Shown: piece after piece, positions 1 through 64,000 of the stretch
Layout: each line of letters starts with the position of its first letter
Position numbering within the stretch: the first letter of the stretch is position 1
Source: Oscillospiraceae bacterium
Lineage (GTDB): Bacteria > Bacillota > Clostridia > Oscillospirales > Oscillospiraceae
Direction: 5' to 3'
DNA: 64,000 bases
NCBI GenBank assembly: GCA_016282135.1
Contig: JAEEKA010000117.1
Location: forward strand, 1,611-65,610
Translations under genes and position numbers: made by a program
Notes under the pieces: model-generated
What the model saw: the letters and a program-made list of their open reading frames with translations, nothing else
Databases searched by the model: none
Told to the model about the DNA's origin: nothing

Positions 1-131
1 CGCTGGTTTCCGGCTCCATGACGGAGGAGGAGCTTCGCACCCTGGTGTCGCTCCTGGACCGGGTTATCGCCAATATCGGCCAGGTGGACGGCCTGGACCC
101 CTGCCAGAAGCCCAAGGAGGAAGGAAAATGA
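1..131 (+). CDS. C-terminal fragment of a transcriptional regulator (MarR-like, tentative), truncated by the window edge
   Basis: Open frame from the window edge ending in TGA at 129-131, which overlaps the ATG of the next gene (ATGA coupling). The tail ...SMTEEELRTLVSLLDRVIANI... resembles MarR-type C-terminal helices that often precede ABC exporter pairs. Too short to be certain. Confidence 0.3.
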   Translation, partial: LVSGSMTEEELRTLVSLLDRVIANIGQVDGLDPCQKPKEEGK

Positions 132-1870
132 TACGTAAGCTGATGGGCTGCATCCGGGAGAACAAAAAACACACCATTCTGACCCCGCTGTTTATGTTGG
201 GGGAGGTGGGCCTGGAATGCACGCTGCCCATGATTACCGGCTGGCTGATTAACGCCATCAAGGACGGGGCGGACATGAACCTGATCCTCCGCTACGGCGC
301 GATTCTGATTCTCATGGCCACAGGCTCCATGTGCTGCGGGATTCTCTCGGGCTGGTTCGCGGCCTCCGCAGGCGCGGGCTTTGCCAAGAATCTGCGCCAC
401 GACCTCTTTGCCAGGGTGCAGAGTTTTTCCTTTGCCAATATCGACAAATTCTCCACCTCTTCCCTGGTGACCCGTCTGACCACCGACGTCACCAACGTGC
501 AGATGGCCTTCATGATGATTATCCGCACGGCGGTGCGTTCTCCCCTGATGCTGGTCTTCGCGGTCGTCATGTCCGTTCGCATGGGCGGCTCTATCGCCCT
601 GATCTTCCTGGTGACCGTGCCCATTCTGGCGGTGGGGCTCTTTGTCATTGCCAAAAAGGCCATGCCCATGTTCAAGGCGGTCTTCAAGAAGTACGACAAC
701 CTGAACAACTCCGTCCAGGAGAACGTGAAGGGCATGCGGGTGGTGAAGAGCTTCGTCCGGGAGGACTATGAGAAGCAGAAGTTTGCCGGGGCCTCCGAGG
801 ACGTGCGCAACGACTTCACCCGGGTGGAAAAGCTGCTGGCCATCAATAACCCTCTGATGCTGCTGGCCATGTACATCTGCATGATCGCGATTCCCCTGCT
901 GACTGCCCGGATCATTATCTCCACCGGCGGCGCGGATATGGACGTGGGCGCTCTGTCTACCCTGATTACCTACGCCGTGCAGATTCTGATGAGCCTGATG
1001 ATGCTCTCCATGATCTTTGTGATGATTACCATTTCCGGCGAGGCGGCCCGGCGTATTGTGGAGGTGCTGGACACTGAGCCCACCCTCTCTGACCCTGCCC
1101 AGCCTGTCACCCAGGTGTCGGACGGCTCCATCGACTTTGAAAACGTCAGCTTCAAGTATAACCCGGAGGCCCAGGCCTACGCCCTGGCGGACGTGAATCT
1201 GCACATCGCCTCCGGCCAGACGGTGGGCATCCTGGGCGGCACCGGCTCCTCCAAGACCACCCTGATCCAGTTGATCTCCCGGCTCTACGACGTGTCCGAG
1301 GGCAGTGTGAGGGTCGGCGGCGTGGACGTGCGGGACTATGATATGGAGGTCCTGCGCAACCAGGTGGCGGTGGTTCTGCAAAAGAACGTGCTCTTCTCCG
1401 GAACAATCAAGGAGAACCTGCGCTGGGGAGACCCGGAGGCCACCGACGAGGAGATGATCCGGGCTTGCAAGCTGGCCCAGGCCCATGACTTTATCACTGC
1501 CCATGCCGAGGGCTATGACCGCTTTATTGAGCAGGGCGGCGCCAACGTCTCCGGCGGCCAGAAGCAGCGGCTCTGCATTGCCCGGGCCCTGCTGAAGAAG
1601 CCTAAAATTCTGATTTTGGACGACTCCACCTCCGCCGTGGACACCCAGACTGACGCCCTGATCCGGAAGGCCTTCCGGGAGGAACTGCCCGATACCACCA
1701 AGCTGATTATTGCCCAGCGGGTGGCTTCCGTCCAGGACGCGGACCTGATCCTGGTGATGGACAACGGCAGGATTGCGGCCCAGGGCACCCACGAGGAGCT
1801 GCTGGAAAGCAGCGAGATCTACCGCGAGGTCTTCACCTCGCAGACGAAGGGAGGGGAAGAGGATGTCTAA
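128..1870 (+). CDS. ABC exporter subunit (fused TMD-NBD), degenerate-site partner of a heterodimeric multidrug-type exporter
   Basis: 580 aa with an N-terminal 6-TM region. Walker A GGTGSSKTT, signature VSGGQKQR, and Walker B ILILDDSTSAVD, with Asp in place of the catalytic Glu. Confidence 0.9.
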   Translation: MIRKLMGCIRENKKHTILTPLFMLGEVGLECTLPMITGWLINAIKDGADMNLILRYGAILILMATGSMCCGILSGWFAASAGAGFAKNLRHDLFARVQSFSFANIDKFSTSSLVTRLTTDVTNVQMAFMMIIRTAVRSPLMLVFAVVMSVRMGGSIALIFLVTVPILAVGLFVIAKKAMPMFKAVFKKYDNLNNSVQENVKGMRVVKSFVREDYEKQKFAGASEDVRNDFTRVEKLLAINNPLMLLAMYICMIAIPLLTARIIISTGGADMDVGALSTLITYAVQILMSLMMLSMIFVMITISGEAARRIVEVLDTEPTLSDPAQPVTQVSDGSIDFENVSFKYNPEAQAYALADVNLHIASGQTVGILGGTGSSKTTLIQLISRLYDVSEGSVRVGGVDVRDYDMEVLRNQVAVVLQKNVLFSGTIKENLRWGDPEATDEEMIRACKLAQAHDFITAHAEGYDRFIEQGGANVSGGQKQRLCIARALLKKPKILILDDSTSAVDTQTDALIRKAFREELPDTTKLIIAQRVASVQDADLILVMDNGRIAAQGTHEELLESSEIYREVFTSQTKGGEEDV

Positions 1871-3848
1871 TCCCCGGATGCAAGGTCCCCAGATGGGGAG
1901 AGGTCCCATGGGAAAGGGCCCGGCCGGAAAGGGCGATATGCCCAAGGCCCGGAAGGGCACCCTGCCCCGGATCATCAAGCTGCTGATGGAGGACTACAAG
2001 TGGCCCTTCCTGCTGGCGATGCTCTTTATGGCCATCTACTCCATCGGCAACATTTCCCCCTCCATCTTCATTGAGAAGATTTCCTCCATCATTCTCCGCT
2101 TTGTGGAGGCCAAGGACTGGGACGCTGCCAAGGCGGAGCTGGTTCCCGTTATGATTGTCATGGTGACCATCCTGGTCTCCACCATTGTGCTGAACTACTT
2201 CTACGCCCGGCTCATGGCCATCATCACCCAAGGCTTCCTGGACAAGATGCGCAAGCGGATGTTCAACGCCATGCAGGCCCTGCCCATCAAGTATTTTGAC
2301 GCCCACGGCCACGGCGACATCATGTCCCACTACACCAACGACATCGACACCCTCCGCCAGTTGGTGAGCCAGAGCCTGCCCCGAATCTTCCAATCCGGCA
2401 TCATGCTGGTGGGCATGCTGGGCATCATGCTCTGGTTCTCCATGAACCTGATGGCAGTGGTGCTGGTGGGCGTCTTCGGCATGACCTTCGCGGTAAAGCA
2501 CATCGGCGGCAAGTCTGCCTCCAACTTCATCCGCCAGCAGAAGTCCATCGGCAAGCTGGAGGGCTATGTGGAGGAGATCATGAACGGCCAGAAGGTGGTC
2601 AAGGTCTTCTGCCATGAGGAAGCCTCCCAGGCCGACTTCGATAAGGTCAACGCCCAGCTCTGCGAGGACGCCACCAAGGCCACCCGCTTTGCCAACATTC
2701 TGGGGCCCGTGATGAACAACATCGGCAATATGCTCTACGTCATCATTGCCGTGGCGGGAGCCGCCTTCATCACCCTGAGGACGCCCAACGCCTCTCTGAA
2801 CGGCCTGTTCAGCGGCAGCTTCGGGTCTGTGCTGGAGCTTTCCGTGGTGATTTCCTTCCTGGGCATCGCCAAGCAGTTCACCGGCCAGGTGAACGGCATC
2901 GCCCAGCAGTTCAACTCCATCGTTATGGCTCTGGCCGGCGCGGACCGGATCTTCCAGCTGATGGACGAGGCCCCCGAGGCTGACGAGGGCTATGTCACGT
3001 TGGTGAACGCCGAGGAGCAGCCCGACGGCAGCCTCCGGGAGGCGGACCACCGCACCGGCGTCTGGGCCTGGCGGCATCCCCATAAGGCGGACGGCACCGT
3101 GACCTTCGAGCGGCTCCGGGGCGACGTGCGGCTCTTTGACGTGGACTTCTCTTACGTGGAGGGCAAGAAGGTCCTGGAGGACGTGACCCTCTGGGCGAAG
3201 CCCGGCCAGAAGATTGCTTTTGTGGGCGCCACCGGCGCGGGCAAAACCACCATTACCAATCTGATTAACCGCTTCTATGATCTGGAGGACGGCAAGATCC
3301 GTTACGACGGCATCAACATCACCAAGATCAAAAAGCCGGATCTCCGCCGCTCCCTGGGCGTGGTGCTCCAGGACGTGAATCTGTTCACCGGTACGGTCAT
3401 GGACAACATCCGCTACGGCAAGCTGGACGCTACCGACGAGGAGTGCGTCAAGGCCGCCAAGCTGGCCAACGCCCACGACTTCATTACCCGCCTGCCCCAG
3501 GGCTATGACACCATGCTGACCGCCAACGGCGCAAACCTTTCCCAGGGCCAGCGGCAGTTGATCTCCATTGCCCGGGCCGCCGTGGCGGATCCCCCGGTGA
3601 TGATTCTGGACGAGGCTACCTCCTCCATCGACACCCGCACCGAGGCCCTGGTTCAGAAGGGCATGGACGCTTTGATGAAGGACCGCACGGTGTTCGTCAT
3701 CGCCCACCGTCTCTCCACGGTCCGCAATTCCGACGCCATTATGGTGTTGGACCACGGCAGGATCATCGAGCGGGGTTCCCACACGGACCTGATCGCCCAG
3801 AAGGGCACCTACTACAAGCTCTACACCGGCGCCTTCGAGCTGGAATAA
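1863..3848 (+). CDS. ABC exporter subunit (fused TMD-NBD), consensus-site partner
   Basis: The ATG at 1863 overlaps the upstream stop; the ORF-track start at 1773 lies inside the previous gene. Walker A GATGAGKTT, altered signature LSQGQRQL, Walker B MILDEATSSID with the catalytic Glu. Confidence 0.9.
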   Translation: MSNPRMQGPQMGRGPMGKGPAGKGDMPKARKGTLPRIIKLLMEDYKWPFLLAMLFMAIYSIGNISPSIFIEKISSIILRFVEAKDWDAAKAELVPVMIVMVTILVSTIVLNYFYARLMAIITQGFLDKMRKRMFNAMQALPIKYFDAHGHGDIMSHYTNDIDTLRQLVSQSLPRIFQSGIMLVGMLGIMLWFSMNLMAVVLVGVFGMTFAVKHIGGKSASNFIRQQKSIGKLEGYVEEIMNGQKVVKVFCHEEASQADFDKVNAQLCEDATKATRFANILGPVMNNIGNMLYVIIAVAGAAFITLRTPNASLNGLFSGSFGSVLELSVVISFLGIAKQFTGQVNGIAQQFNSIVMALAGADRIFQLMDEAPEADEGYVTLVNAEEQPDGSLREADHRTGVWAWRHPHKADGTVTFERLRGDVRLFDVDFSYVEGKKVLEDVTLWAKPGQKIAFVGATGAGKTTITNLINRFYDLEDGKIRYDGINITKIKKPDLRRSLGVVLQDVNLFTGTVMDNIRYGKLDATDEECVKAAKLANAHDFITRLPQGYDTMLTANGANLSQGQRQLISIARAAVADPPVMILDEATSSIDTRTEALVQKGMDALMKDRTVFVIAHRLSTVRNSDAIMVLDHGRIIERGSHTDLIAQKGTYYKLYTGAFELE

Positions 3849-3886
3849 AACTGCTTTTGGCAATCCATTTGAAACGGGGAAAGGAC

Positions 3887-6283
3887 ATGAAACGAATGAA
3901 ACGCTTTGCGGTGCTGGGCCTGTGCCTGGCCCTGCTCTGCACGGTACTGCCGCAGATGAGCCTGACAGCCCGGGCCGCCACCTACACCGAATTGGGCACG
4001 ATCTCCACGGTGCAGGCCACCGGAACCATTACTGCCCCGACGCTTGGCGGGGACACCGCAAGGCCAAAATTTTCCGTGACCGATCCGACTGATAAAAATG
4101 CAAGCATCGGCATGGTGATTTGGCAGAAAAAAGCGGGATCAAGCTGGCAAGGCTACTACAACGAGACCTTCGAGGAAGGCACCTACCGGCTGGAAGTCCA
4201 GCTCAGGACGGACCATTTTGACGACGGCACCTACTACCGTCTGACCAACGATACGAAGCTCTATATCAACGGAACCGCCTGGACAAAGAACGGCAACCTG
4301 CAAGATTCCTACAGCAGCTCCGGCTACGGCGTCATGTATTTTTTCGGCCGGGAATATGAACTCAAGGTGCCGGCGGGCTGCCACTCGGTCACGGTGCAAA
4401 ACGACGGCCACGGCAAGGGCTCTGCCAGTCCGGTCTACGGCGCGCCCGGCGACGTCATTACCCTGAGCGCGACTCCGAATCAGTATTATCAATTCAAAAA
4501 CTGGGCGGTCCTGTCCGGCGGCGTCACGGTCAACGGCAACCAATTTACCATGGGCAGTCAGGACGTGGTGATCAAGGCCTGCTTTGAGCCGGATAACAGT
4601 TTGGATCTGGGGACGATCTCCCAGGTTCGGGCCAAGGCGAAACGGCCGGTTCCCGTCCTGGGCGAGGCCTATGAGAAGCCGAAGTTTACCATTACGGACC
4701 CCACCGGGAAAAACGTGGAGATTACCATGGGCAGATGGCAAAAGAAATCCGGCTCCACCTGGGAGTACTACAACGGCTCCAGCTTCGAGGCGGGGACCTA
4801 TCGCTACCACACCCAGCTCCGAACTGACCACTTTGACGACGGAACCTATTACCGGCTGACCAACGATACAAAGCTGTACGTCAACGGCGTGGAGTGGACG
4901 AAGGACGGCAATTTGCAGGGTAGCTACAGCGGCTCCGGCTACGGTGTGATGTATTTTTTCGGCCCGGAATATGTGGCGGCCCCGCCGGCTGATTATACCG
5001 TTACCTTTGAGCCCTGCAGCGGCAGCGTATCGCCTGCCAGTATGCGGACGGACAAGTACGGCATGCTGGAGAGTCTGCCCACTCCCGTCCGGGAGGGCTT
5101 CACCTTCACCGGTTGGTTTACTGAGCGAGCCTATGGGGAAAGGGTTACGGAGGAAACCCGCTTCACCGGCAATACCACCCTGTATGCCCATTGGTATGAG
5201 AACTATTATGGGATTACCATCAACGGCGGCAAAGCGGACAGAAGTGCGGCGCCCAGCTGCGCTATCGTCACCATCACCGCCGATTCTCGGGAGAATTGCA
5301 CATTTTCCAAGTGGACGGTGAGCGAGGGCGGCGTGACCCTCGCCGACCCCAACAGTCCCACTACCACCTTCGTCATGGGCCATGAGAACGTCAGAATTTC
5401 CGCAAACTATACCTACAACGGAGAGACAATCGACACGGTATATCTCGATGTAGAGGAGCCCAGAGCGGGCATGACGCCGCCGGATGCCGTGGCGGAATCG
5501 GAGCAGTATCGGGCTGCAAGTACGAGATGGTTCGATTTGGAAACGGAGCGGCAGCTCTCTGCGACGGATACCTTCCAGGCCGGGAAGCAGTACCTGCTCC
5601 GGGTGTATCTCAATACCAGCGTCCCATTCCAGACCGCAGGAATTACAGGGTATGTAAACGGAAGCACCGAGGGCGTCACCGCCATGCCCATGGGCTTTGC
5701 GATGGCTCAGGTGGAAAAGGTTTTCACAGCCAAGCGGGGCAATCCCTTTGTGGACGTGCGTGAGAGCGACTTCTTCTTCAACCCGGTCCTGTGGGCGGTG
5801 GAGAACGGCGTCACCGGCGGCGTGGACGATACCCACTTTGCGCCCCAGCAGACCGTTATGCGATCCGATTCCATGGTCTTCTTCTGGGCTGCCAAGGGCC
5901 GCCCGGAGCACGCCGACAACTCCACGCCCTTCAAGGACGTGAAGCAGACGCACTGGGCTTACAAGGCTGTTATGTGGGCCGTGGAGAACGGCATCACCGG
6001 CGGCACCAACACCGAGGGCACCAAGTTCAGCCCCAAGCGTACCTGCTCCCGCAGTGAGATTCTCCAGTTCCTCTATGCCGCCATGGGCAAGCCGGAAATC
6101 AGCATCGAGAACCCCTACAGCGACGTAAAGGAAAAACACTGGTACTACGAGGGCGCCATCTGGGCCTACGAGTTCGGCCTGGAGAAGGGCGAGGACGGGA
6201 AGTTCAACGCCAAGACTCCCTGCACCCGGGCCTACGTGGTCACCTACCTCTACCGTTTCCTCACCGGAAACGAGCGGGTGTAG
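3887..6283 (+). CDS. Secreted SLH-anchored repeat protein (two copies of an unknown ~125-aa module, InlB-B/Flg_new-like repeats, three SLH)
   Basis: RBS GGGGAAAGGA precedes the ATG at 3887. Signal peptide MKRMKRFAVLGLCLALLCTVLP...ARA. Internal duplication around TDHFDDGTYYRLTNDTKLY. A GFTFTGW...LYAHW Listeria-Bacteroides-type repeat. Three C-terminal SLH motifs (FxDV...W...GIT.G). Confidence 0.85.
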   Translation: MKRMKRFAVLGLCLALLCTVLPQMSLTARAATYTELGTISTVQATGTITAPTLGGDTARPKFSVTDPTDKNASIGMVIWQKKAGSSWQGYYNETFEEGTYRLEVQLRTDHFDDGTYYRLTNDTKLYINGTAWTKNGNLQDSYSSSGYGVMYFFGREYELKVPAGCHSVTVQNDGHGKGSASPVYGAPGDVITLSATPNQYYQFKNWAVLSGGVTVNGNQFTMGSQDVVIKACFEPDNSLDLGTISQVRAKAKRPVPVLGEAYEKPKFTITDPTGKNVEITMGRWQKKSGSTWEYYNGSSFEAGTYRYHTQLRTDHFDDGTYYRLTNDTKLYVNGVEWTKDGNLQGSYSGSGYGVMYFFGPEYVAAPPADYTVTFEPCSGSVSPASMRTDKYGMLESLPTPVREGFTFTGWFTERAYGERVTEETRFTGNTTLYAHWYENYYGITINGGKADRSAAPSCAIVTITADSRENCTFSKWTVSEGGVTLADPNSPTTTFVMGHENVRISANYTYNGETIDTVYLDVEEPRAGMTPPDAVAESEQYRAASTRWFDLETERQLSATDTFQAGKQYLLRVYLNTSVPFQTAGITGYVNGSTEGVTAMPMGFAMAQVEKVFTAKRGNPFVDVRESDFFFNPVLWAVENGVTGGVDDTHFAPQQTVMRSDSMVFFWAAKGRPEHADNSTPFKDVKQTHWAYKAVMWAVENGITGGTNTEGTKFSPKRTCSRSEILQFLYAAMGKPEISIENPYSDVKEKHWYYEGAIWAYEFGLEKGEDGKFNAKTPCTRAYVVTYLYRFLTGNERV
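5741..6283 (+). repeat. SLH-triplet coding cassette, copy 1 (DNA-level similar to 7691-8233 and 30482-31027)
   Basis: Long runs of identical nucleotides are shared with copy 2, for example cagcatcgagaacccctacagcgacgtaaag, and with the ...aagttcaacgccaag... block. Confidence 0.8.
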
Positions 6284-6375
6284 GAGCCATAGCCCAAACC
6301 GCCCCTGTCAGGGGCGGCGGAGGGATCTGCCCGCCGGCCGCACACAGGGCCGGGTGTCATATCAGCTATGCGGCA

Positions 6376-6425
6376 AAATCGCCGTCAGCCGCCGGACTTC
6401 CCGGAGCCTGACGGCGATTTTTTTC
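6376..6425 (+). terminator. Rho-independent terminator after the 808-aa SLH gene
   Basis: 13-bp stem aaatcgccgtcag / ctgacggcgattt followed by a T-run. Confidence 0.7.
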
Positions 6426-6435
6426 TGCCGCGCTC

Positions 6436-6464
6436 TTGCTTTTTTGGTTCGACTCTGTTAGAAT
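6436..6464 (+). promoter_or_regulatory. Sigma-A-type promoter with extended -10
   Basis: TTGCTT, a 17-nt spacer, then TGtTAGAAT, about 50 nt upstream of the 6515 start. Confidence 0.5.
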
Positions 6465-6514
6465 GATACTATCGGAAATTGTATGTTGATACATGCACAG
6501 AAGGAGGAAACATC

Positions 6515-8233
6515 ATGAAAACAATCAAGCATTGGATCGCCCTGGCCCTGTGCCTGGCGCTGATCTGCTCCCTTCTGCCCCCCATGACCCTGACTGCCAG
6601 CGCGGCGACCTATTCCGGGGAATGCGGCGCGGAGGGCGACAATTTGACCTGGACGTTGGATACGGGCTCCGGCGTGCTGACCATTTCCGGCAGCGGTGAG
6701 ATGGCGGATTTTGAGGAAGGCGCCGCGCCCTGGAACGAGTACTGCGAAAGCATTACCTCGATCGTATTTCCTGCGGGCCTGACCGGCATTGGCTGGAATG
6801 CCTTCTCCGGCTGCACCGGCCTGACTGCGCTCAACCTGCCCGGCAGCCTGCGGACGATCGGCGGCTTTGCCTTCTCCGGCTGCACCGGCATCACCGGCGT
6901 CACCATTCCCACGAGCCTGACGCTTTTGGGCGAGTACGCGTTCTCCCGCACCGGCGTCACTGCCGTCACCATTCCGGGGAACCTGACAGGCACCGGAGAT
7001 GGCGTTTTTGCCGACTGTGCCAATCTGATCGGCGTTACCATCCAGAACGGCGTGACCGGTATCAATGCCTACGCCTTCAAGGGCTGCGCCAATCTGACGG
7101 AGCTTTCCCTCCCGAACACCCTGCTCGCCATCGACCAGGAAGCCTTCCGGGACTGCACCGGTCTGACCGGCGTTTCCTTCCCCGGAAGCCTGGAGACCAT
7201 CGGCGAGAAAGCCTTCTACGGCTGCACCGGCCTCACCGGCCTCAGTCTTCCCACCAGCCTGACGCGCCTGGGCAGACGGGCGTTCTACGGCTGCTCCGGT
7301 CTGACCAGCCTGAATCTCCCGGGAAGCCTTCTGACCGTTCCCGAGTTTGCGTTTTTCGGCTGCACCGGTCTGACCAGACTCACCCTCCCGGAGGGCATGG
7401 AAAACCTTGAGGAAAGCGCCTTTGAGGGCTGCACCGGTCTGACCGAGCTCACGATTCCGTCGAGTCTCACCAGCATCGGCTGGTACGCCTTCCTGAACTG
7501 CCCTGCCATGAGCTCCGTGACGATTCCGGAAACGGTAACCGAGGTGGGCGGCAAGGCCTTTGGCTTCCTGAGCGACGAGCTCGGCATCACCACCAAAATT
7601 GAAGACTTCAAAATCATCGGCGTGGTGGGCAGCGCGGCCCAGACCTACGCGGAGGAATACGGCTTCACCTTTGAGCCCCTCGGGCAGGTCAACCCCTTTG
7701 TGGACGTCAGTGAGGATGACTTCTTCTTCAAGCCCGTCATGTGGGCGATTGCCAACCAGGTCACCGCCGGCGTGGACGATACCCACTTCGGCCCCGAGCG
7801 CACCGTTATGCGTGCGGACTCCATGGTCTTCTTCTGGGCGGCCAACGGGCGCCCGAGCGTGGAAGCCCAAAGCCACTTCAAGGATGTGAAGAAGAACCAC
7901 TGGGCCTATGCGGCTGTTACCTGGGCGGTGGAGAACGGGATTACCGGCGGCACCGACGAGGCCGGCACCCGGTTCAGCCCCCAGCGGACCTGCACCCGCA
8001 GTGAGGTCCTCCAGTTCCTCTACGCAGCCATGGGCAAACCGGCAATCAGCATCGAGAACCCCTACAGCGACGTAAAGCCCAAACACTGGTACAGGGACGG
8101 CGCCATCTGGGCCTTTGAAAACGGCCTGGAAAAGGGCGAGAACGGTAAGTTCAACGCCAAGACCCCCTGCACCCGCGCCTACGTGGTGACCTATCTGTAT
8201 CGCTACTTCACCGGAGACCTGCTGGATCAGTAG
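6515..8233 (+). CDS. Secreted BspA-type leucine-rich-repeat protein with three C-terminal SLH modules
   Basis: RBS AAGGAGG at 6501-6507. Signal peptide MKTIKHWIALALCLALICSLL. About 14 tandem ~23-aa units of the form AFxGCTGLTxLxLPxSLxxIGxxAF (LRR_5/BspA style), then the SLH triplet. Confidence 0.85.
   Translation: MKTIKHWIALALCLALICSLLPPMTLTASAATYSGECGAEGDNLTWTLDTGSGVLTISGSGEMADFEEGAAPWNEYCESITSIVFPAGLTGIGWNAFSGCTGLTALNLPGSLRTIGGFAFSGCTGITGVTIPTSLTLLGEYAFSRTGVTAVTIPGNLTGTGDGVFADCANLIGVTIQNGVTGINAYAFKGCANLTELSLPNTLLAIDQEAFRDCTGLTGVSFPGSLETIGEKAFYGCTGLTGLSLPTSLTRLGRRAFYGCSGLTSLNLPGSLLTVPEFAFFGCTGLTRLTLPEGMENLEESAFEGCTGLTELTIPSSLTSIGWYAFLNCPAMSSVTIPETVTEVGGKAFGFLSDELGITTKIEDFKIIGVVGSAAQTYAEEYGFTFEPLGQVNPFVDVSEDDFFFKPVMWAIANQVTAGVDDTHFGPERTVMRADSMVFFWAANGRPSVEAQSHFKDVKKNHWAYAAVTWAVENGITGGTDEAGTRFSPQRTCTRSEVLQFLYAAMGKPAISIENPYSDVKPKHWYRDGAIWAFENGLEKGENGKFNAKTPCTRAYVVTYLYRYFTGDLLDQ
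7691..8233 (+). repeat. SLH-triplet coding cassette, copy 2
   Basis: See copy 1. Most positions are identical by eye over the last ~250 nt. Confidence 0.8.
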
Positions 8234-8329
8234 GGCCGCTCGAAAGCCGCATTTATCGTGCAGTGCGGGCAATTTGTCCGCCTGCTCGCCGTAACGAAAA
8301 AGGACTTGCCGTTGGCAAGTCCTTTTTCG

Positions 8330-9628
8330 TTACGGGCTAAACAGCCGGAACAGGTAGGTCACCACGTAGGCTCTGGCGCAGGGCTCCCTGGGACAAAGCA
8401 GGGTCGGATCGTCGCCGCCTTCGTTGCCCACCGGCACGCCGTTGGCCGCGGCCCACAGCACAGCCTGGTAGTAGTACTTGCTCGGCTTGACGTCGGCGTA
8501 GGGGAACTCTATGCCCTCCGGGACCTCCCGGCCAAAGGCGGCCCAGAGGAAGGTAAGCATATCCTCCCGCATTACCCGGGCCTCCGGGGAGAAGCGATCC
8601 GCTCCGGTCCCGCCGGTGATCCCGTTCTCCACGGCCCAGAGCACCGGGATATAGTAAAAGGCGTTTGGGGAGACGTCCCGGAAGGGATTCTCTTCGGCGG
8701 CGGGCTCCGGCCGTCCGGCGGCGGCCCAGAGGAAGGTCACGGCTTCGCCCCGGGTCACGGCGTCCTCCGGGGAGAAGGTGCTGGGGGAGCTGCCGCCGGT
8801 GATTTCCTTTTGCCAGGCCCAAACGATTGCCTCCCTGGCCCAGTGCCCGGGGAAGGGAAGGTCAGTAAAGGGGGTGGGATTGTCCTCCGGCCCGGCGGGA
8901 AGCTGCAGCGTGTTGACAAGGAAGTTGTACACCTTTTTCCGTCCGCTCAGGTAGTTGCGGATGGAGGAATGGGTTTTGGAGGCCTCCAGCACCCCGTTGT
9001 GGAATTCGTCCAGAGAATCGACAGTATCCCCTTCCGCTTTTCCCAGGGCTTCCCGGACGTACCGCATGAAGTAGGAAACTCCGCCCTCGCCGTATTGGTG
9101 CTCCGCCGCGCAGTAGTAGAGCAGGGCGGATTCTGTCCGCACGCCCCGGTTCCAGCCGTGTTGGGCCTCCTCCATGATGAATTCCCGGGCGTATTGGTTC
9201 TGACAGTCGATGCCCACCGGGGAGCCGATCAATGCCCGGACTGCGGCGGCTTCGGCAGCGGTGAGGACCCGGTTCTTCCAGCCGCCGCCGTTGGTGCTGG
9301 ACCAGAGCGGGGTCTGGGTGACTTCGTTGTACAGGGCGCTGCCCAGAAGGGCCTTTGCCTCAGCAGGGGCGGCCTCGCAGATTCGCTTCAGCAGGCGCAG
9401 GGCATACACCCCGTGCCATTGCAGGAAGCCGATGCTCAGGGCGTTGGAATCCCGGGGGTTGACGGAGTCGTAATTCCCCTCCAGCGCCAGGTACAGTTCC
9501 AGGGCGTGAGCCGTCAGGGCTTCGAGATCGACGCTGGTTTCCAGGGCGGACTCCGCAGCCAGGGCATTGGGAACAAGCGCGGCGCAGAGGCACAGCGTCA
9601 GCAGAAGGGCGATAATTTTTCGCTTCAT
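8330..9628 (-). CDS. Secreted SLH-anchored protein with an N-terminal lysozyme-like / lytic-transglycosylase-like domain (tentative), paralog A
   Basis: Signal peptide MKRKIIALLLTLCLCAALVPNALA. The N-domain has LEGNYDSV...LSIGFLQW...YYCAAEHQYGEGG, reminiscent of the E...G-L-M-Q...AYN pattern of SLT/GH46-like folds. Three C-terminal SLH. A clear paralog of 12915-14294. Confidence 0.75.
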   Translation of the reverse strand: MKRKIIALLLTLCLCAALVPNALAAESALETSVDLEALTAHALELYLALEGNYDSVNPRDSNALSIGFLQWHGVYALRLLKRICEAAPAEAKALLGSALYNEVTQTPLWSSTNGGGWKNRVLTAAEAAAVRALIGSPVGIDCQNQYAREFIMEEAQHGWNRGVRTESALLYYCAAEHQYGEGGVSYFMRYVREALGKAEGDTVDSLDEFHNGVLEASKTHSSIRNYLSGRKKVYNFLVNTLQLPAGPEDNPTPFTDLPFPGHWAREAIVWAWQKEITGGSSPSTFSPEDAVTRGEAVTFLWAAAGRPEPAAEENPFRDVSPNAFYYIPVLWAVENGITGGTGADRFSPEARVMREDMLTFLWAAFGREVPEGIEFPYADVKPSKYYYQAVLWAAANGVPVGNEGGDDPTLLCPREPCARAYVVTYLFRLFSP

Positions 9629-9697
9629 AGAAACCTCGCTTTCCTAAGATTTCGGTGAGTGTGAATGGGAAAACGATACCGGTATCATTTCGTAACC

Positions 9698-9726
9698 ATC
9701 TTAGCACAGCCCCGGCCGGGAAGCAA
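9698..9726 (-). promoter_or_regulatory. Promoter of SLH paralog A (extended -10)
   Basis: On the minus strand: TTGCTT, a 17-nt spacer, then TGcTAAGAT. It lies inside a 28-nt block conserved with the paralog B upstream region. Confidence 0.5.
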
Positions 9727-9768
9727 GCAAAGTCGTTCCAAATGATTCGAGGGGAATCGGGTGGGAAA

Positions 9769-9807
9769 CAAAAAAAGGGTGCTTTTCCCGCCGGGAAAAG
9801 CACCCTT
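9769..9807 (-). terminator. Rho-independent terminator of the MBOAT-DHHW operon
   Basis: On the minus strand: AAGGGTGCTTTTCCC-GGC-GGGAAAAGCACCCTT followed by TTTTTTTG. Confidence 0.8.
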
Positions 9808-9832
9808 CGACACAATGCGGTTACTTAAAGAA

Positions 9833-11317
9833 TTATTTCATGATATCCTGCAGCTTGCTGGAGCCGATGAAGCTAATGTTTTGGCATAGGATCACGTCCT
9901 GAATCCCCTCCCGCTCCACCAAAGCGGAGATAGTGGGCGTGTAGCCCATCTGATTACACCACTTTGCGTAGTAGCGGAAGTCGACCCAGTAGACGTGCTC
10001 GTAGTGGTCGATCAGGAAGGGAATGAAGGCGTTGGCGTAGGAGTCTTTTATCACCAGTACCGAGGAGCCGTCGGTGATCTCCTCGTTGTGAGCGTGGGCG
10101 TAGGGGGGATCGCCGCCTGCAAAGGTGCCGTACAATTCACTGCGCGGATAACTGGAGACGTCGTTGACGATCCGCCAACTGTATTCGTTGTAGTGATCGC
10201 TGTTGTATTTCGTGTAGAAAGTCATCGAATTGGTGCCGTTTGGCACGTAGGCGTACACGGTGTCCGGGTTTTTGGCCATGGAGGGGTCTTTGCCGGATTT
10301 GGAATAAAAAGTTCCCAGGAAGCCTTCAAAGGTGTAGGTTTTTTCAAAGAAGTCCAACTCGTGGGGCGTGATACCCTTGACTTTGCACCATTCCCGGTAG
10401 GCGTAGTAGGCGCCCAAGGCCGTCCAGTGGTGGTCGGTGCGGAAGAAGATATACTCGTCGTTGTGAGCCTTCAGGGTGTTGACCATGGAGACGGTCTTTA
10501 CCGAGGCATCCATGTTCTGATAGATCCATTCCGCTGCCTTGGCTTCGTCGGAGCAGCCGATTTTATTTCGTGTTTCCTCTGAGAGCATCACGCCTGCGGA
10601 GATGGGGCACAGCATGCAGTAGAGTTGGGCCTTGCCCTCCAGATTCTTGGCAAGCTGATTTGTTTTCCGGCAGTAATCTTCAGAGTCGGACTGGTTAAAA
10701 TAGTAAACGCCGTAGCCCGCACCGTTCAGAAGATAAATGTCATCTACCTGAGTCGCGTCTCCGTCCACATCCGCAGCGCCGTGGCCGCTGTATTCCGTTG
10801 TCTCGGGGGTGGCGGGCTCAGTGGTGACGGGGGTGCTGCCGTTGTCTGTGTGGACCGGCTGGCTGGGGTTGGTGCTCGCGGGGGGCTCGCTCGCTTCCGT
10901 GGTGTCCTTCCCAGCTTGGGCCGCCAGGGCTTCCAGGTCCACGGTGCCGGTGGGAATCTCGTCGGCGGTGCCGCCATTGACGAGCCGCTCGCTGCGATCA
11001 CCATAGTGGCTTTGCAGCTTGGTGTTCAAATCAATCAGCTGCTCCCGGAAGGGGTAGGTATCGGCATACCAGGTGGACAGGCCCCTCGGGTGCAGTGGAT
11101 CGGATTCATCGTTGAAGAAGGTTCCGTCCATGAGACCTTCCAGTGTCAGCTTGGGAAATTCCGTCAGATTTCGCTTTTCGAGCTGGGAGTCTGTGGGGCG
11201 GAAGAACCAGAGCAGACCGATCAGGCAGCCGATGGCCAGTAAACCGAAGAATAAGAGCTGCTTGATCTGAATGGTGAGAAAACGGGATTCCTGGTATTCT
11301 TGTTTGGTCGGTTTCAT
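9833..11317 (-). CDS. DHHW-family protein (AlgJ/AlgX-like extracytoplasmic acyltransferase partner of MBOAT)
   Basis: Contains the family-defining FFRTDHHWT motif. N-terminal TM anchor, and a Thr/Pro/Glu-rich linker. RBS AAAGGAG overlaps the end of the upstream MBOAT gene. Confidence 0.85.
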   Translation of the reverse strand: MKPTKQEYQESRFLTIQIKQLLFFGLLAIGCLIGLLWFFRPTDSQLEKRNLTEFPKLTLEGLMDGTFFNDESDPLHPRGLSTWYADTYPFREQLIDLNTKLQSHYGDRSERLVNGGTADEIPTGTVDLEALAAQAGKDTTEASEPPASTNPSQPVHTDNGSTPVTTEPATPETTEYSGHGAADVDGDATQVDDIYLLNGAGYGVYYFNQSDSEDYCRKTNQLAKNLEGKAQLYCMLCPISAGVMLSEETRNKIGCSDEAKAAEWIYQNMDASVKTVSMVNTLKAHNDEYIFFRTDHHWTALGAYYAYREWCKVKGITPHELDFFEKTYTFEGFLGTFYSKSGKDPSMAKNPDTVYAYVPNGTNSMTFYTKYNSDHYNEYSWRIVNDVSSYPRSELYGTFAGGDPPYAHAHNEEITDGSSVLVIKDSYANAFIPFLIDHYEHVYWVDFRYYAKWCNQMGYTPTISALVEREGIQDVILCQNISFIGSSKLQDIMK

Positions 11318-11330
11318 AGCGGCTCCTTTC

Positions 11331-12770
11331 TCAGAACTGGAAGTACAGGAAGGGGTTGAAGCTGTTTCCCGCCAGAGCCATGGTGGACAGGAACAGCAGA
11401 AGTACCGGCAGGGCGGCGTCCAGTACGTTGTAGACGTGGAGCCAAACCAGGTTCTGACGGCTTAGGTTTTTCAGCATACTGCCAATGTGCTTGCTGATGG
11501 GCGTCACCGCAAAAATGCAGAAGATCAGGAAGTAGGCGTTGTTCGCAAAGACGGTGCTGTTGCCGGTGAGGGGGTTGCCGTTCAGACCGAACAGACCCTT
11601 GAGGGCGGCCCAGAGCTGCCCGATATCTTCAAACTTGAAGATGACCCAGCCGAACATCACAATCAGCATGGTAATCATGTGACGGAGGGGCTTGGCGATC
11701 CGCCCGGTGTCCACCTTGTATTTCTCAATCACCAGGAAGACGAAGTAGTACAGACCCCAGAGAATGTAATTCCAACTGGCGCCGTGCCACATGCCGGTGA
11801 GGCCCCAGACCACCAGAAGGTTGAGAATATGACGGCTCTTGGAGCAGCGGTTGCCTCCCAGGGGAATATAGACGTAGTCCCGGAAAAAGGTGGACAGGGA
11901 GATATGCCAGCGCCGCCAGAAATCCGTGACGGAATCCGCTGTGTAGGGATAATTGAAGTTTTCCTTGTAGTGGAAGCCGCACATCAGGCCCATGCCGATG
12001 GCCATGTCCGAATAGGCGGAGAAGTCCAGATAGATTTGCAGGGTAAAAGCGATCATCACCAGCCACATACCGATCACGGAGGTCCCCTCCACAAGCGCTG
12101 TGGTGAGGGGGTCGCCTTTGCCGAGGCCCAGCGCGCCGTTTACGACGGCGGCGCAGCCGTTGGCCAGAATGGCTTTCTTGGCAAGGCCCACTGCAAAGCG
12201 GGTGATGCCCCGGCTCAGCTCCGCCATCTTGACCTTGCGGTGGAGGATGTCGTGGTTCACGTCCCGGTAGCGGACAATGGGACCGGCGATGCACTGGTGG
12301 AAGAGGCTGGCGTAGAGCAGCAGCAGCCAGTATTTCTCCTGAACCTCCGCGTCGCCCCGGTACACGTCAATGACGTAGGACAGCAGCTGGAAGGAGTAGA
12401 AGCTGATGCCGATAGGCAGGATAATATTTGGAATCACTTCCGGCACCCCAAACAGGGTCTGGAAGTTCCGCAGGAAGAAGCCGGTGTACTTGAAGATTCC
12501 CAGGACCAGCAGCACTACCGCCACACAGCCAATGAGGATGTTTTTCTTCTCCCGTTGAATTTTGCGGCGGGAAATCAGCAGGGCACCGTACCAGCAGACA
12601 AAGGTCAGTCCCAGCATAATCGCAAGACAGCCAAGGCCCGCGCAGGAATAGAAGACCAGGGAGAAGGCGAGCATCACGATATTCTTTTTGCGGATATCAG
12701 GCATCAGGGCCTGGGCAATGTAATTGGCGATGAAAAAAACAAACAGGAAAAACAGACTGGAAAAAACCAA
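11331..12770 (-). CDS. MBOAT-family membrane O-acyltransferase (AlgI/DltB/PatA-like)
   Basis: 479 aa and polytopic. Conserved FWRRWHISLSTFFRDYVYIPLGGNR block with the catalytic His. TTG start with RBS AGGAGG 7 nt upstream. Confidence 0.9.
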   Translation of the reverse strand: MVFSSLFFLFVFFIANYIAQALMPDIRKKNIVMLAFSLVFYSCAGLGCLAIMLGLTFVCWYGALLISRRKIQREKKNILIGCVAVVLLVLGIFKYTGFFLRNFQTLFGVPEVIPNIILPIGISFYSFQLLSYVIDVYRGDAEVQEKYWLLLLYASLFHQCIAGPIVRYRDVNHDILHRKVKMAELSRGITRFAVGLAKKAILANGCAAVVNGALGLGKGDPLTTALVEGTSVIGMWLVMIAFTLQIYLDFSAYSDMAIGMGLMCGFHYKENFNYPYTADSVTDFWRRWHISLSTFFRDYVYIPLGGNRCSKSRHILNLLVVWGLTGMWHGASWNYILWGLYYFVFLVIEKYKVDTGRIAKPLRHMITMLIVMFGWVIFKFEDIGQLWAALKGLFGLNGNPLTGNSTVFANNAYFLIFCIFAVTPISKHIGSMLKNLSRQNLVWLHVYNVLDAALPVLLLFLSTMALAGNSFNPFLYFQF

Positions 12771-12829
12771 GGCAAGGCCTCCTCTTGCGGAAATACGCGC
12801 ATTCCCGGAGATTTTTGCATACTTCTGCT

Positions 12830-12858
12830 ATTATATTACACAAGCTTCCGATTTGCAA
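12830..12858 (-). promoter_or_regulatory. Promoter of the MBOAT-DHHW operon
   Basis: On the minus strand: TTGCAA, a 17-nt spacer, then TATAAT. Confidence 0.55.
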
Positions 12859-12888
12859 CAAAAAACCGCCGAAATTCGGCGGTTTTTG
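12859..12888. terminator. Bidirectional-looking terminator after SLH paralog B
   Basis: aaaaaaCCGCCGAAattTCGGCGGttttt: a hairpin flanked by an A-run and a T-run. Confidence 0.75.
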
Positions 12889-12914
12889 TGAGGAGGAATG
12901 AAACGGGAGACGGA

Positions 12915-14294
12915 TCATACAAATCCGTTCATGAAGCTCATGAAATAGTGATACAGATAGGTCACCACGTAGGCGCGGTTGCAGAGCTGCATCGGGTTCA
13001 GCGTGGTTTCGGTGCCCTCGTTGCCCACCAGGATGCCGTCGTTATAAGCCCAGATCACTGCGTCGTAGAAGAACTTGCCCTTGGTTACGTCGGAGAAGGG
13101 ATTCTCATTGTTCAGGGACTGGGGGCGTCCTGCAAAGGCCCAGAGGAAGGTGAGCATTTCAGCCGTGGTGACGGGGGCATTGGGAGAATAGGTAGTGCCG
13201 TCGCCGGTACCGGCGGTGTAGCCGTTCTCTACGGCCCACAGCACGGAGTCGCGGAACCAGTCCTTTTTCTTGACGTCCCGGAAGGGATTCTCCTCGGAAA
13301 GGGGTTCCGGGTGTCCCGCGGCGGCCCAGAGGAAGGTCATGGCCTGGGCGCGGGTCAGGGTTCCGTCAGGGGAAAAGGTGGTGGCGGAGGTGCCGGCGGT
13401 GATTTGCGGGGTGCTGGTGTAGGCCCAGATAATCGCGTCATAGGCCCAGTGATCCGGGTCGGGCAGATCGGTGAAGGGAATCTCCGGCTCCGTCGGATCG
13501 GCGGGATCGGTGGGCTCCGTGGGCTCCGGGGGGTTTACCTCCGGCCCGGAGGGGAGGCCCAGGGTCTCGGTCAGGTACTTGTAGACCTTCGTGCGGTAAT
13601 TCAGGGTGCTGACATTTGCCAGCACAGCGCCCTGGTGGAACTGGTCCAGAGAGAGGATCAGATCGTTTTCGCTGAGACCGAGGGCGTTCCGAACGGCACT
13701 CATGAAAGACTTCACGTTGCCCTCGCCGTAGTGATTTTCGGCGGAGCAGTAGTAGATCAGGGCGGCTTCGGTGCGTACGCCCGCGTTCCAGCCGTGCTGG
13801 GCCTGGGTCAGGATGTAGCATTTTGCCAGGGCGCGCTGCCCGCGGATGCCTACCTCGGAGCCCAGCAGGGTCTTTGCGGCAGCCAGCTCAGCGGAGGAGA
13901 AGCTGCGGTATCTCCAGTAGTTCCATTTCGGCATCAGCGTGTCAGGGACTGCCACGGGCGCGTTGACCACTTCGCTGTACAGCTCGTCGCCCAGAACAGA
14001 TCTGCAATATTCGGGATCGCCGCCCTTTTCGGGGCTGGCGCACCATTTCAGAAGCTGCAGGGCGGAGGAGCCGATCCAGCCCATGATGCCCATACCCACG
14101 CAGCCTGCGCTGGTGTTGACGACGCTGTCATACTTATCTCCGGCCTCCAGGCGCATGAACATGCTGGTAGCGTGTTCGACAAGCTGGTCCAGATCGACGC
14201 TGTTCTGCAGCGTCGCTTCTTCCGCACCGACCGTGGGCACAAGGCTCGCAAACAGGCAGAGCACAAGCAGAACGGCGATGAATTGTTTTCTCAT
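12915..14294 (-). CDS. Secreted SLH-anchored protein with a lysozyme-like N-domain (tentative), paralog B
   Basis: Signal peptide MRKQFIAVLLVLCLFASLVPTVGA. The N-domain is colinear with paralog A (LEAGDKYDSV...GMGIMGW...YYCSAENHYGEGN). A PEPTEPTDPADPTEPE linker, then three SLH. Confidence 0.75.
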   Translation of the reverse strand: MRKQFIAVLLVLCLFASLVPTVGAEEATLQNSVDLDQLVEHATSMFMRLEAGDKYDSVVNTSAGCVGMGIMGWIGSSALQLLKWCASPEKGGDPEYCRSVLGDELYSEVVNAPVAVPDTLMPKWNYWRYRSFSSAELAAAKTLLGSEVGIRGQRALAKCYILTQAQHGWNAGVRTEAALIYYCSAENHYGEGNVKSFMSAVRNALGLSENDLILSLDQFHQGAVLANVSTLNYRTKVYKYLTETLGLPSGPEVNPPEPTEPTDPADPTEPEIPFTDLPDPDHWAYDAIIWAYTSTPQITAGTSATTFSPDGTLTRAQAMTFLWAAAGHPEPLSEENPFRDVKKKDWFRDSVLWAVENGYTAGTGDGTTYSPNAPVTTAEMLTFLWAFAGRPQSLNNENPFSDVTKGKFFYDAVIWAYNDGILVGNEGTETTLNPMQLCNRAYVVTYLYHYFMSFMNGFV

Positions 14295-14367
14295 AAGTTC
14301 CTCACTTTCTGATTTTGAGCAATCAGGGTAGAGACCGAAATGACGAATTTGGTATCATTTCGTAACT

Positions 14368-14396
14368 ATTTTAGCACATTTGTTTTCTCTTTGCAA
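14368..14396 (-). promoter_or_regulatory. Promoter of SLH paralog B (extended -10)
   Basis: On the minus strand: TTGCAA, a 17-nt spacer, then TGcTAAAAT. It overlaps the 28-nt block conserved with paralog A. Confidence 0.55.
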
Positions 14397-14665
14397 GCAT
14401 TTTTTTGGAGATAAATTATAAAACTCCTGATTTTACAAAGAAAAATCGGGATTTATCGCGGTTTTTTCGCGAAAACCAAAAAGTTACAAAATGTAATGTC
14501 TGTGAATTATACACAATATATAGTGTCAAATCACCATAAAAATAGTATATATTCCATGTACACGTTCTTGGCGCGGAAATGGCGGGATTTGGAGCGACTG
14601 CCGGAATATTTTTCTAAAAAATGTGCAAAATGCCACTGAGAAAGCTGTAAAACGGAGGATTTTTC

Positions 14666-15160
14666 ATGAAAAAGCTGCTGTTTGTCCTGCTTGCGGCGGC
14701 GGTGCTCGGGACTTTGGGGCTGCTGCCCTTCCGGGCTGTGGACGCCGCGAAGCTGCTGCCTGTGAAGACGATAATCGTGACAAAGTCGGGAGAGGAATAT
14801 ACCGTGGACATCGGCGCGGGGGTGCGGGCTGTGGGGCGGAGCCTGCGGGAGGCCCTGGACCGGCTCCGGGAGGAGGTCACGGGCGAGGTGTTCCTGCCCA
14901 CTGCGGAACAGGTGGTAATCACGGAGCCGGGAGACGAGGCTGTGGAGGCGGTGGCGGAGGAGACCGAATTTCGTCCGGCGGCGGGAATTTACCGAACCCC
15001 GGAGCCCTTTCCGGACGCAAAGGCCCTGGGCGCTTACCTGGAGTCCCACCCTTCCAACGTGACGATTCTGGACGTGCGGGCTGCCCTGGCTCTGGGGCAG
15101 AGGCCGAGGGTTCCGGTGATCCGTGCCGCGGACGGCGGCTTCCGAGTGGATGATGAATAG
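14666..15160 (+). CDS. Small secreted/membrane-anchored hypothetical protein (faint GerxC-N-terminal-like pattern)
   Basis: RBS GGAGG 10 nt upstream. N-terminal hydrophobic segment MKKLLFVLLAAAVLGTLGLL. No confident family assignment. Confidence 0.55.
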   Translation: MKKLLFVLLAAAVLGTLGLLPFRAVDAAKLLPVKTIIVTKSGEEYTVDIGAGVRAVGRSLREALDRLREEVTGEVFLPTAEQVVITEPGDEAVEAVAEETEFRPAAGIYRTPEPFPDAKALGAYLESHPSNVTILDVRAALALGQRPRVPVIRAADGGFRVDDE

Positions 15161-15971
15161 CTGCAGGGACAGGATCTCCGCCCGGCAGCTGGGGGCCCTG
15201 GCTTTGAGCTCCAGCGGGGTGCCGGTGTTTCGGTTTTGCTGCCGGATCCCCTGGCTTTGGACCTTGCTGGGAGCGGGAGCCGCCGCGCTGACCCTGTCCG
15301 GCCTGACCCTGCTGCTGAACCGGAGAGGAGGGCGCAGGCTGAGGCCTTGCCGCCTTTGGGCGCTGACGCCCATCCTGACGGTGGGCGGAGCGGCCACGGC
15401 CTGGGTGGGCAGCTTTGCCTTCCCGGAGACGGCGGGCAATTGGCTGGCAGCCCTGCTGCTCTTTGGATTGGCTGCTGCGGCGGCGCGGATCGGTCCCGCT
15501 GCCGCAGGCCGCTGCGCGGGGATCCTGCTCTGGACCACCGGGGTGCTCTATGGGATCGTTTTGTTGTTCAGCCTCCCCCAGGTTCATCCGGCATGGCTGC
15601 TGCCCCGGAGCGGTTCCCCGGCGGACGCGGCAAAGGTCTGGGCCGCCATGCTGATCCCCGGGGGGGCCCTTTGTCTCACGGACGCCCTGGGAGAGGACCA
15701 GAAGCTGCCCCATTGGCCTTGGTGGGCCGCGGCGTTGACTGCCGCGGCGGCCTCGGCGGTCACAGGCGGAATCCTTTCGCCTGCTCTGGCGGGGGAGCGG
15801 GAGGCCTTTCGCACCCTGGCCAGGGGCGTCTCCGTTCTGGGCGTCATGCGCCGGTTCGAAGCCCTGGTCAACGGGGCGATGCTGATGAGCGCCTTTTGCC
15901 TCAGCGCCATGCTTCTGACGGCGGCCTGGAAAAACCGGAAAAGAGACTGTAAGCAAGGCAGTATTCAATAA
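15150..15971 (+). CDS. Polytopic membrane protein (faint GerAB-like features), translationally coupled to the upstream gene
   Basis: ATGATG at 15150 overlaps the upstream stop. N-terminal ...ISARQLGALAL... and a C-terminal ...RRFEALVNG... segment recall spore-germination GerAB permeases, but the protein is shorter. Very GC-rich. Confidence 0.5.
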   Translation: MMNSCRDRISARQLGALALSSSGVPVFRFCCRIPWLWTLLGAGAAALTLSGLTLLLNRRGGRRLRPCRLWALTPILTVGGAATAWVGSFAFPETAGNWLAALLLFGLAAAAARIGPAAAGRCAGILLWTTGVLYGIVLLFSLPQVHPAWLLPRSGSPADAAKVWAAMLIPGGALCLTDALGEDQKLPHWPWWAAALTAAAASAVTGGILSPALAGEREAFRTLARGVSVLGVMRRFEALVNGAMLMSAFCLSAMLLTAAWKNRKRDCKQGSIQ

Positions 15972-16010
15972 TAATTGTACAGAAAAGACAAATTGCAGCG
16001 GATACCGGGC

Positions 16011-16039
16011 TTGACTTTTTGGCTGTTCCGCGATACAAT
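16011..16039 (+). promoter_or_regulatory. Promoter of the TPP riboswitch-thiT unit
   Basis: TTGACT, a 17-nt spacer, then TACAAT. Confidence 0.6.
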
Positions 16040-16044
16040 AAAAA

Positions 16045-16143
16045 CACTCTTCGGGGAGCCGGACCCATCCGGCTGAGACTGAGCGAAAACGGCGCTCTCA
16101 CCCGTGAACCTGATACGGATCATGCCGTCGTAGGAAAAGGGTG
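16045..16143 (+). promoter_or_regulatory. TPP (THI-box) riboswitch aptamer
   Basis: Contains the conserved GGGGAGCC...GGCTGAGA...ACCCGTGAACCTGATACGGATCATGCCGTCGTAGGAA core. The P1 helix pairs cactctt with aagggtg. The downstream gene is a thiamine transporter. Confidence 0.85.
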
Positions 16144-16159
16144 CTTCTCCTCTGATTTG

Positions 16160-16186
16160 CCGACGGCTGGGTCCGTCGGTATTTTT
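16160..16186 (+). terminator. Riboswitch expression-platform terminator
   Basis: CCGACGG-ctgggt-CCGTCGG followed by TATTTTT, immediately before the thiT RBS. Confidence 0.75.
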
Positions 16187-16203
16187 CAAAGGAGGTACTT
16201 ATC

Positions 16204-16767
16204 GTGAAAACCCAAAACAGAAGCACCATTCGAACCATGGTGGAGGGCGGCGTCTGCATCGCCCTGTGCATTGCCCTGAGCTATCTCAAAATTCCCATTG
16301 GCCTGGAATTTGGCGGCTTTGGCGGCTCCATTGACCTGGTGATGATCCCGCTGATTATTTTCGCCATGCGCTCCAACGCGCTTTGGGGACTGGGAGCCGG
16401 CCTGGTTTTTGGCACCCTCAAGTTCATCTTTGCCAACGGCGCGGCCATTGACTGGGTCTCTATCATCTTTGACTATTCCGTAGCCTATTCCATGGTTGGC
16501 CTTGCCGGTCTGTTCCATAAGCGCTCCAAGCTGGTGCCCCTGGCCGCTCTGGTTGGCTGCCTGGGCCGCTTCGCGATCCACTTCATCAGCGGCGTGACGG
16601 TTTACGCCAAGTATCTGCCCGATTCGTTCATGGGCGTTGAAAAGCCCTCCGTGGCGCTGTATTCTCTGCTGTACAACGGCACCTATATGCTGCCCAACAC
16701 CGTTCTGGCCGTGGTGGTCTGCGCCGCGCTTCTGGCGGTCCCTGGCATTTACAAGAAGTCGGAGTGA
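16204..16767 (+). CDS. thiT: Thiamine ECF-transporter S component ThiT
   Basis: 187 aa, 6-TM small membrane protein directly behind a TPP riboswitch. GTG start with RBS AAAGGAGG. Confidence 0.8.
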   Translation: MKTQNRSTIRTMVEGGVCIALCIALSYLKIPIGLEFGGFGGSIDLVMIPLIIFAMRSNALWGLGAGLVFGTLKFIFANGAAIDWVSIIFDYSVAYSMVGLAGLFHKRSKLVPLAALVGCLGRFAIHFISGVTVYAKYLPDSFMGVEKPSVALYSLLYNGTYMLPNTVLAVVVCAALLAVPGIYKKSE

Positions 16768-16802
16768 AACGAGCTCCGGTCTGAGGAAACAGGAGGAGTT
16801 CA

Positions 16803-17867
16803 ATGTTTAAGCCTGTCCGCCATCTGATTGGCACCGCGGTTCTGGCGGTACTGACTGCCGTTGCGGTTCTTCTGGCCAAGCTCTTGCCGGAGTTCTGGTT
16901 TTCCTTCTATACCGACTTTTCCCGGGGCGCCATCGGATTCCTGGATACGGTCTGGGGCTGGTGCCCCTTCCCGGTCTGGGAGATCCTGCTGGTGCTGCTG
17001 TTGGTTGTGGCGGTGGTTATCGGCCTGATTGCGGCCATCCGCAAGAAGCGGGTCCTGGGCTGGCTCACGGCGCTGCTGGAGCTGGTGATGTTGCTGGTCT
17101 TCCTGTTCGTGGGCCTTTGGGGGCTGAACCACTTTGCCCCTACTATCGGCGAACAGACGGGGCTGGAGGTGGGAGAATACACCACCGCCCAGCTCAAGGC
17201 CGCAGCGATCTACTATGCCGACATGGCCAGCGTCTATTCCACCACGGTGGATCGGGATGAAAACGGCGACGTGATCATTCCGGAAATTTCCGCCCTGTCT
17301 GAGGAGGCGGTTTCCGCCTATAAGCGGCTGGCGGAGTACAACGACCGCTTTGCGCTTTCCATTTCCGGGGCAAAGCCTCTGCTGTCCAGCAAGGCCTTTG
17401 CCTATATGGGGACCACCGGAATTTTCATCTGCTTCACCGGGGAGGCCTGCGTCTCCACGGAGACCTTCGGACTGTCTCAGCCCTTTACGCTCTCCCATGA
17501 GCTGGGCCACAGTCTGGCGGTTGCCCGGGAGGACGAGGCCAACTATCTGGCCTTCCTGGCCTGCCGGGCCTCCGAGCGCGAGCTGTTCCGTTACTCGGGG
17601 TATTACAGCGCGTTTATCTACTGTTATAACGCGCTCTATGCCGAAAGCCCCTCCACGGCCAGAAGCCTTTGGGACCGGTGCTCGGAGCAGGTCATCCATG
17701 ACAGCAACGTCCACGTGGAGCACAACAAGCAGTATGAGGGCACGGTCCAGAAGGCCGCCCGGGCGGTGAACGACGCCTATCTGAAGACCTTCAGCGAGCC
17801 CGGTGTCAAGTCCTACGGTTTGGTGGTGGACTACCTGATTGCGGAATACCTCAACAACGGACAGTAA
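16803..17867 (+). CDS. DUF3810-family membrane-associated putative zinc metallopeptidase
   Basis: N-terminal TM segments plus SHELGHSLAVAREDEANYLAFLAC, the HExxH...EDEAN signature typical of DUF3810. Confidence 0.75.
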   Translation: MFKPVRHLIGTAVLAVLTAVAVLLAKLLPEFWFSFYTDFSRGAIGFLDTVWGWCPFPVWEILLVLLLVVAVVIGLIAAIRKKRVLGWLTALLELVMLLVFLFVGLWGLNHFAPTIGEQTGLEVGEYTTAQLKAAAIYYADMASVYSTTVDRDENGDVIIPEISALSEEAVSAYKRLAEYNDRFALSISGAKPLLSSKAFAYMGTTGIFICFTGEACVSTETFGLSQPFTLSHELGHSLAVAREDEANYLAFLACRASERELFRYSGYYSAFIYCYNALYAESPSTARSLWDRCSEQVIHDSNVHVEHNKQYEGTVQKAARAVNDAYLKTFSEPGVKSYGLVVDYLIAEYLNNGQ

Positions 17868-17987
17868 GGCCGCGTCGCAAAGGGAAGGCTCATGCCCGCA
17901 GAGCAGGGCGGGGCCTTCCGTTCTGCCGCCGGCGGAGATCTATTTTGAGCGGGGCAGCTGCCCGCTCGGAGCAAAGGAGGAACACCG

Positions 17988-18824
17988 ATGAAAAAGCAAA
18001 CATCCCTGGCGATTGCCGCAGCGGGGACCGCGCTGGCGGCGGCCTCCGTTCCCTATTTCCATCACCAGAACACGGCGCTGACGGCCTCCCACTATGTGTT
18101 TCGTTCTCCCAAGGTCAAGGGAGCTCTGGAGGGCTTTCGGATCACCCAGATTTCCGATTTGCACAACCGGGCCTTCGGCAAGGATAACTGCCGTCTGCTG
18201 GCCCTGACAGAGGCCCAGCTTCCCGATCTGCTGGTGATTACCGGCGATCTGATCGACAGCTACCATCCCAATCCGGAGCGGGCGATGGATACAGCCCGGC
18301 GGCTTGCAATGATCGCGCCCTGCTACTACGTGACCGGAAACCATGAGCACCGCATGAGTCTGGAGCGGCAGAAGGCCTTTTACCGGGGGCTGGAAGAGGC
18401 GGGGGTAATCGTCCTGCGAAATGAGGCCGTGACTCTGGGCATGGGCGAGGGCTTCCGGCTGGTGGGCGTGGACTGCAACCAGGCCCGGACGGAGGTGCTC
18501 CGGGAGCTGATGGCGGACCGCCCGGAGGAGGAGCTGAATATTCTGCTTTCCCACAAGCCCCACTACGCCAACTACTATCAGCAGTCCGGGGCGGACCTGG
18601 TGTTGACGGGGCACGCCCACGGCGGCCAGTGGCGGCTGCCGGGCCTGGGGGGGCTCTACGCGCCGGGCCAGGGACCGCTGCCCAGGTACACCGCGGGCAT
18701 GTACCGGCTGGGCAAGACGGTCATGTGCGTCAGTCGGGGGCTGGGAAATTCCTCCTTCCCCCTGCGGGTGGAGAATAAGCCCGAGCTTGTAACCGTGATT
18801 TTACGGGGGGAAAACACGCTGTAA
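17988..18824 (+). CDS. Calcineurin-like metallophosphoesterase (YkuE-type)
   Basis: Motifs ISDLHN, ITGDLID, GNHE and TGHAHGGQ, with an N-terminal signal/anchor. Confidence 0.85.
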   Translation: MKKQTSLAIAAAGTALAAASVPYFHHQNTALTASHYVFRSPKVKGALEGFRITQISDLHNRAFGKDNCRLLALTEAQLPDLLVITGDLIDSYHPNPERAMDTARRLAMIAPCYYVTGNHEHRMSLERQKAFYRGLEEAGVIVLRNEAVTLGMGEGFRLVGVDCNQARTEVLRELMADRPEEELNILLSHKPHYANYYQQSGADLVLTGHAHGGQWRLPGLGGLYAPGQGPLPRYTAGMYRLGKTVMCVSRGLGNSSFPLRVENKPELVTVILRGENTL

Positions 18825-18875
18825 CCCTCGATTTTTCCTTGAAATTCAAAGGGAAATGCGTATTTTGCATGCAGC

Positions 18876-18912
18876 GGGCGTCGGCGGTTGGAAATCTGCC
18901 GACGCCCGTTTC
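18876..18912 (+). terminator. Terminator-like hairpin after the phosphoesterase gene
   Basis: 10-bp stem GGGCGTCGGC / GCCGACGCCC with only a weak T tract. Confidence 0.45.
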
Positions 18913-18956
18913 GAAAAAATTTCTTCATTAATTTTTCATTTTTTGTAAACGAAAAC

Positions 18957-18985
18957 TTGACCTTATCGCTTTTTTCTGGTAGAAT
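18957..18985 (+). promoter_or_regulatory. Promoter of the giant protease gene (extended -10)
   Basis: TTGACC, a 17-nt spacer, then TGgTAGAAT. This implies a ~210-nt leader. Confidence 0.55.
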
Positions 18986-19201
18986 ATACGGTGCAGGAAG
19001 CACACCGTTTGACCCGCCTGTGACCCCTTGAAGGATCACAGGCAAAAGGTGTATTCCAGGCCGCGTGTTGTATCCCTTTCGCGGGGCCGGCCCCGCACCG
19101 CGTACCGTCCCCCTTGCATACGCACTATGCATACTGTGTATATTACCCGTTCGAGGGAACCGGGCGGATGATATAAAACTATTCTAAAAGGAGACATGAC
19201 A

Positions 19202-31027
<11,826 letters not shown>

Positions 31028-31060
31028 TCACCTGAGCTAAGTCAACCAACGCATAACAAA

Positions 31061-31132
31061 GCCCGGAGCGGGCAACCGCTCCGGGCAACCGAAAAAACCA
31101 TGGCCGCCGAGCAATCGGCGGTCATGGTTTTT
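31061..31132 (+). terminator. Two consecutive hairpins terminating the giant gene (the second is bidirectional-looking)
   Basis: GCCCGGAGCGG-gcaa-CCGCTCCGGGC, then aaaaaaCCATGGCCGCCGA-gcaa-TCGGCGGTCATGGttttt. Confidence 0.75.
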
Positions 31133-31182
31133 CGGGCTCTATGTCAGTTTTTTGCAGGGACGGCACACAGCCGTCCGCGTCT

Positions 31183-31208
31183 CAAAACCTCCCCTGCAAA
31201 GGGGAGGG
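31183..31208 (-). terminator. Terminator of the pseudouridine synthase gene
   Basis: On the minus strand: CCTCCCCT-ttgc-AGGGGAGG followed by TTTTGA. Confidence 0.55.
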
Positions 31209-31314
31209 GGACCGGCGGAGCCGGTGGAGGGGTCTTCCTCACGCCGGCATCCGTCCGCAGGGCGGCCAGCCCTCTGGCCGCCGCTTCCGGTGAGTTCCGT
31301 TCCATGTTTTGGTT

Positions 31315-32208
31315 TCATTCCAAGGGCATTTCCAACGCCATTTTGGAGCAAATACAAATCCGCTTTCCTGTGATCGGCTGGTACAGGCAAATCCGTTTGG
31401 CAACCAATTGCTGCCCCGCAAATACCGGAAGCCCTGACCCTGGATCCCTGAGCTCTGATTCCTGAAAATCCATTCCCCCGTATTGGGGATCCCCCAAAAT
31501 GGGGAAGCCCTCGTGGGCGCAGTGGACCCGAAGCTGGTGGGTCCGGCCTGTCAGAGGCTGCAGCTCCAGGCGGCAGATCGGCCCCCGCTCCAGCACCCGG
31601 AATTTGGTCTGAGCCGGCTTGCCCTCCGGACTTACGTATCGCAGCAGGCTGGGGTTGGGCCGCTTCGCGATGGGCAGGTCAATCAGCCCGCTGTCCGCAT
31701 CCGGTCCGCCCACGGTCAGAGCTTCGTAGTTTTTTTCGATTCGTCCGGCGTCCAGCTCCTCCATCAGCAGCCAGTGGGTCCATGCGTTTTTGGCGAAGAT
31801 TACGACCCCCATGGTGTCCCGGTCCAGCCGCGTCAGCACATGGACCGCGCAGGCCTGGCCTGTGCGCCGGTAGTGGCCCAGCAGATAGTTTGCCAGGGTC
31901 CCGGTTTGTCTGGAAAAGGTGGGGTGGACGATGATTCCCTGGGGCTTGTCCACCGCGATCAGGCATTCGTCCTCGTAGAGCACGGTCAGCGGTCCGTTCT
32001 CGGCGGGAAAATCCGGCGCGTCCTCCTGAATCGTCACGCTGACCACGTCTCCCGGAACCAGAATCCGATTGGTGTGGGCCGGTTCTCCGTTGACCCGAAA
32101 GGCGTCCAGGGGCTTCAGCCGCCGGACGAGACCGTCGGAGATCCGCAGCTCCCGCCGCAGGGCGGACAGCAGCTTTGCCCGGCGTTCCATGGTACAGCGC
32201 AGGATCAC
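31315..32208 (-). CDS. RluA/RluD-family 23S rRNA pseudouridine synthase
   Basis: S4-like N-terminus and the catalytic block [19 protein letters not shown]. The start is ambiguous: a GTG at 32208, 5 nt after GGGAGGGG, or an ATG at 32190. Confidence 0.8.
31434..31468. repeat. Degenerate period-7 array (CTGAYCC-like, 5 units) inside the pseudouridine synthase gene
   Basis: The core CTGA (TGGA in one degenerate unit) recurs at 31434, 31441, 31448, 31455 and 31462. It encodes the ...[12 protein letters not shown]... segment. Confidence 0.6.
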
Positions 32209-32283
32209 AGAGACCCCTCCCTTCTGTTTTATATAACTATACCGCATAATTTTGAGTTTTGCAAGCTTGAACCAAATTTGTGC

Positions 32284-32312
32284 TTGACAAGCGCCCGCTT
32301 TCCCGGTAAAAT
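32284..32312 (+). promoter_or_regulatory. Promoter of rny
   Basis: TTGACA, a 17-nt spacer, then TAAAAT. Confidence 0.6.
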
Positions 32313-32415
32313 AACCGGTGGATTAGTGTGCCCGCCCGCTCTTTTGAGGGGCCGGTTCGGGTATTTCTTTTTCTCGGCATACCCAATTCATTATGAAAGG
32401 AGGTGTGCGGAGTAT

Positions 32416-33963
32416 ATGGATATATGGCATGTTATTTTCCCCATTCTGGGTCTGATCATAGGCGTATTCGTCACTTACCTGATTTTCAACAAGACGAAGA
32501 AGGACGCCATCGAAAAAATCAAGAACGCGGACGAGGAAGCTACGCGCCTGTATAATGAGGCCATCAAGGCCGGCGAGAGCAAAAAGCGCGAAATGCTCTT
32601 GGAGGCCAAGGAGGAAATCCATAAAACTCGCACCGAAAACGAAAAGGAGATCAAGGAACGCCGCAGCGAACTGAGCAAGCAGGAACGCCGCCTGCAGCAA
32701 AAGGAAGAGTCCCTTGACAAGAAACTGGACAACTTCGAGCGCAAGGAGGAAGAGCTCCGCAAGCGGCAGCAGGCAGTCGCCGCCACCCAGGAGGAGGTCA
32801 ACCTCATCAAGAAGTCTCAACTGGAAATGCTGGAGAAAATCTCCGGTCTGACCCAGGAAGAGGCCAAGGTTCTCATCATCAAGAACGTGGAGCAGGAGGC
32901 CCGGCATGACGCCGCCGTCAAGCTCAAGGACATCGAGACCGAGCTCAAGGACAACGCCGATCAGCTTGCCCGGGAGATTATCTCCACCGCCATCCAGCGC
33001 TGCGCCGCCGACCATGCCGCCGAGGCCACTGTCTCCGTGGTGTCCCTGCCCAACGACGAGATGAAGGGACGCATCATCGGCCGCGAGGGCCGCAACATCC
33101 GCACCCTGGAAACGATTACCGGCGTCGATCTCATCATCGACGATACCCCGGAGGCCATCACGGTCTCCTCCTTCGACCCCGTCCGCCGGGAAATCGCCCG
33201 GCTGGCTCTGGAGAAGCTTATTGCCGACGGCCGCATCCACCCCACCCGCATCGAGGACATGGTGGAAAAGGCCCGCCGCGAGGTGGAGACCACCATCAAG
33301 CGGGAAGGCGAGCGCGCGGTCTTCGAGACCGGCGTTCAGGGCCTGCATCCCGAGCTGATCAAGCTCCTGGGCCGTCAGAAGTTCCGTACCTCTTACGGCC
33401 AGAACGTCCTCAACCACTCCATGGAGGTGGCCCACATCGCCGGCCTGCTGGCCTCCGAGCTGGGCGAGGATGTGACCCTTGCCAAGCGTGCGGGACTGCT
33501 GCATGACCTGGGCAAGAGCGTGGATCACGAAATGGAAGGCAGCCACGTCCAGTTGGGCGTGGAGCTGGCCCGAAAGTATAAGGAATCTCAGGAAGTCATC
33601 CACGCCATCGAGGCCCACCACGGCGACGTGGAGGCCAAGACCATTGTTGCCTGCCTGGTGCAGGCTGCCGACGCGATCTCCGCCGCCCGTCCCGGCGCCC
33701 GCCGCGAGAACGTGGAAAATTACGTCCGTCGGCTTGAAAAGCTGGAAGAGCTTACCGGCTCCTTCCCCGGCGTGGAAAAGGCCTACGCGATTCAGGCCGG
33801 CCGCGAGGTTCGTATCATGGTTCGTCCCGAGGATGTGTCCGAGGACAACATGATCCTCCTGGCCCACGACATCGCCAAGAAGATCGAAGCCGAGCTGGAA
33901 TACCCTGGCCAGATCAAGATCAACCTGATCCGCGAGACCAAGGCTGTGGATTACGCCAAGTAA
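32416..33963 (+). CDS. rny: Ribonuclease Y
   Basis: RBS GAAAGGAGG. N-terminal TM helix [19 protein letters not shown], a Lys/Glu-rich coiled coil, a KH domain ([12 protein letters not shown]) and an HD domain (LLHDLGK). The ORF-track start at 31483 is an artefactual extension. Confidence 0.95.
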
Positions 33964-33969
33964 AATATG

Positions 33970-34000
33970 CCCGCGTGCAGAACTGCTGCACGCGGGTTTT
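33970..34000 (+). terminator. rny terminator
   Basis: CCCGCGTGCAG-aactg-CTGCACGCGGG followed by TTTT. Confidence 0.8.
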
Positions 34001-34088
34001 CTAATTTTCCTCAAAAGCAGAACAGGCTTTTCCAAATCACCGGGACAGCCTATTCTTTTTGTTTTCAAATGGCAATTTGAAAACACCT

Positions 34089-34123
34089 CAATTTTACATT
34101 TTTCATTCTGCATTCTTCGTTCA
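34089..34123. repeat. Degenerate period-7 array (NCATTYT, ~5 units), intergenic
   Basis: CATT recurs at 34097, 34104 and 34111, with related units on either side. Visibly AT-rich relative to its surroundings. Confidence 0.5.
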
Positions 34124-34154
34124 CAAGGCCTGAGCCTCCGGCTCAGGCCTTGTG
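34122..34154. other. Perfect 15-bp-stem hairpin overlapping the polymerase gene stop codon
   Basis: CACAAGGCCTGAGCC-tcc-GGCTCAGGCCTTGTG. There is no U-tract on either strand. The last codons and the stop (34143-34145) lie in the right arm. Confidence 0.8.
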
Positions 34155-35651
34155 TCCGCCTACCTGCTCATTCCTGGCCCGGGCGGTGGCGGCTTCCTGG
34201 AGATCCATTGCCTTGAACACGGCATTTTTGCCGAAGCGGTCCCGGAGGGACAGAATGGCCTCCTGCTGGCGGCGTTCCTTTGCCTCAGCGGCCTCCCGGG
34301 CGGCGTCGGCCTCCGGGTCGGAGAAGAGACTGAGCTGCTTCGGCGCTTCGGCCTGCTCCGCCTCAAAGCAGACGTGGTTTGCCGCGATGGTGAGGCGCCG
34401 CACCGTCAGGGCCGGATCTGAGAATCGGGCAAAAAGCGCCGCGGCGGCCTCGGTGATCTGTTTGGTGGAGGCGGTGCGCCGTCCCAGATTTTGGGAGCCG
34501 TGGACGCCCTGAGGCACAGAACGTCCGTAGTGGTCCCGGATCACCTGCCCCTGGAAGTCAGAACGGGCCTCCGGGGAGCTCAGGTTCTCCACGTCGTAGC
34601 CCACGGAAAGGACGATCTGATCGGTGACCAGGCCCTTGCGCACCAGATCCAGAACCAGGGAATCCGCCATCTCCCGGACAATCAGCCGGGCTTCTTCAAA
34701 GCGATAGGGGCGGGTGAGAACCTGGCCCACGGACAGAGATTTCTCCTCGGTGCGATAGGCCTTGATGTCCGCCATGGTGCAGGGCTCGACACCCCAGGCG
34801 TGGTCGATCAGCAGCTCGGCGTTGACGCCGAAGAGCTTGAACAGCAGTTCCTCATTCCAGCGATCCCGGTCAGAGCCCAGGGAGCAGCGGGCAAGGTCCC
34901 CCATGGTGTTGATCCCGTTGGCGGCCAGCTTCCTGGCGATTCCGCGGCCCACCCGCCAAAAGTCTGTCAGGGGCCGGTGGTCCCAGAGCTGTTCCCGGTA
35001 GCCCTGCTCGTCCAGCTCGGCAATCCGCACCCCGTCCTTGTCGGCGGGCATTTTCTTTGCCACAATGTCCATGGCGATCTTGCACAGATAGAGGTTGGTG
35101 CCGATGCCCGCCGTGGCGGTGATCCCCGTCCGGGCCAGCACGTCCCGGATCATCTGCATGGCCAGCTCCCGGGCAGTGCAGTTGTAGGTCCGCAGATAGG
35201 CTGTCACGTCGATGAAAACCTCGTCAATGGAATAGACGTGGATGTCTTCCGGGGCCACGTAGTTCAGATAAGTCTGGTAGATTCCCGCGCTGCAGTCCAT
35301 GTAGTGCGCCATTTGAGGCGGGGCGATGATGGGCTCCAGCTTCAGGGATGGATTGGCCAGAAGCTCGTCGGCCAGAGCGGAGGAGCCGGTGAAGACTCGG
35401 CCCGGGGAAGCGCCCAGGCGGCGGGCGTTGACCTGTTCCACAGCCCGATTGACCTCAAACAGCCGAGGCCTGCCCGGGATTCCGTAGGCCTTCAAAGCCG
35501 GGGAAACCGCCAGACAGATGGTTTTGTCCGTGCGGCTGGGGTCCGCTACCACTAGAGCGGTGTTCAGGGGGTCCAGCCCCCGTTCCACGCACTCCACGGA
35601 GGCGTAGAAGGATTTTAGATCAATAGCGAGATATTGTTTTTGCTGGTCCAT
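34143..35651 (-). CDS. Y-family DNA polymerase (DinB/UmuC/ImpB-like)
   Basis: N-terminus MDQQKQYLAIDLKSFYASVECVERGLDP. RBS GGAAGGGAGG 7 nt before the ATG at 35651. Upstream promoter TTGTCA, 17-nt spacer, TATAAT. Confidence 0.85.
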   Translation of the reverse strand: MDQQKQYLAIDLKSFYASVECVERGLDPLNTALVVADPSRTDKTICLAVSPALKAYGIPGRPRLFEVNRAVEQVNARRLGASPGRVFTGSSALADELLANPSLKLEPIIAPPQMAHYMDCSAGIYQTYLNYVAPEDIHVYSIDEVFIDVTAYLRTYNCTARELAMQMIRDVLARTGITATAGIGTNLYLCKIAMDIVAKKMPADKDGVRIAELDEQGYREQLWDHRPLTDFWRVGRGIARKLAANGINTMGDLARCSLGSDRDRWNEELLFKLFGVNAELLIDHAWGVEPCTMADIKAYRTEEKSLSVGQVLTRPYRFEEARLIVREMADSLVLDLVRKGLVTDQIVLSVGYDVENLSSPEARSDFQGQVIRDHYGRSVPQGVHGSQNLGRRTASTKQITEAAAALFARFSDPALTVRRLTIAANHVCFEAEQAEAPKQLSLFSDPEADAAREAAEAKERRQQEAILSLRDRFGKNAVFKAMDLQEAATARARNEQVGGHKA

Positions 35652-35805
35652 GCTCACGCCTCCCTTCCGGCGGGATTCTCTGTCCATTATATCCCACGAT
35701 TCTCCCGCTGACAAGCTCCAAAACGGTATTTTTTCTTGCATTGCCCTGCGCCCCGTGATATACTAACCAAGATAAACTTTTTCTTTCGCAGGGGATGATT
35801 TTGCC

Positions 35806-37293
35806 ATGAAGCTATTTCTTTCCGGCCATACGGACCGCTACGCACTGGAACAGCTCCAGCTCTGTCTCTTCCCCGAGGAGCCCATGGAGTATTGTGAGAA
35901 GCCCTTCGGGGGGGACGGGGCGGTCTCCCGACTCAGCTACGGAACAAAAAATCTGACTGCCACTGCCAAAATCACCCGGAACGGACATACCACCCGGGCT
36001 GTGCAGCGTCTGCCTCTGGAAAAAGAGAGCTATGCCCTGCGACGCCGCATCCTCCAGCGGGCCTATTACCTGGCGGCCCTGCCCCAGCTTCCGGCGGCCC
36101 CGCCCTGGGGGGCGCTGTCCGGGGTCCGGCCCACCAAGCTGACCACCCGGCATCTGCTGGAGGGAGGCACGGCGGAGAGCGCCGACTTGCTGCTGGATCA
36201 GACCTTTTTCGTGACCCCTGCCCGGCGGAAGCTCTGCGTTCAGGCCAGCCTGGCCTCAGTGGAGGCCGTCCGGCGGCTGATCCCCTCGGACGTTTCTGTC
36301 TACATCGGCATTCCCTTCTGCCCCACTCGCTGCAGCTACTGCTCCTTCGTGAGCCAGACCGAGGGCAGCGCCGGGAAGCTGCTGAGCCCCTATCTGGAAG
36401 GCCTGCTCCGGGAGATCGAGACCGTGGGAGCGGGCATGAAGCGGGCAGGTCTGACCCTCCGAACCCTCTACGTCGGCGGCGGCACCCCCACCACCCTCTC
36501 TGCCGAACAAATGAAACTGCTGATGGAGACGGTCAACCGGCATTTTGACCGATCCCGGCTGATAGAATATACGGTGGAGGCCGGACGGCCCGATACCATC
36601 GACCCGGAAAAGCTCCGGGTGATCCGGGACCTGGGGGCCAACCGGGTCAGCATCAACCCCCAAACCATGAACGACGCCGTGCTGCGGGCGGTGGGCCGCC
36701 CCCATACCGCCGCGGACGTGGAGCGGGCCTATGCCCAGGCTGCGGCGGCGGGCTTTACCAGCATCAACATGGATCTGATCGCGGGTCTGCCCGGGGACGA
36801 CCCCGAGAGCTTCGCCCGGTCTCTGGACCGGGTCCTGGCGCTGGATCCCTCCAACATCACCGTGCACACCCTGGCCCTCAAAAAGGGAGCGGAGCTCTTT
36901 TCCCGTCGGGAGGCTCTGCCGCCCCAGGCGGCGGTGGAGGCCATGGTAGACCGCGCCAACGCCGTTCTGTCAGGCAAAGGCTATGAGCCCTACTACCTCT
37001 ACCGGCAGAAATATATGTCCGGCAGCCTTGAGAACGTGGGCTGGTGCCGGGACGGGGATCTGTGCCTCTATAACGTCTATATGATGGAGGAGCTCACCGA
37101 TATCCTGGCCCTGGGGGGCGGGGCGGTGAGCAAGCGCCTGCTGCCGGAGCACCGGCTGGAGCGGCAGTGCAACCCCAAGTACCCCAAGCAGTACGTGGAG
37201 CGGATTGAAGAGGTCCTGGCGGAAAAATCCGCCCTGCTGGAACAATTGACAAGCGGCGAAAAACCGGGTATAATAAACCAATTAAACCCATAG
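35806..37293 (+). CDS. hemZ: Radical-SAM coproporphyrinogen-dehydrogenase-like protein (HemZ type)
   Basis: CPTRCSYCSF CxxxCxxC cluster motif. A ~150-aa N-terminal extension and overall length typical of HemZ. Confidence 0.75.
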   Translation: MKLFLSGHTDRYALEQLQLCLFPEEPMEYCEKPFGGDGAVSRLSYGTKNLTATAKITRNGHTTRAVQRLPLEKESYALRRRILQRAYYLAALPQLPAAPPWGALSGVRPTKLTTRHLLEGGTAESADLLLDQTFFVTPARRKLCVQASLASVEAVRRLIPSDVSVYIGIPFCPTRCSYCSFVSQTEGSAGKLLSPYLEGLLREIETVGAGMKRAGLTLRTLYVGGGTPTTLSAEQMKLLMETVNRHFDRSRLIEYTVEAGRPDTIDPEKLRVIRDLGANRVSINPQTMNDAVLRAVGRPHTAADVERAYAQAAAAGFTSINMDLIAGLPGDDPESFARSLDRVLALDPSNITVHTLALKKGAELFSRREALPPQAAVEAMVDRANAVLSGKGYEPYYLYRQKYMSGSLENVGWCRDGDLCLYNVYMMEELTDILALGGGAVSKRLLPEHRLERQCNPKYPKQYVERIEEVLAEKSALLEQLTSGEKPGIINQLNP

Positions 37294-37323
37294 AATGATA
37301 GAAATAGAAAAGGAGACACACCT

Positions 37324-38247
37324 ATGCGGATAGAACTGAACGACATCAATACCGCCCTTCGGACCAATCCGAAGGCCTATGTGGCCAAGTGCGACGCCCT
37401 CTATGACAGCCGCATCAACAACGCTGCCGAGCTGGTGGAAAGCCGCCTGAACAGGAGCCGGGTTGTCCTTCTGGCGGGCCCCTCCTCCTCCGGCAAGACG
37501 ACCACAGCCGCCCGGCTGAAGAAGGCGCTGGAGGCCCGGGGCATCTGCGCCCACATGATTTCCCTGGACGACTATTACCGCTCCAAGAGCGAGCCGGACT
37601 TCCCCCTGACCAAGGATGGGGAGCCCGATCTGGAGGCCCCCGAGGGTTTGGATATCGCCCTGCTGGGCCGTCACCTGGAGGCTCTGGACCAAGGCGGGGA
37701 GATTGTTGTGCCCCACTTTGACTTCCAGCTTCAGGCCCAGGTGCCGGAGAAGTATCAGACCATCCGGCTCCACGACCAGGAGGTTGTCATCTTCGAGGGC
37801 ATCCACGGTCTGAACCCACTGCTCACCGGGAAGAACCCTGAGGCCACCCGGCTGTTTGTGTCCACCGCCTCCTCCGTCTACGACAACGACGTGGAGGTCT
37901 TCGACCGGGTCTGGATGCGGGTCCTGCGGCGGATCGTCCGGGATTACAATTTCCGCGCCGCCTCCGCCGAGGAAACCCTGGGCATGTGGCGGAACGTCCG
38001 CCTGGGCGAGAAGAAGTACATCACCCCCTTCAAGGGCAGCGCCCACTATGCCATCGACTCCTCCCACGGCTACGAGGTGGCGGCCTTCCGCACCATCGCG
38101 GAGCCCATGCTCCTGAAGCTGGAGGAGCATCCGCAGCCCAAGCTGGTGGACCTGATTCTGGAGGGTCTGGAATCCTTTGATCCCCTGGACCTTTCCTACG
38201 TCCCGGAGAGCTCCCTGCTGCGGGAAGAGTTTTTGCCGAAGGAGTAA
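37324..38247 (+). CDS. P-loop nucleoside/uridine-kinase-like protein
   Basis: Walker A GPSSSGKTTTA. PRK/Udk-like layout (...ISLDDYY...FEGIHGLN...). Confidence 0.65.
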   Translation: MRIELNDINTALRTNPKAYVAKCDALYDSRINNAAELVESRLNRSRVVLLAGPSSSGKTTTAARLKKALEARGICAHMISLDDYYRSKSEPDFPLTKDGEPDLEAPEGLDIALLGRHLEALDQGGEIVVPHFDFQLQAQVPEKYQTIRLHDQEVVIFEGIHGLNPLLTGKNPEATRLFVSTASSVYDNDVEVFDRVWMRVLRRIVRDYNFRAASAEETLGMWRNVRLGEKKYITPFKGSAHYAIDSSHGYEVAAFRTIAEPMLLKLEEHPQPKLVDLILEGLESFDPLDLSYVPESSLLREEFLPKE

Positions 38248-38250
38248 GCG

Positions 38251-39591
38251 ATGGACACTTTATTCTCCAACGTCACCCTTGTCACCATGGACGAGGCCAT
38301 GCACGTTTACTACGCAGCCTTCCTGGGCGTGACGGATGGGAAGATTTCCTACATCGGAAAAACCGCTCCCCAGGAAAAGCCCAAACAGATCATCAACGGC
38401 GAGGGCATGGTGCTGATGCCGGGCCTGATCAACTGCCACACCCACCTGCCCATGAGCCTCCTGCGGGGCTACGGCGACGGCCACGACCTGCACACCTGGC
38501 TCTTTGACTACATCTTCCCCCGGGAGGCCCGGCTGGATGATCGGGCCGTAAAGGCGGCGACCCTGCTCTCTATTGCCGAGTGCCTGCGCTTCGGCGTCAC
38601 CTCCGTTTCGGACATGTACGACCACTGCGGCGCCATTGCCGAGGCCGTGGCGGAGAGCGGCATCAAGGCCAACCTCAGCCGGGGCATTACCCTCTGGACC
38701 GAGGAGTTTGACCCGGAGACCTATCCCGCCTGCGTGGAGCTTCGGGAGCTGCGGGAGAAGTGGGACGGTTATGACGGCAGCAGGATCAAGGTGGAGGCCT
38801 CCATCCATGCCGAATACACCTCCAACTACCACCTCTGGGAGGCCATGGGGGAGTATGCCTGCAACGAGGGCCTTGGCTTGCAGATCCACCTGTCCGAGAC
38901 GAAGAAAGAACACGAGGAATGCAAGGAGAAGTATGGCCTGACCCCTGCCCAGCTGCTGGACTGCCACCACGTCTTCGCAGCCCGGACCCAGGCGGCTCAC
39001 TGCGTCTGGCTGGAGCCGGAGGATATGGCGCTTTTGGCCAAGCGGAAGGTGACGGCAGTTCACTGCCCGGTGTCCAATTTGAAGCTGGCCTCCGGCGAGG
39101 CCGACGTGGTTGCCATGGTGAAGGCCGGCATGAACGTGGCATTAGGAACGGACGGCGCCTCCTCCAACAACAACCTGGACCTCTTTGAGGAGATCAAGGC
39201 CGCTTCCCTGATGGCAAAGAACGTCCATGCCGACGCCCAGACCCTGCCTGCCCAGGCGGCTCTGATGATGGCCACGGTCTGCGGCGCCCGGGCCCAGGGC
39301 CGGGAAAAGGAATGCGGAATGCTCAAGGAGGGCATGGACGCGGACCTGATTCTGCTGGACTTCACCCAGCCCCACCTGATGCCCTGCCACGACGTGCTTT
39401 CCCATCTCTGCTACGCCGCCTCCGGTCATGACGTGGTGATGACCATGGTTCGGGGCAGGATCCTGTACGCCGCCGGGAAATACCCCACCATCGACCTGGA
39501 CGCCGTGGTCCGTGAGCTGGCAGAACATGCCATGCCCAAGGTGTTTCTGGACGATGCGGCCAGACAGACGGAGGACAGCATTTCCCGATAA
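38251..39591 (+). CDS. mtaD: Amidohydrolase, 5-methylthioadenosine/S-adenosylhomocysteine deaminase-like
   Basis: LMPGLINCHTHLPMSLLRG metal-binding motif, ...HLSET...E..., ...GTDGASSNN.... Confidence 0.8.
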   Translation: MDTLFSNVTLVTMDEAMHVYYAAFLGVTDGKISYIGKTAPQEKPKQIINGEGMVLMPGLINCHTHLPMSLLRGYGDGHDLHTWLFDYIFPREARLDDRAVKAATLLSIAECLRFGVTSVSDMYDHCGAIAEAVAESGIKANLSRGITLWTEEFDPETYPACVELRELREKWDGYDGSRIKVEASIHAEYTSNYHLWEAMGEYACNEGLGLQIHLSETKKEHEECKEKYGLTPAQLLDCHHVFAARTQAAHCVWLEPEDMALLAKRKVTAVHCPVSNLKLASGEADVVAMVKAGMNVALGTDGASSNNNLDLFEEIKAASLMAKNVHADAQTLPAQAALMMATVCGARAQGREKECGMLKEGMDADLILLDFTQPHLMPCHDVLSHLCYAASGHDVVMTMVRGRILYAAGKYPTIDLDAVVRELAEHAMPKVFLDDAARQTEDSISR

Positions 39592-39617
39592 TTCCCTCTG
39601 AAAGGAGGACAAACTTT

Positions 39618-41228
39618 TTGCCCAATCACACGAATAAGAAGCAAACCTTCCTGGGCGGCGCCGCGGTGCTGGCGCTGGCAACGGCCATTGTCAAGATTAT
39701 CGGCGCGTTCTACAAGATCCCGCTGAAGCGGCTGATCGGCGACGAGGGCTTCGGTTACTTCAACACGGCGTACGACATTTACTCCGTGCTGCTGATGGTC
39801 TCTACCACCGGCCTTCCCGTGGCCATGTCCCGGATGATCTCCGAGGCCAAGACCCTGGGCCGGACCAATCAGATTCAACGGATTTTCCAGACCTCCCGCA
39901 AGGTCTTCCTGGCGCTGGGCATTGTGGGCACCGCGGGTATGGCGCTGCTCTGCAAACAGCTTGCCGACATGATGAACCAGGCCAACAGCTGGTTCGCCAT
40001 ACTCTGCCTGTCTCCGGCGGTACTGTTTATCTGCCTGATTTCCGCCGAGCGGGGCTTTTTCCAGGGCCAGTCCAACATGGTTCCCACCTCCGTCTCCCAG
40101 GTCATGGAGGCGGTCTGCAAGCTGGTGGTAGGCCTTTCCCTGGCTTATATTCTGAATAAGGCCACAGGTGAAATGGGCCGCGCTGCCGGCGGCGCCATCC
40201 TCGGCGTCACAATCGGCACCGTGGTTTCCACGGTCTATCTGATTCTTCGGCGGCGCAAGGCGGAGGCCCAGCTTCAGGTGGAGTGTCTGGATCCCTCTGT
40301 GGATTCCCAACGGGACACAATCCGGAAGCTGATCTCCATCGCCGCTCCGATCACCCTGGGCGCGGCCGGCCTGCAGATTATCACCACCGTGGACGCGGCG
40401 GTCTTTATGGGCCAGCTCAAGGGCCCTGCCGGCGTCAGCGAGGAAATGGCCGATAAGCTCAAGGGCATCTATAATTTTGCCCAGACGATTTTCAACCTGC
40501 CCTGCGCCTTTGTTACCCCCATCATCGTTTCCGCCATTCCGGCTATTACCGAGCAGCTGACCCTCCGGAAATCCCGCCGGGCCAATACCATTGCCGAGTC
40601 CGCCACCCGGGTCATGGGGCTGATCGCCATGCCCTGTTCCCTGGGCCTGGCCGTACTCTCCGAGCCCGTCATGCAGCTGCTGGGGGGCTACACGGCGGAC
40701 GGCTCTCTGGGGACGGCCTCCGTGCTGATGCGGATTCTGGCCTTCTGTGTGTTCTTTAATTCCTTCGTGCTGGTGATGAACGCCATCCTCCAGGCCCACG
40801 GCTACGTCTACCTCCCGGTCATCAATATGGTGGTAGGCGGCATTGTCAAGGTGGTTATCAATTTCATTCTGGTGGGCAATTCCAAGATTAATATTGTGGG
40901 CGTGCCGGTGGGCACCCTGATTTGCTACATGGTGATTGCCATGCTGGACCTGGTTGCCATCCAGCGGGTTCTGCGGAGTCCGCCCAGGCTGATGGTCAAC
41001 GTGATCAAGCCTGCCCTGGCGTCCCTTGCCATGGGGGCGGCGGCCTTTGTCCTGAACCACCTGTGCATGGCCGTCAATCTGCCGCTGATCCTGCGAACCG
41101 GCGTCTCCATCCTGGGCGCCGGCGCGGTCTACCTGGTGCTGGTCATGGCCCTGAAAATCATCACCCGGGACGATTGCAGCCTGCTTCCCAAGGGCGAAAA
41201 GATCGCAAAGCTGCTCCACGTGCGGTAA
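39618..41228 (+). CDS. MOP-superfamily flippase (SpoVB / MurJ-like polysaccharide biosynthesis protein)
   Basis: 536 aa, ~14 TM. N-terminus ...FLGGAAVLALATAIVKIIGAFYKIPL...GDEGFGYFNTAYDIY.... TTG start 9 nt after AAAGGAGG. Confidence 0.8.
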   Translation: MPNHTNKKQTFLGGAAVLALATAIVKIIGAFYKIPLKRLIGDEGFGYFNTAYDIYSVLLMVSTTGLPVAMSRMISEAKTLGRTNQIQRIFQTSRKVFLALGIVGTAGMALLCKQLADMMNQANSWFAILCLSPAVLFICLISAERGFFQGQSNMVPTSVSQVMEAVCKLVVGLSLAYILNKATGEMGRAAGGAILGVTIGTVVSTVYLILRRRKAEAQLQVECLDPSVDSQRDTIRKLISIAAPITLGAAGLQIITTVDAAVFMGQLKGPAGVSEEMADKLKGIYNFAQTIFNLPCAFVTPIIVSAIPAITEQLTLRKSRRANTIAESATRVMGLIAMPCSLGLAVLSEPVMQLLGGYTADGSLGTASVLMRILAFCVFFNSFVLVMNAILQAHGYVYLPVINMVVGGIVKVVINFILVGNSKINIVGVPVGTLICYMVIAMLDLVAIQRVLRSPPRLMVNVIKPALASLAMGAAAFVLNHLCMAVNLPLILRTGVSILGAGAVYLVLVMALKIITRDDCSLLPKGEKIAKLLHVR

Positions 41229-41473
41229 TTCGGGGCAAAATCGCAAAAAAATCTTGAAAAAATCACAGTTTTTTTGAATTTGCACTTGCGAAATCGCACA
41301 AAATATGATAGATTTTACCAAGTGAGCCGAACACGGGAGATTCGCCCGGCCCGGTCGCCCCGTCCCGGTGCGGTCAGGCGTCCGGCAGAACCCCGTTAGC
41401 ATTATTGTACGGCTCCCTTCGGGGATGCCGCAGCGTCACAAGAAGAGAAATTTCTAAGAAAGAGGAACTATTC

Positions 41474-41749
41474 ATGAACAAGACTGAACTCGTGGCAGCA
41501 ATTGCCGAAAAGACCGAACTTTCCAAGAAGAACGCTGAGAAGGCCCTTGCCGCCGTTCTCGAGACCGTGGCCGAGACCCTCGCCGCCGGCGAGAAGGTCC
41601 AGCTGGTTGGCTTTGGCACCTTCGAGACCAGAGACCGCGAAGCCCGTACCGCCAAGAATCCCCGCACCGGCGAGACCGTCAAAGTCCCCGCCAGCCGCAC
41701 CCCCGCCTTCAAGGCCGGCCAGGCTCTGAAGAACAAGGTCGCAAAGTAA
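41474..41749 (+). CDS. hup: DNA-binding protein HU
   Basis: MNKTELVAAIAEKTELSKKNAEKAL...GFGTFETRDREARTAKNPRTGETVKVPASRTPAFKAGQALK: a canonical HU sequence. Confidence 0.95.
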   Translation: MNKTELVAAIAEKTELSKKNAEKALAAVLETVAETLAAGEKVQLVGFGTFETRDREARTAKNPRTGETVKVPASRTPAFKAGQALKNKVAK

Positions 41750-41756
41750 TCCGCTC

Positions 41757-41785
41757 AGCCGCAGCCCAGAGGGCTGCGGCTTTTC
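41757..41785 (+). terminator. hup terminator
   Basis: AGCCGCAGCCC-aga-GGGCTGCGGCT followed by TTTCC. Confidence 0.7.
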
Positions 41786-41838
41786 CATGGGCGTTGTCGA
41801 AATGCACAAGATTTCAAGGCGAATATCTCTGTACTTAG

Positions 41839-41880
41839 GCCGCGGACGATGCAAATAATGCTTGTCCGCGGCGTTTTTTT
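41839..41880 (+). terminator. Second strong terminator-like hairpin, overlapping the -35 of the nucleotidase promoter
   Basis: GCCGCGGAC...GTCCGCGGC followed by G and TTTTTTT. TTGTCC (41862-41867), a 17-nt spacer, then TGgTACAAT (41882-41890) follows. Confidence 0.6.
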
Positions 41881-41949
41881 GTGGTACAATGATACTACTG
41901 AAAATGTCCGTTTTCGGATATTCAGAAATCATGTAAAGGAGATTCCAGT

Positions 41950-44900
41950 ATGAAGACACATCTTTCCAAGCGGATTGTCGCGCTTCTTCTGACGCTGCTC
42001 ATGGTTCTGTCCCTGATGCCCATGGCCGTTGCCGAAGAGCCGGCAGAGTCTGACGATGTGGTGGTTCTGTTTACGAACGACATCCATTGCGGTGTTGATC
42101 AGAACGACGATTCCATCGGCATCGCCGGTTTGGCGAAAATCAAAAAGGAACTGGAGACCACCCATAACCACGTTGCGCTGGTTGACAACGGCGACGCGGT
42201 ACAGGGCGAGCTCATCGGCACCATCTCCAAGGGCGAGTACCTTGTGAAGCTGATGAACTTCGTGGGATACGACTTTGCCACCCTGGGCAACCACGAGTTC
42301 GACTACACCATGCCCCAGCTCAAGAAGCTGATCGACATGGCCGACGCCGAGTACATCAGCTGCAACTTCCAGTACATCGGGCCGGAAGATCCCGACTCGG
42401 TGAGCCTGGCGGGCTACAAGGTTGTGGATTATGACGGCCTGAAGGTCGGCTACGTGGGCATCACCACCCCCGAGTCCCTGACCAAGTCCACTCCCGCCTA
42501 CTTCCAGGATGCCGAGGGCAACTGGATCTACACCTTCTGCAATGACGAAACCGGCGAGAAGCTGTACGAAGCCGTACAGACCGCCGTGGACACCGCCCGT
42601 GCGGAGGGCGCCACCGTTGTGGTGGCCCTGGCCCACCTGGGCATCGACGAGCAGTCCGCTCCCTGGCGCTCCACCGACGTCATCGCCAACACCACCGGCA
42701 TCAACGCCATGCTGGACGGTCACTCCCACAGCACCATCGAGCGGGAAGAGGTTGCCAACAAGAACGGCGAAACTGTCCTCCTCTCCTCCACCGGCACCAA
42801 GCTGGCCAACGTGGGCAAGCTGACCATCACTAAGGAAGGCGCGGTCAACACTGAGCTCATCGAGCGCGCCGACGTGGACGGCGTGGACGAAGAGACCCAG
42901 ACCTACCTGGAGCAGATCGAGGCCGAGTTTGAGGAGCTGAAGCAGACCGTCGTGGCCCACGTGGACTACGATCTTCTGACCAAGGATCCCGAGACCGGCA
43001 ACAGAATGGTCCGTATGCGCGAGACCAACCTGGGTGACGTCTGCGCCGACGCCTACCGCACGGTGCTGGGCGCCGACATCGCCTTTGTCAACGGCGGCGG
43101 CGTTCGTGCCGATATTGTTGCGGGCGACGTGACCTATGAGCAGATCATCAACGTCCATCCCTATGGCAACATGGCCTGCATGGTCAAGACCAGCGGCCAG
43201 CAGATCCTGGACGCTCTGGAAATGGCCTCCAGGAATGTGACTGTCAACGAGGACGGCACCCTCTCCGGCGAGAACGGCGGCTTCCTCCAGGTCTCCGGCC
43301 TGAAGTACACCGTCAACACCGCCATTCCTTCCTCTGTCATTGTTGACGAGACCAAGATGTTTGTCGCGGTTGCCGGTCCCCGCCGCGTGGAAGACGTTCA
43401 GGTCCTCCTGGCCGACGGCAGCTATGCGCCCATCGATCCCGCCGGCACCTACACCCTGGCTTCCCACAACTACATGCTCAAGCAGTCCGGCGACGGCATC
43501 AACATGTTCAAGGACGACGAGCTGCTGCTGGATGAGGTCAAGGTGGACAACCAGGTCCTCATTGAGTACATGACCTCCGAGGAATTTGCCGCCCACGACT
43601 ACTCCGACTGGAAGGGCGAGGGCCGCATCACCATCACCAAGGAAGGCATGGAAGGCAAGACCGTCATCCTCCACACCAATGACACCCACGGCGCGCTGAT
43701 GGGCTTCGCACAGGTGGCCCACGTGAAGGCACTCTACGAGTCCATGGGCGCCAAGGTCATCCTGGTGGACGCCGGCGACTACAGCCAGGGCACCACCTAC
43801 GTCTCCACCAACAAGGGCGAGGCGGCTGTCACCATGATGAACGCCGCCGGCTATGACATCGCGACCCTGGGCAACCATGAGTTCGATTTCGGCTACGACC
43901 AGCTGGTGGCCAACATGACCAAGGCTGAGTTCCAGCTCATCTGCGCCGACATTATGCTGAAGGAGAACGGCGAGTCCGCCTTTACGCCTTACATCATCAA
44001 GGAAATCGACGGCGTCAAGATCGGCTTCTTCGGCATGGAGACCCCCGAGACCTTCACCAAGGTCAACCCGGGCCTGATCCAGGAGATCACCTTCCTCCAG
44101 GGCGAGGAGCTCTACGCCTGTGCCCAGGCGCAGGTTGATGCGCTGAAGGCTGAGGGCGCCGACCTGGTGATCGGTCTGGTCCACCTGGGCGTGGATGACG
44201 AATCCATCCCCAACCGCTCCATTGATATGTTTGAGCATGTGACCGGCATCGACTTTGTGATCGACGGCCACTCCCACACCGTTATGACCCAGGGCCCCAA
44301 CGGCGAGCCCATCCAGTCCACCGGCACCAAGGCCAGCAAGACTGCCCTGATGAACGTGGGCATGATTGTCATTGACAATGCCACCAAGAAGATCGAAAAG
44401 AACGAGCTGATCCCTCTGGGCGAAGAGGCCCCCGTGGATGAGACCGTAGCCGCTGCTGCCAGCGAGATCATGGAGGCTGTGGACGCCGAGTACGGCGCCG
44501 TCTTTGCCCAGTCCGAGGTCGAGCTGAACGGCGACAAGGCCCCCGGCAACCGCAACATGGAAACCAACCTGGGCGACCTGATCACTGACTCCATGCTTTG
44601 GGGCGTGCTGAAGGATATGGACGCCGAAACCCTGGGCGTTCCCGCTGAGAACGTGGTCGCCATCACCAACGGCGGCGGCATCCGTGCCTGGATCCATGCC
44701 GGCGACGTGACCAAGAACGACGTGAATACCGTCCTGCCCTTCGGCAACACCGTGGCCGTGGTCTATGTGACCGGCGCCGAGCTGCTGGAGGCTCTGGAAG
44801 CTTCCACCTACTCCACCCCCGGTGCTGTGGGCGGCTTCCCCCAGGTCAGCGGCATCAAATTCAACATTGATACCACCAAGGAATTTGACCAGGGCGAGCA

Positions 44901-47454
44901 GTATCCCGCTTCCACCTACTTTAAGCCCGCTTCCATCAAGCGTGTCACCATCGAAGAAGTCAACGGCAAGAAATTCAGCAAGAAGGCCACCTACGCTGTG
45001 GTCACCAACAACTTCTGCGCCGCCGGCGGCGATACCTACTACGCATTCAAGGCCGCTTCCAGACAGTTTGATACCGGCATCCCCCTGGATGAGATGTTGA
45101 TCGACTACATCAACACCGAGCTGAACGGCGTCATCGGTGAAACCTACGCCGAGCCTCAGGGCCGCATCACCCAGGAATTCCGCTTCACCGACGTGCAGGA
45201 TCCCTCCAAGTACTACTTTGAGCCGGTCTACTGGGCCTACAACCATGAGCCTCGGCTTGTGGGCGGCACCGGCGACGGCACCACCTTCTCCCCCAACGAC
45301 ATCTGCGACCGCGCCGCGGTTGTGACCTTCCTCTATGCGGCTGCCGGCCGGCCGGAGATCGGCGACGTGGAGAATCCCTTCACCGATATCAAGGCGAAGG
45401 ATTGGTACTACACCGCCGCCCTCTGGGCCGTGGAGAACGGCATCACCGGCGGTACCGGCGACGGCACCACCTTCTCTCCCAAGGGCGAGTGCACCCGTGC
45501 TGAGGTCGTGACCTTCCTCTATGCTGTGGCGGAAAGACCCGAGCCCAGCACCACTGAGAATCCCTTTACTGACGTCAAGACCAATGACTGGTACTGCAAG
45601 GCTGTCCTGTGGGCTGTGGAGAACGGTGTTACCGGCGGCACCTCCGCCACCACCTTCTCCCCCAAGAAGACCTGCACCCGCGGCGAGATCGTGACCTTCC
45701 TCCGCGCCTTCCTGATCAAGACGGAAGTTCCCGCTGAGCCTGTCAGCTTTGAGTTCCTGGTCACCTCTGACCTCCACGGCCAGATCTACGCCACCGACTA
45801 CACCGCTCCCTACGAGCAGTCCGGCACCTACAAGCGGGGCCTGACCCGCGTTGCCACCTACATCAAGGAGCACAAGGCTACCTACGGCGACAATGTCTAT
45901 ACCGTGGACATGGGCGACACCTTCCAGGGCGCTCCCCTGACCTACTACTACGCTTTCAACAAGCCCGAGGAAAAGGATCCCGCCATCCTGGCCTTCCGTA
46001 CCATCGGCTACGATATGTGGATCGTGGGCAATCATGAGTTCAACTACGGCCTGGAGATTCTGGGCCGGCAGATGGCCTACGCTGTCTCCGAAAGCACCGA
46101 GACCGAGCAGCAGCTGACCATTTCCCTGGCCAACTACCTGAAGGCCGAGACCAACAACGACGAGACGAAGGACTGGGCTACCTGGAAGGACACCGCTCCT
46201 TACGTCATCAAGGACTTCGACGGCTACAAGGTTGCCATCATCGGCTTCGGCAACCCCAACATCCCCAAGTGGGACGTGCCCGCCAACTGGGAGGGCATCT
46301 ACTTCGCCAACATCATCGAGACCTATCAGCACTATGAGGCCGAGATGCTCGAGCAGGCCGACATGATCGTGGTCGTGGCCCACAGCGGCATCGGCTCCGA
46401 CGAGGGCTCTGATTTCATCGAGCGCCTGGTCAACCAGACCAACACCATCGCCTTTGCCTTCTCCGGCCACGAGCACGGCAATCAGGTCTACATGGCCGAG
46501 AACGCCGACGGCAAGGAAATCCCCATTCTCCAGCCCTATACCAAGGCTCGCGCTATCGCCCAGGTCGACGTGAAGGTCGAGAACGGCGAAGTTACCGTGG
46601 AGCCCCAGATCGTCAACATGGAGAACTACCCCATTGATGAGGACCTGGCCAATCTGCTGAAGCCCTACGAGACCGATACCTGGGAGAACTACATGCTCCA
46701 GCCCATCGGCAAGGCGCTGGGCGATTATCCCGCCGCCAACCTGGGCACCGCTCCCTCCGCCTTCATGGATCTGATCAACACCGTGCAGATCTGGGGCGCC
46801 TATGACCGCACCGGCGAGAACACCCCCGATAAGACCGAGGACAACACCCCCGCCATGCTGTCCATCTCCGCGCCTCTGACCTCCGGCGACAAGGAAAACC
46901 TCATCTCCGCGGGCGACATCGTTCTGGGCGATATGTTTGGCCTGTACCGCTTTGAGAACTGGTTCTACCAGATCACCATGAGCGGCGAAGAGGTCCACCA
47001 GTGGCTGGAGTTCGCCGCCACCAAGATCCAGGTAGACGAAGCGGGCAAGCCCTTCGTCACCAGCGGCGACCTGACCTACTACGACGTCATCATGGGCGAC
47101 GGCTTCCACTACGACATCGACGTGTCCAAGCCCGAGGGCCAGCGCGTGGTCAACATGACCTACAACGGCGAGCCTGTGGCTGCTGACAAGGTGTTTACTG
47201 TGGTTGTGAACAACTACCGTTACAACGGCGGCGGCAACTACGTGAAGTGGCTCAACGAGCACGGCTGCGAGTTCGTTGCCAACGATCCCGAGCGCATCAT
47301 CTACTCCACCCAGTTCGACATGATCCAGGGTGAGGACGAGGGCCAGGCCCGCGCGCTGCTGGTCAGCTATATCAAGGACCAGACTGCCACGAACGGCGGC
47401 ATTACCCCCTTCATTACCTCCACTTGGACCGTGACCAACGGCACGGAAGAATAA
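41950..47454 (+). CDS. SLH-anchored triple nucleotidase/phosphoesterase: two UshA/5'-nucleotidase-like modules, an internal SLH triplet, and one CpdB-like 2',3'-cyclic-nucleotide phosphodiesterase/3'-nucleotidase module
   Basis: Signal peptide ...MPMAVAEE. Three metallophosphoesterase motif sets (NDIHCG/NGDAVQG/GNHEFD; NDTHGA/DAGDYSQG/GNHEFDFG; SDLHGQ/DMGDTFQG/GNHEFNYG), each followed by a 5'-nucleotidase C-terminal-like region. SLH motifs at about nt 45181-45720. Confidence 0.9.
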   Translation: MKTHLSKRIVALLLTLLMVLSLMPMAVAEEPAESDDVVVLFTNDIHCGVDQNDDSIGIAGLAKIKKELETTHNHVALVDNGDAVQGELIGTISKGEYLVKLMNFVGYDFATLGNHEFDYTMPQLKKLIDMADAEYISCNFQYIGPEDPDSVSLAGYKVVDYDGLKVGYVGITTPESLTKSTPAYFQDAEGNWIYTFCNDETGEKLYEAVQTAVDTARAEGATVVVALAHLGIDEQSAPWRSTDVIANTTGINAMLDGHSHSTIEREEVANKNGETVLLSSTGTKLANVGKLTITKEGAVNTELIERADVDGVDEETQTYLEQIEAEFEELKQTVVAHVDYDLLTKDPETGNRMVRMRETNLGDVCADAYRTVLGADIAFVNGGGVRADIVAGDVTYEQIINVHPYGNMACMVKTSGQQILDALEMASRNVTVNEDGTLSGENGGFLQVSGLKYTVNTAIPSSVIVDETKMFVAVAGPRRVEDVQVLLADGSYAPIDPAGTYTLASHNYMLKQSGDGINMFKDDELLLDEVKVDNQVLIEYMTSEEFAAHDYSDWKGEGRITITKEGMEGKTVILHTNDTHGALMGFAQVAHVKALYESMGAKVILVDAGDYSQGTTYVSTNKGEAAVTMMNAAGYDIATLGNHEFDFGYDQLVANMTKAEFQLICADIMLKENGESAFTPYIIKEIDGVKIGFFGMETPETFTKVNPGLIQEITFLQGEELYACAQAQVDALKAEGADLVIGLVHLGVDDESIPNRSIDMFEHVTGIDFVIDGHSHTVMTQGPNGEPIQSTGTKASKTALMNVGMIVIDNATKKIEKNELIPLGEEAPVDETVAAAASEIMEAVDAEYGAVFAQSEVELNGDKAPGNRNMETNLGDLITDSMLWGVLKDMDAETLGVPAENVVAITNGGGIRAWIHAGDVTKNDVNTVLPFGNTVAVVYVTGAELLEALEASTYSTPGAVGGFPQVSGIKFNIDTTKEFDQGEQYPASTYFKPASIKRVTIEEVNGKKFSKKATYAVVTNNFCAAGGDTYYAFKAASRQFDTGIPLDEMLIDYINTELNGVIGETYAEPQGRITQEFRFTDVQDPSKYYFEPVYWAYNHEPRLVGGTGDGTTFSPNDICDRAAVVTFLYAAAGRPEIGDVENPFTDIKAKDWYYTAALWAVENGITGGTGDGTTFSPKGECTRAEVVTFLYAVAERPEPSTTENPFTDVKTNDWYCKAVLWAVENGVTGGTSATTFSPKKTCTRGEIVTFLRAFLIKTEVPAEPVSFEFLVTSDLHGQIYATDYTAPYEQSGTYKRGLTRVATYIKEHKATYGDNVYTVDMGDTFQGAPLTYYYAFNKPEEKDPAILAFRTIGYDMWIVGNHEFNYGLEILGRQMAYAVSESTETEQQLTISLANYLKAETNNDETKDWATWKDTAPYVIKDFDGYKVAIIGFGNPNIPKWDVPANWEGIYFANIIETYQHYEAEMLEQADMIVVVAHSGIGSDEGSDFIERLVNQTNTIAFAFSGHEHGNQVYMAENADGKEIPILQPYTKARAIAQVDVKVENGEVTVEPQIVNMENYPIDEDLANLLKPYETDTWENYMLQPIGKALGDYPAANLGTAPSAFMDLINTVQIWGAYDRTGENTPDKTEDNTPAMLSISAPLTSGDKENLISAGDIVLGDMFGLYRFENWFYQITMSGEEVHQWLEFAATKIQVDEAGKPFVTSGDLTYYDVIMGDGFHYDIDVSKPEGQRVVNMTYNGEPVAADKVFTVVVNNYRYNGGGNYVKWLNEHGCEFVANDPERIIYSTQFDMIQGEDEGQARALLVSYIKDQTATNGGITPFITSTWTVTNGTEE

Positions 47455-47466
47455 TCCAAACCCTAA

Positions 47467-47499
47467 GGGGCCGCTGCCAACCGGCAGCGGCCCCGTTTT
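47467..47499 (+). terminator. Terminator of the nucleotidase gene
   Basis: GGGGCCGCTGCC-aacc-GGCAGCGGCCCC followed by GTTTT. Confidence 0.8.
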
Positions 47500-47542
47500 C
47501 TTAGAGCTGGGATATGCCGAGCTTTGCTCGGCATATCCCGAT

Positions 47543-48724
47543 CTATCCTGCGATTTTCAACAGCACCCGCAGCCAGATCTGGCCAAAGCTCAGCCGGGGG
47601 ATTTCCTCGGCAGCGGTGAGGGGAATCTCTGCCAGCAGCTCCTGTCCGGCCAGGACCCGGAGGGTGCCCAGCACCTGCCCTTCCTCCACCGGCGCCTCGC
47701 AGCCCTCAACCAGGACGATCTCCCGGGTCACGGCGGACGCCTTGGCCTTTTCCAGCAGGATGGGCCCGCAGTCTCCCGGAACCGGCGTCACGGATTCCCG
47801 GGTTCCCAGAATCACCGGAATCGGCGTGGGCGTGAAGCCCTCTGTGGGGTCCGTCAGAGCATAGTTGGCAAAGCCCCAATTCAGCAGGGCCTTGGCGTCC
47901 TCGAAGCGGTGGGAGGAGGAATCGCCTCCCAGGATCACCGCAATCAGCTCGATTCCGTTTCGCTTGGCGGAGGCGGAGAGACAGTGTCCCGCCCGGGAGG
48001 TGTAGCCGGTTTTGAGCCCGGTGGTCCCCTCGTAGAAGCGCACCAGCTTGTTGGTGTTGGAAAGGCCGAAGGCCCCGTTCCGCACCGTGTCCATCCAGAC
48101 GGTGGTGTAGCGGCGGATGGCGTCGTGCCGCAGCAGCTCCCGGGACATGATCGCCACGTCCCGGGCGGTGGTCAGGTGCTCCCGGGCCTCCGGTTCGTCA
48201 TCCAGCCCCGTGCAGTTGACAAAGTGGGTGTTGTTCATTCCCAGCTCCGCCGCCCGCTGGTTCATCCTTGCCGCAAAGGCGGCCTCGCTGCCTGCCAGGT
48301 GCTCCGCCAATGCCGTGGCACAGTCGTTGGCGGAGCTGACCACCACGGATTTCAGCATTTCGTCCATGGAGAGCCGCTCCCCCTCCTCCAGATAGATCTG
48401 GCTGCCGCCCTTGGCCGCGGCGGCGGCGGAGGCAGTCACCTCGTCCCCCCAGCCGATCTGCCCGGCGTCCAGAGCCTCCATCACCAGCAACAGGGTCATG
48501 ACCTTGGTGACGCTGGCGGGCTCCCGCCGTTCATCGGCGTTCTTCTCAAAGAGCACCGTCCCGGTGGCCGCGTCCATCAGAATGGCCGAAGGGGCCTGAA
48601 TCTCCACCGCCGCGGTCGCCGCGGCGGTGTCCACCGCGGCCGCTTCCGGTTCCCGTGCGGCGACCCCTGGCGCAAGGCCCAGGAGCATGGCGCTTATCAG
48701 TAACAAACAGAGCGTTTTTTGCAT
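47543..48724 (-). CDS. D-alanyl-D-alanine carboxypeptidase (S11, PBP5/DacB-like)
   Basis: Signal peptide MQKTLCLLLISAMLLGLAPGVAA and active-site SVTKVMT (SxxK). RBS AGGAGGG before the ATG at 48724; the ORF-track start at 48850 is an extension. Confidence 0.85.
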   Translation of the reverse strand: MQKTLCLLLISAMLLGLAPGVAAREPEAAAVDTAAATAAVEIQAPSAILMDAATGTVLFEKNADERREPASVTKVMTLLLVMEALDAGQIGWGDEVTASAAAAAKGGSQIYLEEGERLSMDEMLKSVVVSSANDCATALAEHLAGSEAAFAARMNQRAAELGMNNTHFVNCTGLDDEPEAREHLTTARDVAIMSRELLRHDAIRRYTTVWMDTVRNGAFGLSNTNKLVRFYEGTTGLKTGYTSRAGHCLSASAKRNGIELIAVILGGDSSSHRFEDAKALLNWGFANYALTDPTEGFTPTPIPVILGTRESVTPVPGDCGPILLEKAKASAVTREIVLVEGCEAPVEEGQVLGTLRVLAGQELLAEIPLTAAEEIPRLSFGQIWLRVLLKIAG

Positions 48725-48791
48725 CCTTTTCCCTCCTGAATCGCTTTGTACAAGATATGCGCGCCGGGCGGAAATATGTGGCCCGTTTTCG

Positions 48792-48820
48792 TTGACAAGC
48801 GGGGAGAGAGTTGATATAAT
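48792..48820 (+). promoter_or_regulatory. Promoter of the cobalamin-riboswitch unit
   Basis: TTGACA, a 17-nt spacer, then TATAAT. Confidence 0.6.
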
Positions 48821-48826
48821 GTGGAC

Positions 48827-49015
48827 TGCAAAGACGGGCGTGCCCAGCACTTAATCAGGAAGCAGGTCCAACCCCTGCGCCAGACCGTGGCCGTAGATGG
48901 CATTTTTGACCGGACTTACCGCTTACCGCAAAGCGGGAACAGACCATTGGGACAGCCCCGAGAAGGTCGCCCGGTCCGCCATGAGCCGGAAGACTGACCC
49001 GCGCGATGCCGCCGC
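48827..49015 (+). promoter_or_regulatory. Cobalamin riboswitch (probable)
   Basis: Core AGGAAGCAGGTCCAACCCCTGCGCCAGACCGTGGCCGTAG matches the GGGAAGC.GGTG.AA..CC.GCGC...CCGCCACTGTA consensus pattern. B12-box-like ATGAGCCGGAAGACTGACC at about 48981-48999. The downstream genes are of B12-uptake type. Confidence 0.65.
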
Positions 49016-49141
49016 CGCGAGCTCCGGGGCGGCCCCAGAGCCCCGTGCAGACCGGGTTCTCGGCCGCAGGGAGGGTATTTCGCCTCCCCCAGGACGGCAG
49101 AGCCTTTGCGAAACGAAAAATGAAAAAGGAGATACTTACAC

Positions 49142-49639
49142 ATGAAAAACACCCGCAAATCTCTTGTGTGCCTGCTTCTGGTCCTGCTGCTTGCGGTGGC
49201 GGCGCTGACCGGATGCGGAAAGAACGAGACCAACACCGAAGCTCCCAAGACCCCGGGCCAGACCAACACCGAGGCCCCCAAGACCCCTGACCAGACCAAC
49301 GCGCCCGAAGCCAACCAGGCCCGCAAGGTGGTCAAGCTGGGCGAGGGCGAGAAGCAGTTTAACTTCGACGTGACCTTCTCCGACGGCAGGACTGCCCGCT
49401 ACTCCATCAACACCAACGAAGAGACCGTGGGAAAGGCCCTGGTTGCCCTGAAGTTGATCGCCGGTGACGAGAGCGAATACGGTCTTTACGTCAAGACCGT
49501 GGGCGACGAGACCCTGGATTTTGATACCGACGGCATGTACTGGGCCTTCTATGAGAACGGCGAGTACGCCGCCACCGGCGTGGACGCCACCAATATTACG
49601 GCAGGCGCCACCTACGCCTTCGTCGCCACCAAGGGGTAA
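49142..49639 (+). CDS. DUF4430-type lipoprotein (transcobalamin-like putative B12-binding protein)
   Basis: Lipobox LTGC in MKNTRKSLVCLLLVLLLAVAALTGC. Duplicated TNTEAPKTP linker. C-terminal ~100 aa with a DUF4430-like pattern (GLYV..V.G......G.YW.FY.NGEYA..G). Confidence 0.65.
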   Translation: MKNTRKSLVCLLLVLLLAVAALTGCGKNETNTEAPKTPGQTNTEAPKTPDQTNAPEANQARKVVKLGEGEKQFNFDVTFSDGRTARYSINTNEETVGKALVALKLIAGDESEYGLYVKTVGDETLDFDTDGMYWAFYENGEYAATGVDATNITAGATYAFVATKG

Positions 49640-50172
49640 TGAAGACCAAAACCAGGCTGGACCTGCGGCATCTGATTATCTTTCCCATGTTTGCGGCGAT
49701 CCTGTTCTGCTCCAAGCAGCTTTTGGAAGCGCTGCCCAACGTGGAGCTGGTCAGCACCCTCACCATGGTCTATACCCTGGTCTACCGAAAATGGGCCTTG
49801 ATTCCCATCTACCTGTATGCCCTCCTACAGGGCATTTTCTGGGGCTTTCCCCTATGGTGGGTCCCATATCTCTACGTCTGGACTGTCCTTTGGAGCATTA
49901 CCATGCTCCTGCCCAAGGAGCTGCCGCTCCGATGGGGCGTTCCGGTGTATGCCGGAGTTTGCGCCCTCTTCGGAATGGCGTACGGGACGCTTTGGGCGCC
50001 CTTCCATATCCTCGCCTACGCGAATGGCGACTGGAATAAGATGCTGCCATGGATTATCACGGGTCTGCCTTGGGACCTGACTCATGCCCTGGGGAACTTG
50101 GGGCTTGGGCTGCTGATCGTCCCCCTGACTACCCTCCTGCGCAGCCTGGAGGCCCGCACACAGCGCCAATAG
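49639..50172 (+). CDS. ECF-transporter S component (putative cobalamin-specific)
   Basis: 177 aa, ~6 TM. TAATG overlap with the DUF4430 gene. Sits behind the cobalamin riboswitch. Confidence 0.65.
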   Translation: MKTKTRLDLRHLIIFPMFAAILFCSKQLLEALPNVELVSTLTMVYTLVYRKWALIPIYLYALLQGIFWGFPLWWVPYLYVWTVLWSITMLLPKELPLRWGVPVYAGVCALFGMAYGTLWAPFHILAYANGDWNKMLPWIITGLPWDLTHALGNLGLGLLIVPLTTLLRSLEARTQRQ

Positions 50173-50179
50173 AACAAAT

Positions 50180-50209
50180 CAGCCCGCAGAGCGCATGCTC
50201 TGCGGGCTG
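50180..50209 (+). terminator. Hairpin terminator after the ECF S-component gene
   Basis: 13-bp stem CAGCCCGCAGAGC-gcat-GCTCTGCGGGCTG. The following T tract is weak. Confidence 0.55.
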
Positions 50210-50450
50210 AAACGTTTCAAGGCTGAAAATTGAGAATAAAAAGTGGATAGTTGTGGGATCGTTCCAATTGCCATTGGAAGGGACAGTGGAGGATTTCAGG
50301 AAGATGCTCGTTTGTTGGCGCAGACGCTTGCCTGATCGCGTGAAAAAGGCTGTATCGGATAATTTGGTTCTGTTTTTCAAGTGTCATTTTGAAAAACTCG
50401 CTGTTTTCAATTCTCAATTCTCAATTCGCCCCGCTTTGCGGGCTGAAACG
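50201..50450. repeat. AT-rich 236-bp island bounded by a perfect 14-bp direct repeat (TGCGGGCTGAAACG), with GAGAATT-type heptamer ends
   Basis: Direct repeats at 50201-50214 and 50437-50450. AATTGAGAAT sits near the left end. Three TCAATTC units at 50407-50427 near the right end are in inverted orientation to the left-end motif. Confidence 0.6.
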
Positions 50451-50458
50451 ATAGCAGT

Positions 50459-53400
50459 TTATACAAGCGCCCGGTAAAGGAAAGTCAGAATTTGGGCTCT
50501 GGTGCAGAAGCTTTCCGGGGAGAAGCGGTCGGGGGCAGTGCCGGAGCTGACGCCGGCCCCCACGGCCCAGAGGACGGCCGGATAATAGTATTCGGAATCC
50601 GCCACGTCCCGGAAGGGGTTCTCCGCGCCAGACGCCTCGGGATCGTCCAGATAATGCCAGAGGAAGGTAATGGCCTCCGCCCGGGTGCAGGTCTTGCCGG
50701 GGGAGAAGGTGGAGGCGGAGGTGCCGGCGGTGATGCCGTTCTCCACGGCCCAGAGCACGGCCTTGCAGTAGAAGGCGTTCTCCTTGACGTCCGTAAAGGG
50801 ATTCTCCGCGGCCTCCGGCTCCGGACTGCCCGCGGCCCGCCAGAGGAAGGTCATGATCTCCGCCCGGCTGCAGAGCTTGTGAGGGGAGAAGCTGTCGCTG
50901 CCGGTGCCGGTGCTGATGCCCTGGGTATAGGCCCAGTCAATGGGATCGTGGGCCCAGTGGGATTTGGGCGGCATGTCCTGGAACACGGAGCCGGGGCAGG
51001 TGATTCCGTCGCAGGGCGTCCAGCCCTCGTCTCCGCCGCCGTCGGCCTTCACGGTGACGGTGCAGGTGACGGTTCCGGAGATTTTGGTGATCCGGTAGGC
51101 GTTTTCCGTTCCAATCTCGTCGGGGCCCTTCAGGTTCTTGAAGGCCTCGGCAGGCTCGGCGGTGATGCTTTCCAGGGTGTAGCCCTCCTCCATGTGGAGG
51201 ATAAAGTTCACCTGCCCGGCGCCGCTGAGATCCACCTGGCCGGAGACGCTGTCTCTGGCCAGGGCGATGACGGCGTTGTCCGTCCCGTTGGCGCTCAGGT
51301 CCTGGGTGGGATAGGCGGTGACGGAGCAGTGCTCGCCGCAGGCGAAGATCACCTTGGGGGCCTCCAGACCGCAGTGGATGCAGAAGCCGTCCTCGTCAAA
51401 TTCATGCGGACAGACGTTGGTGGAGGCAGTTACGGTAACGGTGACCGGGCCGGTGAGCTTGGTGATCCGGTAGGCGTTTTCCGTGCCGATCTCCTCGGGA
51501 CCCTTCAGATTCTTGAAATTGGCCGCGGGCGTTACCACCACGCTTTCCACCTCATATCCTGCCTCGGGCACCACCAGGAAATTCACCTGCCCGCTGCCGC
51601 TGACGTCGATCCCGCCGCTGTCTCCGCTGCGGGGGAAGGCATAGGCCGCGTTGGCTGTGCCGCCGGCGGTCAGATCCTGGGTGGGGAAGACGGTGACGGA
51701 GACGCCCTCGGAGCATGCAAACACAGCCCGGAAGGCCTCCAGATTACAGCGAGAGCAGACGCCGGTGGTATCGTCGAAATCGTGGCCCAGGGCCTCGACG
51801 GCCTCAGTCATGGTCTCGCCGCAGACGGTACAGGTAAAGGTGCGTTCTCCGGCCTCGGTGCAGGTGGGGGTCAGGGTGATCGTGCCCTCGTCCCAGCTGT
51901 GGCCGTCCTGGCAGGGGCCGGGATCCCCGGTGGGATCGGTGAAGTTGGTCCGGTACTGGCCGCCGCAGTGGGAGCAGGTATAGAGATCATAGCCCTCCCG
52001 GGTTTCGGTGGGGGCGACGGTCTCAAAGGACCAGTCGTGGCCGGTGGGCGCGATTTCCCGGGTCACGGTGCCGCCGCAGCCGGAGCAGACCGCGGTTTCG
52101 ATTCCTGCCGTCGTGCAGCCGGGCGCCGTGGTCTGAACGTAGATGCCGTAGCTGTGCTCGGTCCAGAACCTGCTGACAGTGGGGGTGGAGGAATCAGAGG
52201 AAATGGACCAGCCGCTGCCGGAGCTCATGGTTGGCGCGGAATAGAGGGCGTAGTTGACGGCTTTGGGGGCCTTGATGCTGAATACGGTCTGATTGGAGGA
52301 ATTCTTCACCACCACGGTCTTGCCGCTGGCAATGGAGGAACCGCCGCCGCCCCAGCCGGAGGAGCCGAACTTCACGTAGGGCTGGCTGCCGCTGCCCGGA
52401 TTCTCCGCCATCTGGCGGGAGCCCGCGGCAAAGACCGTGGCCCCGTTGATCAGCAGGGTGCCGTCGCAGTCCAGGGGAGCGTTGTCGGAGCCGCTGCCGC
52501 TGGAGGACGCGCCCCAGACGATGATGCTGCCGCCGGTGAGGCTTTCACTGCCGTTGGAGTCCAGGCCGTCGCCCCCCGCGTTGACGTTGACCATGCCGCC
52601 GGAGACCACCAGCTCATAGTCGCCGGCGTCGCCGCCGCCGGGGCCGGGATTCCAGGGGTCCCAGGGGCCGGGATCGGAGCCGTTGCTGCTGCCTCCGGCG
52701 GCGTTGACGCCGTCGTCGGAGGAGCTGACGTCATAGCAGCCGGAACGGATGTAGAGGTTCTTGGCTTCCAGCCCTTCGTAGCAGTTGACAACGCTCAGGT
52801 GGATTGCGCAGTCGGCGCCGTTCACCGCGCCGAAGTCGGCCTGACTGTTTGCGTGGACGCCGTCGTCTCCGGTCCGGATGTTGAATTCGCCCCCCTGGAT
52901 GACCACAAAACCGTCGGCGTGGATGGCGTCGTCGGCGGTGTTCAGCTCAAAGCTGCCGCCGTTGATGGTGACGGTGTTGTCGGTGTCCTCCTGGTCGGTG
53001 GAGTCGTCGGTGTTGCGGGAGGCCTTGAGCCCTTTCCAGCTCATGGTGTCGCCGTTGAAGCTGCTGTCATTGTAGCCGCTTCCGGTCTTGATGGTGATGC
53101 TGCCGCCGTTGACGGTGAGATTCTGGGCAGCCTGGATGCCGTCTCCCTTGGGATAAAGCAGGAGCGTGCCGCCGTCGATGACGATATTTCCGGCGCAGCC
53201 CGCCTCCGGGTCCACCGCGTCCGGGTCGGAGCGGATGGCGTCCCCGTCGGCGGTGGTGATTTCCAGGGTTCCGCCCCGGATGACCATGGTGTTGTCGCTG
53301 GAGATGCCGTTTTTGGCAGAGTTGACCTTGAGCGTCAGCTCGTCAATGGTGAGGCTGCCGGATTCGCCCACCTTCAGGGCGTTCTTGCTGGCGCAGTTCA

Positions 53401-54244
53401 GGTTCAATACACCCGCGCCGTTCAAGCTCAGCTGAGCGCCGGATTTGGCCTTGATGACGGCGGATTCGGCGTAGACGGCGTTCTCGCCGTTGCCGCCGTC
53501 CTCCGCGCTGCCGTAGGTGTCGGCGTTGTTGAAGGCGCTGTCCCTCAGACTGCTGGTCCAGCCCGCCAGGGCCGTCACAGTAACGGTGCTGGTGGATTCC
53601 TTCTTCACGGTGACGGGGGCGGTAAAGGAGGAGCTCAGATCCAGCCCCGCCAGCAGGAGCACGGCGGGACCGGTGGCGGCCTTCTTCACGGCGATGGAGC
53701 CGTCCGTACCTGTGCCGGTGAAGACGAAGGTGCCCCCGGTTTTCTTGATGTTGACGCAGAGCTTATAGGCGTCGGTATTCTCATAGACCTGGTTCCCGTC
53801 CCCGTCCGTGGCGACGGGCAGGGGGAAATTGGCGTCTCCCTCCAGGTACTCCTCCCCCGCGGCGTTGATGCCGGAAATTTCGTATGCGCCGCTGCTGCCG
53901 GGGATTACCGTGAGCTTCCCACCGTCGAAGACGAAGGTGGTGTAGCCCACGGGAACGTCAAAGACCGCGTATCCGGAGGCGGTTTGAACGGTGAGGCGGG
54001 CCGTGCCCACGGCTCCGTCCCTGGCGATGACCCGGACCTGATCGCCGCGGATCTCCACAATGGCCAGGTCGTTGTCGTCCACCTGGGCGGAAAGGGGGAC
54101 TTCCCCGCAGGTAACGACGGCCCCGGTATTGCCGGTGAGGACCGCCGTGCAGGCCGTGCCGCGCTCCGCCGTGACAGCGGGGAGCAACCCCGCCATCAGG
54201 CAAAGGCAGAGCGCCAGGGCCAGTAACTTACGAATTTTTCGCAT
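50459..54244 (-). CDS. SLH-anchored large surface protein with a Cthe_2159-like beta-helix carbohydrate-binding region, three CxxC-pair units and two Ig-like repeats
   Basis: Signal peptide MRKIRKLLALALCLCLMAGLLPAVTA. Repeated ...SSDDG(I/V)NA..., ...ADDAIHADG...GG.F.I.TGDDG(V)H... beta-helix rungs typical of PF14262. Units C..(A)G....C..CG...GH(D/S)(W/F). Two ~105-aa repeats ending NLKGP(E/D)EIGTENAYRITK. Three SLH at the C-terminus. Confidence 0.85.
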   Translation of the reverse strand: MRKIRKLLALALCLCLMAGLLPAVTAERGTACTAVLTGNTGAVVTCGEVPLSAQVDDNDLAIVEIRGDQVRVIARDGAVGTARLTVQTASGYAVFDVPVGYTTFVFDGGKLTVIPGSSGAYEISGINAAGEEYLEGDANFPLPVATDGDGNQVYENTDAYKLCVNIKKTGGTFVFTGTGTDGSIAVKKAATGPAVLLLAGLDLSSSFTAPVTVKKESTSTVTVTALAGWTSSLRDSAFNNADTYGSAEDGGNGENAVYAESAVIKAKSGAQLSLNGAGVLNLNCASKNALKVGESGSLTIDELTLKVNSAKNGISSDNTMVIRGGTLEITTADGDAIRSDPDAVDPEAGCAGNIVIDGGTLLLYPKGDGIQAAQNLTVNGGSITIKTGSGYNDSSFNGDTMSWKGLKASRNTDDSTDQEDTDNTVTINGGSFELNTADDAIHADGFVVIQGGEFNIRTGDDGVHANSQADFGAVNGADCAIHLSVVNCYEGLEAKNLYIRSGCYDVSSSDDGVNAAGGSSNGSDPGPWDPWNPGPGGGDAGDYELVVSGGMVNVNAGGDGLDSNGSESLTGGSIIVWGASSSGSGSDNAPLDCDGTLLINGATVFAAGSRQMAENPGSGSQPYVKFGSSGWGGGGSSIASGKTVVVKNSSNQTVFSIKAPKAVNYALYSAPTMSSGSGWSISSDSSTPTVSRFWTEHSYGIYVQTTAPGCTTAGIETAVCSGCGGTVTREIAPTGHDWSFETVAPTETREGYDLYTCSHCGGQYRTNFTDPTGDPGPCQDGHSWDEGTITLTPTCTEAGERTFTCTVCGETMTEAVEALGHDFDDTTGVCSRCNLEAFRAVFACSEGVSVTVFPTQDLTAGGTANAAYAFPRSGDSGGIDVSGSGQVNFLVVPEAGYEVESVVVTPAANFKNLKGPEEIGTENAYRITKLTGPVTVTVTASTNVCPHEFDEDGFCIHCGLEAPKVIFACGEHCSVTAYPTQDLSANGTDNAVIALARDSVSGQVDLSGAGQVNFILHMEEGYTLESITAEPAEAFKNLKGPDEIGTENAYRITKISGTVTCTVTVKADGGGDEGWTPCDGITCPGSVFQDMPPKSHWAHDPIDWAYTQGISTGTGSDSFSPHKLCSRAEIMTFLWRAAGSPEPEAAENPFTDVKENAFYCKAVLWAVENGITAGTSASTFSPGKTCTRAEAITFLWHYLDDPEASGAENPFRDVADSEYYYPAVLWAVGAGVSSGTAPDRFSPESFCTRAQILTFLYRALV

Positions 54245-54337
54245 GGTGTGATTCCTCCTTTTGGGATGATACGGAAATTATACCATGTCGAACCTTATTT
54301 ATAATTTAAAATTGTGTGTGTTTTTCTTGACAAATTC

Positions 54338-54383
54338 CCTCCTTCCGTATAAAATAACAAGTGTTATTTTATACGGAAGGAGG
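54338..54383. promoter_or_regulatory. Perfect 22+22 bp palindrome (2-nt spacer): candidate TetR operator and/or RBS-sequestering hairpin
   Basis: CCTCCTTCCGTATAAAATAACA-ag-TGTTATTTTATACGGAAGGAGG. It overlaps the -10 of a putative promoter (TTGACA at 54327-54332, -10 TAAAAT at 54350-54355), and the right arm contains the TetR RBS GGAAGGAGG. Confidence 0.7.
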
Positions 54384-54390
54384 CAACGCC

Positions 54391-54963
54391 ATGGCCGCGC
54401 CCGTGCGGATCACCGAGGCCGCCATTCGGGAGGCCGCGCTTCGCCTTGTTCGGGAACAGGGTCCCCAGGCCCTGAACGCCAGAGCCCTGGCCGCCGCCCT
54501 GGGCTGCTCCACCCAGCCGATTTTCAAGAATTTCCCCTCCATGGAGGCCCTGCGGCGGGCTGTGGTGGAGGATGCCCTGGCCGCCTACCACCGCTTTGTG
54601 GAGGCCGCTGTGACCGTGTCGCTTTTCCCGCCCTACAAGGCCCGGGGCCTGGCCTACATCGGCTTTGCCCGGGCGGAGCCCGCCCTGTTCCGTCTGCTTT
54701 TTATGCGCAGCCGGACCGGGGAAACGGAAAGCCCGGAGGACCCGGATTGGACCGCAGATTCTGCCCGGGCCGGGAGCAGCGCGGGCCTGGCAGGGCAAGA
54801 TGCGGAGCTGTTTCACCTGGAAATGTGGGCCCTGGTCCACGGCATCGCCGTGATGCAGGCCACGGGCTATCTGAACCTGGAGGAGGCTACCGTCAGCCAA
54901 ATGCTGACCGACGCCTTCCGGGGTATCAAAGCAAGTTGGGAGGAAAATCATGAATGCCATTGA
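54391..54963 (+). CDS. TetR/AcrR-family transcriptional regulator
   Basis: N-terminal HTH ...AALRLVREQGPQALNARALAAALGCSTQPIFKNFPSMEAL.... ATG at 54391, 7 nt after GGAAGGAGG. Confidence 0.85.
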   Translation: MAAPVRITEAAIREAALRLVREQGPQALNARALAAALGCSTQPIFKNFPSMEALRRAVVEDALAAYHRFVEAAVTVSLFPPYKARGLAYIGFARAEPALFRLLFMRSRTGETESPEDPDWTADSARAGSSAGLAGQDAELFHLEMWALVHGIAVMQATGYLNLEEATVSQMLTDAFRGIKASWEENHECH

Positions 54964-55678
54964 AATCAAGGGCCTTACCAAGCGGTACGGTGACCTGACC
55001 GCGGTAAACAGCCTGGATCTGACGGTCCGTCAGGGGGAGCTGTTCGCCCTGCTGGGGGTCAACGGCGCCGGCAAGACCACCACCATTAAAATGCTCTCCT
55101 GCCTGACCCGCCCCGACGGGGGCGACGCCCTGCTCTTGGGGAAAAGCGTCATCAGGGAAGCGGAAGAAGTGAAGAAGCTGCTGGCGGTTTCTCCCCAGGA
55201 GACCGCCGTGGCGCCCAAGCTCACCGTGCGGGAGAATCTGGAGCTGATGGCCGGAATCTCCGGCGCGGGAAAGGAAGAGAGCAAACGGCGGATCGACGCC
55301 CTCAGCGGCCAGCTTGGCCTGGAGGAGGTCCTGATCCGTCCCGCCGGGAAGCTCTCCGGGGGCTGGCAGCGGCGGCTGAGCATCGCCATGGCCCTGATCC
55401 TGGAACCGAAAATCCTCTTCCTGGACGAGCCCACCCTGGGGTTGGACGTGCTGGCCCGCTCCGCCCTCTGGGAGGTGATCCGGGGCCTCAAGGGAGAGCT
55501 GACGATGATTCTGACGACTCACTACATGGAGGAGGCGGAGGAGCTCTCAGACCGGATCGGCGTTATGGGAGCGGGACAGCTTCTGCAGGTGGGCACCGCG
55601 GCGGAGCTGAAGGCCGCCACCGGAACCGACACCTTGGAGAAGGCCTTTATCGCTCTGGCAAAGGAGGCGGCAAAATGA
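54950..55678 (+). CDS. ABC transporter ATP-binding protein (ABC-2/DrrA type)
   Basis: GVNGAGKTT, LSGGWQRRL, ILFLDEPT. Overlaps the TetR gene end. Confidence 0.9.
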   Translation: MNAIEIKGLTKRYGDLTAVNSLDLTVRQGELFALLGVNGAGKTTTIKMLSCLTRPDGGDALLLGKSVIREAEEVKKLLAVSPQETAVAPKLTVRENLELMAGISGAGKEESKRRIDALSGQLGLEEVLIRPAGKLSGGWQRRLSIAMALILEPKILFLDEPTLGLDVLARSALWEVIRGLKGELTMILTTHYMEEAEELSDRIGVMGAGQLLQVGTAAELKAATGTDTLEKAFIALAKEAAK

Positions 55679-56409
55679 GAAAAGCAATGCTGCTGGCAAA
55701 GCGAAATGCCAAGGAGATCCTGCGGGACCCCCTGAATCTGTTTTTCGGGCTGGGCTTTCCGCTGGTGCTTCTGGGCCTGCTGACGGCCATTCAGTCCAAC
55801 GTCCCCAAGGAGCTGTTCACCCTGGATCAACTGGCCCCGGGGATCACGGTTTTCGGTCTGGCCTTTATGAGCCTGTTTTCGGCCACTTTGATCTCCAAGG
55901 ACCGGACCTCCGCCCTGCTGCTCCGGCTCTATACCACGCCCCTACGCCCGGTGGACTACATTCTGGGCTACACGCTGCCCATGGTGCCCATCGCCCTGGC
56001 CCAGACGGCTATTACCCTGGTCTTCGGCCTGATTCTGGGCCTGACCTGGACGCCCAGGCTTCTGCTCTGCGTCCTGGTGAACCTTCCTGCCAGTCTGATC
56101 TTCATCGCCCTGGGCCTGCTCTGCGGCAGCCTGCTGACGGACAAGCAGGTGGGGGGCGTCTGCGGCGCCCTGCTCACCAACCTCACCGGCTGGTTTGCCG
56201 GGATCTGGTTTGACGTGGCGCTGGTGGGCGGCGTCTTTGCGGCCATTGCCAAGGCTTTGCCCTTCTACCATGCGGTGGAGCTGGCCAAGGCTGCCTACGC
56301 CGGGACCCTGGGCAGCGCCCTGGCCCACCTCTGGGTGGTCCTGGCCTGGGCCGTCGGCCTCTCCGTGGCCGCCGTCTGGGCCTTCCTGCGCCAGATGCGG
56401 AAGAATTGA
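55675..56409 (+). CDS. ABC-2-type permease
   Basis: 244 aa, 6 TM. ATGA overlap with the ATPase gene. Confidence 0.8.
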   Translation: MRKAMLLAKRNAKEILRDPLNLFFGLGFPLVLLGLLTAIQSNVPKELFTLDQLAPGITVFGLAFMSLFSATLISKDRTSALLLRLYTTPLRPVDYILGYTLPMVPIALAQTAITLVFGLILGLTWTPRLLLCVLVNLPASLIFIALGLLCGSLLTDKQVGGVCGALLTNLTGWFAGIWFDVALVGGVFAAIAKALPFYHAVELAKAAYAGTLGSALAHLWVVLAWAVGLSVAAVWAFLRQMRKN

Positions 56410-56477
56410 CTCAGGCAACAGGAGAACAACGCCATACGTAATCCGCAGTACCTTGTTTTGATGAAACCTTTCCTTAG

Positions 56478-56505
56478 GGGCCGATGACTGCATCGGCCCT
56501 TTTTT
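56478..56505 (+). terminator. Terminator of the TetR-ABC operon
   Basis: GGGCCGATG-actg-CATCGGCCC followed by TTTTTT. Confidence 0.8.
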
Positions 56506-56531
56506 CTGTCGAAATATTTTTGAAAAAACCC

Positions 56532-56586
56532 TTGACAAATCGTTCAGATTGTATTATAACAATAACACAGTAAAACAATAATACAG
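56532..56586 (+). promoter_or_regulatory. Promoter plus direct/inverted repeats (candidate GntR operator)
   Basis: TTGACA (56532-56537), a 17-nt spacer, then TATAAC. ACAATAACACAG (56559-56570) and ACAATAATACAG (56575-56586) are direct repeats. TGTATTAT (56550-56557) is inverted with respect to ATAATACA (56578-56585). Confidence 0.5.
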
Positions 56587-56620
56587 CAACACAATCCAAG
56601 CATCATAAGGAGGCGATGCC

Positions 56621-56995
56621 ATGCGGTGGGAATTCCACAACGACGCGCCAATCTACGCCCAGGTCATGGAACGGGTGGAGCGGATGATTGTCTCCGGCGC
56701 GCTGACGCCGGGAGAACGGCTGCCCTCGGTGCGGACCTTCGCCCTGGAGGCGGGGGTCAACCCCAACACTATGCAAAAGGCGCTCACGGAGTTGGAGCGG
56801 GGCGGGCTGATCTACAGTCAGCGGACCTCCGGCCACTTTGTCACCGAGGACCAGGCGGTGATCGCTTCGGTTCGGGCGGAGCTGGCGGAGCTCCACACAG
56901 ACCGCTTCCTGCAGGACATGCGGGAGCTGGGATTTACCTCGGCGCAGACCGCCGAGCTGCTTCATCGGAAGCTGGAAAACAAAGAGGAGGAATGA
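56621..56995 (+). CDS. GntR-family (YtrA-subfamily) transcriptional regulator
   Basis: 124 aa. Winged-helix ...PIYAQVMERVERMIVSGALTPGERLPSVRTFALEAGVNPNTMQKALTELE... with the short C-terminal domain typical of YtrA. Confidence 0.85.
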   Translation: MRWEFHNDAPIYAQVMERVERMIVSGALTPGERLPSVRTFALEAGVNPNTMQKALTELERGGLIYSQRTSGHFVTEDQAVIASVRAELAELHTDRFLQDMRELGFTSAQTAELLHRKLENKEEE

Positions 56996-57001
56996 TTCTT
57001 T

Positions 57002-57700
57002 ATGCCGATTTTAACCTGTGAAAATCTCTCCAAGCGATACGGAACCGTCCAGGCCCTGGACCATGTGAATCTGAACATTGAGCCGGGCCGGATCGTGGGG
57101 CTTTTGGGGCCCAACGGCAGCGGCAAATCCACGCTGATCAAGCTGGCCAACGGCCTGCTGACTCCCACCGAGGGACAAATTCTGATCGACGGCAAGGCCC
57201 CCGGGGTGGAGACCAAGGCCATCGTTTCCTACCTGCCGGAGCGGACCTATCTGGCCGACTGGATGAGCGTCCGGCAGATTCTGGATTTCTTCCAGGACTT
57301 CTACGGAGACTTCGACCGGGAGCGGGCCATCGCCATGCTCAGCCATCTGGGCATTGCGGAAAAGCAGCGGATCAAGCAGATGTCCAAGGGCACCCGGGAA
57401 AAGGTCCAGCTGATTCTGGTGATGAGCCGCCGGGCCAAGCTCTACCTGCTGGATGAGCCCATCGGCGGCGTGGACCCCGCCGCCCGGGACTACATTCTCA
57501 ACACCATCATCGGCAACTATGACCCCAGCGCCGCGGTGGTGATCTCCACCCACCTGATCGCGGACGTGGAGCAGATGCTGGACGAGGTTATTTTCATCAA
57601 CGGCGGCCATATCTTGCGCCATACCTCCGTGGACGAGATCCGCGAGGAGATGGGCAAGTCTGTGGACGCTCTGTTCAGGGAGGAATTCAAATGTTTCTGA
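57002..57700 (+). CDS. ABC transporter ATP-binding protein
   Basis: GPNGSGKST, MSKGTREKV (diverged signature), LYLLDEPIGGVD. Confidence 0.85.
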   Translation: MPILTCENLSKRYGTVQALDHVNLNIEPGRIVGLLGPNGSGKSTLIKLANGLLTPTEGQILIDGKAPGVETKAIVSYLPERTYLADWMSVRQILDFFQDFYGDFDRERAIAMLSHLGIAEKQRIKQMSKGTREKVQLILVMSRRAKLYLLDEPIGGVDPAARDYILNTIIGNYDPSAAVVISTHLIADVEQMLDEVIFINGGHILRHTSVDEIREEMGKSVDALFREEFKCF

Positions 57701-58482
57701 AATTGGTAAAGCATGAATCCCACGCCGCGGCCCGGGCCATGGTGCCCCTGCTGGGCGGCCTGCTGGCCATGGCCATTCTGGCCCGAGGCTCTATCTGGAT
57801 GATGGAATCCGTGGAATCTCCCGTTACCAGCATGCTGGGCGTCTTCCTGGTGAGTATCTTTTTCCTGGCCTGCGGCGCCATGGTGGTCACCACCACGATC
57901 CTGATGATGGTCCGCTTCGCCAAATCCGTCCACGGGGACGAGGGCTATCTGACCCACACCCTGCCGGTCAGCGTCAGCACCATCCTGCTCAGCCGTCTGC
58001 TGGTCAGCTTCCTGGCGGTGCTGCTTTCCTTCGGCGCGGTCTACGCGGGCGTCCGGATCGCCACTCTGGGGGTGGATTCCATCGAGAGCCTGGGGGTCAG
58101 CTTCCGGGTTATCATCGAAAACAGCGGCATCGAAACCAAGTCCATCCTGCTCAAGCTCTGCTGCGTGGGCGTCCTGTCGATCCTGAGCATGATCCTGATG
58201 ATCTATGCGGCCATCTCCATCGGCCACAGCTTCCCCACCGGAAAGACCGGCAAGAGCGTTCTGTTCTTCTTCGTCCTGTACATCGCCGCCCAGATCATCA
58301 CCTCGATTGCGCTGGTTGGGGTGCTGACTGCAGAATATGGATTTGACGGACTGAGAACCATAGAAACCAATGATTTCCCGTCCAGCCTGTTCTGGTTTAC
58401 TGTGGGGCAAAGCGTTCTGTTCGGCTCCGTCTACTACTTCCTGACCTGGATCACCACCAAGAAACGCCTGAACCTGGCCTGA
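57691..58482 (+). CDS. Membrane protein, putative permease partner of the YtrA-type ABC system
   Basis: 263 aa, multiple TM segments. Overlaps the ATPase stop. Confidence 0.65.
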   Translation: MFLKLVKHESHAAARAMVPLLGGLLAMAILARGSIWMMESVESPVTSMLGVFLVSIFFLACGAMVVTTTILMMVRFAKSVHGDEGYLTHTLPVSVSTILLSRLLVSFLAVLLSFGAVYAGVRIATLGVDSIESLGVSFRVIIENSGIETKSILLKLCCVGVLSILSMILMIYAAISIGHSFPTGKTGKSVLFFFVLYIAAQIITSIALVGVLTAEYGFDGLRTIETNDFPSSLFWFTVGQSVLFGSVYYFLTWITTKKRLNLA

Positions 58483-58495
58483 GGCCATCATACAA

Positions 58496-58527
58496 GAAAC
58501 GAGGATGCGTCGCCGCATCCTCGTTTC
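58496..58527. terminator. Bidirectional terminator between convergent genes
   Basis: GAAACGAGGATGCG-tcgc-CGCATCCTCGTTTC. Confidence 0.75.
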
Positions 58528-58545
58528 TGTTATCGTATACCAATA

Positions 58546-59697
58546 TTAGCATAAAAAGTCCTTCAGTCTTCCCAGCGCGTCCTCTACAAAGGACCGGGGG
58601 CAGGCCAGGTTCATGCGGAAGAAGCCCTCGCCGGTTTTGCCGTAGGCGGTGCCGGGGGTGACCCAGAGGCCGGTCTCAGCCCGCAGCCGGTCGGTGAATT
58701 CCTGCACCCTGTCTGTCCGGGCGGACACGTCCACCCAGAGCAGGTAGGTGGCCTCGGAGACCGAAACCTTGACCCCGGGCAGCTCCCGGTCGGCAAAATC
58801 CTTTACCAGTCGCTTGTTCTCCCAGATGTAGGCCCGGGCCTGATCCAGCCAGCCGCCGCCCCGGGTAAAGGCCGCGATAGCGGCGGGCGCGGCGAAGCTG
58901 TTGGGCTCTGCGACCTCGTCGGTGTTCAGAGCCCGCCAGGCCTTGTGGCGCAGCACCGGGTCCGCCGCGTAGACGGCGGAGGAGTGCATCCCCGCCAGAT
59001 TGAAGGCCTTGGTGGGGGCGATGCAGGTGATGGAAATGCTTTTGCAGGTCTCGTCCACGGCGGCGAAGGGCAGATAGCCCAGGCCGGGGGCGGTGAGGTC
59101 GCAGTGGATCTCGTCGGAGATCACCGTGACGTGGTGCTTTTGGCACAGGGCGCCGATCCGGGCCAGCTCCTCCCGGGTCCAGATCCGGCCCACGGGATTG
59201 TGGGGATTGCAGAGAATCATCAGGCCGGTCTGGGGGTCCGCCAGCTTCTGCTCCAGATCGGCGAAGTCAATGGACCAGTTCTCCCCGTCATAACGCAGGG
59301 GACTTTCCAGCACCCGGGCTCCGTTGTTGAGAATGGAGTTGAAAAAGATGTTGTACACCGGGGTCTGGATCAGCACGTTTTCATTGGCCGTGGTCAGCTT
59401 GCGCACCAGGGAGGAAATGGAGGCCACCACGCCGGCGGAAAAGATCAGGTTGTCCTTCTCCATGGTCAGCCCGTGACGGTCCCGCCACCAGCCTATATAG
59501 GCCTCATACCAGGCTTCTCCCATGTCGTCGTAGCCGAAGATGCCGTGGTCCAGCCGCTTTTGCAGGGCGGCCCGAATTTCCGGAGCGGCCTCGAAGTCCA
59601 TGTCCGCGATCCACATAGGCAGCTCGCCGGGCTTGCAGTCCCACTTATAGCACAGACTCCCCCGCCGGCTGGGCGGGGAATCAAAGTTGTATTTCAT
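58546..59697 (-). CDS. PLP-dependent C-S lyase (MalY/PatB-type cystathionine beta-lyase family)
   Basis: N-terminus MKYNFDSPPSRRGSLCYKWD, PLP-lysine context IAPTKAFNLAG. The ATG at 59697 has better RBS spacing (CAGGAG + 7 nt) than the one at 59703. Confidence 0.8.
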   Translation of the reverse strand: MKYNFDSPPSRRGSLCYKWDCKPGELPMWIADMDFEAAPEIRAALQKRLDHGIFGYDDMGEAWYEAYIGWWRDRHGLTMEKDNLIFSAGVVASISSLVRKLTTANENVLIQTPVYNIFFNSILNNGARVLESPLRYDGENWSIDFADLEQKLADPQTGLMILCNPHNPVGRIWTREELARIGALCQKHHVTVISDEIHCDLTAPGLGYLPFAAVDETCKSISITCIAPTKAFNLAGMHSSAVYAADPVLRHKAWRALNTDEVAEPNSFAAPAAIAAFTRGGGWLDQARAYIWENKRLVKDFADRELPGVKVSVSEATYLLWVDVSARTDRVQEFTDRLRAETGLWVTPGTAYGKTGEGFFRMNLACPRSFVEDALGRLKDFLC

Positions 59698-59721
59698 TTC
59701 CATACTCCTGCTGCCTGATGC

Positions 59722-60600
59722 CTACCGTCTCCACTCCGGATGCTCGAAGCACTCGTCGATGGCCTTGCAGACGATTTTGGTCTTGCCGGGATCGATGAAG
59801 TCCTTCTCCAGAATCAGCTCCCCGATGGCGGGGGCGGTGATGGTGCCGGAGCCGGGATTCAGCACGCTGTCGATCCTGGAGGTGATTTCCGCCTCCACGC
59901 TGGAATACTCAAAGGCCAGACTGGTGTGGATCAGCTTGCAGTTGACCATCTTCAGGTTCTCAATATAGCACATACCCTGGAGGCTCTCGACGGTGCAGTT
60001 CACCAGGGTCAGGTTCTTGGCGTTCCAGCCCAGGTACTCGCCGGAGATAAAGGAGTCGTAGACCGTGACGTTTTCCGTGTTCCAGAAGGCGTCCTTGGTC
60101 AGCAGCCGGGAGTTGCGGATCACCGCGTTCTTTGCCCCGTCGAAGGAGTAGTTGCCGTCCAGGGTCAGCCCGTCGATCTCCAGATTTTCGCTGTTCATGC
60201 AGAAGTAAGGGGCCCCGGCGGCGCTGACGTTTTTCATCTTAACGTCCTTGCAGGCCCAGATGGTCTCGGTGGGATTGGTGAACACCACGTCCTCCAGGGT
60301 CAGGCCGGTGCAGCGGCGGAAATTCTTGGGGGCCTGGATCACGGCGTTTTTGACCCGGATGTTGTGGGTGTACCACACGCCGGCCCGGGCCATCTCAAAC
60401 CAGGTGCAGCCCTCCACGTCCACGTTTTTGCAGTACCAGAGGGGGTACTTCCAGCGGAAGAGATCCCCCCGCAGCTCCAGATCGTGACATTCCTTCAGGG
60501 GAGATTCCCCCGCGTCGAAGACGGAGTCCACCACCCGCAGGTCGTGTTCGCCGAAGAGGGCGCGTTCGCCGGTGAAATAGCCTTGCTTCAGTTCTTTCAT
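59722..60600 (-). CDS. DUF3737-family beta-helix protein
   Basis: MKELKQGYFTGERALFGEHDLRVVDSVFDAGESPLKE...: repetitive right-handed-helix-like pattern typical of DUF3737. Confidence 0.65.
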   Translation of the reverse strand: MKELKQGYFTGERALFGEHDLRVVDSVFDAGESPLKECHDLELRGDLFRWKYPLWYCKNVDVEGCTWFEMARAGVWYTHNIRVKNAVIQAPKNFRRCTGLTLEDVVFTNPTETIWACKDVKMKNVSAAGAPYFCMNSENLEIDGLTLDGNYSFDGAKNAVIRNSRLLTKDAFWNTENVTVYDSFISGEYLGWNAKNLTLVNCTVESLQGMCYIENLKMVNCKLIHTSLAFEYSSVEAEITSRIDSVLNPGSGTITAPAIGELILEKDFIDPGKTKIVCKAIDECFEHPEWRR

Positions 60601-60644
60601 AGGTACCTCCTGTTTTTGTAGATGGGTTGAAAATTTCTTCTCGT

Positions 60645-61523
60645 TTACCGGGCAGGATGCTGATGAAAATACGCTTCCGCCTGGGCTTGGTTGCGGAAAA
60701 TTTCTTCCTTCAGGGCTTCCAGACTTTCAAAGCGCCGTTCGTCCCGGAGTCGGCAGTAGAAGTCTACGGTGAGGGTCTTGCCGTAGAGTTCTCCGGCAAA
60801 GCCTGAGAGCCAGGTTTCCACGGTGCGGCGCTTCCCGTCCACCGTGGGATTCGTGCCCACGTTGCAGACGCCGTTCCAGCTCTTGCCGTCCGCTGTTCCC
60901 CGGACGGCGTAAACCCCGTCCTTGGGCAGGACCAGATCCGGGCTTGGCAGCAGATTCGCCGTGGGGAAACCCAGTTTGTGACCCAGGTGCCGCCCCGACT
61001 GCACGATGCCGGACAGCGTGTGGGGATGCCCGTAATAGAGGGCGGCGGTCTCCACGTCTCCGGCCTCTACCAGGGCCTTGATCCGGGTGGAGGAGACGGT
61101 GATCCCATCGATGGCCCGAGCGGGTATCACGTCACAGCCCAGGCCCCGGGCTTCGCACCAGCCCCGCAGCAGAGCAGGCGTGCCCTCCCCCCGGAAGCCG
61201 AAGCGATAATCCCAGCCGCAGACCAGCCAGGCCGCCTCGTAGTCCCGGACCAGGCTTTCCAGAAAAGCGTCCCAGCTTTGGCCCATGAATTCCTCGGTAA
61301 AGGGCAGGACTGCCACGTCCCGGATGCCGTAGAGCGCCCGCATCAGCCGGACCCGGTCGTCCACGGTGGTCAGCAGCCGCCCGTCCTTGCCGGGGCTCCG
61401 GTCAAAGGTCAGGGCCAGGGCCCGCCAGTCCCGTTCCCGGGCAAGCTCCGCCGTCCGGCGCAGCAAATCCCCGTGGCCCAAATGGACCCCGTCGAAAAAG
61501 CCAAGGGCAATGACTGTTTGCAT
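60645..61523 (-). CDS. ribF: Bifunctional riboflavin kinase / FAD synthetase
   Basis: MQTVIALGFFDGVHLGHGDLL... N-terminal nucleotidyltransferase motif. C-terminal kinase GFPTANL...GVYAV.... Confidence 0.9.
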   Translation of the reverse strand: MQTVIALGFFDGVHLGHGDLLRRTAELARERDWRALALTFDRSPGKDGRLLTTVDDRVRLMRALYGIRDVAVLPFTEEFMGQSWDAFLESLVRDYEAAWLVCGWDYRFGFRGEGTPALLRGWCEARGLGCDVIPARAIDGITVSSTRIKALVEAGDVETAALYYGHPHTLSGIVQSGRHLGHKLGFPTANLLPSPDLVLPKDGVYAVRGTADGKSWNGVCNVGTNPTVDGKRRTVETWLSGFAGELYGKTLTVDFYCRLRDERRFESLEALKEEIFRNQAQAEAYFHQHPAR

Positions 61524-61573
61524 AGCTTATCCTCAAAGAATCGTGTAGCGCGGGCAATCTGCCCGCTTTGCGA

Positions 61574-62461
61574 CTAAACCTCAAAAAAGCTCTTGATCGT
61601 GGTGAGTTCCCCGTGGTTGACGGCGCAGAGGCCCAGGAAGTCCCCGGCGGGGCCGTAGACCCGATACTCGCCGTCGGCCAGCTTGCCGGTGCGCAGGCTT
61701 GCGCCGTTGCGGAGCTTGTGCTCCCCCGCCTCGTTGACGGTACAGCGGGGCCGGTCGGCAAAGAGACTGTCCACCGGCAGCAGGAAGCGCGCCGGATCGG
61801 GGTCAGCCAGAATCTCATCCAGCGTGTGGGCCTGCTCGATCCCGTAGCGCCCGGCCCGGGTCCGCCGCAGACCCGCCATGCAGCCCCCGCAGCCCAGGGC
61901 CGCGCCAATGTCGTGGCAGAGGGTCCGAACGTAGGTGCCCTTGGAGCAGTGGACGCGCAGGGCAAATTGAGAATTGAGAATTGAGAATTGAGAATTATCC
62001 CGATCAAGAAGCGTCAGCTCGTGGATCACCACCGTCCGCGCCTCCCGCTCCACCTCCTGCCCCTTCCGGGCCAGGGCGTAGAGCTTCTGCCCGTTGACCT
62101 TCACGGCGGAATACATGGGGGGAATCTGTTGAATCGGCCCCCGGAACCGGGCCAGGACTGCCTCAAATTGCTCTGATGTTATGTCAACCGGACGCTCCTC
62201 CAGGGTGCGTCCGGTGGTGTCCTGGGTGTCCGTGACCAGGCCCAGGCGCAGAACGGCCTCATAGACCTTGTCGGCGTGCTCAAAGAAGGGCACCGCCCGT
62301 GTGGCCCGGCCCAGGAAGATGGGCAGAACGCCGGTGGCCATGGGGTCCAGGGTGCCGCCGTGGCCCACCCGTTTTTCGTGAAAGACGCCCCGGAGCTTGG
62401 CCGCCACGTCCTGGGAGGTCCAGCCCGCGGGCTTGTCTACGATCAATATTCCGTTTGGCAT
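61574..62461 (-). CDS. truB: tRNA pseudouridine(55) synthase TruB
   Basis: MPNGILIVDKPAGWTSQDVAAKLR...GHGGTLDPMATGVLPI...CSKGTYVRTL. Start at 62461; the ORF-track extension upstream is spurious. Confidence 0.95.
   Translation of the reverse strand: MPNGILIVDKPAGWTSQDVAAKLRGVFHEKRVGHGGTLDPMATGVLPIFLGRATRAVPFFEHADKVYEAVLRLGLVTDTQDTTGRTLEERPVDITSEQFEAVLARFRGPIQQIPPMYSAVKVNGQKLYALARKGQEVEREARTVVIHELTLLDRDNSQFSILNSQFALRVHCSKGTYVRTLCHDIGAALGCGGCMAGLRRTRAGRYGIEQAHTLDEILADPDPARFLLPVDSLFADRPRCTVNEAGEHKLRNGASLRTGKLADGEYRVYGPAGDFLGLCAVNHGELTTIKSFFEV
61965..61996. repeat. Tandem heptamer array AATTGAG x 4.6, in frame inside truB
   Basis: Units start at 61965, 61972, 61979 and 61986, plus a partial unit. 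It encodes ...DNSQFSILNSQFA... in the loop preceding LRVHCSKGTY. Confidence 0.95.
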
Positions 62462-62531
62462 GTGTTTCGTTCCGTTTCTGTCGTTGTGAGCGGAGCAATG
62501 CGAAGTCGAAAAACCCGTCCTTTTTCCGCTT

Positions 62532-63506
62532 CTACAGCTTGATGACTTCTCCAATTGCCCGCAGGATGGCCGCTCGGGCGGCGGGAATGCCGCCCTCCAC
62601 CGAGGCGCCGGCGGCGCCGGGATGTCCGCCGCCCCCCAGCTTTGCGCAGATGGCCGCGGCGTTGAAGGCAGGGCCGCAGCGCAGGGAAATTTTTCCCTTG
62701 CCGCCCTCTACCTCCCGGAGCATCACGGCCAGCTCCACGCCCTCCACGGCCCGGCCGAAGCCGGAAATGTCGTCGATGTCGTCCTCGGTCAGCTTCAGCT
62801 CCTCCATCAGAGCCTGGGGGATGGCGGAAACCGCCACCCGGCCTCCGGCAAAGAATTCCATGTGCTCCACCAGCCAGGCCTCCAGGGCCAGCCGGGGACG
62901 GCGCTTGATCTCAAAGAAGGCCCGGTTGATGGGGAAGATTTCCGCGCCCGCCTCCACGCAGGCGGCGGCGCAGCGGAAGGTGTTGGCGGTGACGTTGGAG
63001 TAGCGGAAGCAGCCCGTGTCCGTGGAAATCGCCACGTAGAGGGCCTCGCCCATCTCCTTTGTCATGGCCGTGCCCAGCAGGGGCAGGAGCTCCGCAATGA
63101 TCTCCCCGCAGGCTGCTCTGGTTTCGTCGGTGTGAGTCCGGACGGCGAAGCCGTCGTTGGTCCCGTGGTGATCGATGGCCAGCTCTACCGCCGCGTCCTC
63201 CATCCCAAAGGGCAGCAGTCCCCGGGAGGCAACGTCGCAGGAAATGATACAATACTCCTCTGATCTCTGATCCTTGATCCCTGATCCCTGGATGGCCGTC
63301 AGGCCGTCCAAGCAGGGCGCGAAGCGGGGGGTGAACTGGGGGTTGGCATAGAGCCAGGCTGTCTTGCCGATGGCCCGGAGGGCCCGGCAGAGGGCTGCAC
63401 AGGAGCCCACCGTGTCCCCGTCGGGACGGCGGTGGGAGAGAATCAGATAGTTGTCATGCTCCAGCAGGAAGGCGGCTGCCTCCTGCAGGGAAAACCGCTC
63501 GTTCAT
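62532..63506 (-). CDS. nrnA: DHH/DHHA1 phosphoesterase NrnA (oligoribonuclease / pAp phosphatase)
   Basis: ...LILSHRRPDGDTVGS...IDHHGTN...GGGHPGAAG motifs. Position in the rbfA-truB operon. Confidence 0.9.
   Translation of the reverse strand: MNERFSLQEAAAFLLEHDNYLILSHRRPDGDTVGSCAALCRALRAIGKTAWLYANPQFTPRFAPCLDGLTAIQGSGIKDQRSEEYCIISCDVASRGLLPFGMEDAAVELAIDHHGTNDGFAVRTHTDETRAACGEIIAELLPLLGTAMTKEMGEALYVAISTDTGCFRYSNVTANTFRCAAACVEAGAEIFPINRAFFEIKRRPRLALEAWLVEHMEFFAGGRVAVSAIPQALMEELKLTEDDIDDISGFGRAVEGVELAVMLREVEGGKGKISLRCGPAFNAAAICAKLGGGGHPGAAGASVEGGIPAARAAILRAIGEVIKL
63261..63288. repeat. Tandem heptamer array TGATCYC x 4 (minus-sense GGATCAG-like), in frame inside nrnA
   Basis: TGATC recurs at 63261, 63268, 63275 and 63282. 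It encodes ...IQGSGIKDQRSEE.... Confidence 0.9.
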
Positions 63507-63916
63507 GCGTCCTCCTCATGATCCGCGGCTTCCTGGGCCGCGGCCTGTTCCTCCTCTGAGCTTTCCTCGTCCTTGGGAATATCCAGGGTGGAGAGAATGT
63601 CCAAAATCCTGGCGCCGTAGGTGATGGAGTGATCCTCGGCCCACACCAGCTCGGGGGTGTGGCGGAGGCTCAGGCGGTTGGCCAGCTCGTGGCGCAGGAA
63701 GCCTCCGGCGGCCTTGAGGCCCTTGAAGACCTCCTTGCTCTGCTCCTTATCGTAGACGGAGACGTAGACCTTGGCAAAGCGGAGATCCGCCGTGGTGTCC
63801 ACCCGGGTCACGGAGACCATGGTTTTCTGCACCCGGGGATCCTTCACGGACCGCAGCAGGTCGGATAATTCTCTCTGTATTTCTTCGTTGATTCGTCCGA
63901 TTCGGTTGGATGGCAT
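63503..63916 (-). CDS. rbfA: Ribosome-binding factor A (with an acidic C-terminal tail)
   Basis: MPSNRIGRINEEIQRELSDLLRSVKDPRV.... RBS AAAGGAGG before the ATG at 63916. Confidence 0.9.
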   Translation of the reverse strand: MPSNRIGRINEEIQRELSDLLRSVKDPRVQKTMVSVTRVDTTADLRFAKVYVSVYDKEQSKEVFKGLKAAGGFLRHELANRLSLRHTPELVWAEDHSITYGARILDILSTLDIPKDEESSEEEQAAAQEAADHEEDA

Positions 63917-63942
63917 CGTGCATCCTCCTTTCTGATGCAAGG

Positions 63943-63970
63943 GAATAGGGAAGAGTGAATAGTGAAGAGT
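63943..63970. repeat. Period-7 array GAATAGG/GAAGAGT/GAATAGT/GAAGAGT in the rbfA leader
   Basis: Four consecutive heptamers (two 14-mers) read directly. Followed by the hairpin TTCAAATC-acc-GATTTGAA at the window edge. Confidence 0.8.
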
Positions 63971-64000
63971 TTCGGTATTTTTCAAATCACCGATTTGAAA

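What the first reader, a model, noticed from the sequence alone, without database searches (positions are those of the whole stretch)
8330..14396. MBOAT + DHHW O-acyltransferase operon bracketed by two paralogous SLH-anchored lysozyme-like genes
Seen in sequence:
- A two-gene operon, MBOAT (11331-12770) and DHHW (9833-11317), with its own promoter and terminator.
- It lies exactly between two monocistronic paralogs (8330-9628 and 12915-14294). Each encodes a signal peptide, a colinear ~230-aa N-domain and three SLH.
- The N-domain carries LE(G/A)xxDSV ... G(F/I)(L/M)(Q/G)W ... YYC(A/S)AE(H/N)(Q/H)YGEG, which resembles the Glu...GLMQ...AYN layout of lytic-transglycosylase/GH46-like lysozyme folds. 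This is weak, by-eye similarity.

Established knowledge: MBOAT plus periplasmic SGNH/AlgX-like partner pairs (PatA/PatB, AlgI/AlgJ, DltB/DltD) O-acylate peptidoglycan, alginate or teichoic acids. O-acetylation of MurNAc blocks lysozymes and lytic transglycosylases. SLH modules bind secondary cell-wall polymer.

Inference: a self-contained wall-polymer O-acylation module coupled to two wall-anchored glycan-cleaving or glycan-sensing enzymes. Neither the substrate nor the role of the flanking paralogs has been described, to my knowledge.
Basis: partly seen in the sequence, partly recalled or inferred. Interest (0 to 1): 0.6.

Follow-up and report, generated by a model that had tools for sequence, protein, structure and literature searches.

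The report
Wall acetylation genes between lysozyme-like paralogs
An uncultured rumen bacterium keeps a two-gene cell-wall sugar acetylation system next to genes for wall-anchored proteins whose front half is predicted to fold like a lysozyme or chitosanase. That front half belongs to a widespread protein family that no database has named.

Summary
All four genes sit at the stated coordinates on the minus strand, in three transcription units.

- **Acetyltransferase pair:** the MBOAT+DHHW pair is PatA1/PatB1-like. The DHHW protein matches B. cereus PatB1, the only characterised DHHW enzyme, which O-acetylates secondary cell-wall polysaccharide.
- **Flanking paralogs:** they are 46% identical, and each has a signal peptide, a ~225-aa N-domain and three SLH repeats. 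The N-domain has no Pfam, NCBIfam or PDB sequence match.
- **Predicted fold:** two AlphaFold models (pLDDT 90 and 95) both find GH46 chitosanases first, then T4 lysozyme.
- **Wider family:** 352 clusters. Distant members fuse the domain to peptidoglycan-binding modules and to known wall hydrolases. This fits a wall-glycan hydrolase module.
- **New detail:** downstream P0001 keeps the family's Glu/Asp/Ser signature. Upstream P0002 belongs to a derived, monophyletic clade that kept the Glu but lost the Asp and Ser.
- **Synteny:** this derived clade is followed by MBOAT(-DHHW) in 15 of 18 informative contigs. The full four-gene bracket occurs only in a subset.
- **Regulation:** all N-domain genes share a conserved promoter and leader block. 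The MBOAT promoter is different.

Substrates and functional coupling remain inferred. I rate it a new variant of a known kind.

The parts
12915..14294 (-). P0002 (459 aa), the upstream paralog. It has a signal peptide (14223-14294), a lysozyme/GH46-like N-domain (13545-14222) of the derived type, a Pro/Thr/Glu linker and three SLH repeats (about 12915-13478). The derived type keeps Glu50, but Ser62, Gly67, Gly72 and Ile74 replace the family's Asp, Ser, Gln and His.
14351..14396 (-). Promoter-like site of P0002 (TTGCAA, 17 nt, TAAAAT with an upstream TG) followed by a 16-nt leader block at 14351-14366. The block is identical upstream of P0001.
12860..12886 (-). Intrinsic-terminator-like hairpin and T-run directly after the P0002 stop codon.
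   Evidence: read from the sequence; the consensus scan missed it
12830..12858 (-). Promoter-like site of the MBOAT-DHHW operon (TTGCAA, 17 nt, TATAAT; 10 of 12 positions match). It lacks the paralogs' leader block.
11331..12770 (-). MBOAT membrane O-acyltransferase (479 aa, TTG start with a GGAGG ribosome-binding site). It is PatA/AlgI/DltB-like. The W-H motif lies at residues 288-289 (window 11892-11915 covers RRWHISLS).
9833..11317 (-). DHHW-family SGNH-like O-acetyltransferase (494 aa). It has an N-terminal hydrophobic segment read as a membrane anchor (residues 21-39), a low-complexity linker, and the motifs TDHHW (294-298), KDSYANA (424-430) and VDFRYY (445-450). It is homologous to B. 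cereus PatB1 and to EUBSIR_00411 (4NZK).
   Evidence: PMC9487903
9774..9808 (-). Strong intrinsic terminator (16-bp stem, T-run) after DHHW.
9681..9726 (-). Promoter-like site of P0001 (TTGCTT, 17 nt, TAAGAT with an upstream TG) and the same 16-nt leader block at 9681-9696.
8330..9628 (-). P0001 (432 aa), the downstream paralog. It has a signal peptide, an N-domain (8894-9556) of the canonical family type (Glu50, Asp60, Ser65, Gln70, His72) and three SLH repeats (about 8330-8872).
8293..8327 (-). Intrinsic-terminator-like hairpin and T-run after P0001.
   Evidence: read from the sequence
14666..15971 (+). Divergently transcribed, overlapping gene pair: a ~164-aa protein with a hydrophobic, signal-like N-terminus (14666-15160) and a ~273-aa hydrophobic, apparently membrane protein (15150-15971). 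The pair lies upstream of the N-domain gene in most relatives. No family match was found and the function is unknown.

Best explanation
**Acetyltransferase pair (well supported).** Genes 11331-12770 and 9833-11317 form a two-gene operon for an extracytoplasmic glycan O-acetyltransferase of the PatA1/PatB1 type.
- The polytopic MBOAT carries acetyl from a cytoplasmic donor across the membrane.
- The membrane-anchored DHHW (SGNH-like) enzyme transfers it to a hydroxyl of a cell-wall glycan.
- My odds for the acceptor: SLH-binding secondary cell-wall polysaccharide about 45%, peptidoglycan about 30%, another surface polysaccharide about 25%.

**Flanking genes (fold and context shown; activity inferred).** The two flanking genes are tandem-duplicate descendants. 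They encode secreted proteins held on the wall by three SLH repeats. Their N-domain belongs to an unnamed sequence family with a predicted lysozyme-superfamily fold closest to GH46. It most likely cleaves wall glycan strands.
- P0001 keeps the family signature: a Glu at the end of helix 1, then Asp-x4-Ser in the following beta-hairpin. I predict it is an active hydrolase.
- P0002 belongs to a derived clade that kept the Glu and the other family-conserved residues (inferred to line the cleft) but lost the Asp and Ser. I predict a changed mechanism or specificity (single-acid, lytic-transglycosylase-like or substrate-assisted), or loss of hydrolysis with binding retained.

**Coupling (inferred).** The derived clade is the one that stays next to the acetyltransferase pair. 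Acetylation of the wall glycan would then tune either where these SLH proteins are retained or which glycan they can bind or cut.
For: **Genes and units:**

**DHHW/MBOAT identity.**
- Pfam DHHW 1.5e-93.
- PDB hits 4NZK at 1e-35 and B. cereus PatB1 (5V8D) at 1e-8. The DHHW motif, the nucleophile Ser and the D-x-R-[YH] block align.
- Motif roles and PatB1 activity come from PMC9487903. MBOAT/SGNH pairs as a general mechanism come from PMC12148441.

**N-domain fold.**
- Models have pLDDT 89.8 and 94.7.
- Foldseek against PDB puts GH46 chitosanases in the top 6 and top 9 places (probability 0.97-1.0, TM 0.50-0.59, best E 9e-4), then T4 lysozyme.
- The viral library top hits are endolysin, CHAP, peptidase and chitosanase proteins, with TM up to 0.69.

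**Family context.**
- 352 representative clusters.
- Fusions to GH25, Amidase_2, NlpC/P60, PG_binding_1, SH3, LysM, choline-binding, CW_7, M23, M15 and holin.

**Conserved residues and the two motif types:**. Real GH46 sequences show the same D-x4-T-I-G-I hairpin. The derived clade is monophyletic, 100/100 support.

**Synteny.** Derived-clade paralog followed by MBOAT(-DHHW) in the window, L001, L002, L004, L018, L021, L022, L024, L036, L037, L038 group, L041, L042, L043 and L046.

**Other.**
- Only two N-domain copies in the genome, both here.
- Pyruvyl transferases, needed for SLH ligands, are present.
- Precedent for polysaccharide acetylation affecting SLH-protein retention: PMC7759979.
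Against: - No activity was tested.
- The fold assignment rests on predicted structures with moderate TM (about 0.55) and high rmsd.
- Sequence-level relation to GH46 is not detectable: hhalign probability is below 1%.
- I could not superpose coordinates, so the catalytic roles of the Glu and Asp are inferred from position and conservation only.
- The Glu-to-Asp spacing is 9-11 residues, against 17 in GH46.
- The three units have separate promoters and terminators, and the MBOAT promoter lacks the paralogs' leader block.
- Three relatives carry the derived paralog without the pair (L017, L023, L047), so coupling is not obligatory.
- The genome has about 8 MBOAT and about 6 DHHW genes, so the acceptor cannot be deduced from family alone.
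- Twenty-one of 105 distant members carry dockerins, which could point to an exogenous polysaccharide substrate.
- All syntenic contigs come from one narrow rumen lineage, so shared ancestry alone can explain some of the conservation. Only 5 of 251 sampled genomes of the family have the domain.
Confidence: 0.55

Rival explanations
1. Neighbourhood without functional coupling. The acetyltransferase operon was inserted into, or lost from, a tandem pair of surface-protein genes in a region rich in SLH-protein genes. The order persists only by vertical inheritance in a narrow lineage.
For: - The transcription units are separate and the promoters differ.
- L023 has the two paralogs adjacent with no pair. 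L017 and L047 have the derived paralog without it.
- L002 and L041 tolerate a 2-kb insert between the paralog and MBOAT. In L002 it is a TrpB-like gene.
- The window carries several other SLH genes.
- The domain is rare in the family.
Against: - Fifteen of 18 informative contigs keep derived paralog followed by MBOAT, across paralog identities of 52-85%.
- The genome's only two N-domain copies flank this one of about 6 DHHW genes.
- The change of hairpin motif coincides with the clade that shows the linkage.
Confidence: 0.3
2. The N-domain is a true chitosanase-like enzyme acting on an exogenous or non-peptidoglycan glucosamine-rich polymer, for example fungal wall chitosan in the rumen, or the bacterium's own secondary polysaccharide. 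It would not act on peptidoglycan.
For: - The best structural matches are GH46 chitosanases.
- Dockerin is the most frequent partner domain, in 21 of 105 members.
- LysM also binds chitin (established knowledge).
Against: - Partner domains are dominated by peptidoglycan-directed modules and enzymes: PG_binding_1, SH3, choline-binding, CW_7, Amidase_2, GH25, NlpC/P60, M23, M15 and holin.
- Phage lysin-type proteins are the best viral structural matches.
- There is no sequence membership in GH46.
Confidence: 0.15
3. P0002 is not an enzyme at all. It is a pseudo-glycosidase that binds the (acetylated) glycan, acting as a wall-anchored lectin, a sensor, or an accessory partner that presents the polymer to the DHHW transferase.
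For: - The hairpin Asp, Ser, Gln and His are at least 90% conserved in distant members but lost throughout the derived clade. The Glu and the other family-conserved residues remain.
- No alternative acidic residue is conserved in the hairpin. Position 56 alternates between Asp and Asn.
- The derived clade is linked to the pair.
Against: - The presumed acid Glu50 stays invariant in the clade, which a pure binding module would not need.
- Single-acid glycan-cleaving enzymes exist in the same superfamily (lytic transglycosylases; established knowledge).
- P0002 has its own promoter and terminator.
Confidence: 0.25

Closest known systems
PatA1/PatB1 (and PatA2/PatB2) of Bacillus cereus and B. anthracis: an MBOAT + DHHW pair that O-acetylates secondary cell-wall polysaccharide
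   Same: - An adjacent MBOAT and DHHW gene pair.
- The DHHW protein aligns to the PatB1 structure with the DHHW, Ser and D-x-R-[YH] blocks.
- The organism displays many SLH proteins and has pyruvyl transferases.
- In B. anthracis, loss of patA1/patA2 releases SLH proteins, including BslO (PMC7759979).
   Different: - The relation to PatB1 is remote (E = 1e-8). The nearest solved relative is the uncharacterised EUBSIR_00411 (4NZK, 1e-35).
- This genome has about 6 DHHW and about 8 MBOAT genes, so orthology and acceptor are open.
- Here the pair sits physically beside SLH-anchored lysozyme-like genes.
GH46 chitosanases (for example Streptomyces N174 CsnA, 1CHK; Bacillus subtilis Csn)
   Same: - Predicted two-lobed, mostly helical lysozyme-superfamily fold of the same size.
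- Top structural matches for both paralogs.
- The canonical family members share a hairpin Asp-x4-[Ser/Thr]-Ile-Gly motif with real GH46 sequences.
   Different: - No detectable sequence homology: Pfam PF01374 is silent and hhalign probability is below 1%.
- The Glu-to-Asp spacing is different.
- Partner domains point to bacterial walls rather than chitosan.
- P0002 lacks the Asp.
Modular peptidoglycan hydrolases and phage endolysins (T4-lysozyme-like/GH24, GH25, GH73; SLH-anchored BslO of B. anthracis)
   Same: - Architecture of a catalytic domain plus a wall-binding module.
- Distant family members carry PG_binding_1, SH3, LysM, choline-binding and SLH modules, and second lytic domains.
- T4 lysozyme and phage lysins appear among the structural matches.
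   Different: - The domain belongs to none of the named lysozyme families. There is no Pfam, NCBIfam or PHROG match for the domain itself, and databases call these proteins hypothetical or SLH proteins.
- Activity is untested.
O-acetylpeptidoglycan (OAP) clusters of Gram-negative bacteria (PatA, PatB, Ape1) and their control of lytic transglycosylases
   Same: The logic is the same: an MBOAT-dependent O-acetylation system is genomically associated with enzymes whose action on glycan strands is gated by O-acetyl groups (PMC12148441, PMC6174289).
   Different: - The transferase here is a DHHW protein, not the PatB (DUF459) family.
- There is no Ape-type esterase in the locus.
- The organism is a Gram-positive-type Oscillospiraceae bacterium.
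Clostridial cellulose synthase locus (ccsA/B/Z with the CcsH/CcsI MBOAT/DHHW pair)
   Same: An MBOAT/DHHW pair is conserved beside a cognate glycoside hydrolase of the modified polymer (PMC7710045).
   Different: - No polysaccharide synthase lies in this locus.
- The hydrolase-like genes are SLH-anchored lysozyme-like proteins, not GH5.

Membership tests
DHHW family / PatB1-type polysaccharide O-acetyltransferase | Pfam PF14286 match above the curated cut-off | tested here: met
   314.5 bits against a cut-off of 25, covering profile positions 1-385
DHHW family / PatB1-type polysaccharide O-acetyltransferase | Sequence blocks of BcPatB1: the DHHW block, the nucleophile Ser and the D-x-R-Y block with the oxyanion Arg | tested here: met
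   TDHHW 294-298, KDSYANA 424-430 and VDFRYY 445-450 align to the corresponding PatB1 blocks. Block roles come from PMC9487903.
DHHW family / PatB1-type polysaccharide O-acetyltransferase | Partner MBOAT gene adjacent, in the same operon | tested here: met
   MBOAT at 1.2e-26, a 13-nt gap, a shared promoter and terminator. The adjacency is conserved in relatives.
DHHW family / PatB1-type polysaccharide O-acetyltransferase | The acceptor is secondary cell-wall polysaccharide | not testable with these tools
   Context only: SLH proteins and pyruvyl transferases are present. About 6 DHHW paralogs in the genome leave the acceptor open.
DltB/DltD teichoic acid D-alanylation | DltB equivalog score, and DltA/DltC/DltD partners | tested here: not met
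   TIGR04091 scores 142.5 bits against a cut-off of 375. The partner is DHHW, not DltD, and no DltA or DltC lies in the neighbourhood.
GH46 chitosanase | Sequence membership (Pfam PF01374, or profile-profile similarity) | tested here: not met
   No Pfam hit at E <= 0.1. PF01374 finds nothing in the whole genome. hhalign against real GH46 sequences gives probability 0.2-0.3%.
GH46 chitosanase | Fold: two-lobed helical lysozyme-like domain with a beta-hairpin after helix 1 | tested here: met
   For predicted models only. GH46 entries fill the top 6 places and top 9 places, with probability 0.97-1.0 and TM 0.50-0.59. Secondary structure shows helix 11-26 followed by a hairpin.
GH46 chitosanase | Catalytic Glu (acid) and hairpin Asp (base) with Asp-x4-Thr | tested here: inconclusive
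   P0001 and at least 90% of distant members have Glu...Asp-x4-Ser-Ile-Gly. GH46 has Glu-x17-Asp-x4-Thr-Ile-Gly. The spacing differs, no coordinates were available for superposition, and P0002 lacks the Asp and Ser.
Peptidoglycan hydrolase catalytic modules (functional class) | Occurs as the candidate catalytic module next to wall-binding modules or other lytic domains | tested here: met
   Partners seen: PG_binding_1 in 19, SLH in 16, SH3_3 in 14 and LysM in 7 members, plus choline-binding, CW_7, Amidase_2, M23, M15_4, holin, GH25 and NlpC/P60. The domain is N-terminal in 160 of 195 proteins.
Peptidoglycan hydrolase catalytic modules (functional class) | Cleaves peptidoglycan glycan strands | not testable with these tools
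   Needs zymograms or muropeptide analysis.
SLH-anchored surface proteins | Three SLH repeats, and a pyruvyl transferase in the genome | tested here: met
   SLH at 1e-17 and 1e-20, with alignment to the Sap SLH domain structure. Three repeat starts were located in each protein. PS_pyruv_trans occurs twice in the genome.
OAP cluster (PatA/PatB/Ape) | PatB (DUF459)-type transferase and an Ape esterase in the cluster | tested here: not met
   The transferase is DHHW/AlgX-like. No esterase gene lies between 8 and 16 kb.

The most novel reading that the evidence does not exclude
The N-domain founds a new glycoside-hydrolase-like family of the lysozyme superfamily. Its derived clade has lost the general-base Asp and has co-evolved with a dedicated MBOAT-DHHW acetyltransferase. 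In this reading P0002 specifically recognises or cleaves the O-acetylated wall glycan, by a single-acid, lytic-transglycosylase-like or substrate-assisted mechanism. Alternatively it presents the glycan to the transferase. The locus would then be a writer-plus-reader/cutter module for a wall-glycan acetyl mark. Its expression would be governed by the conserved leader block and perhaps by the conserved divergent membrane-protein pair.
Probability: 0.15. Interest if true: 0.75.

Novelty: new variant of a known kind. Interest (0 to 1): 0.5.

Why it matters
- **An unnamed family.** Its fold and domain partners mark it as a likely cell-wall glycan hydrolase, yet databases list it only as "hypothetical" or "SLH protein". 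It has 352 clusters at 50% identity, spread over many domain architectures in the proteins and phage structures searched. Naming and assaying it would add a lysozyme-type family to the catalogue used to annotate autolysins and endolysins.
- **A natural experiment.** Within one lineage there is a canonical paralog and a paralog without the presumed base. Only the latter's clade is tied to a PatA1/PatB1-like O-acetyltransferase. This makes a concrete question testable: how does O-acetylation of wall polymers control SLH-anchored wall enzymes? That link is known genetically in B. anthracis but is mechanistically unresolved.
- **Limits.** The organism is an uncultured rumen bacterium, and the general logic (MBOAT/SGNH acetylation, SLH anchoring, lysozyme-like hydrolases) is established.

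Tried and rejected
- **Family searches of the N-domain:** Pfam, NCBIfam and PHROGs found nothing for the domain itself. The PHROG hits of one distant member were mainly on its C-terminal part, which resembles LysM.
- **PDB sequence searches:** single-sequence and profile searches found only SLH for the full protein and nothing significant for the domain.
- **hhalign against GH46:** I fetched real GH46 genes from other genomes and compared profiles in global and local modes. Nothing was significant. The greedy local alignment was colinear and paired the hairpin Asp/Ser with the GH46 Asp/Thr, but at probability 0.3% it is not evidence.
- **Model coordinates:** they are not exposed to the Python box, so I could not superpose models or measure active-site geometry.
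- **Metagenome scan:** I repeated it with A1.
- **Literature:** the Lunderberg et al. 2013 paper (PMC3571321) is not held. Its content is cited only through reviews.
- **Leader block:** I considered by eye whether it is a WalR-type box (TGTWAH-N5-TGTWAH). It does not fit. Rfam finds nothing there.
- **Divergent gene pair:** I looked for a family match, including germinant-receptor-like ones. There was no Pfam, NCBIfam or PDB match.
- **DltB/DltD reading of the pair:** rejected.

Full report
**1. Observation**

- 8330-9628: P0001, 432 aa
- 9833-11317: P0003, 494 aa
- 11331-12770: P0004, 479 aa, TTG start
- 12915-14294: P0002, 459 aa

Family matches:
- P0003 matches Pfam DHHW at 1.5e-93 over the whole profile, and also AlgX.
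- P0004 matches MBOAT at 1.2e-26.
- P0004's DltB equivalog score is far below cut-off: 142 against 375 bits.

P0001 and P0002 are colinear paralogs: 46% identity, E = 2e-133. Each has a signal-peptide-like N-terminus, a ~225-aa N-domain and three SLH repeats.

Sequence signals support three transcription units:
- Promoter-like sites lie at 14396-14368 and 12858-12830.
- A 16-bp-stem terminator lies at 9808-9774.
- Hairpins followed by T-runs lie right after P0002 (about 12886-12860) and after P0001 (8327-8293).

**2. The acetyltransferase pair**

- P0003's best solved relatives are EUBSIR_00411 (4NZK, 1e-35) and B. cereus PatB1 (5V8D/5V8E, 1e-8). The DHHW block, the Ser of the K-D-S-x-A-N-A block and the D-x-R-[YH] block all align.
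- According to PMC9487903, PatB1 is the only characterised DHHW enzyme. It O-acetylates secondary cell-wall polysaccharide together with the MBOAT PatA1. The review gives the DHHW, Ser and Arg blocks as its active-site blocks.
- PMC12148441 describes the general MBOAT/SGNH relay.
- P0004 carries the MBOAT W-H motif and relates to DltB structures only remotely.
- I therefore read the pair as an active PatA1/PatB1-type glycan O-acetyltransferase.
- The acceptor is not deducible. The genome is a 2.5-Mb, 85.6%-complete MAG with about 6 DHHW and about 8 MBOAT genes.
- It also has two pyruvyl transferases and many SLH proteins in this window. An SLH-binding pyruvylated polymer therefore probably exists.

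**3. The N-domain**

Sequence searches:
- There is no Pfam, NCBIfam or PHROG family for it, and no PDB sequence or profile match.
- Close homologues (48 clusters) are all SLH proteins from rumen Oscillospiraceae metagenomes, named at best "S-layer homology domain-containing protein".
- A profile search of 1.84 billion representatives finds 352 clusters at E <= 1e-3 and 203 at E <= 1e-10, with many architectures.

Domain partners:
- Ten sampled distant members fuse the domain to GH25, Amidase_2, NlpC/P60, PG_binding_1, choline-binding repeats, SH3, SLH or dockerin.
- Among 105 members the partners are Dockerin_1 (21), PG_binding_1 (19), SLH (16), SH3_3 (14) and LysM (7). Singletons or small counts include CW_7, choline-binding, Amidase_2, M23, M15_4 and a holin.
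- The domain is N-terminal in 160 of 195 proteins.
- Public names are "hypothetical protein".
- This is the context of a catalytic module of wall hydrolases.

**4. Fold**

- AlphaFold2 on the P0002 N-domain (7-sequence alignment) gave pLDDT 89.8.
- On the P0001 N-domain (41-sequence alignment) it gave pLDDT 94.7.
- Both models show a long helix (11-26), then a beta-hairpin, then a helical body.
- Foldseek against PDB returned GH46 chitosanases in the first six places for P0002 (probability 0.97-1.0, TM 0.50-0.57).
- It returned GH46 chitosanases in the first nine places for P0001 (probability 1.0, best E 9e-4, TM 0.51-0.59), followed by T4 lysozyme.
- Against predicted viral structures the best matches were a "PlyB like endolysin" (TM 0.69), CHAP and peptidase proteins, and phage GH46/chitosanase entries.
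- Sequence membership in GH46 fails. PF01374 is silent on these proteins and on the whole genome. hhalign against real GH46 genes fetched from other genomes is insignificant.

**5. Conserved residues and two motif types**

Numbering follows P0002. These residues are 94-100% conserved across 129 full-coverage members: Glu50, Gly69, Trp73, Ala78, Glu108, Trp127, Arg130, Glu136, Gln153, Gly172, Tyr181, Gly190, Arg234 and Tyr238. Asn187 is 93% conserved.

- Glu50 sits at the C-terminal end of helix 1, before the hairpin. That is the classical position of the lysozyme-type acid.
- In the distant members, Asp62, Ser67 and Gly69 are at least 90% conserved. Real GH46 sequences show Glu-x17-Asp-x4-Thr-Ile-Gly-Ile. 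The family consensus is Glu-x9-11-Asp-x4-Ser-Ile-Gly.
- P0001 has this canonical pattern: Glu50, Asp60, Ser65, Gln70 and His72 in its own numbering.
- P0002 has Glu50 but Ser62, Gly67, Gly72 and Ile74.
- A maximum-likelihood tree places all E-S-G-G-I proteins in one clade with 100/100 support. An E-D-G-G-R group groups with it in a weakly resolved (93/93) larger clade, and the canonical E-D-S-Q-H proteins lie outside.
- No other acidic hairpin residue is conserved in the derived clade. Position 56 alternates between Asp and Asn.
- Inference: P0001 is a plausible acid/base hydrolase. P0002 has either changed mechanism or specificity, or lost hydrolysis while keeping the other family-conserved residues.

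**6. Synteny**

| Arrangement | Contigs |
|---|---|
| Derived paralog followed by MBOAT(-DHHW), as far as the contig reaches | window, L001, L002 and L041 (with a 2-kb insert, TrpB-like in L002), L004, L018, L021, L022, L024 (E-D-G-G-R type), L036, L037, L038/L039/L048, L042, L043, L046 |
| Derived paralog without the pair | L017 and L047 (other SLH genes nearby, including an SLH-GDSL lipase in L017); L023 (the two paralogs directly adjacent) |
| Full bracket (paralog-MBOAT-DHHW-paralog) | window, L001, L022, L038 group, L042; partly L050 |
| Canonical-type relative (P0049) with no pair nearby | L015/L016 |

- The conserved core is therefore derived paralog + MBOAT + DHHW, and the second paralog is optional.
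- The genome's only two N-domain copies are these two.
- The domain is rare in the GTDB family: 5 of 251 sampled genomes and 3 of 134 genera at E <= 1e-10. All of this evidence therefore comes from a narrow rumen lineage.

**7. Regulation and neighbours**

- Both paralogs carry the same block. It is a -35 CTTGC(A/T), a 17-nt spacer, an extended -10, then a 16-nt leader that is identical in the two copies. The leader occurs nowhere else in the window, and zero matches are expected by chance.
- The block recurs with at most two changes upstream of an N-domain gene in every related locus examined at that point, down to about 50% protein identity. The second (P0001-like) copies in L022 and L023 gave no match.
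- The MBOAT promoter lacks it, and Rfam finds nothing there.
- The paralogs therefore share a conserved control element that the acetyltransferase operon does not have.
- Upstream and divergent lies an overlapping pair: a ~164-aa protein with a hydrophobic, signal-like N-terminus and a ~273-aa hydrophobic, apparently membrane protein.
- This pair is conserved in L015, L018, L021, L022, L023 and L024, and matches no family.

**8. Mechanism proposed, and its status**

- *Well supported:* gene identities, the transcription-unit signals, the motif content of DHHW and MBOAT, the predicted fold, the family context, the motif split and the synteny.
- *Inferred, step 1:* the MBOAT relays acetyl outward, and the anchored DHHW enzyme acetylates a wall glycan. 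My odds are secondary polysaccharide about 45%, peptidoglycan about 30%, other about 25%.
- *Inferred, step 2:* P0001 cuts wall glycan strands with Glu50 and Asp60.
- *Inferred, step 3:* P0002 acts differently, as a single-acid enzyme or a binder.
- *Inferred, step 4:* acetylation tunes retention or substrate access of these SLH proteins.
- *Precedents:* patA1/patA2 mutants of B. anthracis fail to retain EA1, BslO and BslA (PMC7759979). OAP clusters gate lytic transglycosylases (PMC6174289, PMC12148441). The clostridial ccs locus pairs MBOAT/DHHW with a cognate hydrolase (PMC7710045).
- *Rivals:* neighbourhood without coupling (0.3); a non-peptidoglycan or chitosan-like substrate (0.15); P0002 as a pseudo-enzyme (0.25, which partly overlaps the main reading).

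**9. Verdict**

The fold and the conservation hold. Equivalence of the two paralogs, strict bracketing and lack of precedent do not.
- I rate it a new variant of a known kind. It is a known acetylation system and a known anchoring mode, next to an unnamed lysozyme-superfamily family whose derived clade (without the presumed base) is linked to the acetyltransferase.
- Interest is 0.5.

Noticed in passing
window 9681-9726 and 14351-14396 (minus strand); also upstream of N-domain genes in L001-L004, L015-L018 and L021-L024: A promoter plus a 16-nt leader block is conserved upstream of N-domain genes in every related locus then examined, down to about 50% protein identity. It is absent from the MBOAT promoter. 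It is probably an operator or a 5' leader element for an unknown regulator. It does not fit a WalR box by eye, and it has no Rfam match.
   Followed up: partly
window 14666-15160 and 15150-15971 (+): An overlapping pair, a ~164-aa protein with a signal-like N-terminus and a ~273-aa GC-rich hydrophobic (apparently membrane) protein, is transcribed divergently from P0002. It is conserved in that position in at least six related contigs, including one without the acetyltransferase pair. There is no Pfam, NCBIfam or PDB match.
   Followed up: partly
window 16042-16153 (+): A TPP riboswitch (70 bits, above the gathering score) lies in front of the ThiT-like thiamine transporter gene at 16204-16767.
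   Followed up: no
L023 1152-3986: One relative has the two paralogs directly adjacent with no MBOAT-DHHW between them. The pair is therefore a cassette gained or lost between tandem duplicates.
   Followed up: partly
L017 7442-9049: In a relative that lacks the MBOAT-DHHW pair, the derived-type paralog lies next to an SLH-anchored GDSL/SGNH lipase-like protein. This could be a wall-bound esterase or acetyltransferase.
   Followed up: no
L002 3760-5340 and L041: A 2-kb insert sits between the paralog and MBOAT in two contigs. In L002 it is a TrpB-like gene. The insert shows that the paralog and the operon need not be contiguous.
   Followed up: partly
window 3857-8233 and 19196-31027: The region is dense in SLH-anchored surface proteins: an InlB-repeat protein, a BspA-type LRR protein, and a 3,943-aa S8 protease with cleaved-adhesin modules.
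   Followed up: no
L001 against the window: In the nearest relative, MBOAT and DHHW are 97% and 95% identical to the window's proteins. P0001 is 90% identical and P0002 only 74%. The upstream paralog therefore evolves much faster than its neighbours.
   Followed up: no

What the first reader, a model, noticed from the sequence alone, without database searches (positions are those of the whole stretch)
61965..61996. Perfect AT-rich heptamer array (AATTGAG x 4.6) in frame inside the essential-type gene truB
Seen in sequence: 32 nt of exact period-7 repeat in an otherwise GC-rich, non-repetitive conserved gene. It encodes DNSQFSILNSQFA in the variable loop just before the conserved LRVHCSKGTYVR block. 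A unit length of 7 is not a multiple of 3, so gain or loss of a single unit would frameshift truB.

The reverse complement of the same heptamer (TCAATTC x 3) occurs at 50407-50427, and a single AATTGAGAAT occurs at 50227-50236, at the ends of an intergenic island.

Inference, three possibilities:
1. A footprint or insertion of a small repeat element that tolerates coding loops.
2. A slippage-prone contingency tract.
3. A nucleic-acid-level binding array.

I know of no described heptamer family in Clostridia.
Basis: seen in the sequence. Interest (0 to 1): 0.6.

Follow-up and report, generated by a model that had tools for sequence, protein, structure and literature searches.

The report
Translated heptamer repeat in TruB loop
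The 32-base run of a 7-base repeat inside the tRNA-modifying gene truB is one translated copy of a repeat family scattered about 90 times through this Oscillospiraceae genome. It adds seven apparently harmless residues to a surface hairpin that related species have filled with other repeats, so it is a new example of a known but unexplained kind of bacterial repeat.

Summary
Window 61965-61996 is a perfect AATT(GAGAATT)4 tract, in frame in minus-strand truB, and encodes NSQFSILNSQF.

- **Not isolated.** The genome holds about 90 GAGAATT arrays. Their modal length is 32-34 nt, and 62 of 90 are followed by one of two hairpin types. More than ten other heptamer families are present.
- **Period 7 is over-represented.** 188 strong period-7 arrays compare with 7-15 for periods 8, 10 and 11.
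- **Only one strand can be coding.** The GAGAATT strand has TGA in all three frames. The AATTCTC strand is open in all three.
- **Effect on the protein.** Against E. coli TruB the tract is a clean 7-residue insertion at a beta-hairpin tip. The model has low confidence there and the fold is otherwise intact.
- **The hairpin is a hot spot.** Basal species of the genus have no insert. All others carry in-frame inserts of +21 to +342 nt, built from heptamer arrays and GTAG-headed hairpins.
- **Stability.** About 30 listed cluster-member sequences keep the same loop length. One relative has exactly three units fewer. This argues against a contingency switch.

The scan has met in-frame repeats in truB and heptamer arrays on other DNA before. 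Verdict: a new member of a known kind (heptamer LSSR/STRR arrays; RPE-like in-frame inserts). The repeat's own function is unknown and it is probably neutral.

The parts
61965..61996 (-). Perfect heptamer array, 32 nt. It reads AATT(GAGAATT)4 on the + strand and AATTCTC units on the coding (-) strand, and encodes NSQFSILNSQF.
   Evidence: TRF 4.6 copies, 100% matches. It has the same length and phase as the modal class of the dispersed family. There is no adjacent hairpin, so it is a solo module.
61961..62014 (-). Loop-coding segment of truB (TLLDRD-NSQFSILNSQF-A), the tip of a beta-hairpin. It is 54 nt here and 33 nt in insert-free relatives.
   Evidence: DNA of 17 relatives. One search shows a clean 7-residue gap against E. 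coli TruB 1K8W/1R3F, between HEGN and ELELEIHCSKG. One search places model strands at 142-152 and 165-172, with pLDDT below 50 at residues 158-160.
61574..62461 (-). truB, the tRNA pseudouridine-55 synthase gene. It encodes 295 aa, is intact, and is under purifying selection.
   Evidence: ORF. (E 1.5e-60 to E. coli TruB). (PF01509 and PF16198 on homologues). (model against 1K8W_A: TM 0.88, rmsd 2.6). (dN/dS 0.08-0.29 outside the loop).
50406..50429 (-). Second GAGAATT-family array in the window: 3 units on the minus strand, intergenic.
50372..50397 (-). Hairpin GTTTTTCAA..TTGAAAAAC, 11 nt 3' of that array. This is the usual array-plus-hairpin architecture of the family.
   Evidence: 62 of 90 arrays have such a hairpin within 70 nt 3', against 8 of 90 on the 5' side; the module recurs at 80-84% identity in relatives.
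63256..63290 (-). Heptamer array of another family (GGATCAG on the coding strand), in frame in the DHH/DHHA1 (NrnA-like) gene next to truB. It encodes GSGIKDQRSE.
   Evidence: The same kind of array is present in the DHH gene of L157 and absent from L155.

Best explanation
The tract is a translated, tolerated copy of the genome's own dispersed heptamer-array module.

**The family.** In this Oscillospiraceae genus, short arrays of 7-nt units fill intergenic DNA. GAGAATT is the commonest unit, and its arrays are typically 32-34 nt. They usually sit next to a small hairpin, and sometimes form inverted arms around a hairpin or around a small four-helix-bundle (23S_rRNA_IVP) gene.

**Why this copy survives.** Now and then a module, or a GTAG-headed hairpin repeat, becomes fixed inside a gene. 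That can happen only in the orientation without stop codons, only in multiples of three bases, and only where the protein tolerates extra residues. In truB the tolerant place is the tip of the beta-hairpin that leads into the HCSKGTY active-site motif. Here the array adds a net 21 nt (7 residues), and its last QF replaces the usual D-W/F/Y of the returning strand.

**Function and turnover.** The array has no function of its own in truB. It is kept because removing it imprecisely would break the gene. Once the hairpin tip held repeat DNA, it became a site of continued turnover. Modules have been swapped, nested, duplicated or trimmed by three units in different lineages, presumably by recombination with dispersed copies and by slippage.

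**Shown:** family membership, position in the protein, stability, and turnover among relatives.

**Inferred:** neutrality, the mechanism of arrival, and the mechanism of exchange.
For: **Family membership**
- The genome has 90 arrays of at least 3 GAGAATT units.
- Run lengths are 63, 33, 43 and 13 arrays for 2, 3, 4 and 5 units. The modal total length is 32-34 nt, and the truB copy is 32 nt in the same phase.
- 62 of 90 arrays have a perfect hairpin of at least 8 bp within 70 nt 3', against 8 of 90 on the 5' side.
- Period 7 is over-represented: 188 arrays with score at least 40, against 7, 12 and 15 for periods 8, 10 and 11. More than 10 unit families are present.
- Arrays of the unit occur in 18 of 28 genomes of the genus. 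A reversed-pattern control gives 0 in every genome.

**Frame filter**
- The GAGAATT strand carries TGA in all three frames, and the AATTCTC strand is open in all three (read directly from the sequence).
- 11% of period-7 arrays lie in DNA called as coding, although 86% of the genome is coding.

**Position in the protein**
- There is a 7-residue gap against E. coli TruB.
- In the AF2 model (mean pLDDT 88.8) the insert lies between strands 142-152 and 165-172, with pLDDT below 50 at 158-160.
- The fold matches 1K8W with TM 0.88.
- dN/dS outside the loop is 0.08-0.29.

**Hot spot**
- Basal species G011, G013, G014 and G018 have the 45-nt baseline.
- Every other species sampled carries an in-frame insert: CAGGCAT arrays plus an inverted GTAG hairpin, perfect palindromes, or hairpin doublets.
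- In 118 metagenomic homologue clusters the loop spans 16-132 aa. It includes 2x and 3x tandem 126-nt composite modules in proteins whose best local alignment to this TruB is 96% identical but covers only about half the query.
- Loop flanks are 90-100% identical between genomes whose loops differ completely: L005 against L017, and L001 against L003.

**Generality**
- In-frame arrays also lie in LarC, DprA, MutL, a MoaC-MOSC linker, an ABC exporter linker, a TsaD-family protein, a second pseudouridine synthase and a P-type ATPase.
Against: - The arrival of the module was not observed, and no target-site duplication or element boundary can be defined.
- A relative (P0062/L155) has only 1.7 units in a loop of baseline length. 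In-situ expansion from a short seed therefore cannot be separated from insertion followed by contraction.
- AATTCTC-type loops are not monophyletic on the truB tree (AU p = 1.7e-43). However, the gene is a recombinant mosaic, so the history is unresolved.
- Neutrality is inferred, not measured. The array differs at only 2-3 of 33 nt between species with dS 0.38-0.46. By my rough estimate that is somewhat fewer changes than expected, and I did not test whether the difference is significant.
- No expression, proteomic or read-level data were available.
Confidence: 0.77

Rival explanations
1. The array is a home-grown microsatellite. It arose in place from a short AATTCTCAATTC seed in the loop and expanded by 21 nt through polymerase slippage, independently of the dispersed family.
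For: - P0062/L155 carries exactly 1.7 units in a loop of baseline length, collinear with insert-free loops.
- Heptamers are reported to be the unit size most prone to slippage (Mrazek 2007, as summarised in PMC4679880 and PMC4692102).
Against: - An AT-rich 12-mer seed in a GC-rich loop that happens to equal the genome's commonest repeat unit is an unlikely coincidence.
- The truB tract has the modal 32-nt length and phase of the dispersed modules.
- Sister species hold other dispersed modules at the same spot.
- Relatives of P0062 that share its flank (YELTCV..) carry the full array, which fits contraction at least as well as expansion.
Confidence: 0.1
2. The tract is a contingency (phase-variation) locus. 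Gain or loss of one unit switches truB off and on within the population.
For: - A unit of 7 is not a multiple of 3.
- The tract is perfect.
- In G003 the assembly breaks inside the array.
Against: - The roughly 30 listed members of five 90%-identity clusters all keep the 25-aa loop.
- The tract has the same length in G000, G008 and G016.
- It has only 4.6 units.
- It lies in a housekeeping tRNA-modification gene, not a surface or restriction gene.
- Contig breaks are expected at any dispersed repeat.
Confidence: 0.03
3. The tract is a nucleic-acid binding array. A protein recognises tandem GAGAATT units on DNA, like the omega repressor on heptads, or GAG triplets spaced 7 nt apart on RNA, like HutP. 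The truB copy would then be a functional site, for example for pausing or for regulating the downstream ribF.
For: - The unit is conserved across about 90 loci and arrays have a narrow length range.
- The exact (GAGAATT)4 recurs in at least 120 contigs from many phyla.
- The precedents of heptad operators and 7-nt-spaced triplets come from memory and were not tested.
Against: - The family shows no strand bias relative to transcription, 27:29.
- Period-7 arrays as a whole are depleted in divergent promoter spacers: 9% of arrays against 24% of intergenic bp.
- Many other unit sequences behave in the same way.
- The truB array decays by point changes in relatives without loss of the gene.
- There is no Rfam match.
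Confidence: 0.05
4. The insertion is adaptive. The extra NSQFSILNSQF hairpin extension gives TruB a new contact, with RNA or with a partner protein, and is kept by selection on the peptide.
For: - The loop is kept at 25 aa in about 20 homologue clusters, and the C-terminal LNSQF is the best-conserved part.
- The array diverges slightly more slowly than my rough expectation.
Against: - Sister species replace it with unrelated peptides of 11 to 114 extra residues, or have none.
- The model has low confidence in the insert.
- The conserved QF simply occupies the position of the ancestral D-W/F/Y strand residues.
Confidence: 0.04
5. The tract is an assembly or binning artefact of a metagenome-assembled genome.
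For: The genome is a draft of 120 contigs, 85.6% complete with 4.4% contamination.
Against: The same tract sits at the same codon in independent assemblies from several species and many samples.
Confidence: 0.01

Closest known systems
Heptanucleotide long simple sequence repeats and STRR-type arrays. Sources: Mrazek et al. 2007 as summarised in PMC4679880 and PMC4692102; cyanobacterial STRR; GGGAATC in Xanthomonas; GGGGA(C/T)T in Nostoc; TAACTGA in Beggiatoaceae.
   Same: - Tandem 7-nt units of one or a few sequences recur at many, mostly intergenic, loci.
- They often occur as inverted pairs.
- Heptamers are over-represented relative to other unit sizes.
- One strand is full of stop codons and the other is open, so only 'reverse' copies occur inside ORFs. 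PMC4679880 describes exactly this for TAACTGA.
- The function is unknown.
   Different: - The lineage is different (Oscillospiraceae). I found no paper reporting such arrays there.
- Arrays here are short and of narrow length (modal 32-34 nt), and are coupled to two specific hairpin types.
- This copy lies deep inside a conserved enzyme domain rather than at a protein end.
Rickettsia palindromic elements and intragenic GTAG/CGTC REPs (Di Nocera et al. 2013, PMC3733652).
   Same: - A dispersed selfish-looking repeat is fixed in frame inside a housekeeping gene and read through as an extra surface peptide.
- Several genes of the same genome are affected.
- In sister species the truB loop holds true GTAG-headed hairpins and hairpin doublets.
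   Different: The copy in this window is a direct tandem array without dyad symmetry and without a GTAG or CGTC tag. It is not a member of those families and resembles them only in behaviour.
ORF-bearing intervening-sequence cassettes: a 23S_rRNA_IVP four-helix-bundle gene (PF05635) between inverted arms. The link to heptamer arms comes from earlier notes of this scan.
   Same: In this genome two PF05635 genes (C59 and C109) are flanked by inverted 7- or 8-mer arrays. These sit next to hairpins of the same type as those beside GAGAATT arrays.
   Different: - The truB tract is a solo array with no hairpin, no partner arm and no gene.
- Counts of PF05635 genes and GAGAATT arrays do not track each other across the genus.
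Phase-variable simple sequence repeats (contingency loci).
   Same: It is a perfect tandem repeat inside an ORF whose unit is not a multiple of three.
   Different: - No copy-number heterogeneity was seen among about 30 listed cluster-member sequences.
- The gene is a housekeeping one.
- The only variant seen preserves the frame (three units fewer).

Membership tests
Dispersed heptamer arrays (LSSR/STRR type) | Tandem repeat of a 7-nt unit that is longer than chance allows | tested here: met
   TRF gives 4.6 copies at 100% matches. 0 of 100 shuffles reach the observed count.
Dispersed heptamer arrays (LSSR/STRR type) | The same unit recurs as arrays at many loci of the genome | tested here: met
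   The genome has 90 arrays of at least 3 units, and 95 TRF arrays of this unit class.
Dispersed heptamer arrays (LSSR/STRR type) | Period 7 is over-represented relative to other unit lengths that are not multiples of 3 | tested here: met
   There are 358 period-7 arrays, 188 of them strong. Periods 8, 10 and 11 give 80, 109 and 67 arrays, of which 7, 12 and 15 are strong.
Dispersed heptamer arrays (LSSR/STRR type) | Predominantly intergenic location | tested here: met
   182 of 204 arrays lie outside crude gene calls, although 86% of the genome is coding. The truB copy is the exception.
Dispersed heptamer arrays (LSSR/STRR type) | Copy number varies between strains or relatives | tested here: inconclusive
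   The number is constant within 90% clusters. One relative has three units fewer. Reads could not be examined.
Rickettsia palindromic elements / intragenic REPs | Multi-copy dispersed element fixed in frame in a conserved gene and located in a surface loop | tested here: met
Rickettsia palindromic elements / intragenic REPs | Palindromic (hairpin-forming) sequence; for REPs, a GTAG or CGTC tag | tested here: not met
   The tract consists of direct repeats only, with no dyad symmetry and no tag. The feature is met by the inserts of relatives L003, L006, L009 and L015-L017.
Contingency (phase-variable) SSR locus | Population heterogeneity in unit number that shifts the frame | tested here: not met
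   There are no length variants among the roughly 30 listed cluster members. Read-level testing was not possible.
Contingency (phase-variable) SSR locus | Sits in a surface, virulence or restriction-modification gene or in its promoter | tested here: not met
   The gene is truB, in the rbfA-DHH-truB-ribF context.
TruB (tRNA pseudouridine-55 synthase), the host gene | TruB_N domain, catalytic Asp in the GTLDP motif, HCSKGTY motif and TruB fold | tested here: met
   Homologues carry PF01509 and PF16198. D39 and the motifs are invariant in alignment A1. TM is 0.88 to 1K8W_A.
Heptad operator arrays bound by ribbon-helix-helix proteins (omega type) | Heptad arrays in promoter regions, bound cooperatively by a dedicated repressor | not testable with these tools
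   Binding cannot be tested here. The position inside an ORF, the lack of strand bias and the depletion in divergent spacers argue against this reading.

The most novel reading that the evidence does not exclude
The TruB hairpin tip may be a preferred landing or exchange site for dispersed repeats, rather than merely a tolerant one.

- In this genus it has taken up at least ten different cassette types.
- Closely related genomes with 90-100% identical flanks carry unrelated loops.
- Earlier notes of this scan report in-frame repeats in truB in at least eight other, distant lineages.

If the roughly 32-nt heptamer modules and hairpins are actively targeted or copied into such sites, this would be a general route by which bacteria grow and swap protein loops. 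One possible route is a system linked to the four-helix-bundle cassettes. Another is repeat-homology-guided gene conversion.
Probability: 0.15. Interest if true: 0.6.

Novelty: new member of a known kind. Interest (0 to 1): 0.35.

Why it matters
The tract itself is probably harmless. It matters in three ways.

1. **The repeats reach inside an enzyme domain.** The unexplained heptamer repeats known from cyanobacteria, Xanthomonas and Beggiatoaceae also populate a gut or rumen Oscillospiraceae genus. There they enter conserved enzymes, filtered only by strand, frame and structural tolerance.

2. **A dense natural series.** The truB hairpin offers 118 homologue clusters with loops of 16-132 residues. 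This series can be used to study how dispersed repeats create, swap and duplicate protein loops.

3. **A practical warning.** Such tracts break assemblies and inflate apparent protein divergence in metagenome-assembled genomes.

Tried and rejected
- **Empty-site comparison for the intergenic island at 50201-50450.** The upstream gene is syntenic in five relatives, but the downstream SLH gene is not. No empty site could be defined.
- **Rfam.** Nothing matched four element-rich loci at E up to 0.1. The window gave only a TPP and a cobalamin riboswitch.
- **Single origin of the AATTCTC loop on a truB tree.** Monophyly is rejected. I do not read this as independent gains, because truB is a recombinant mosaic. 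L001 is 93% identical to L005 in the N-terminal part and 67% in the C-terminal part.
- **Extra nucleotide conservation of the array.** It shows 2-3 differences in 33 nt, against the roughly 4-6 I would expect from dS and dN. The excess is suggestive at most and I did not test it formally, so I dropped it as evidence.
- **Link between GAGAATT abundance and the number of PF05635 genes across the genus.** There is no simple relation. For example, G036 has 8 genes and 0 arrays, and G016 has 0 genes and 10 arrays.
- **HutP/TRAP-like RNA reading of GAG triplets.** Rejected for the family because the orientation relative to transcription is 27:29.
- **Cross-phylum element.** The exact (GAGAATT)4 occurs in many phyla, but the flanks share nothing. 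This is not one mobile element spreading by transfer. I could not run a control unit, so I make no claim that GAGAATT is a favoured unit.
Full report
**Observation.** Window 61965-61996 is a perfect 32-nt tract, AATT(GAGAATT)4 on the plus strand. TRF reports 4.6 copies at 100% matches, score 64. The doubled unit, with up to two mismatches, occurs five times in the window. Shuffles give a mean of 0.29, and 0 of 100 reach five. The tract lies in the minus-strand truB ORF, 61574-62461. It is read as AATTCTC units and encodes NSQFSILNSQF just before LRVHCSKGTYVR. The second array at 50407-50427 is real. The single AATTGAGAAT is at 50228-50237, one base off the stated position.

**The tract belongs to a genome-wide family.** The window is G000:C19:1611-65610, in a draft genome of 2.51 Mb, 120 contigs and 58.6% G+C.
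- The genome holds 90 arrays of at least three GAGAATT units, allowing up to one mismatch per unit.
- Run lengths are not geometric: 63, 33, 43 and 13 arrays have 2, 3, 4 and 5 units. Total length peaks at 32-34 nt. The truB copy, at 32 nt, falls in that class and has the same phase.
- 62 of 90 arrays are followed within 70 nt by a perfect hairpin of at least 8 bp, mostly one of two types (GTTTTGCAGAT.. or GTTTTCAAAT..). Only 8 of 90 have such a hairpin on the other side. Some elements read array-hairpin-inverted array.
- The truB copy is a solo array with no hairpin.
- Whole-genome TRF shows that period 7 is special. There are 358 arrays, 188 with score at least 40. Periods 8, 10 and 11 give 80, 109 and 67 arrays, of which 7, 12 and 15 are strong.
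- Many unit families are present: GAGAATT 95, GGATCAG 23, GTAAGAA 22, CAGAGTT 19, AGGCAAT 18 and others.
- The genome also has 208 GTAG-headed GC-rich hairpins, against 12-26 for control tetranucleotide heads. It has one Y1-transposase-family gene.
- It has four 23S_rRNA_IVP four-helix-bundle genes. Two of them sit between inverted 7- or 8-mer arrays, next to hairpins of the same type as those beside GAGAATT arrays.
- No Rfam family matches these elements.

**Why this copy can sit in a gene.** The GAGAATT strand contains TGA in all three frames. The AATTCTC strand is open in all three and always gives the cyclic peptide NSQFSIL; both points are read directly from the sequence.
- A crude codon-usage gene call gives 2111 genes covering 86% of the genome.
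- Of 204 strong period-7 arrays, 182 are intergenic and 22 fall inside called genes. About a dozen of those are truly internal.
- Of the GAGAATT family, truB is the only clear internal case. Two others lie 13-30 nt from crude start calls.
- The family has no orientation bias relative to transcription (27:29). Period-7 arrays overall are depleted in divergent spacers: 9% of arrays against 24% of intergenic bases.
- Other in-frame arrays lie in LarC, DprA (two arrays), MutL (two), a MoaC-MOSC linker, an ABC exporter linker, a TsaD-family protein, a second pseudouridine synthase and a P-type ATPase. They also lie in the DHH gene next to truB, at window 63256-63290.

**Place in the protein.**
- Against E. 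coli TruB (1K8W, 1R3F) the alignment has one clean 7-residue gap, between ..HEGN and ELELEIHCSKG.
- An AlphaFold2 model built on 46 homologues has mean pLDDT 88.8. It places the insert (about residues 153-164) between strands 142-152 and 165-172, with pLDDT below 50 at 158-160.
- The model superposes on 1K8W_A with TM 0.88 and rmsd 2.6 A.
- By E. coli numbering the site is the turn at residues 163-167. That is the far end of the strand pair running from the thumb loop (124-152) back to the active-site Tyr179. I did not measure its distance from the RNA.
- Outside the loop truB is under purifying selection, with dN/dS 0.08-0.29.

**The hairpin tip is a hot spot in this genus.**
- In 17 species of the genus the segment is 45 nt in the four basal species (G011, G013, G014, G018), for example LDARGADWKLRIH.
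- It is 66 nt with the AATTCTC array in G000, G008 and G016. In G003 the contig breaks inside the array.
- The other species carry different in-frame inserts at the same place:
  - (CAGGCAT)x3 plus an inverted GTAG hairpin in G009 and G010 (+42 nt);
  - a perfect palindrome in G017 (+33 nt);
  - a hairpin doublet in G007 (+51 nt);
  - degenerate inserts in G001 and G015 (+48 nt);
  - composite inserts of +81, +126 and +120 nt in G006, G004 and G005.
- Among the 120 closest metagenomic homologue clusters, the two motifs that bound the loop are found in 118. Some clusters are named Oscillospiraceae bacterium.
  - Their loops range from 16 to 132 residues.
  - About 20 clusters carry the AATTCTC type, with point variants such as QSQSSILNSQF.
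  - Nine are baseline.
  - Most of the rest translate other heptamer families or GTAG hairpins.
- Two proteins whose best local alignment to this TruB is 96% identical over about half the query carry two and three tandem copies of a 126-nt module. The module is made of (GGATCAR)4.4, (AATGCAG)4.6 and an inverted GTAG hairpin.

**History.**
- On a truB tree built without the loop, the insert-free species are basal and all derived species have inserts. The AATTCTC carriers are not one clade (AU p = 1.7e-43).
- The gene is a mosaic. L001 is 93% identical to L005 in the N-terminal 100 codons but 67% in the C-terminal part.
- The immediate flanks are shared between genomes with unrelated loops: L001 and L003 at 90%, and L005 and L017 at 90-100%.
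- I read this as an old colonisation of the hairpin tip, followed by cassette turnover and inter-species recombination, not as repeated independent insertion of the same array. The data do not settle the order of events.

**Stability.**
- The roughly 30 member sequences listed for five 90%-identity clusters all keep the 25-residue loop. The exceptions are one 5'-truncated fragment and small differences of 1-2 residues in total length that lie outside the loop.
- The array differs at 2-3 of 33 nt between species with dS 0.38-0.46.
- One relative (P0062, L155) has GAC-AATTCTCAATTC-GTG. That is 1.7 units, exactly 21 nt shorter. Copy number therefore does change over evolutionary time, but only the frame-preserving three-unit step is seen.
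- This argues against a contingency switch.

**Distribution.**
- (GAGAATT)3 with up to one mismatch occurs in 18 of 28 genomes of the genus. G000 has 90 matches, G007 67, G005 50, G032 49, and ten genomes have none. A reversed control gives 0 in every genome of the genus.
- In a sample of 301 genomes of the order, only nine others have any match. The highest counts there are 9 and 5.
- The exact (GAGAATT)4 is nonetheless present in at least 120 contigs from cyanobacteria, Acidobacteriota, Bacteroidota, Desulfobacterota, Cloacimonadota, CPR and others. Those copies have unrelated flanks and often an inverted partner array. No control unit could be scanned, so I do not claim this unit is favoured.

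**Comparison with what is known.**
- Heptamer repeats are reported as the most abundant long simple sequence repeats in many bacteria, and polymerase slippage is the proposed cause. This is Mrazek et al. 2007 as summarised in PMC4679880 and PMC4692102.
- TAACTGA arrays of Beggiatoaceae show the same strand asymmetry: stops in all frames forward, an open reverse strand, and a few reverse copies inside ORFs (PMC4679880).
- In-frame palindromic repeats are known from Rickettsia and from GTAG/CGTC REPs (PMC3733652).
- The tract here passes the tests for a dispersed heptamer array. It fails the palindrome and tag test for RPE/REP membership, although it behaves like them.
- Earlier notes of this scan describe AATTCTC arrays, heptamer arms around four-helix-bundle genes, and in-frame repeats in truB in at least eight other lineages. 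Those are unchecked leads. The four-helix-bundle layout I did confirm in this genome.

**Verdict.** The best reading is a tolerated, translated copy of a dispersed heptamer module at a permissive hairpin tip (confidence about 0.77). It is a new member of a known kind. The most interesting residue is the extraordinary turnover of repeat cassettes at this one TruB loop.

Noticed in passing
window 63256-63290: A heptamer array of another family (GGATCAG on the coding strand, about 4.4 units) lies in frame in the DHH/DHHA1 (NrnA-like) gene directly upstream of truB. A similar array is present in the DHH gene of L157 and absent from L155.
   Followed up: partly
window 61545-61566: A GTAG-headed GC-rich hairpin (GTAG + CGCGGGCA..TGCCCGC) lies in the 50-nt spacer between ribF and truB. 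Genome-wide there are 208 such GTAG hairpins, against 12-26 for control heads. A Y1_Tnp-family gene is at G000:C8:2589-2921.
   Followed up: partly
L153 (G000:C59:52300-53700) and L154 (G000:C109:1-900): Small 23S_rRNA_IVP four-helix-bundle genes (PF05635) sit between inverted 7- or 8-mer arrays, next to hairpins of the same type that follow GAGAATT arrays. In five relatives (G006, G008, G009, G011, G015) such a gene lies 1.5-1.8 kb upstream of truB.
   Followed up: partly
L156:1951-2330: This TruB's best local alignment to the window protein is 96% identical over about half the query. Its loop carries three tandem 126-nt composite modules: a GGATCAR array, an AATGCAG array and an inverted GTAG hairpin. 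That adds 114 residues in frame. A sister cluster carries two copies.
   Followed up: partly
L001-L017 (truB of the genus): truB itself is a recombinant mosaic between species. The N-terminal and C-terminal halves give conflicting nearest relatives. For example, G000 against G016 is 93% identical in one half and 67% in the other.
   Followed up: partly
L031-L150 (genome-contig hits): The exact (GAGAATT)4 occurs in at least 120 contigs from more than ten phyla. The flanks are unrelated, and there is often an inverted AATTCTC partner 10-60 nt away. No control unit could be scanned.
   Followed up: partly
G000:C111:5496-5797 and L151/L152: Contigs C111 and C108 are very dense in a composite element of about 140 nt: a GTAG hairpin, a GAGAATT array and two alternative TGCAAAAC hairpins. 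This includes three tandem copies at C111:5496-5797. The genes between the elements were not examined.
   Followed up: no
window 63940-63970 and 34097-34122: There are further period-7 arrays: AGGGAAT x3.9 near the rbfA start, and CATTCTT x3.7 beside a hairpin at the end of a polymerase gene.
   Followed up: no
window 16042-16153 and 48820-49016: A TPP riboswitch (70 bits) and a cobalamin riboswitch (44 bits), both on the plus strand.
   Followed up: no
window 50224-50279 and 50354-50427: The two ends of the AT-rich island at 50201-50450 each match many places in related genomes at 80-84% identity. The island is therefore built from dispersed modules. An empty site could not be found.
   Followed up: partly
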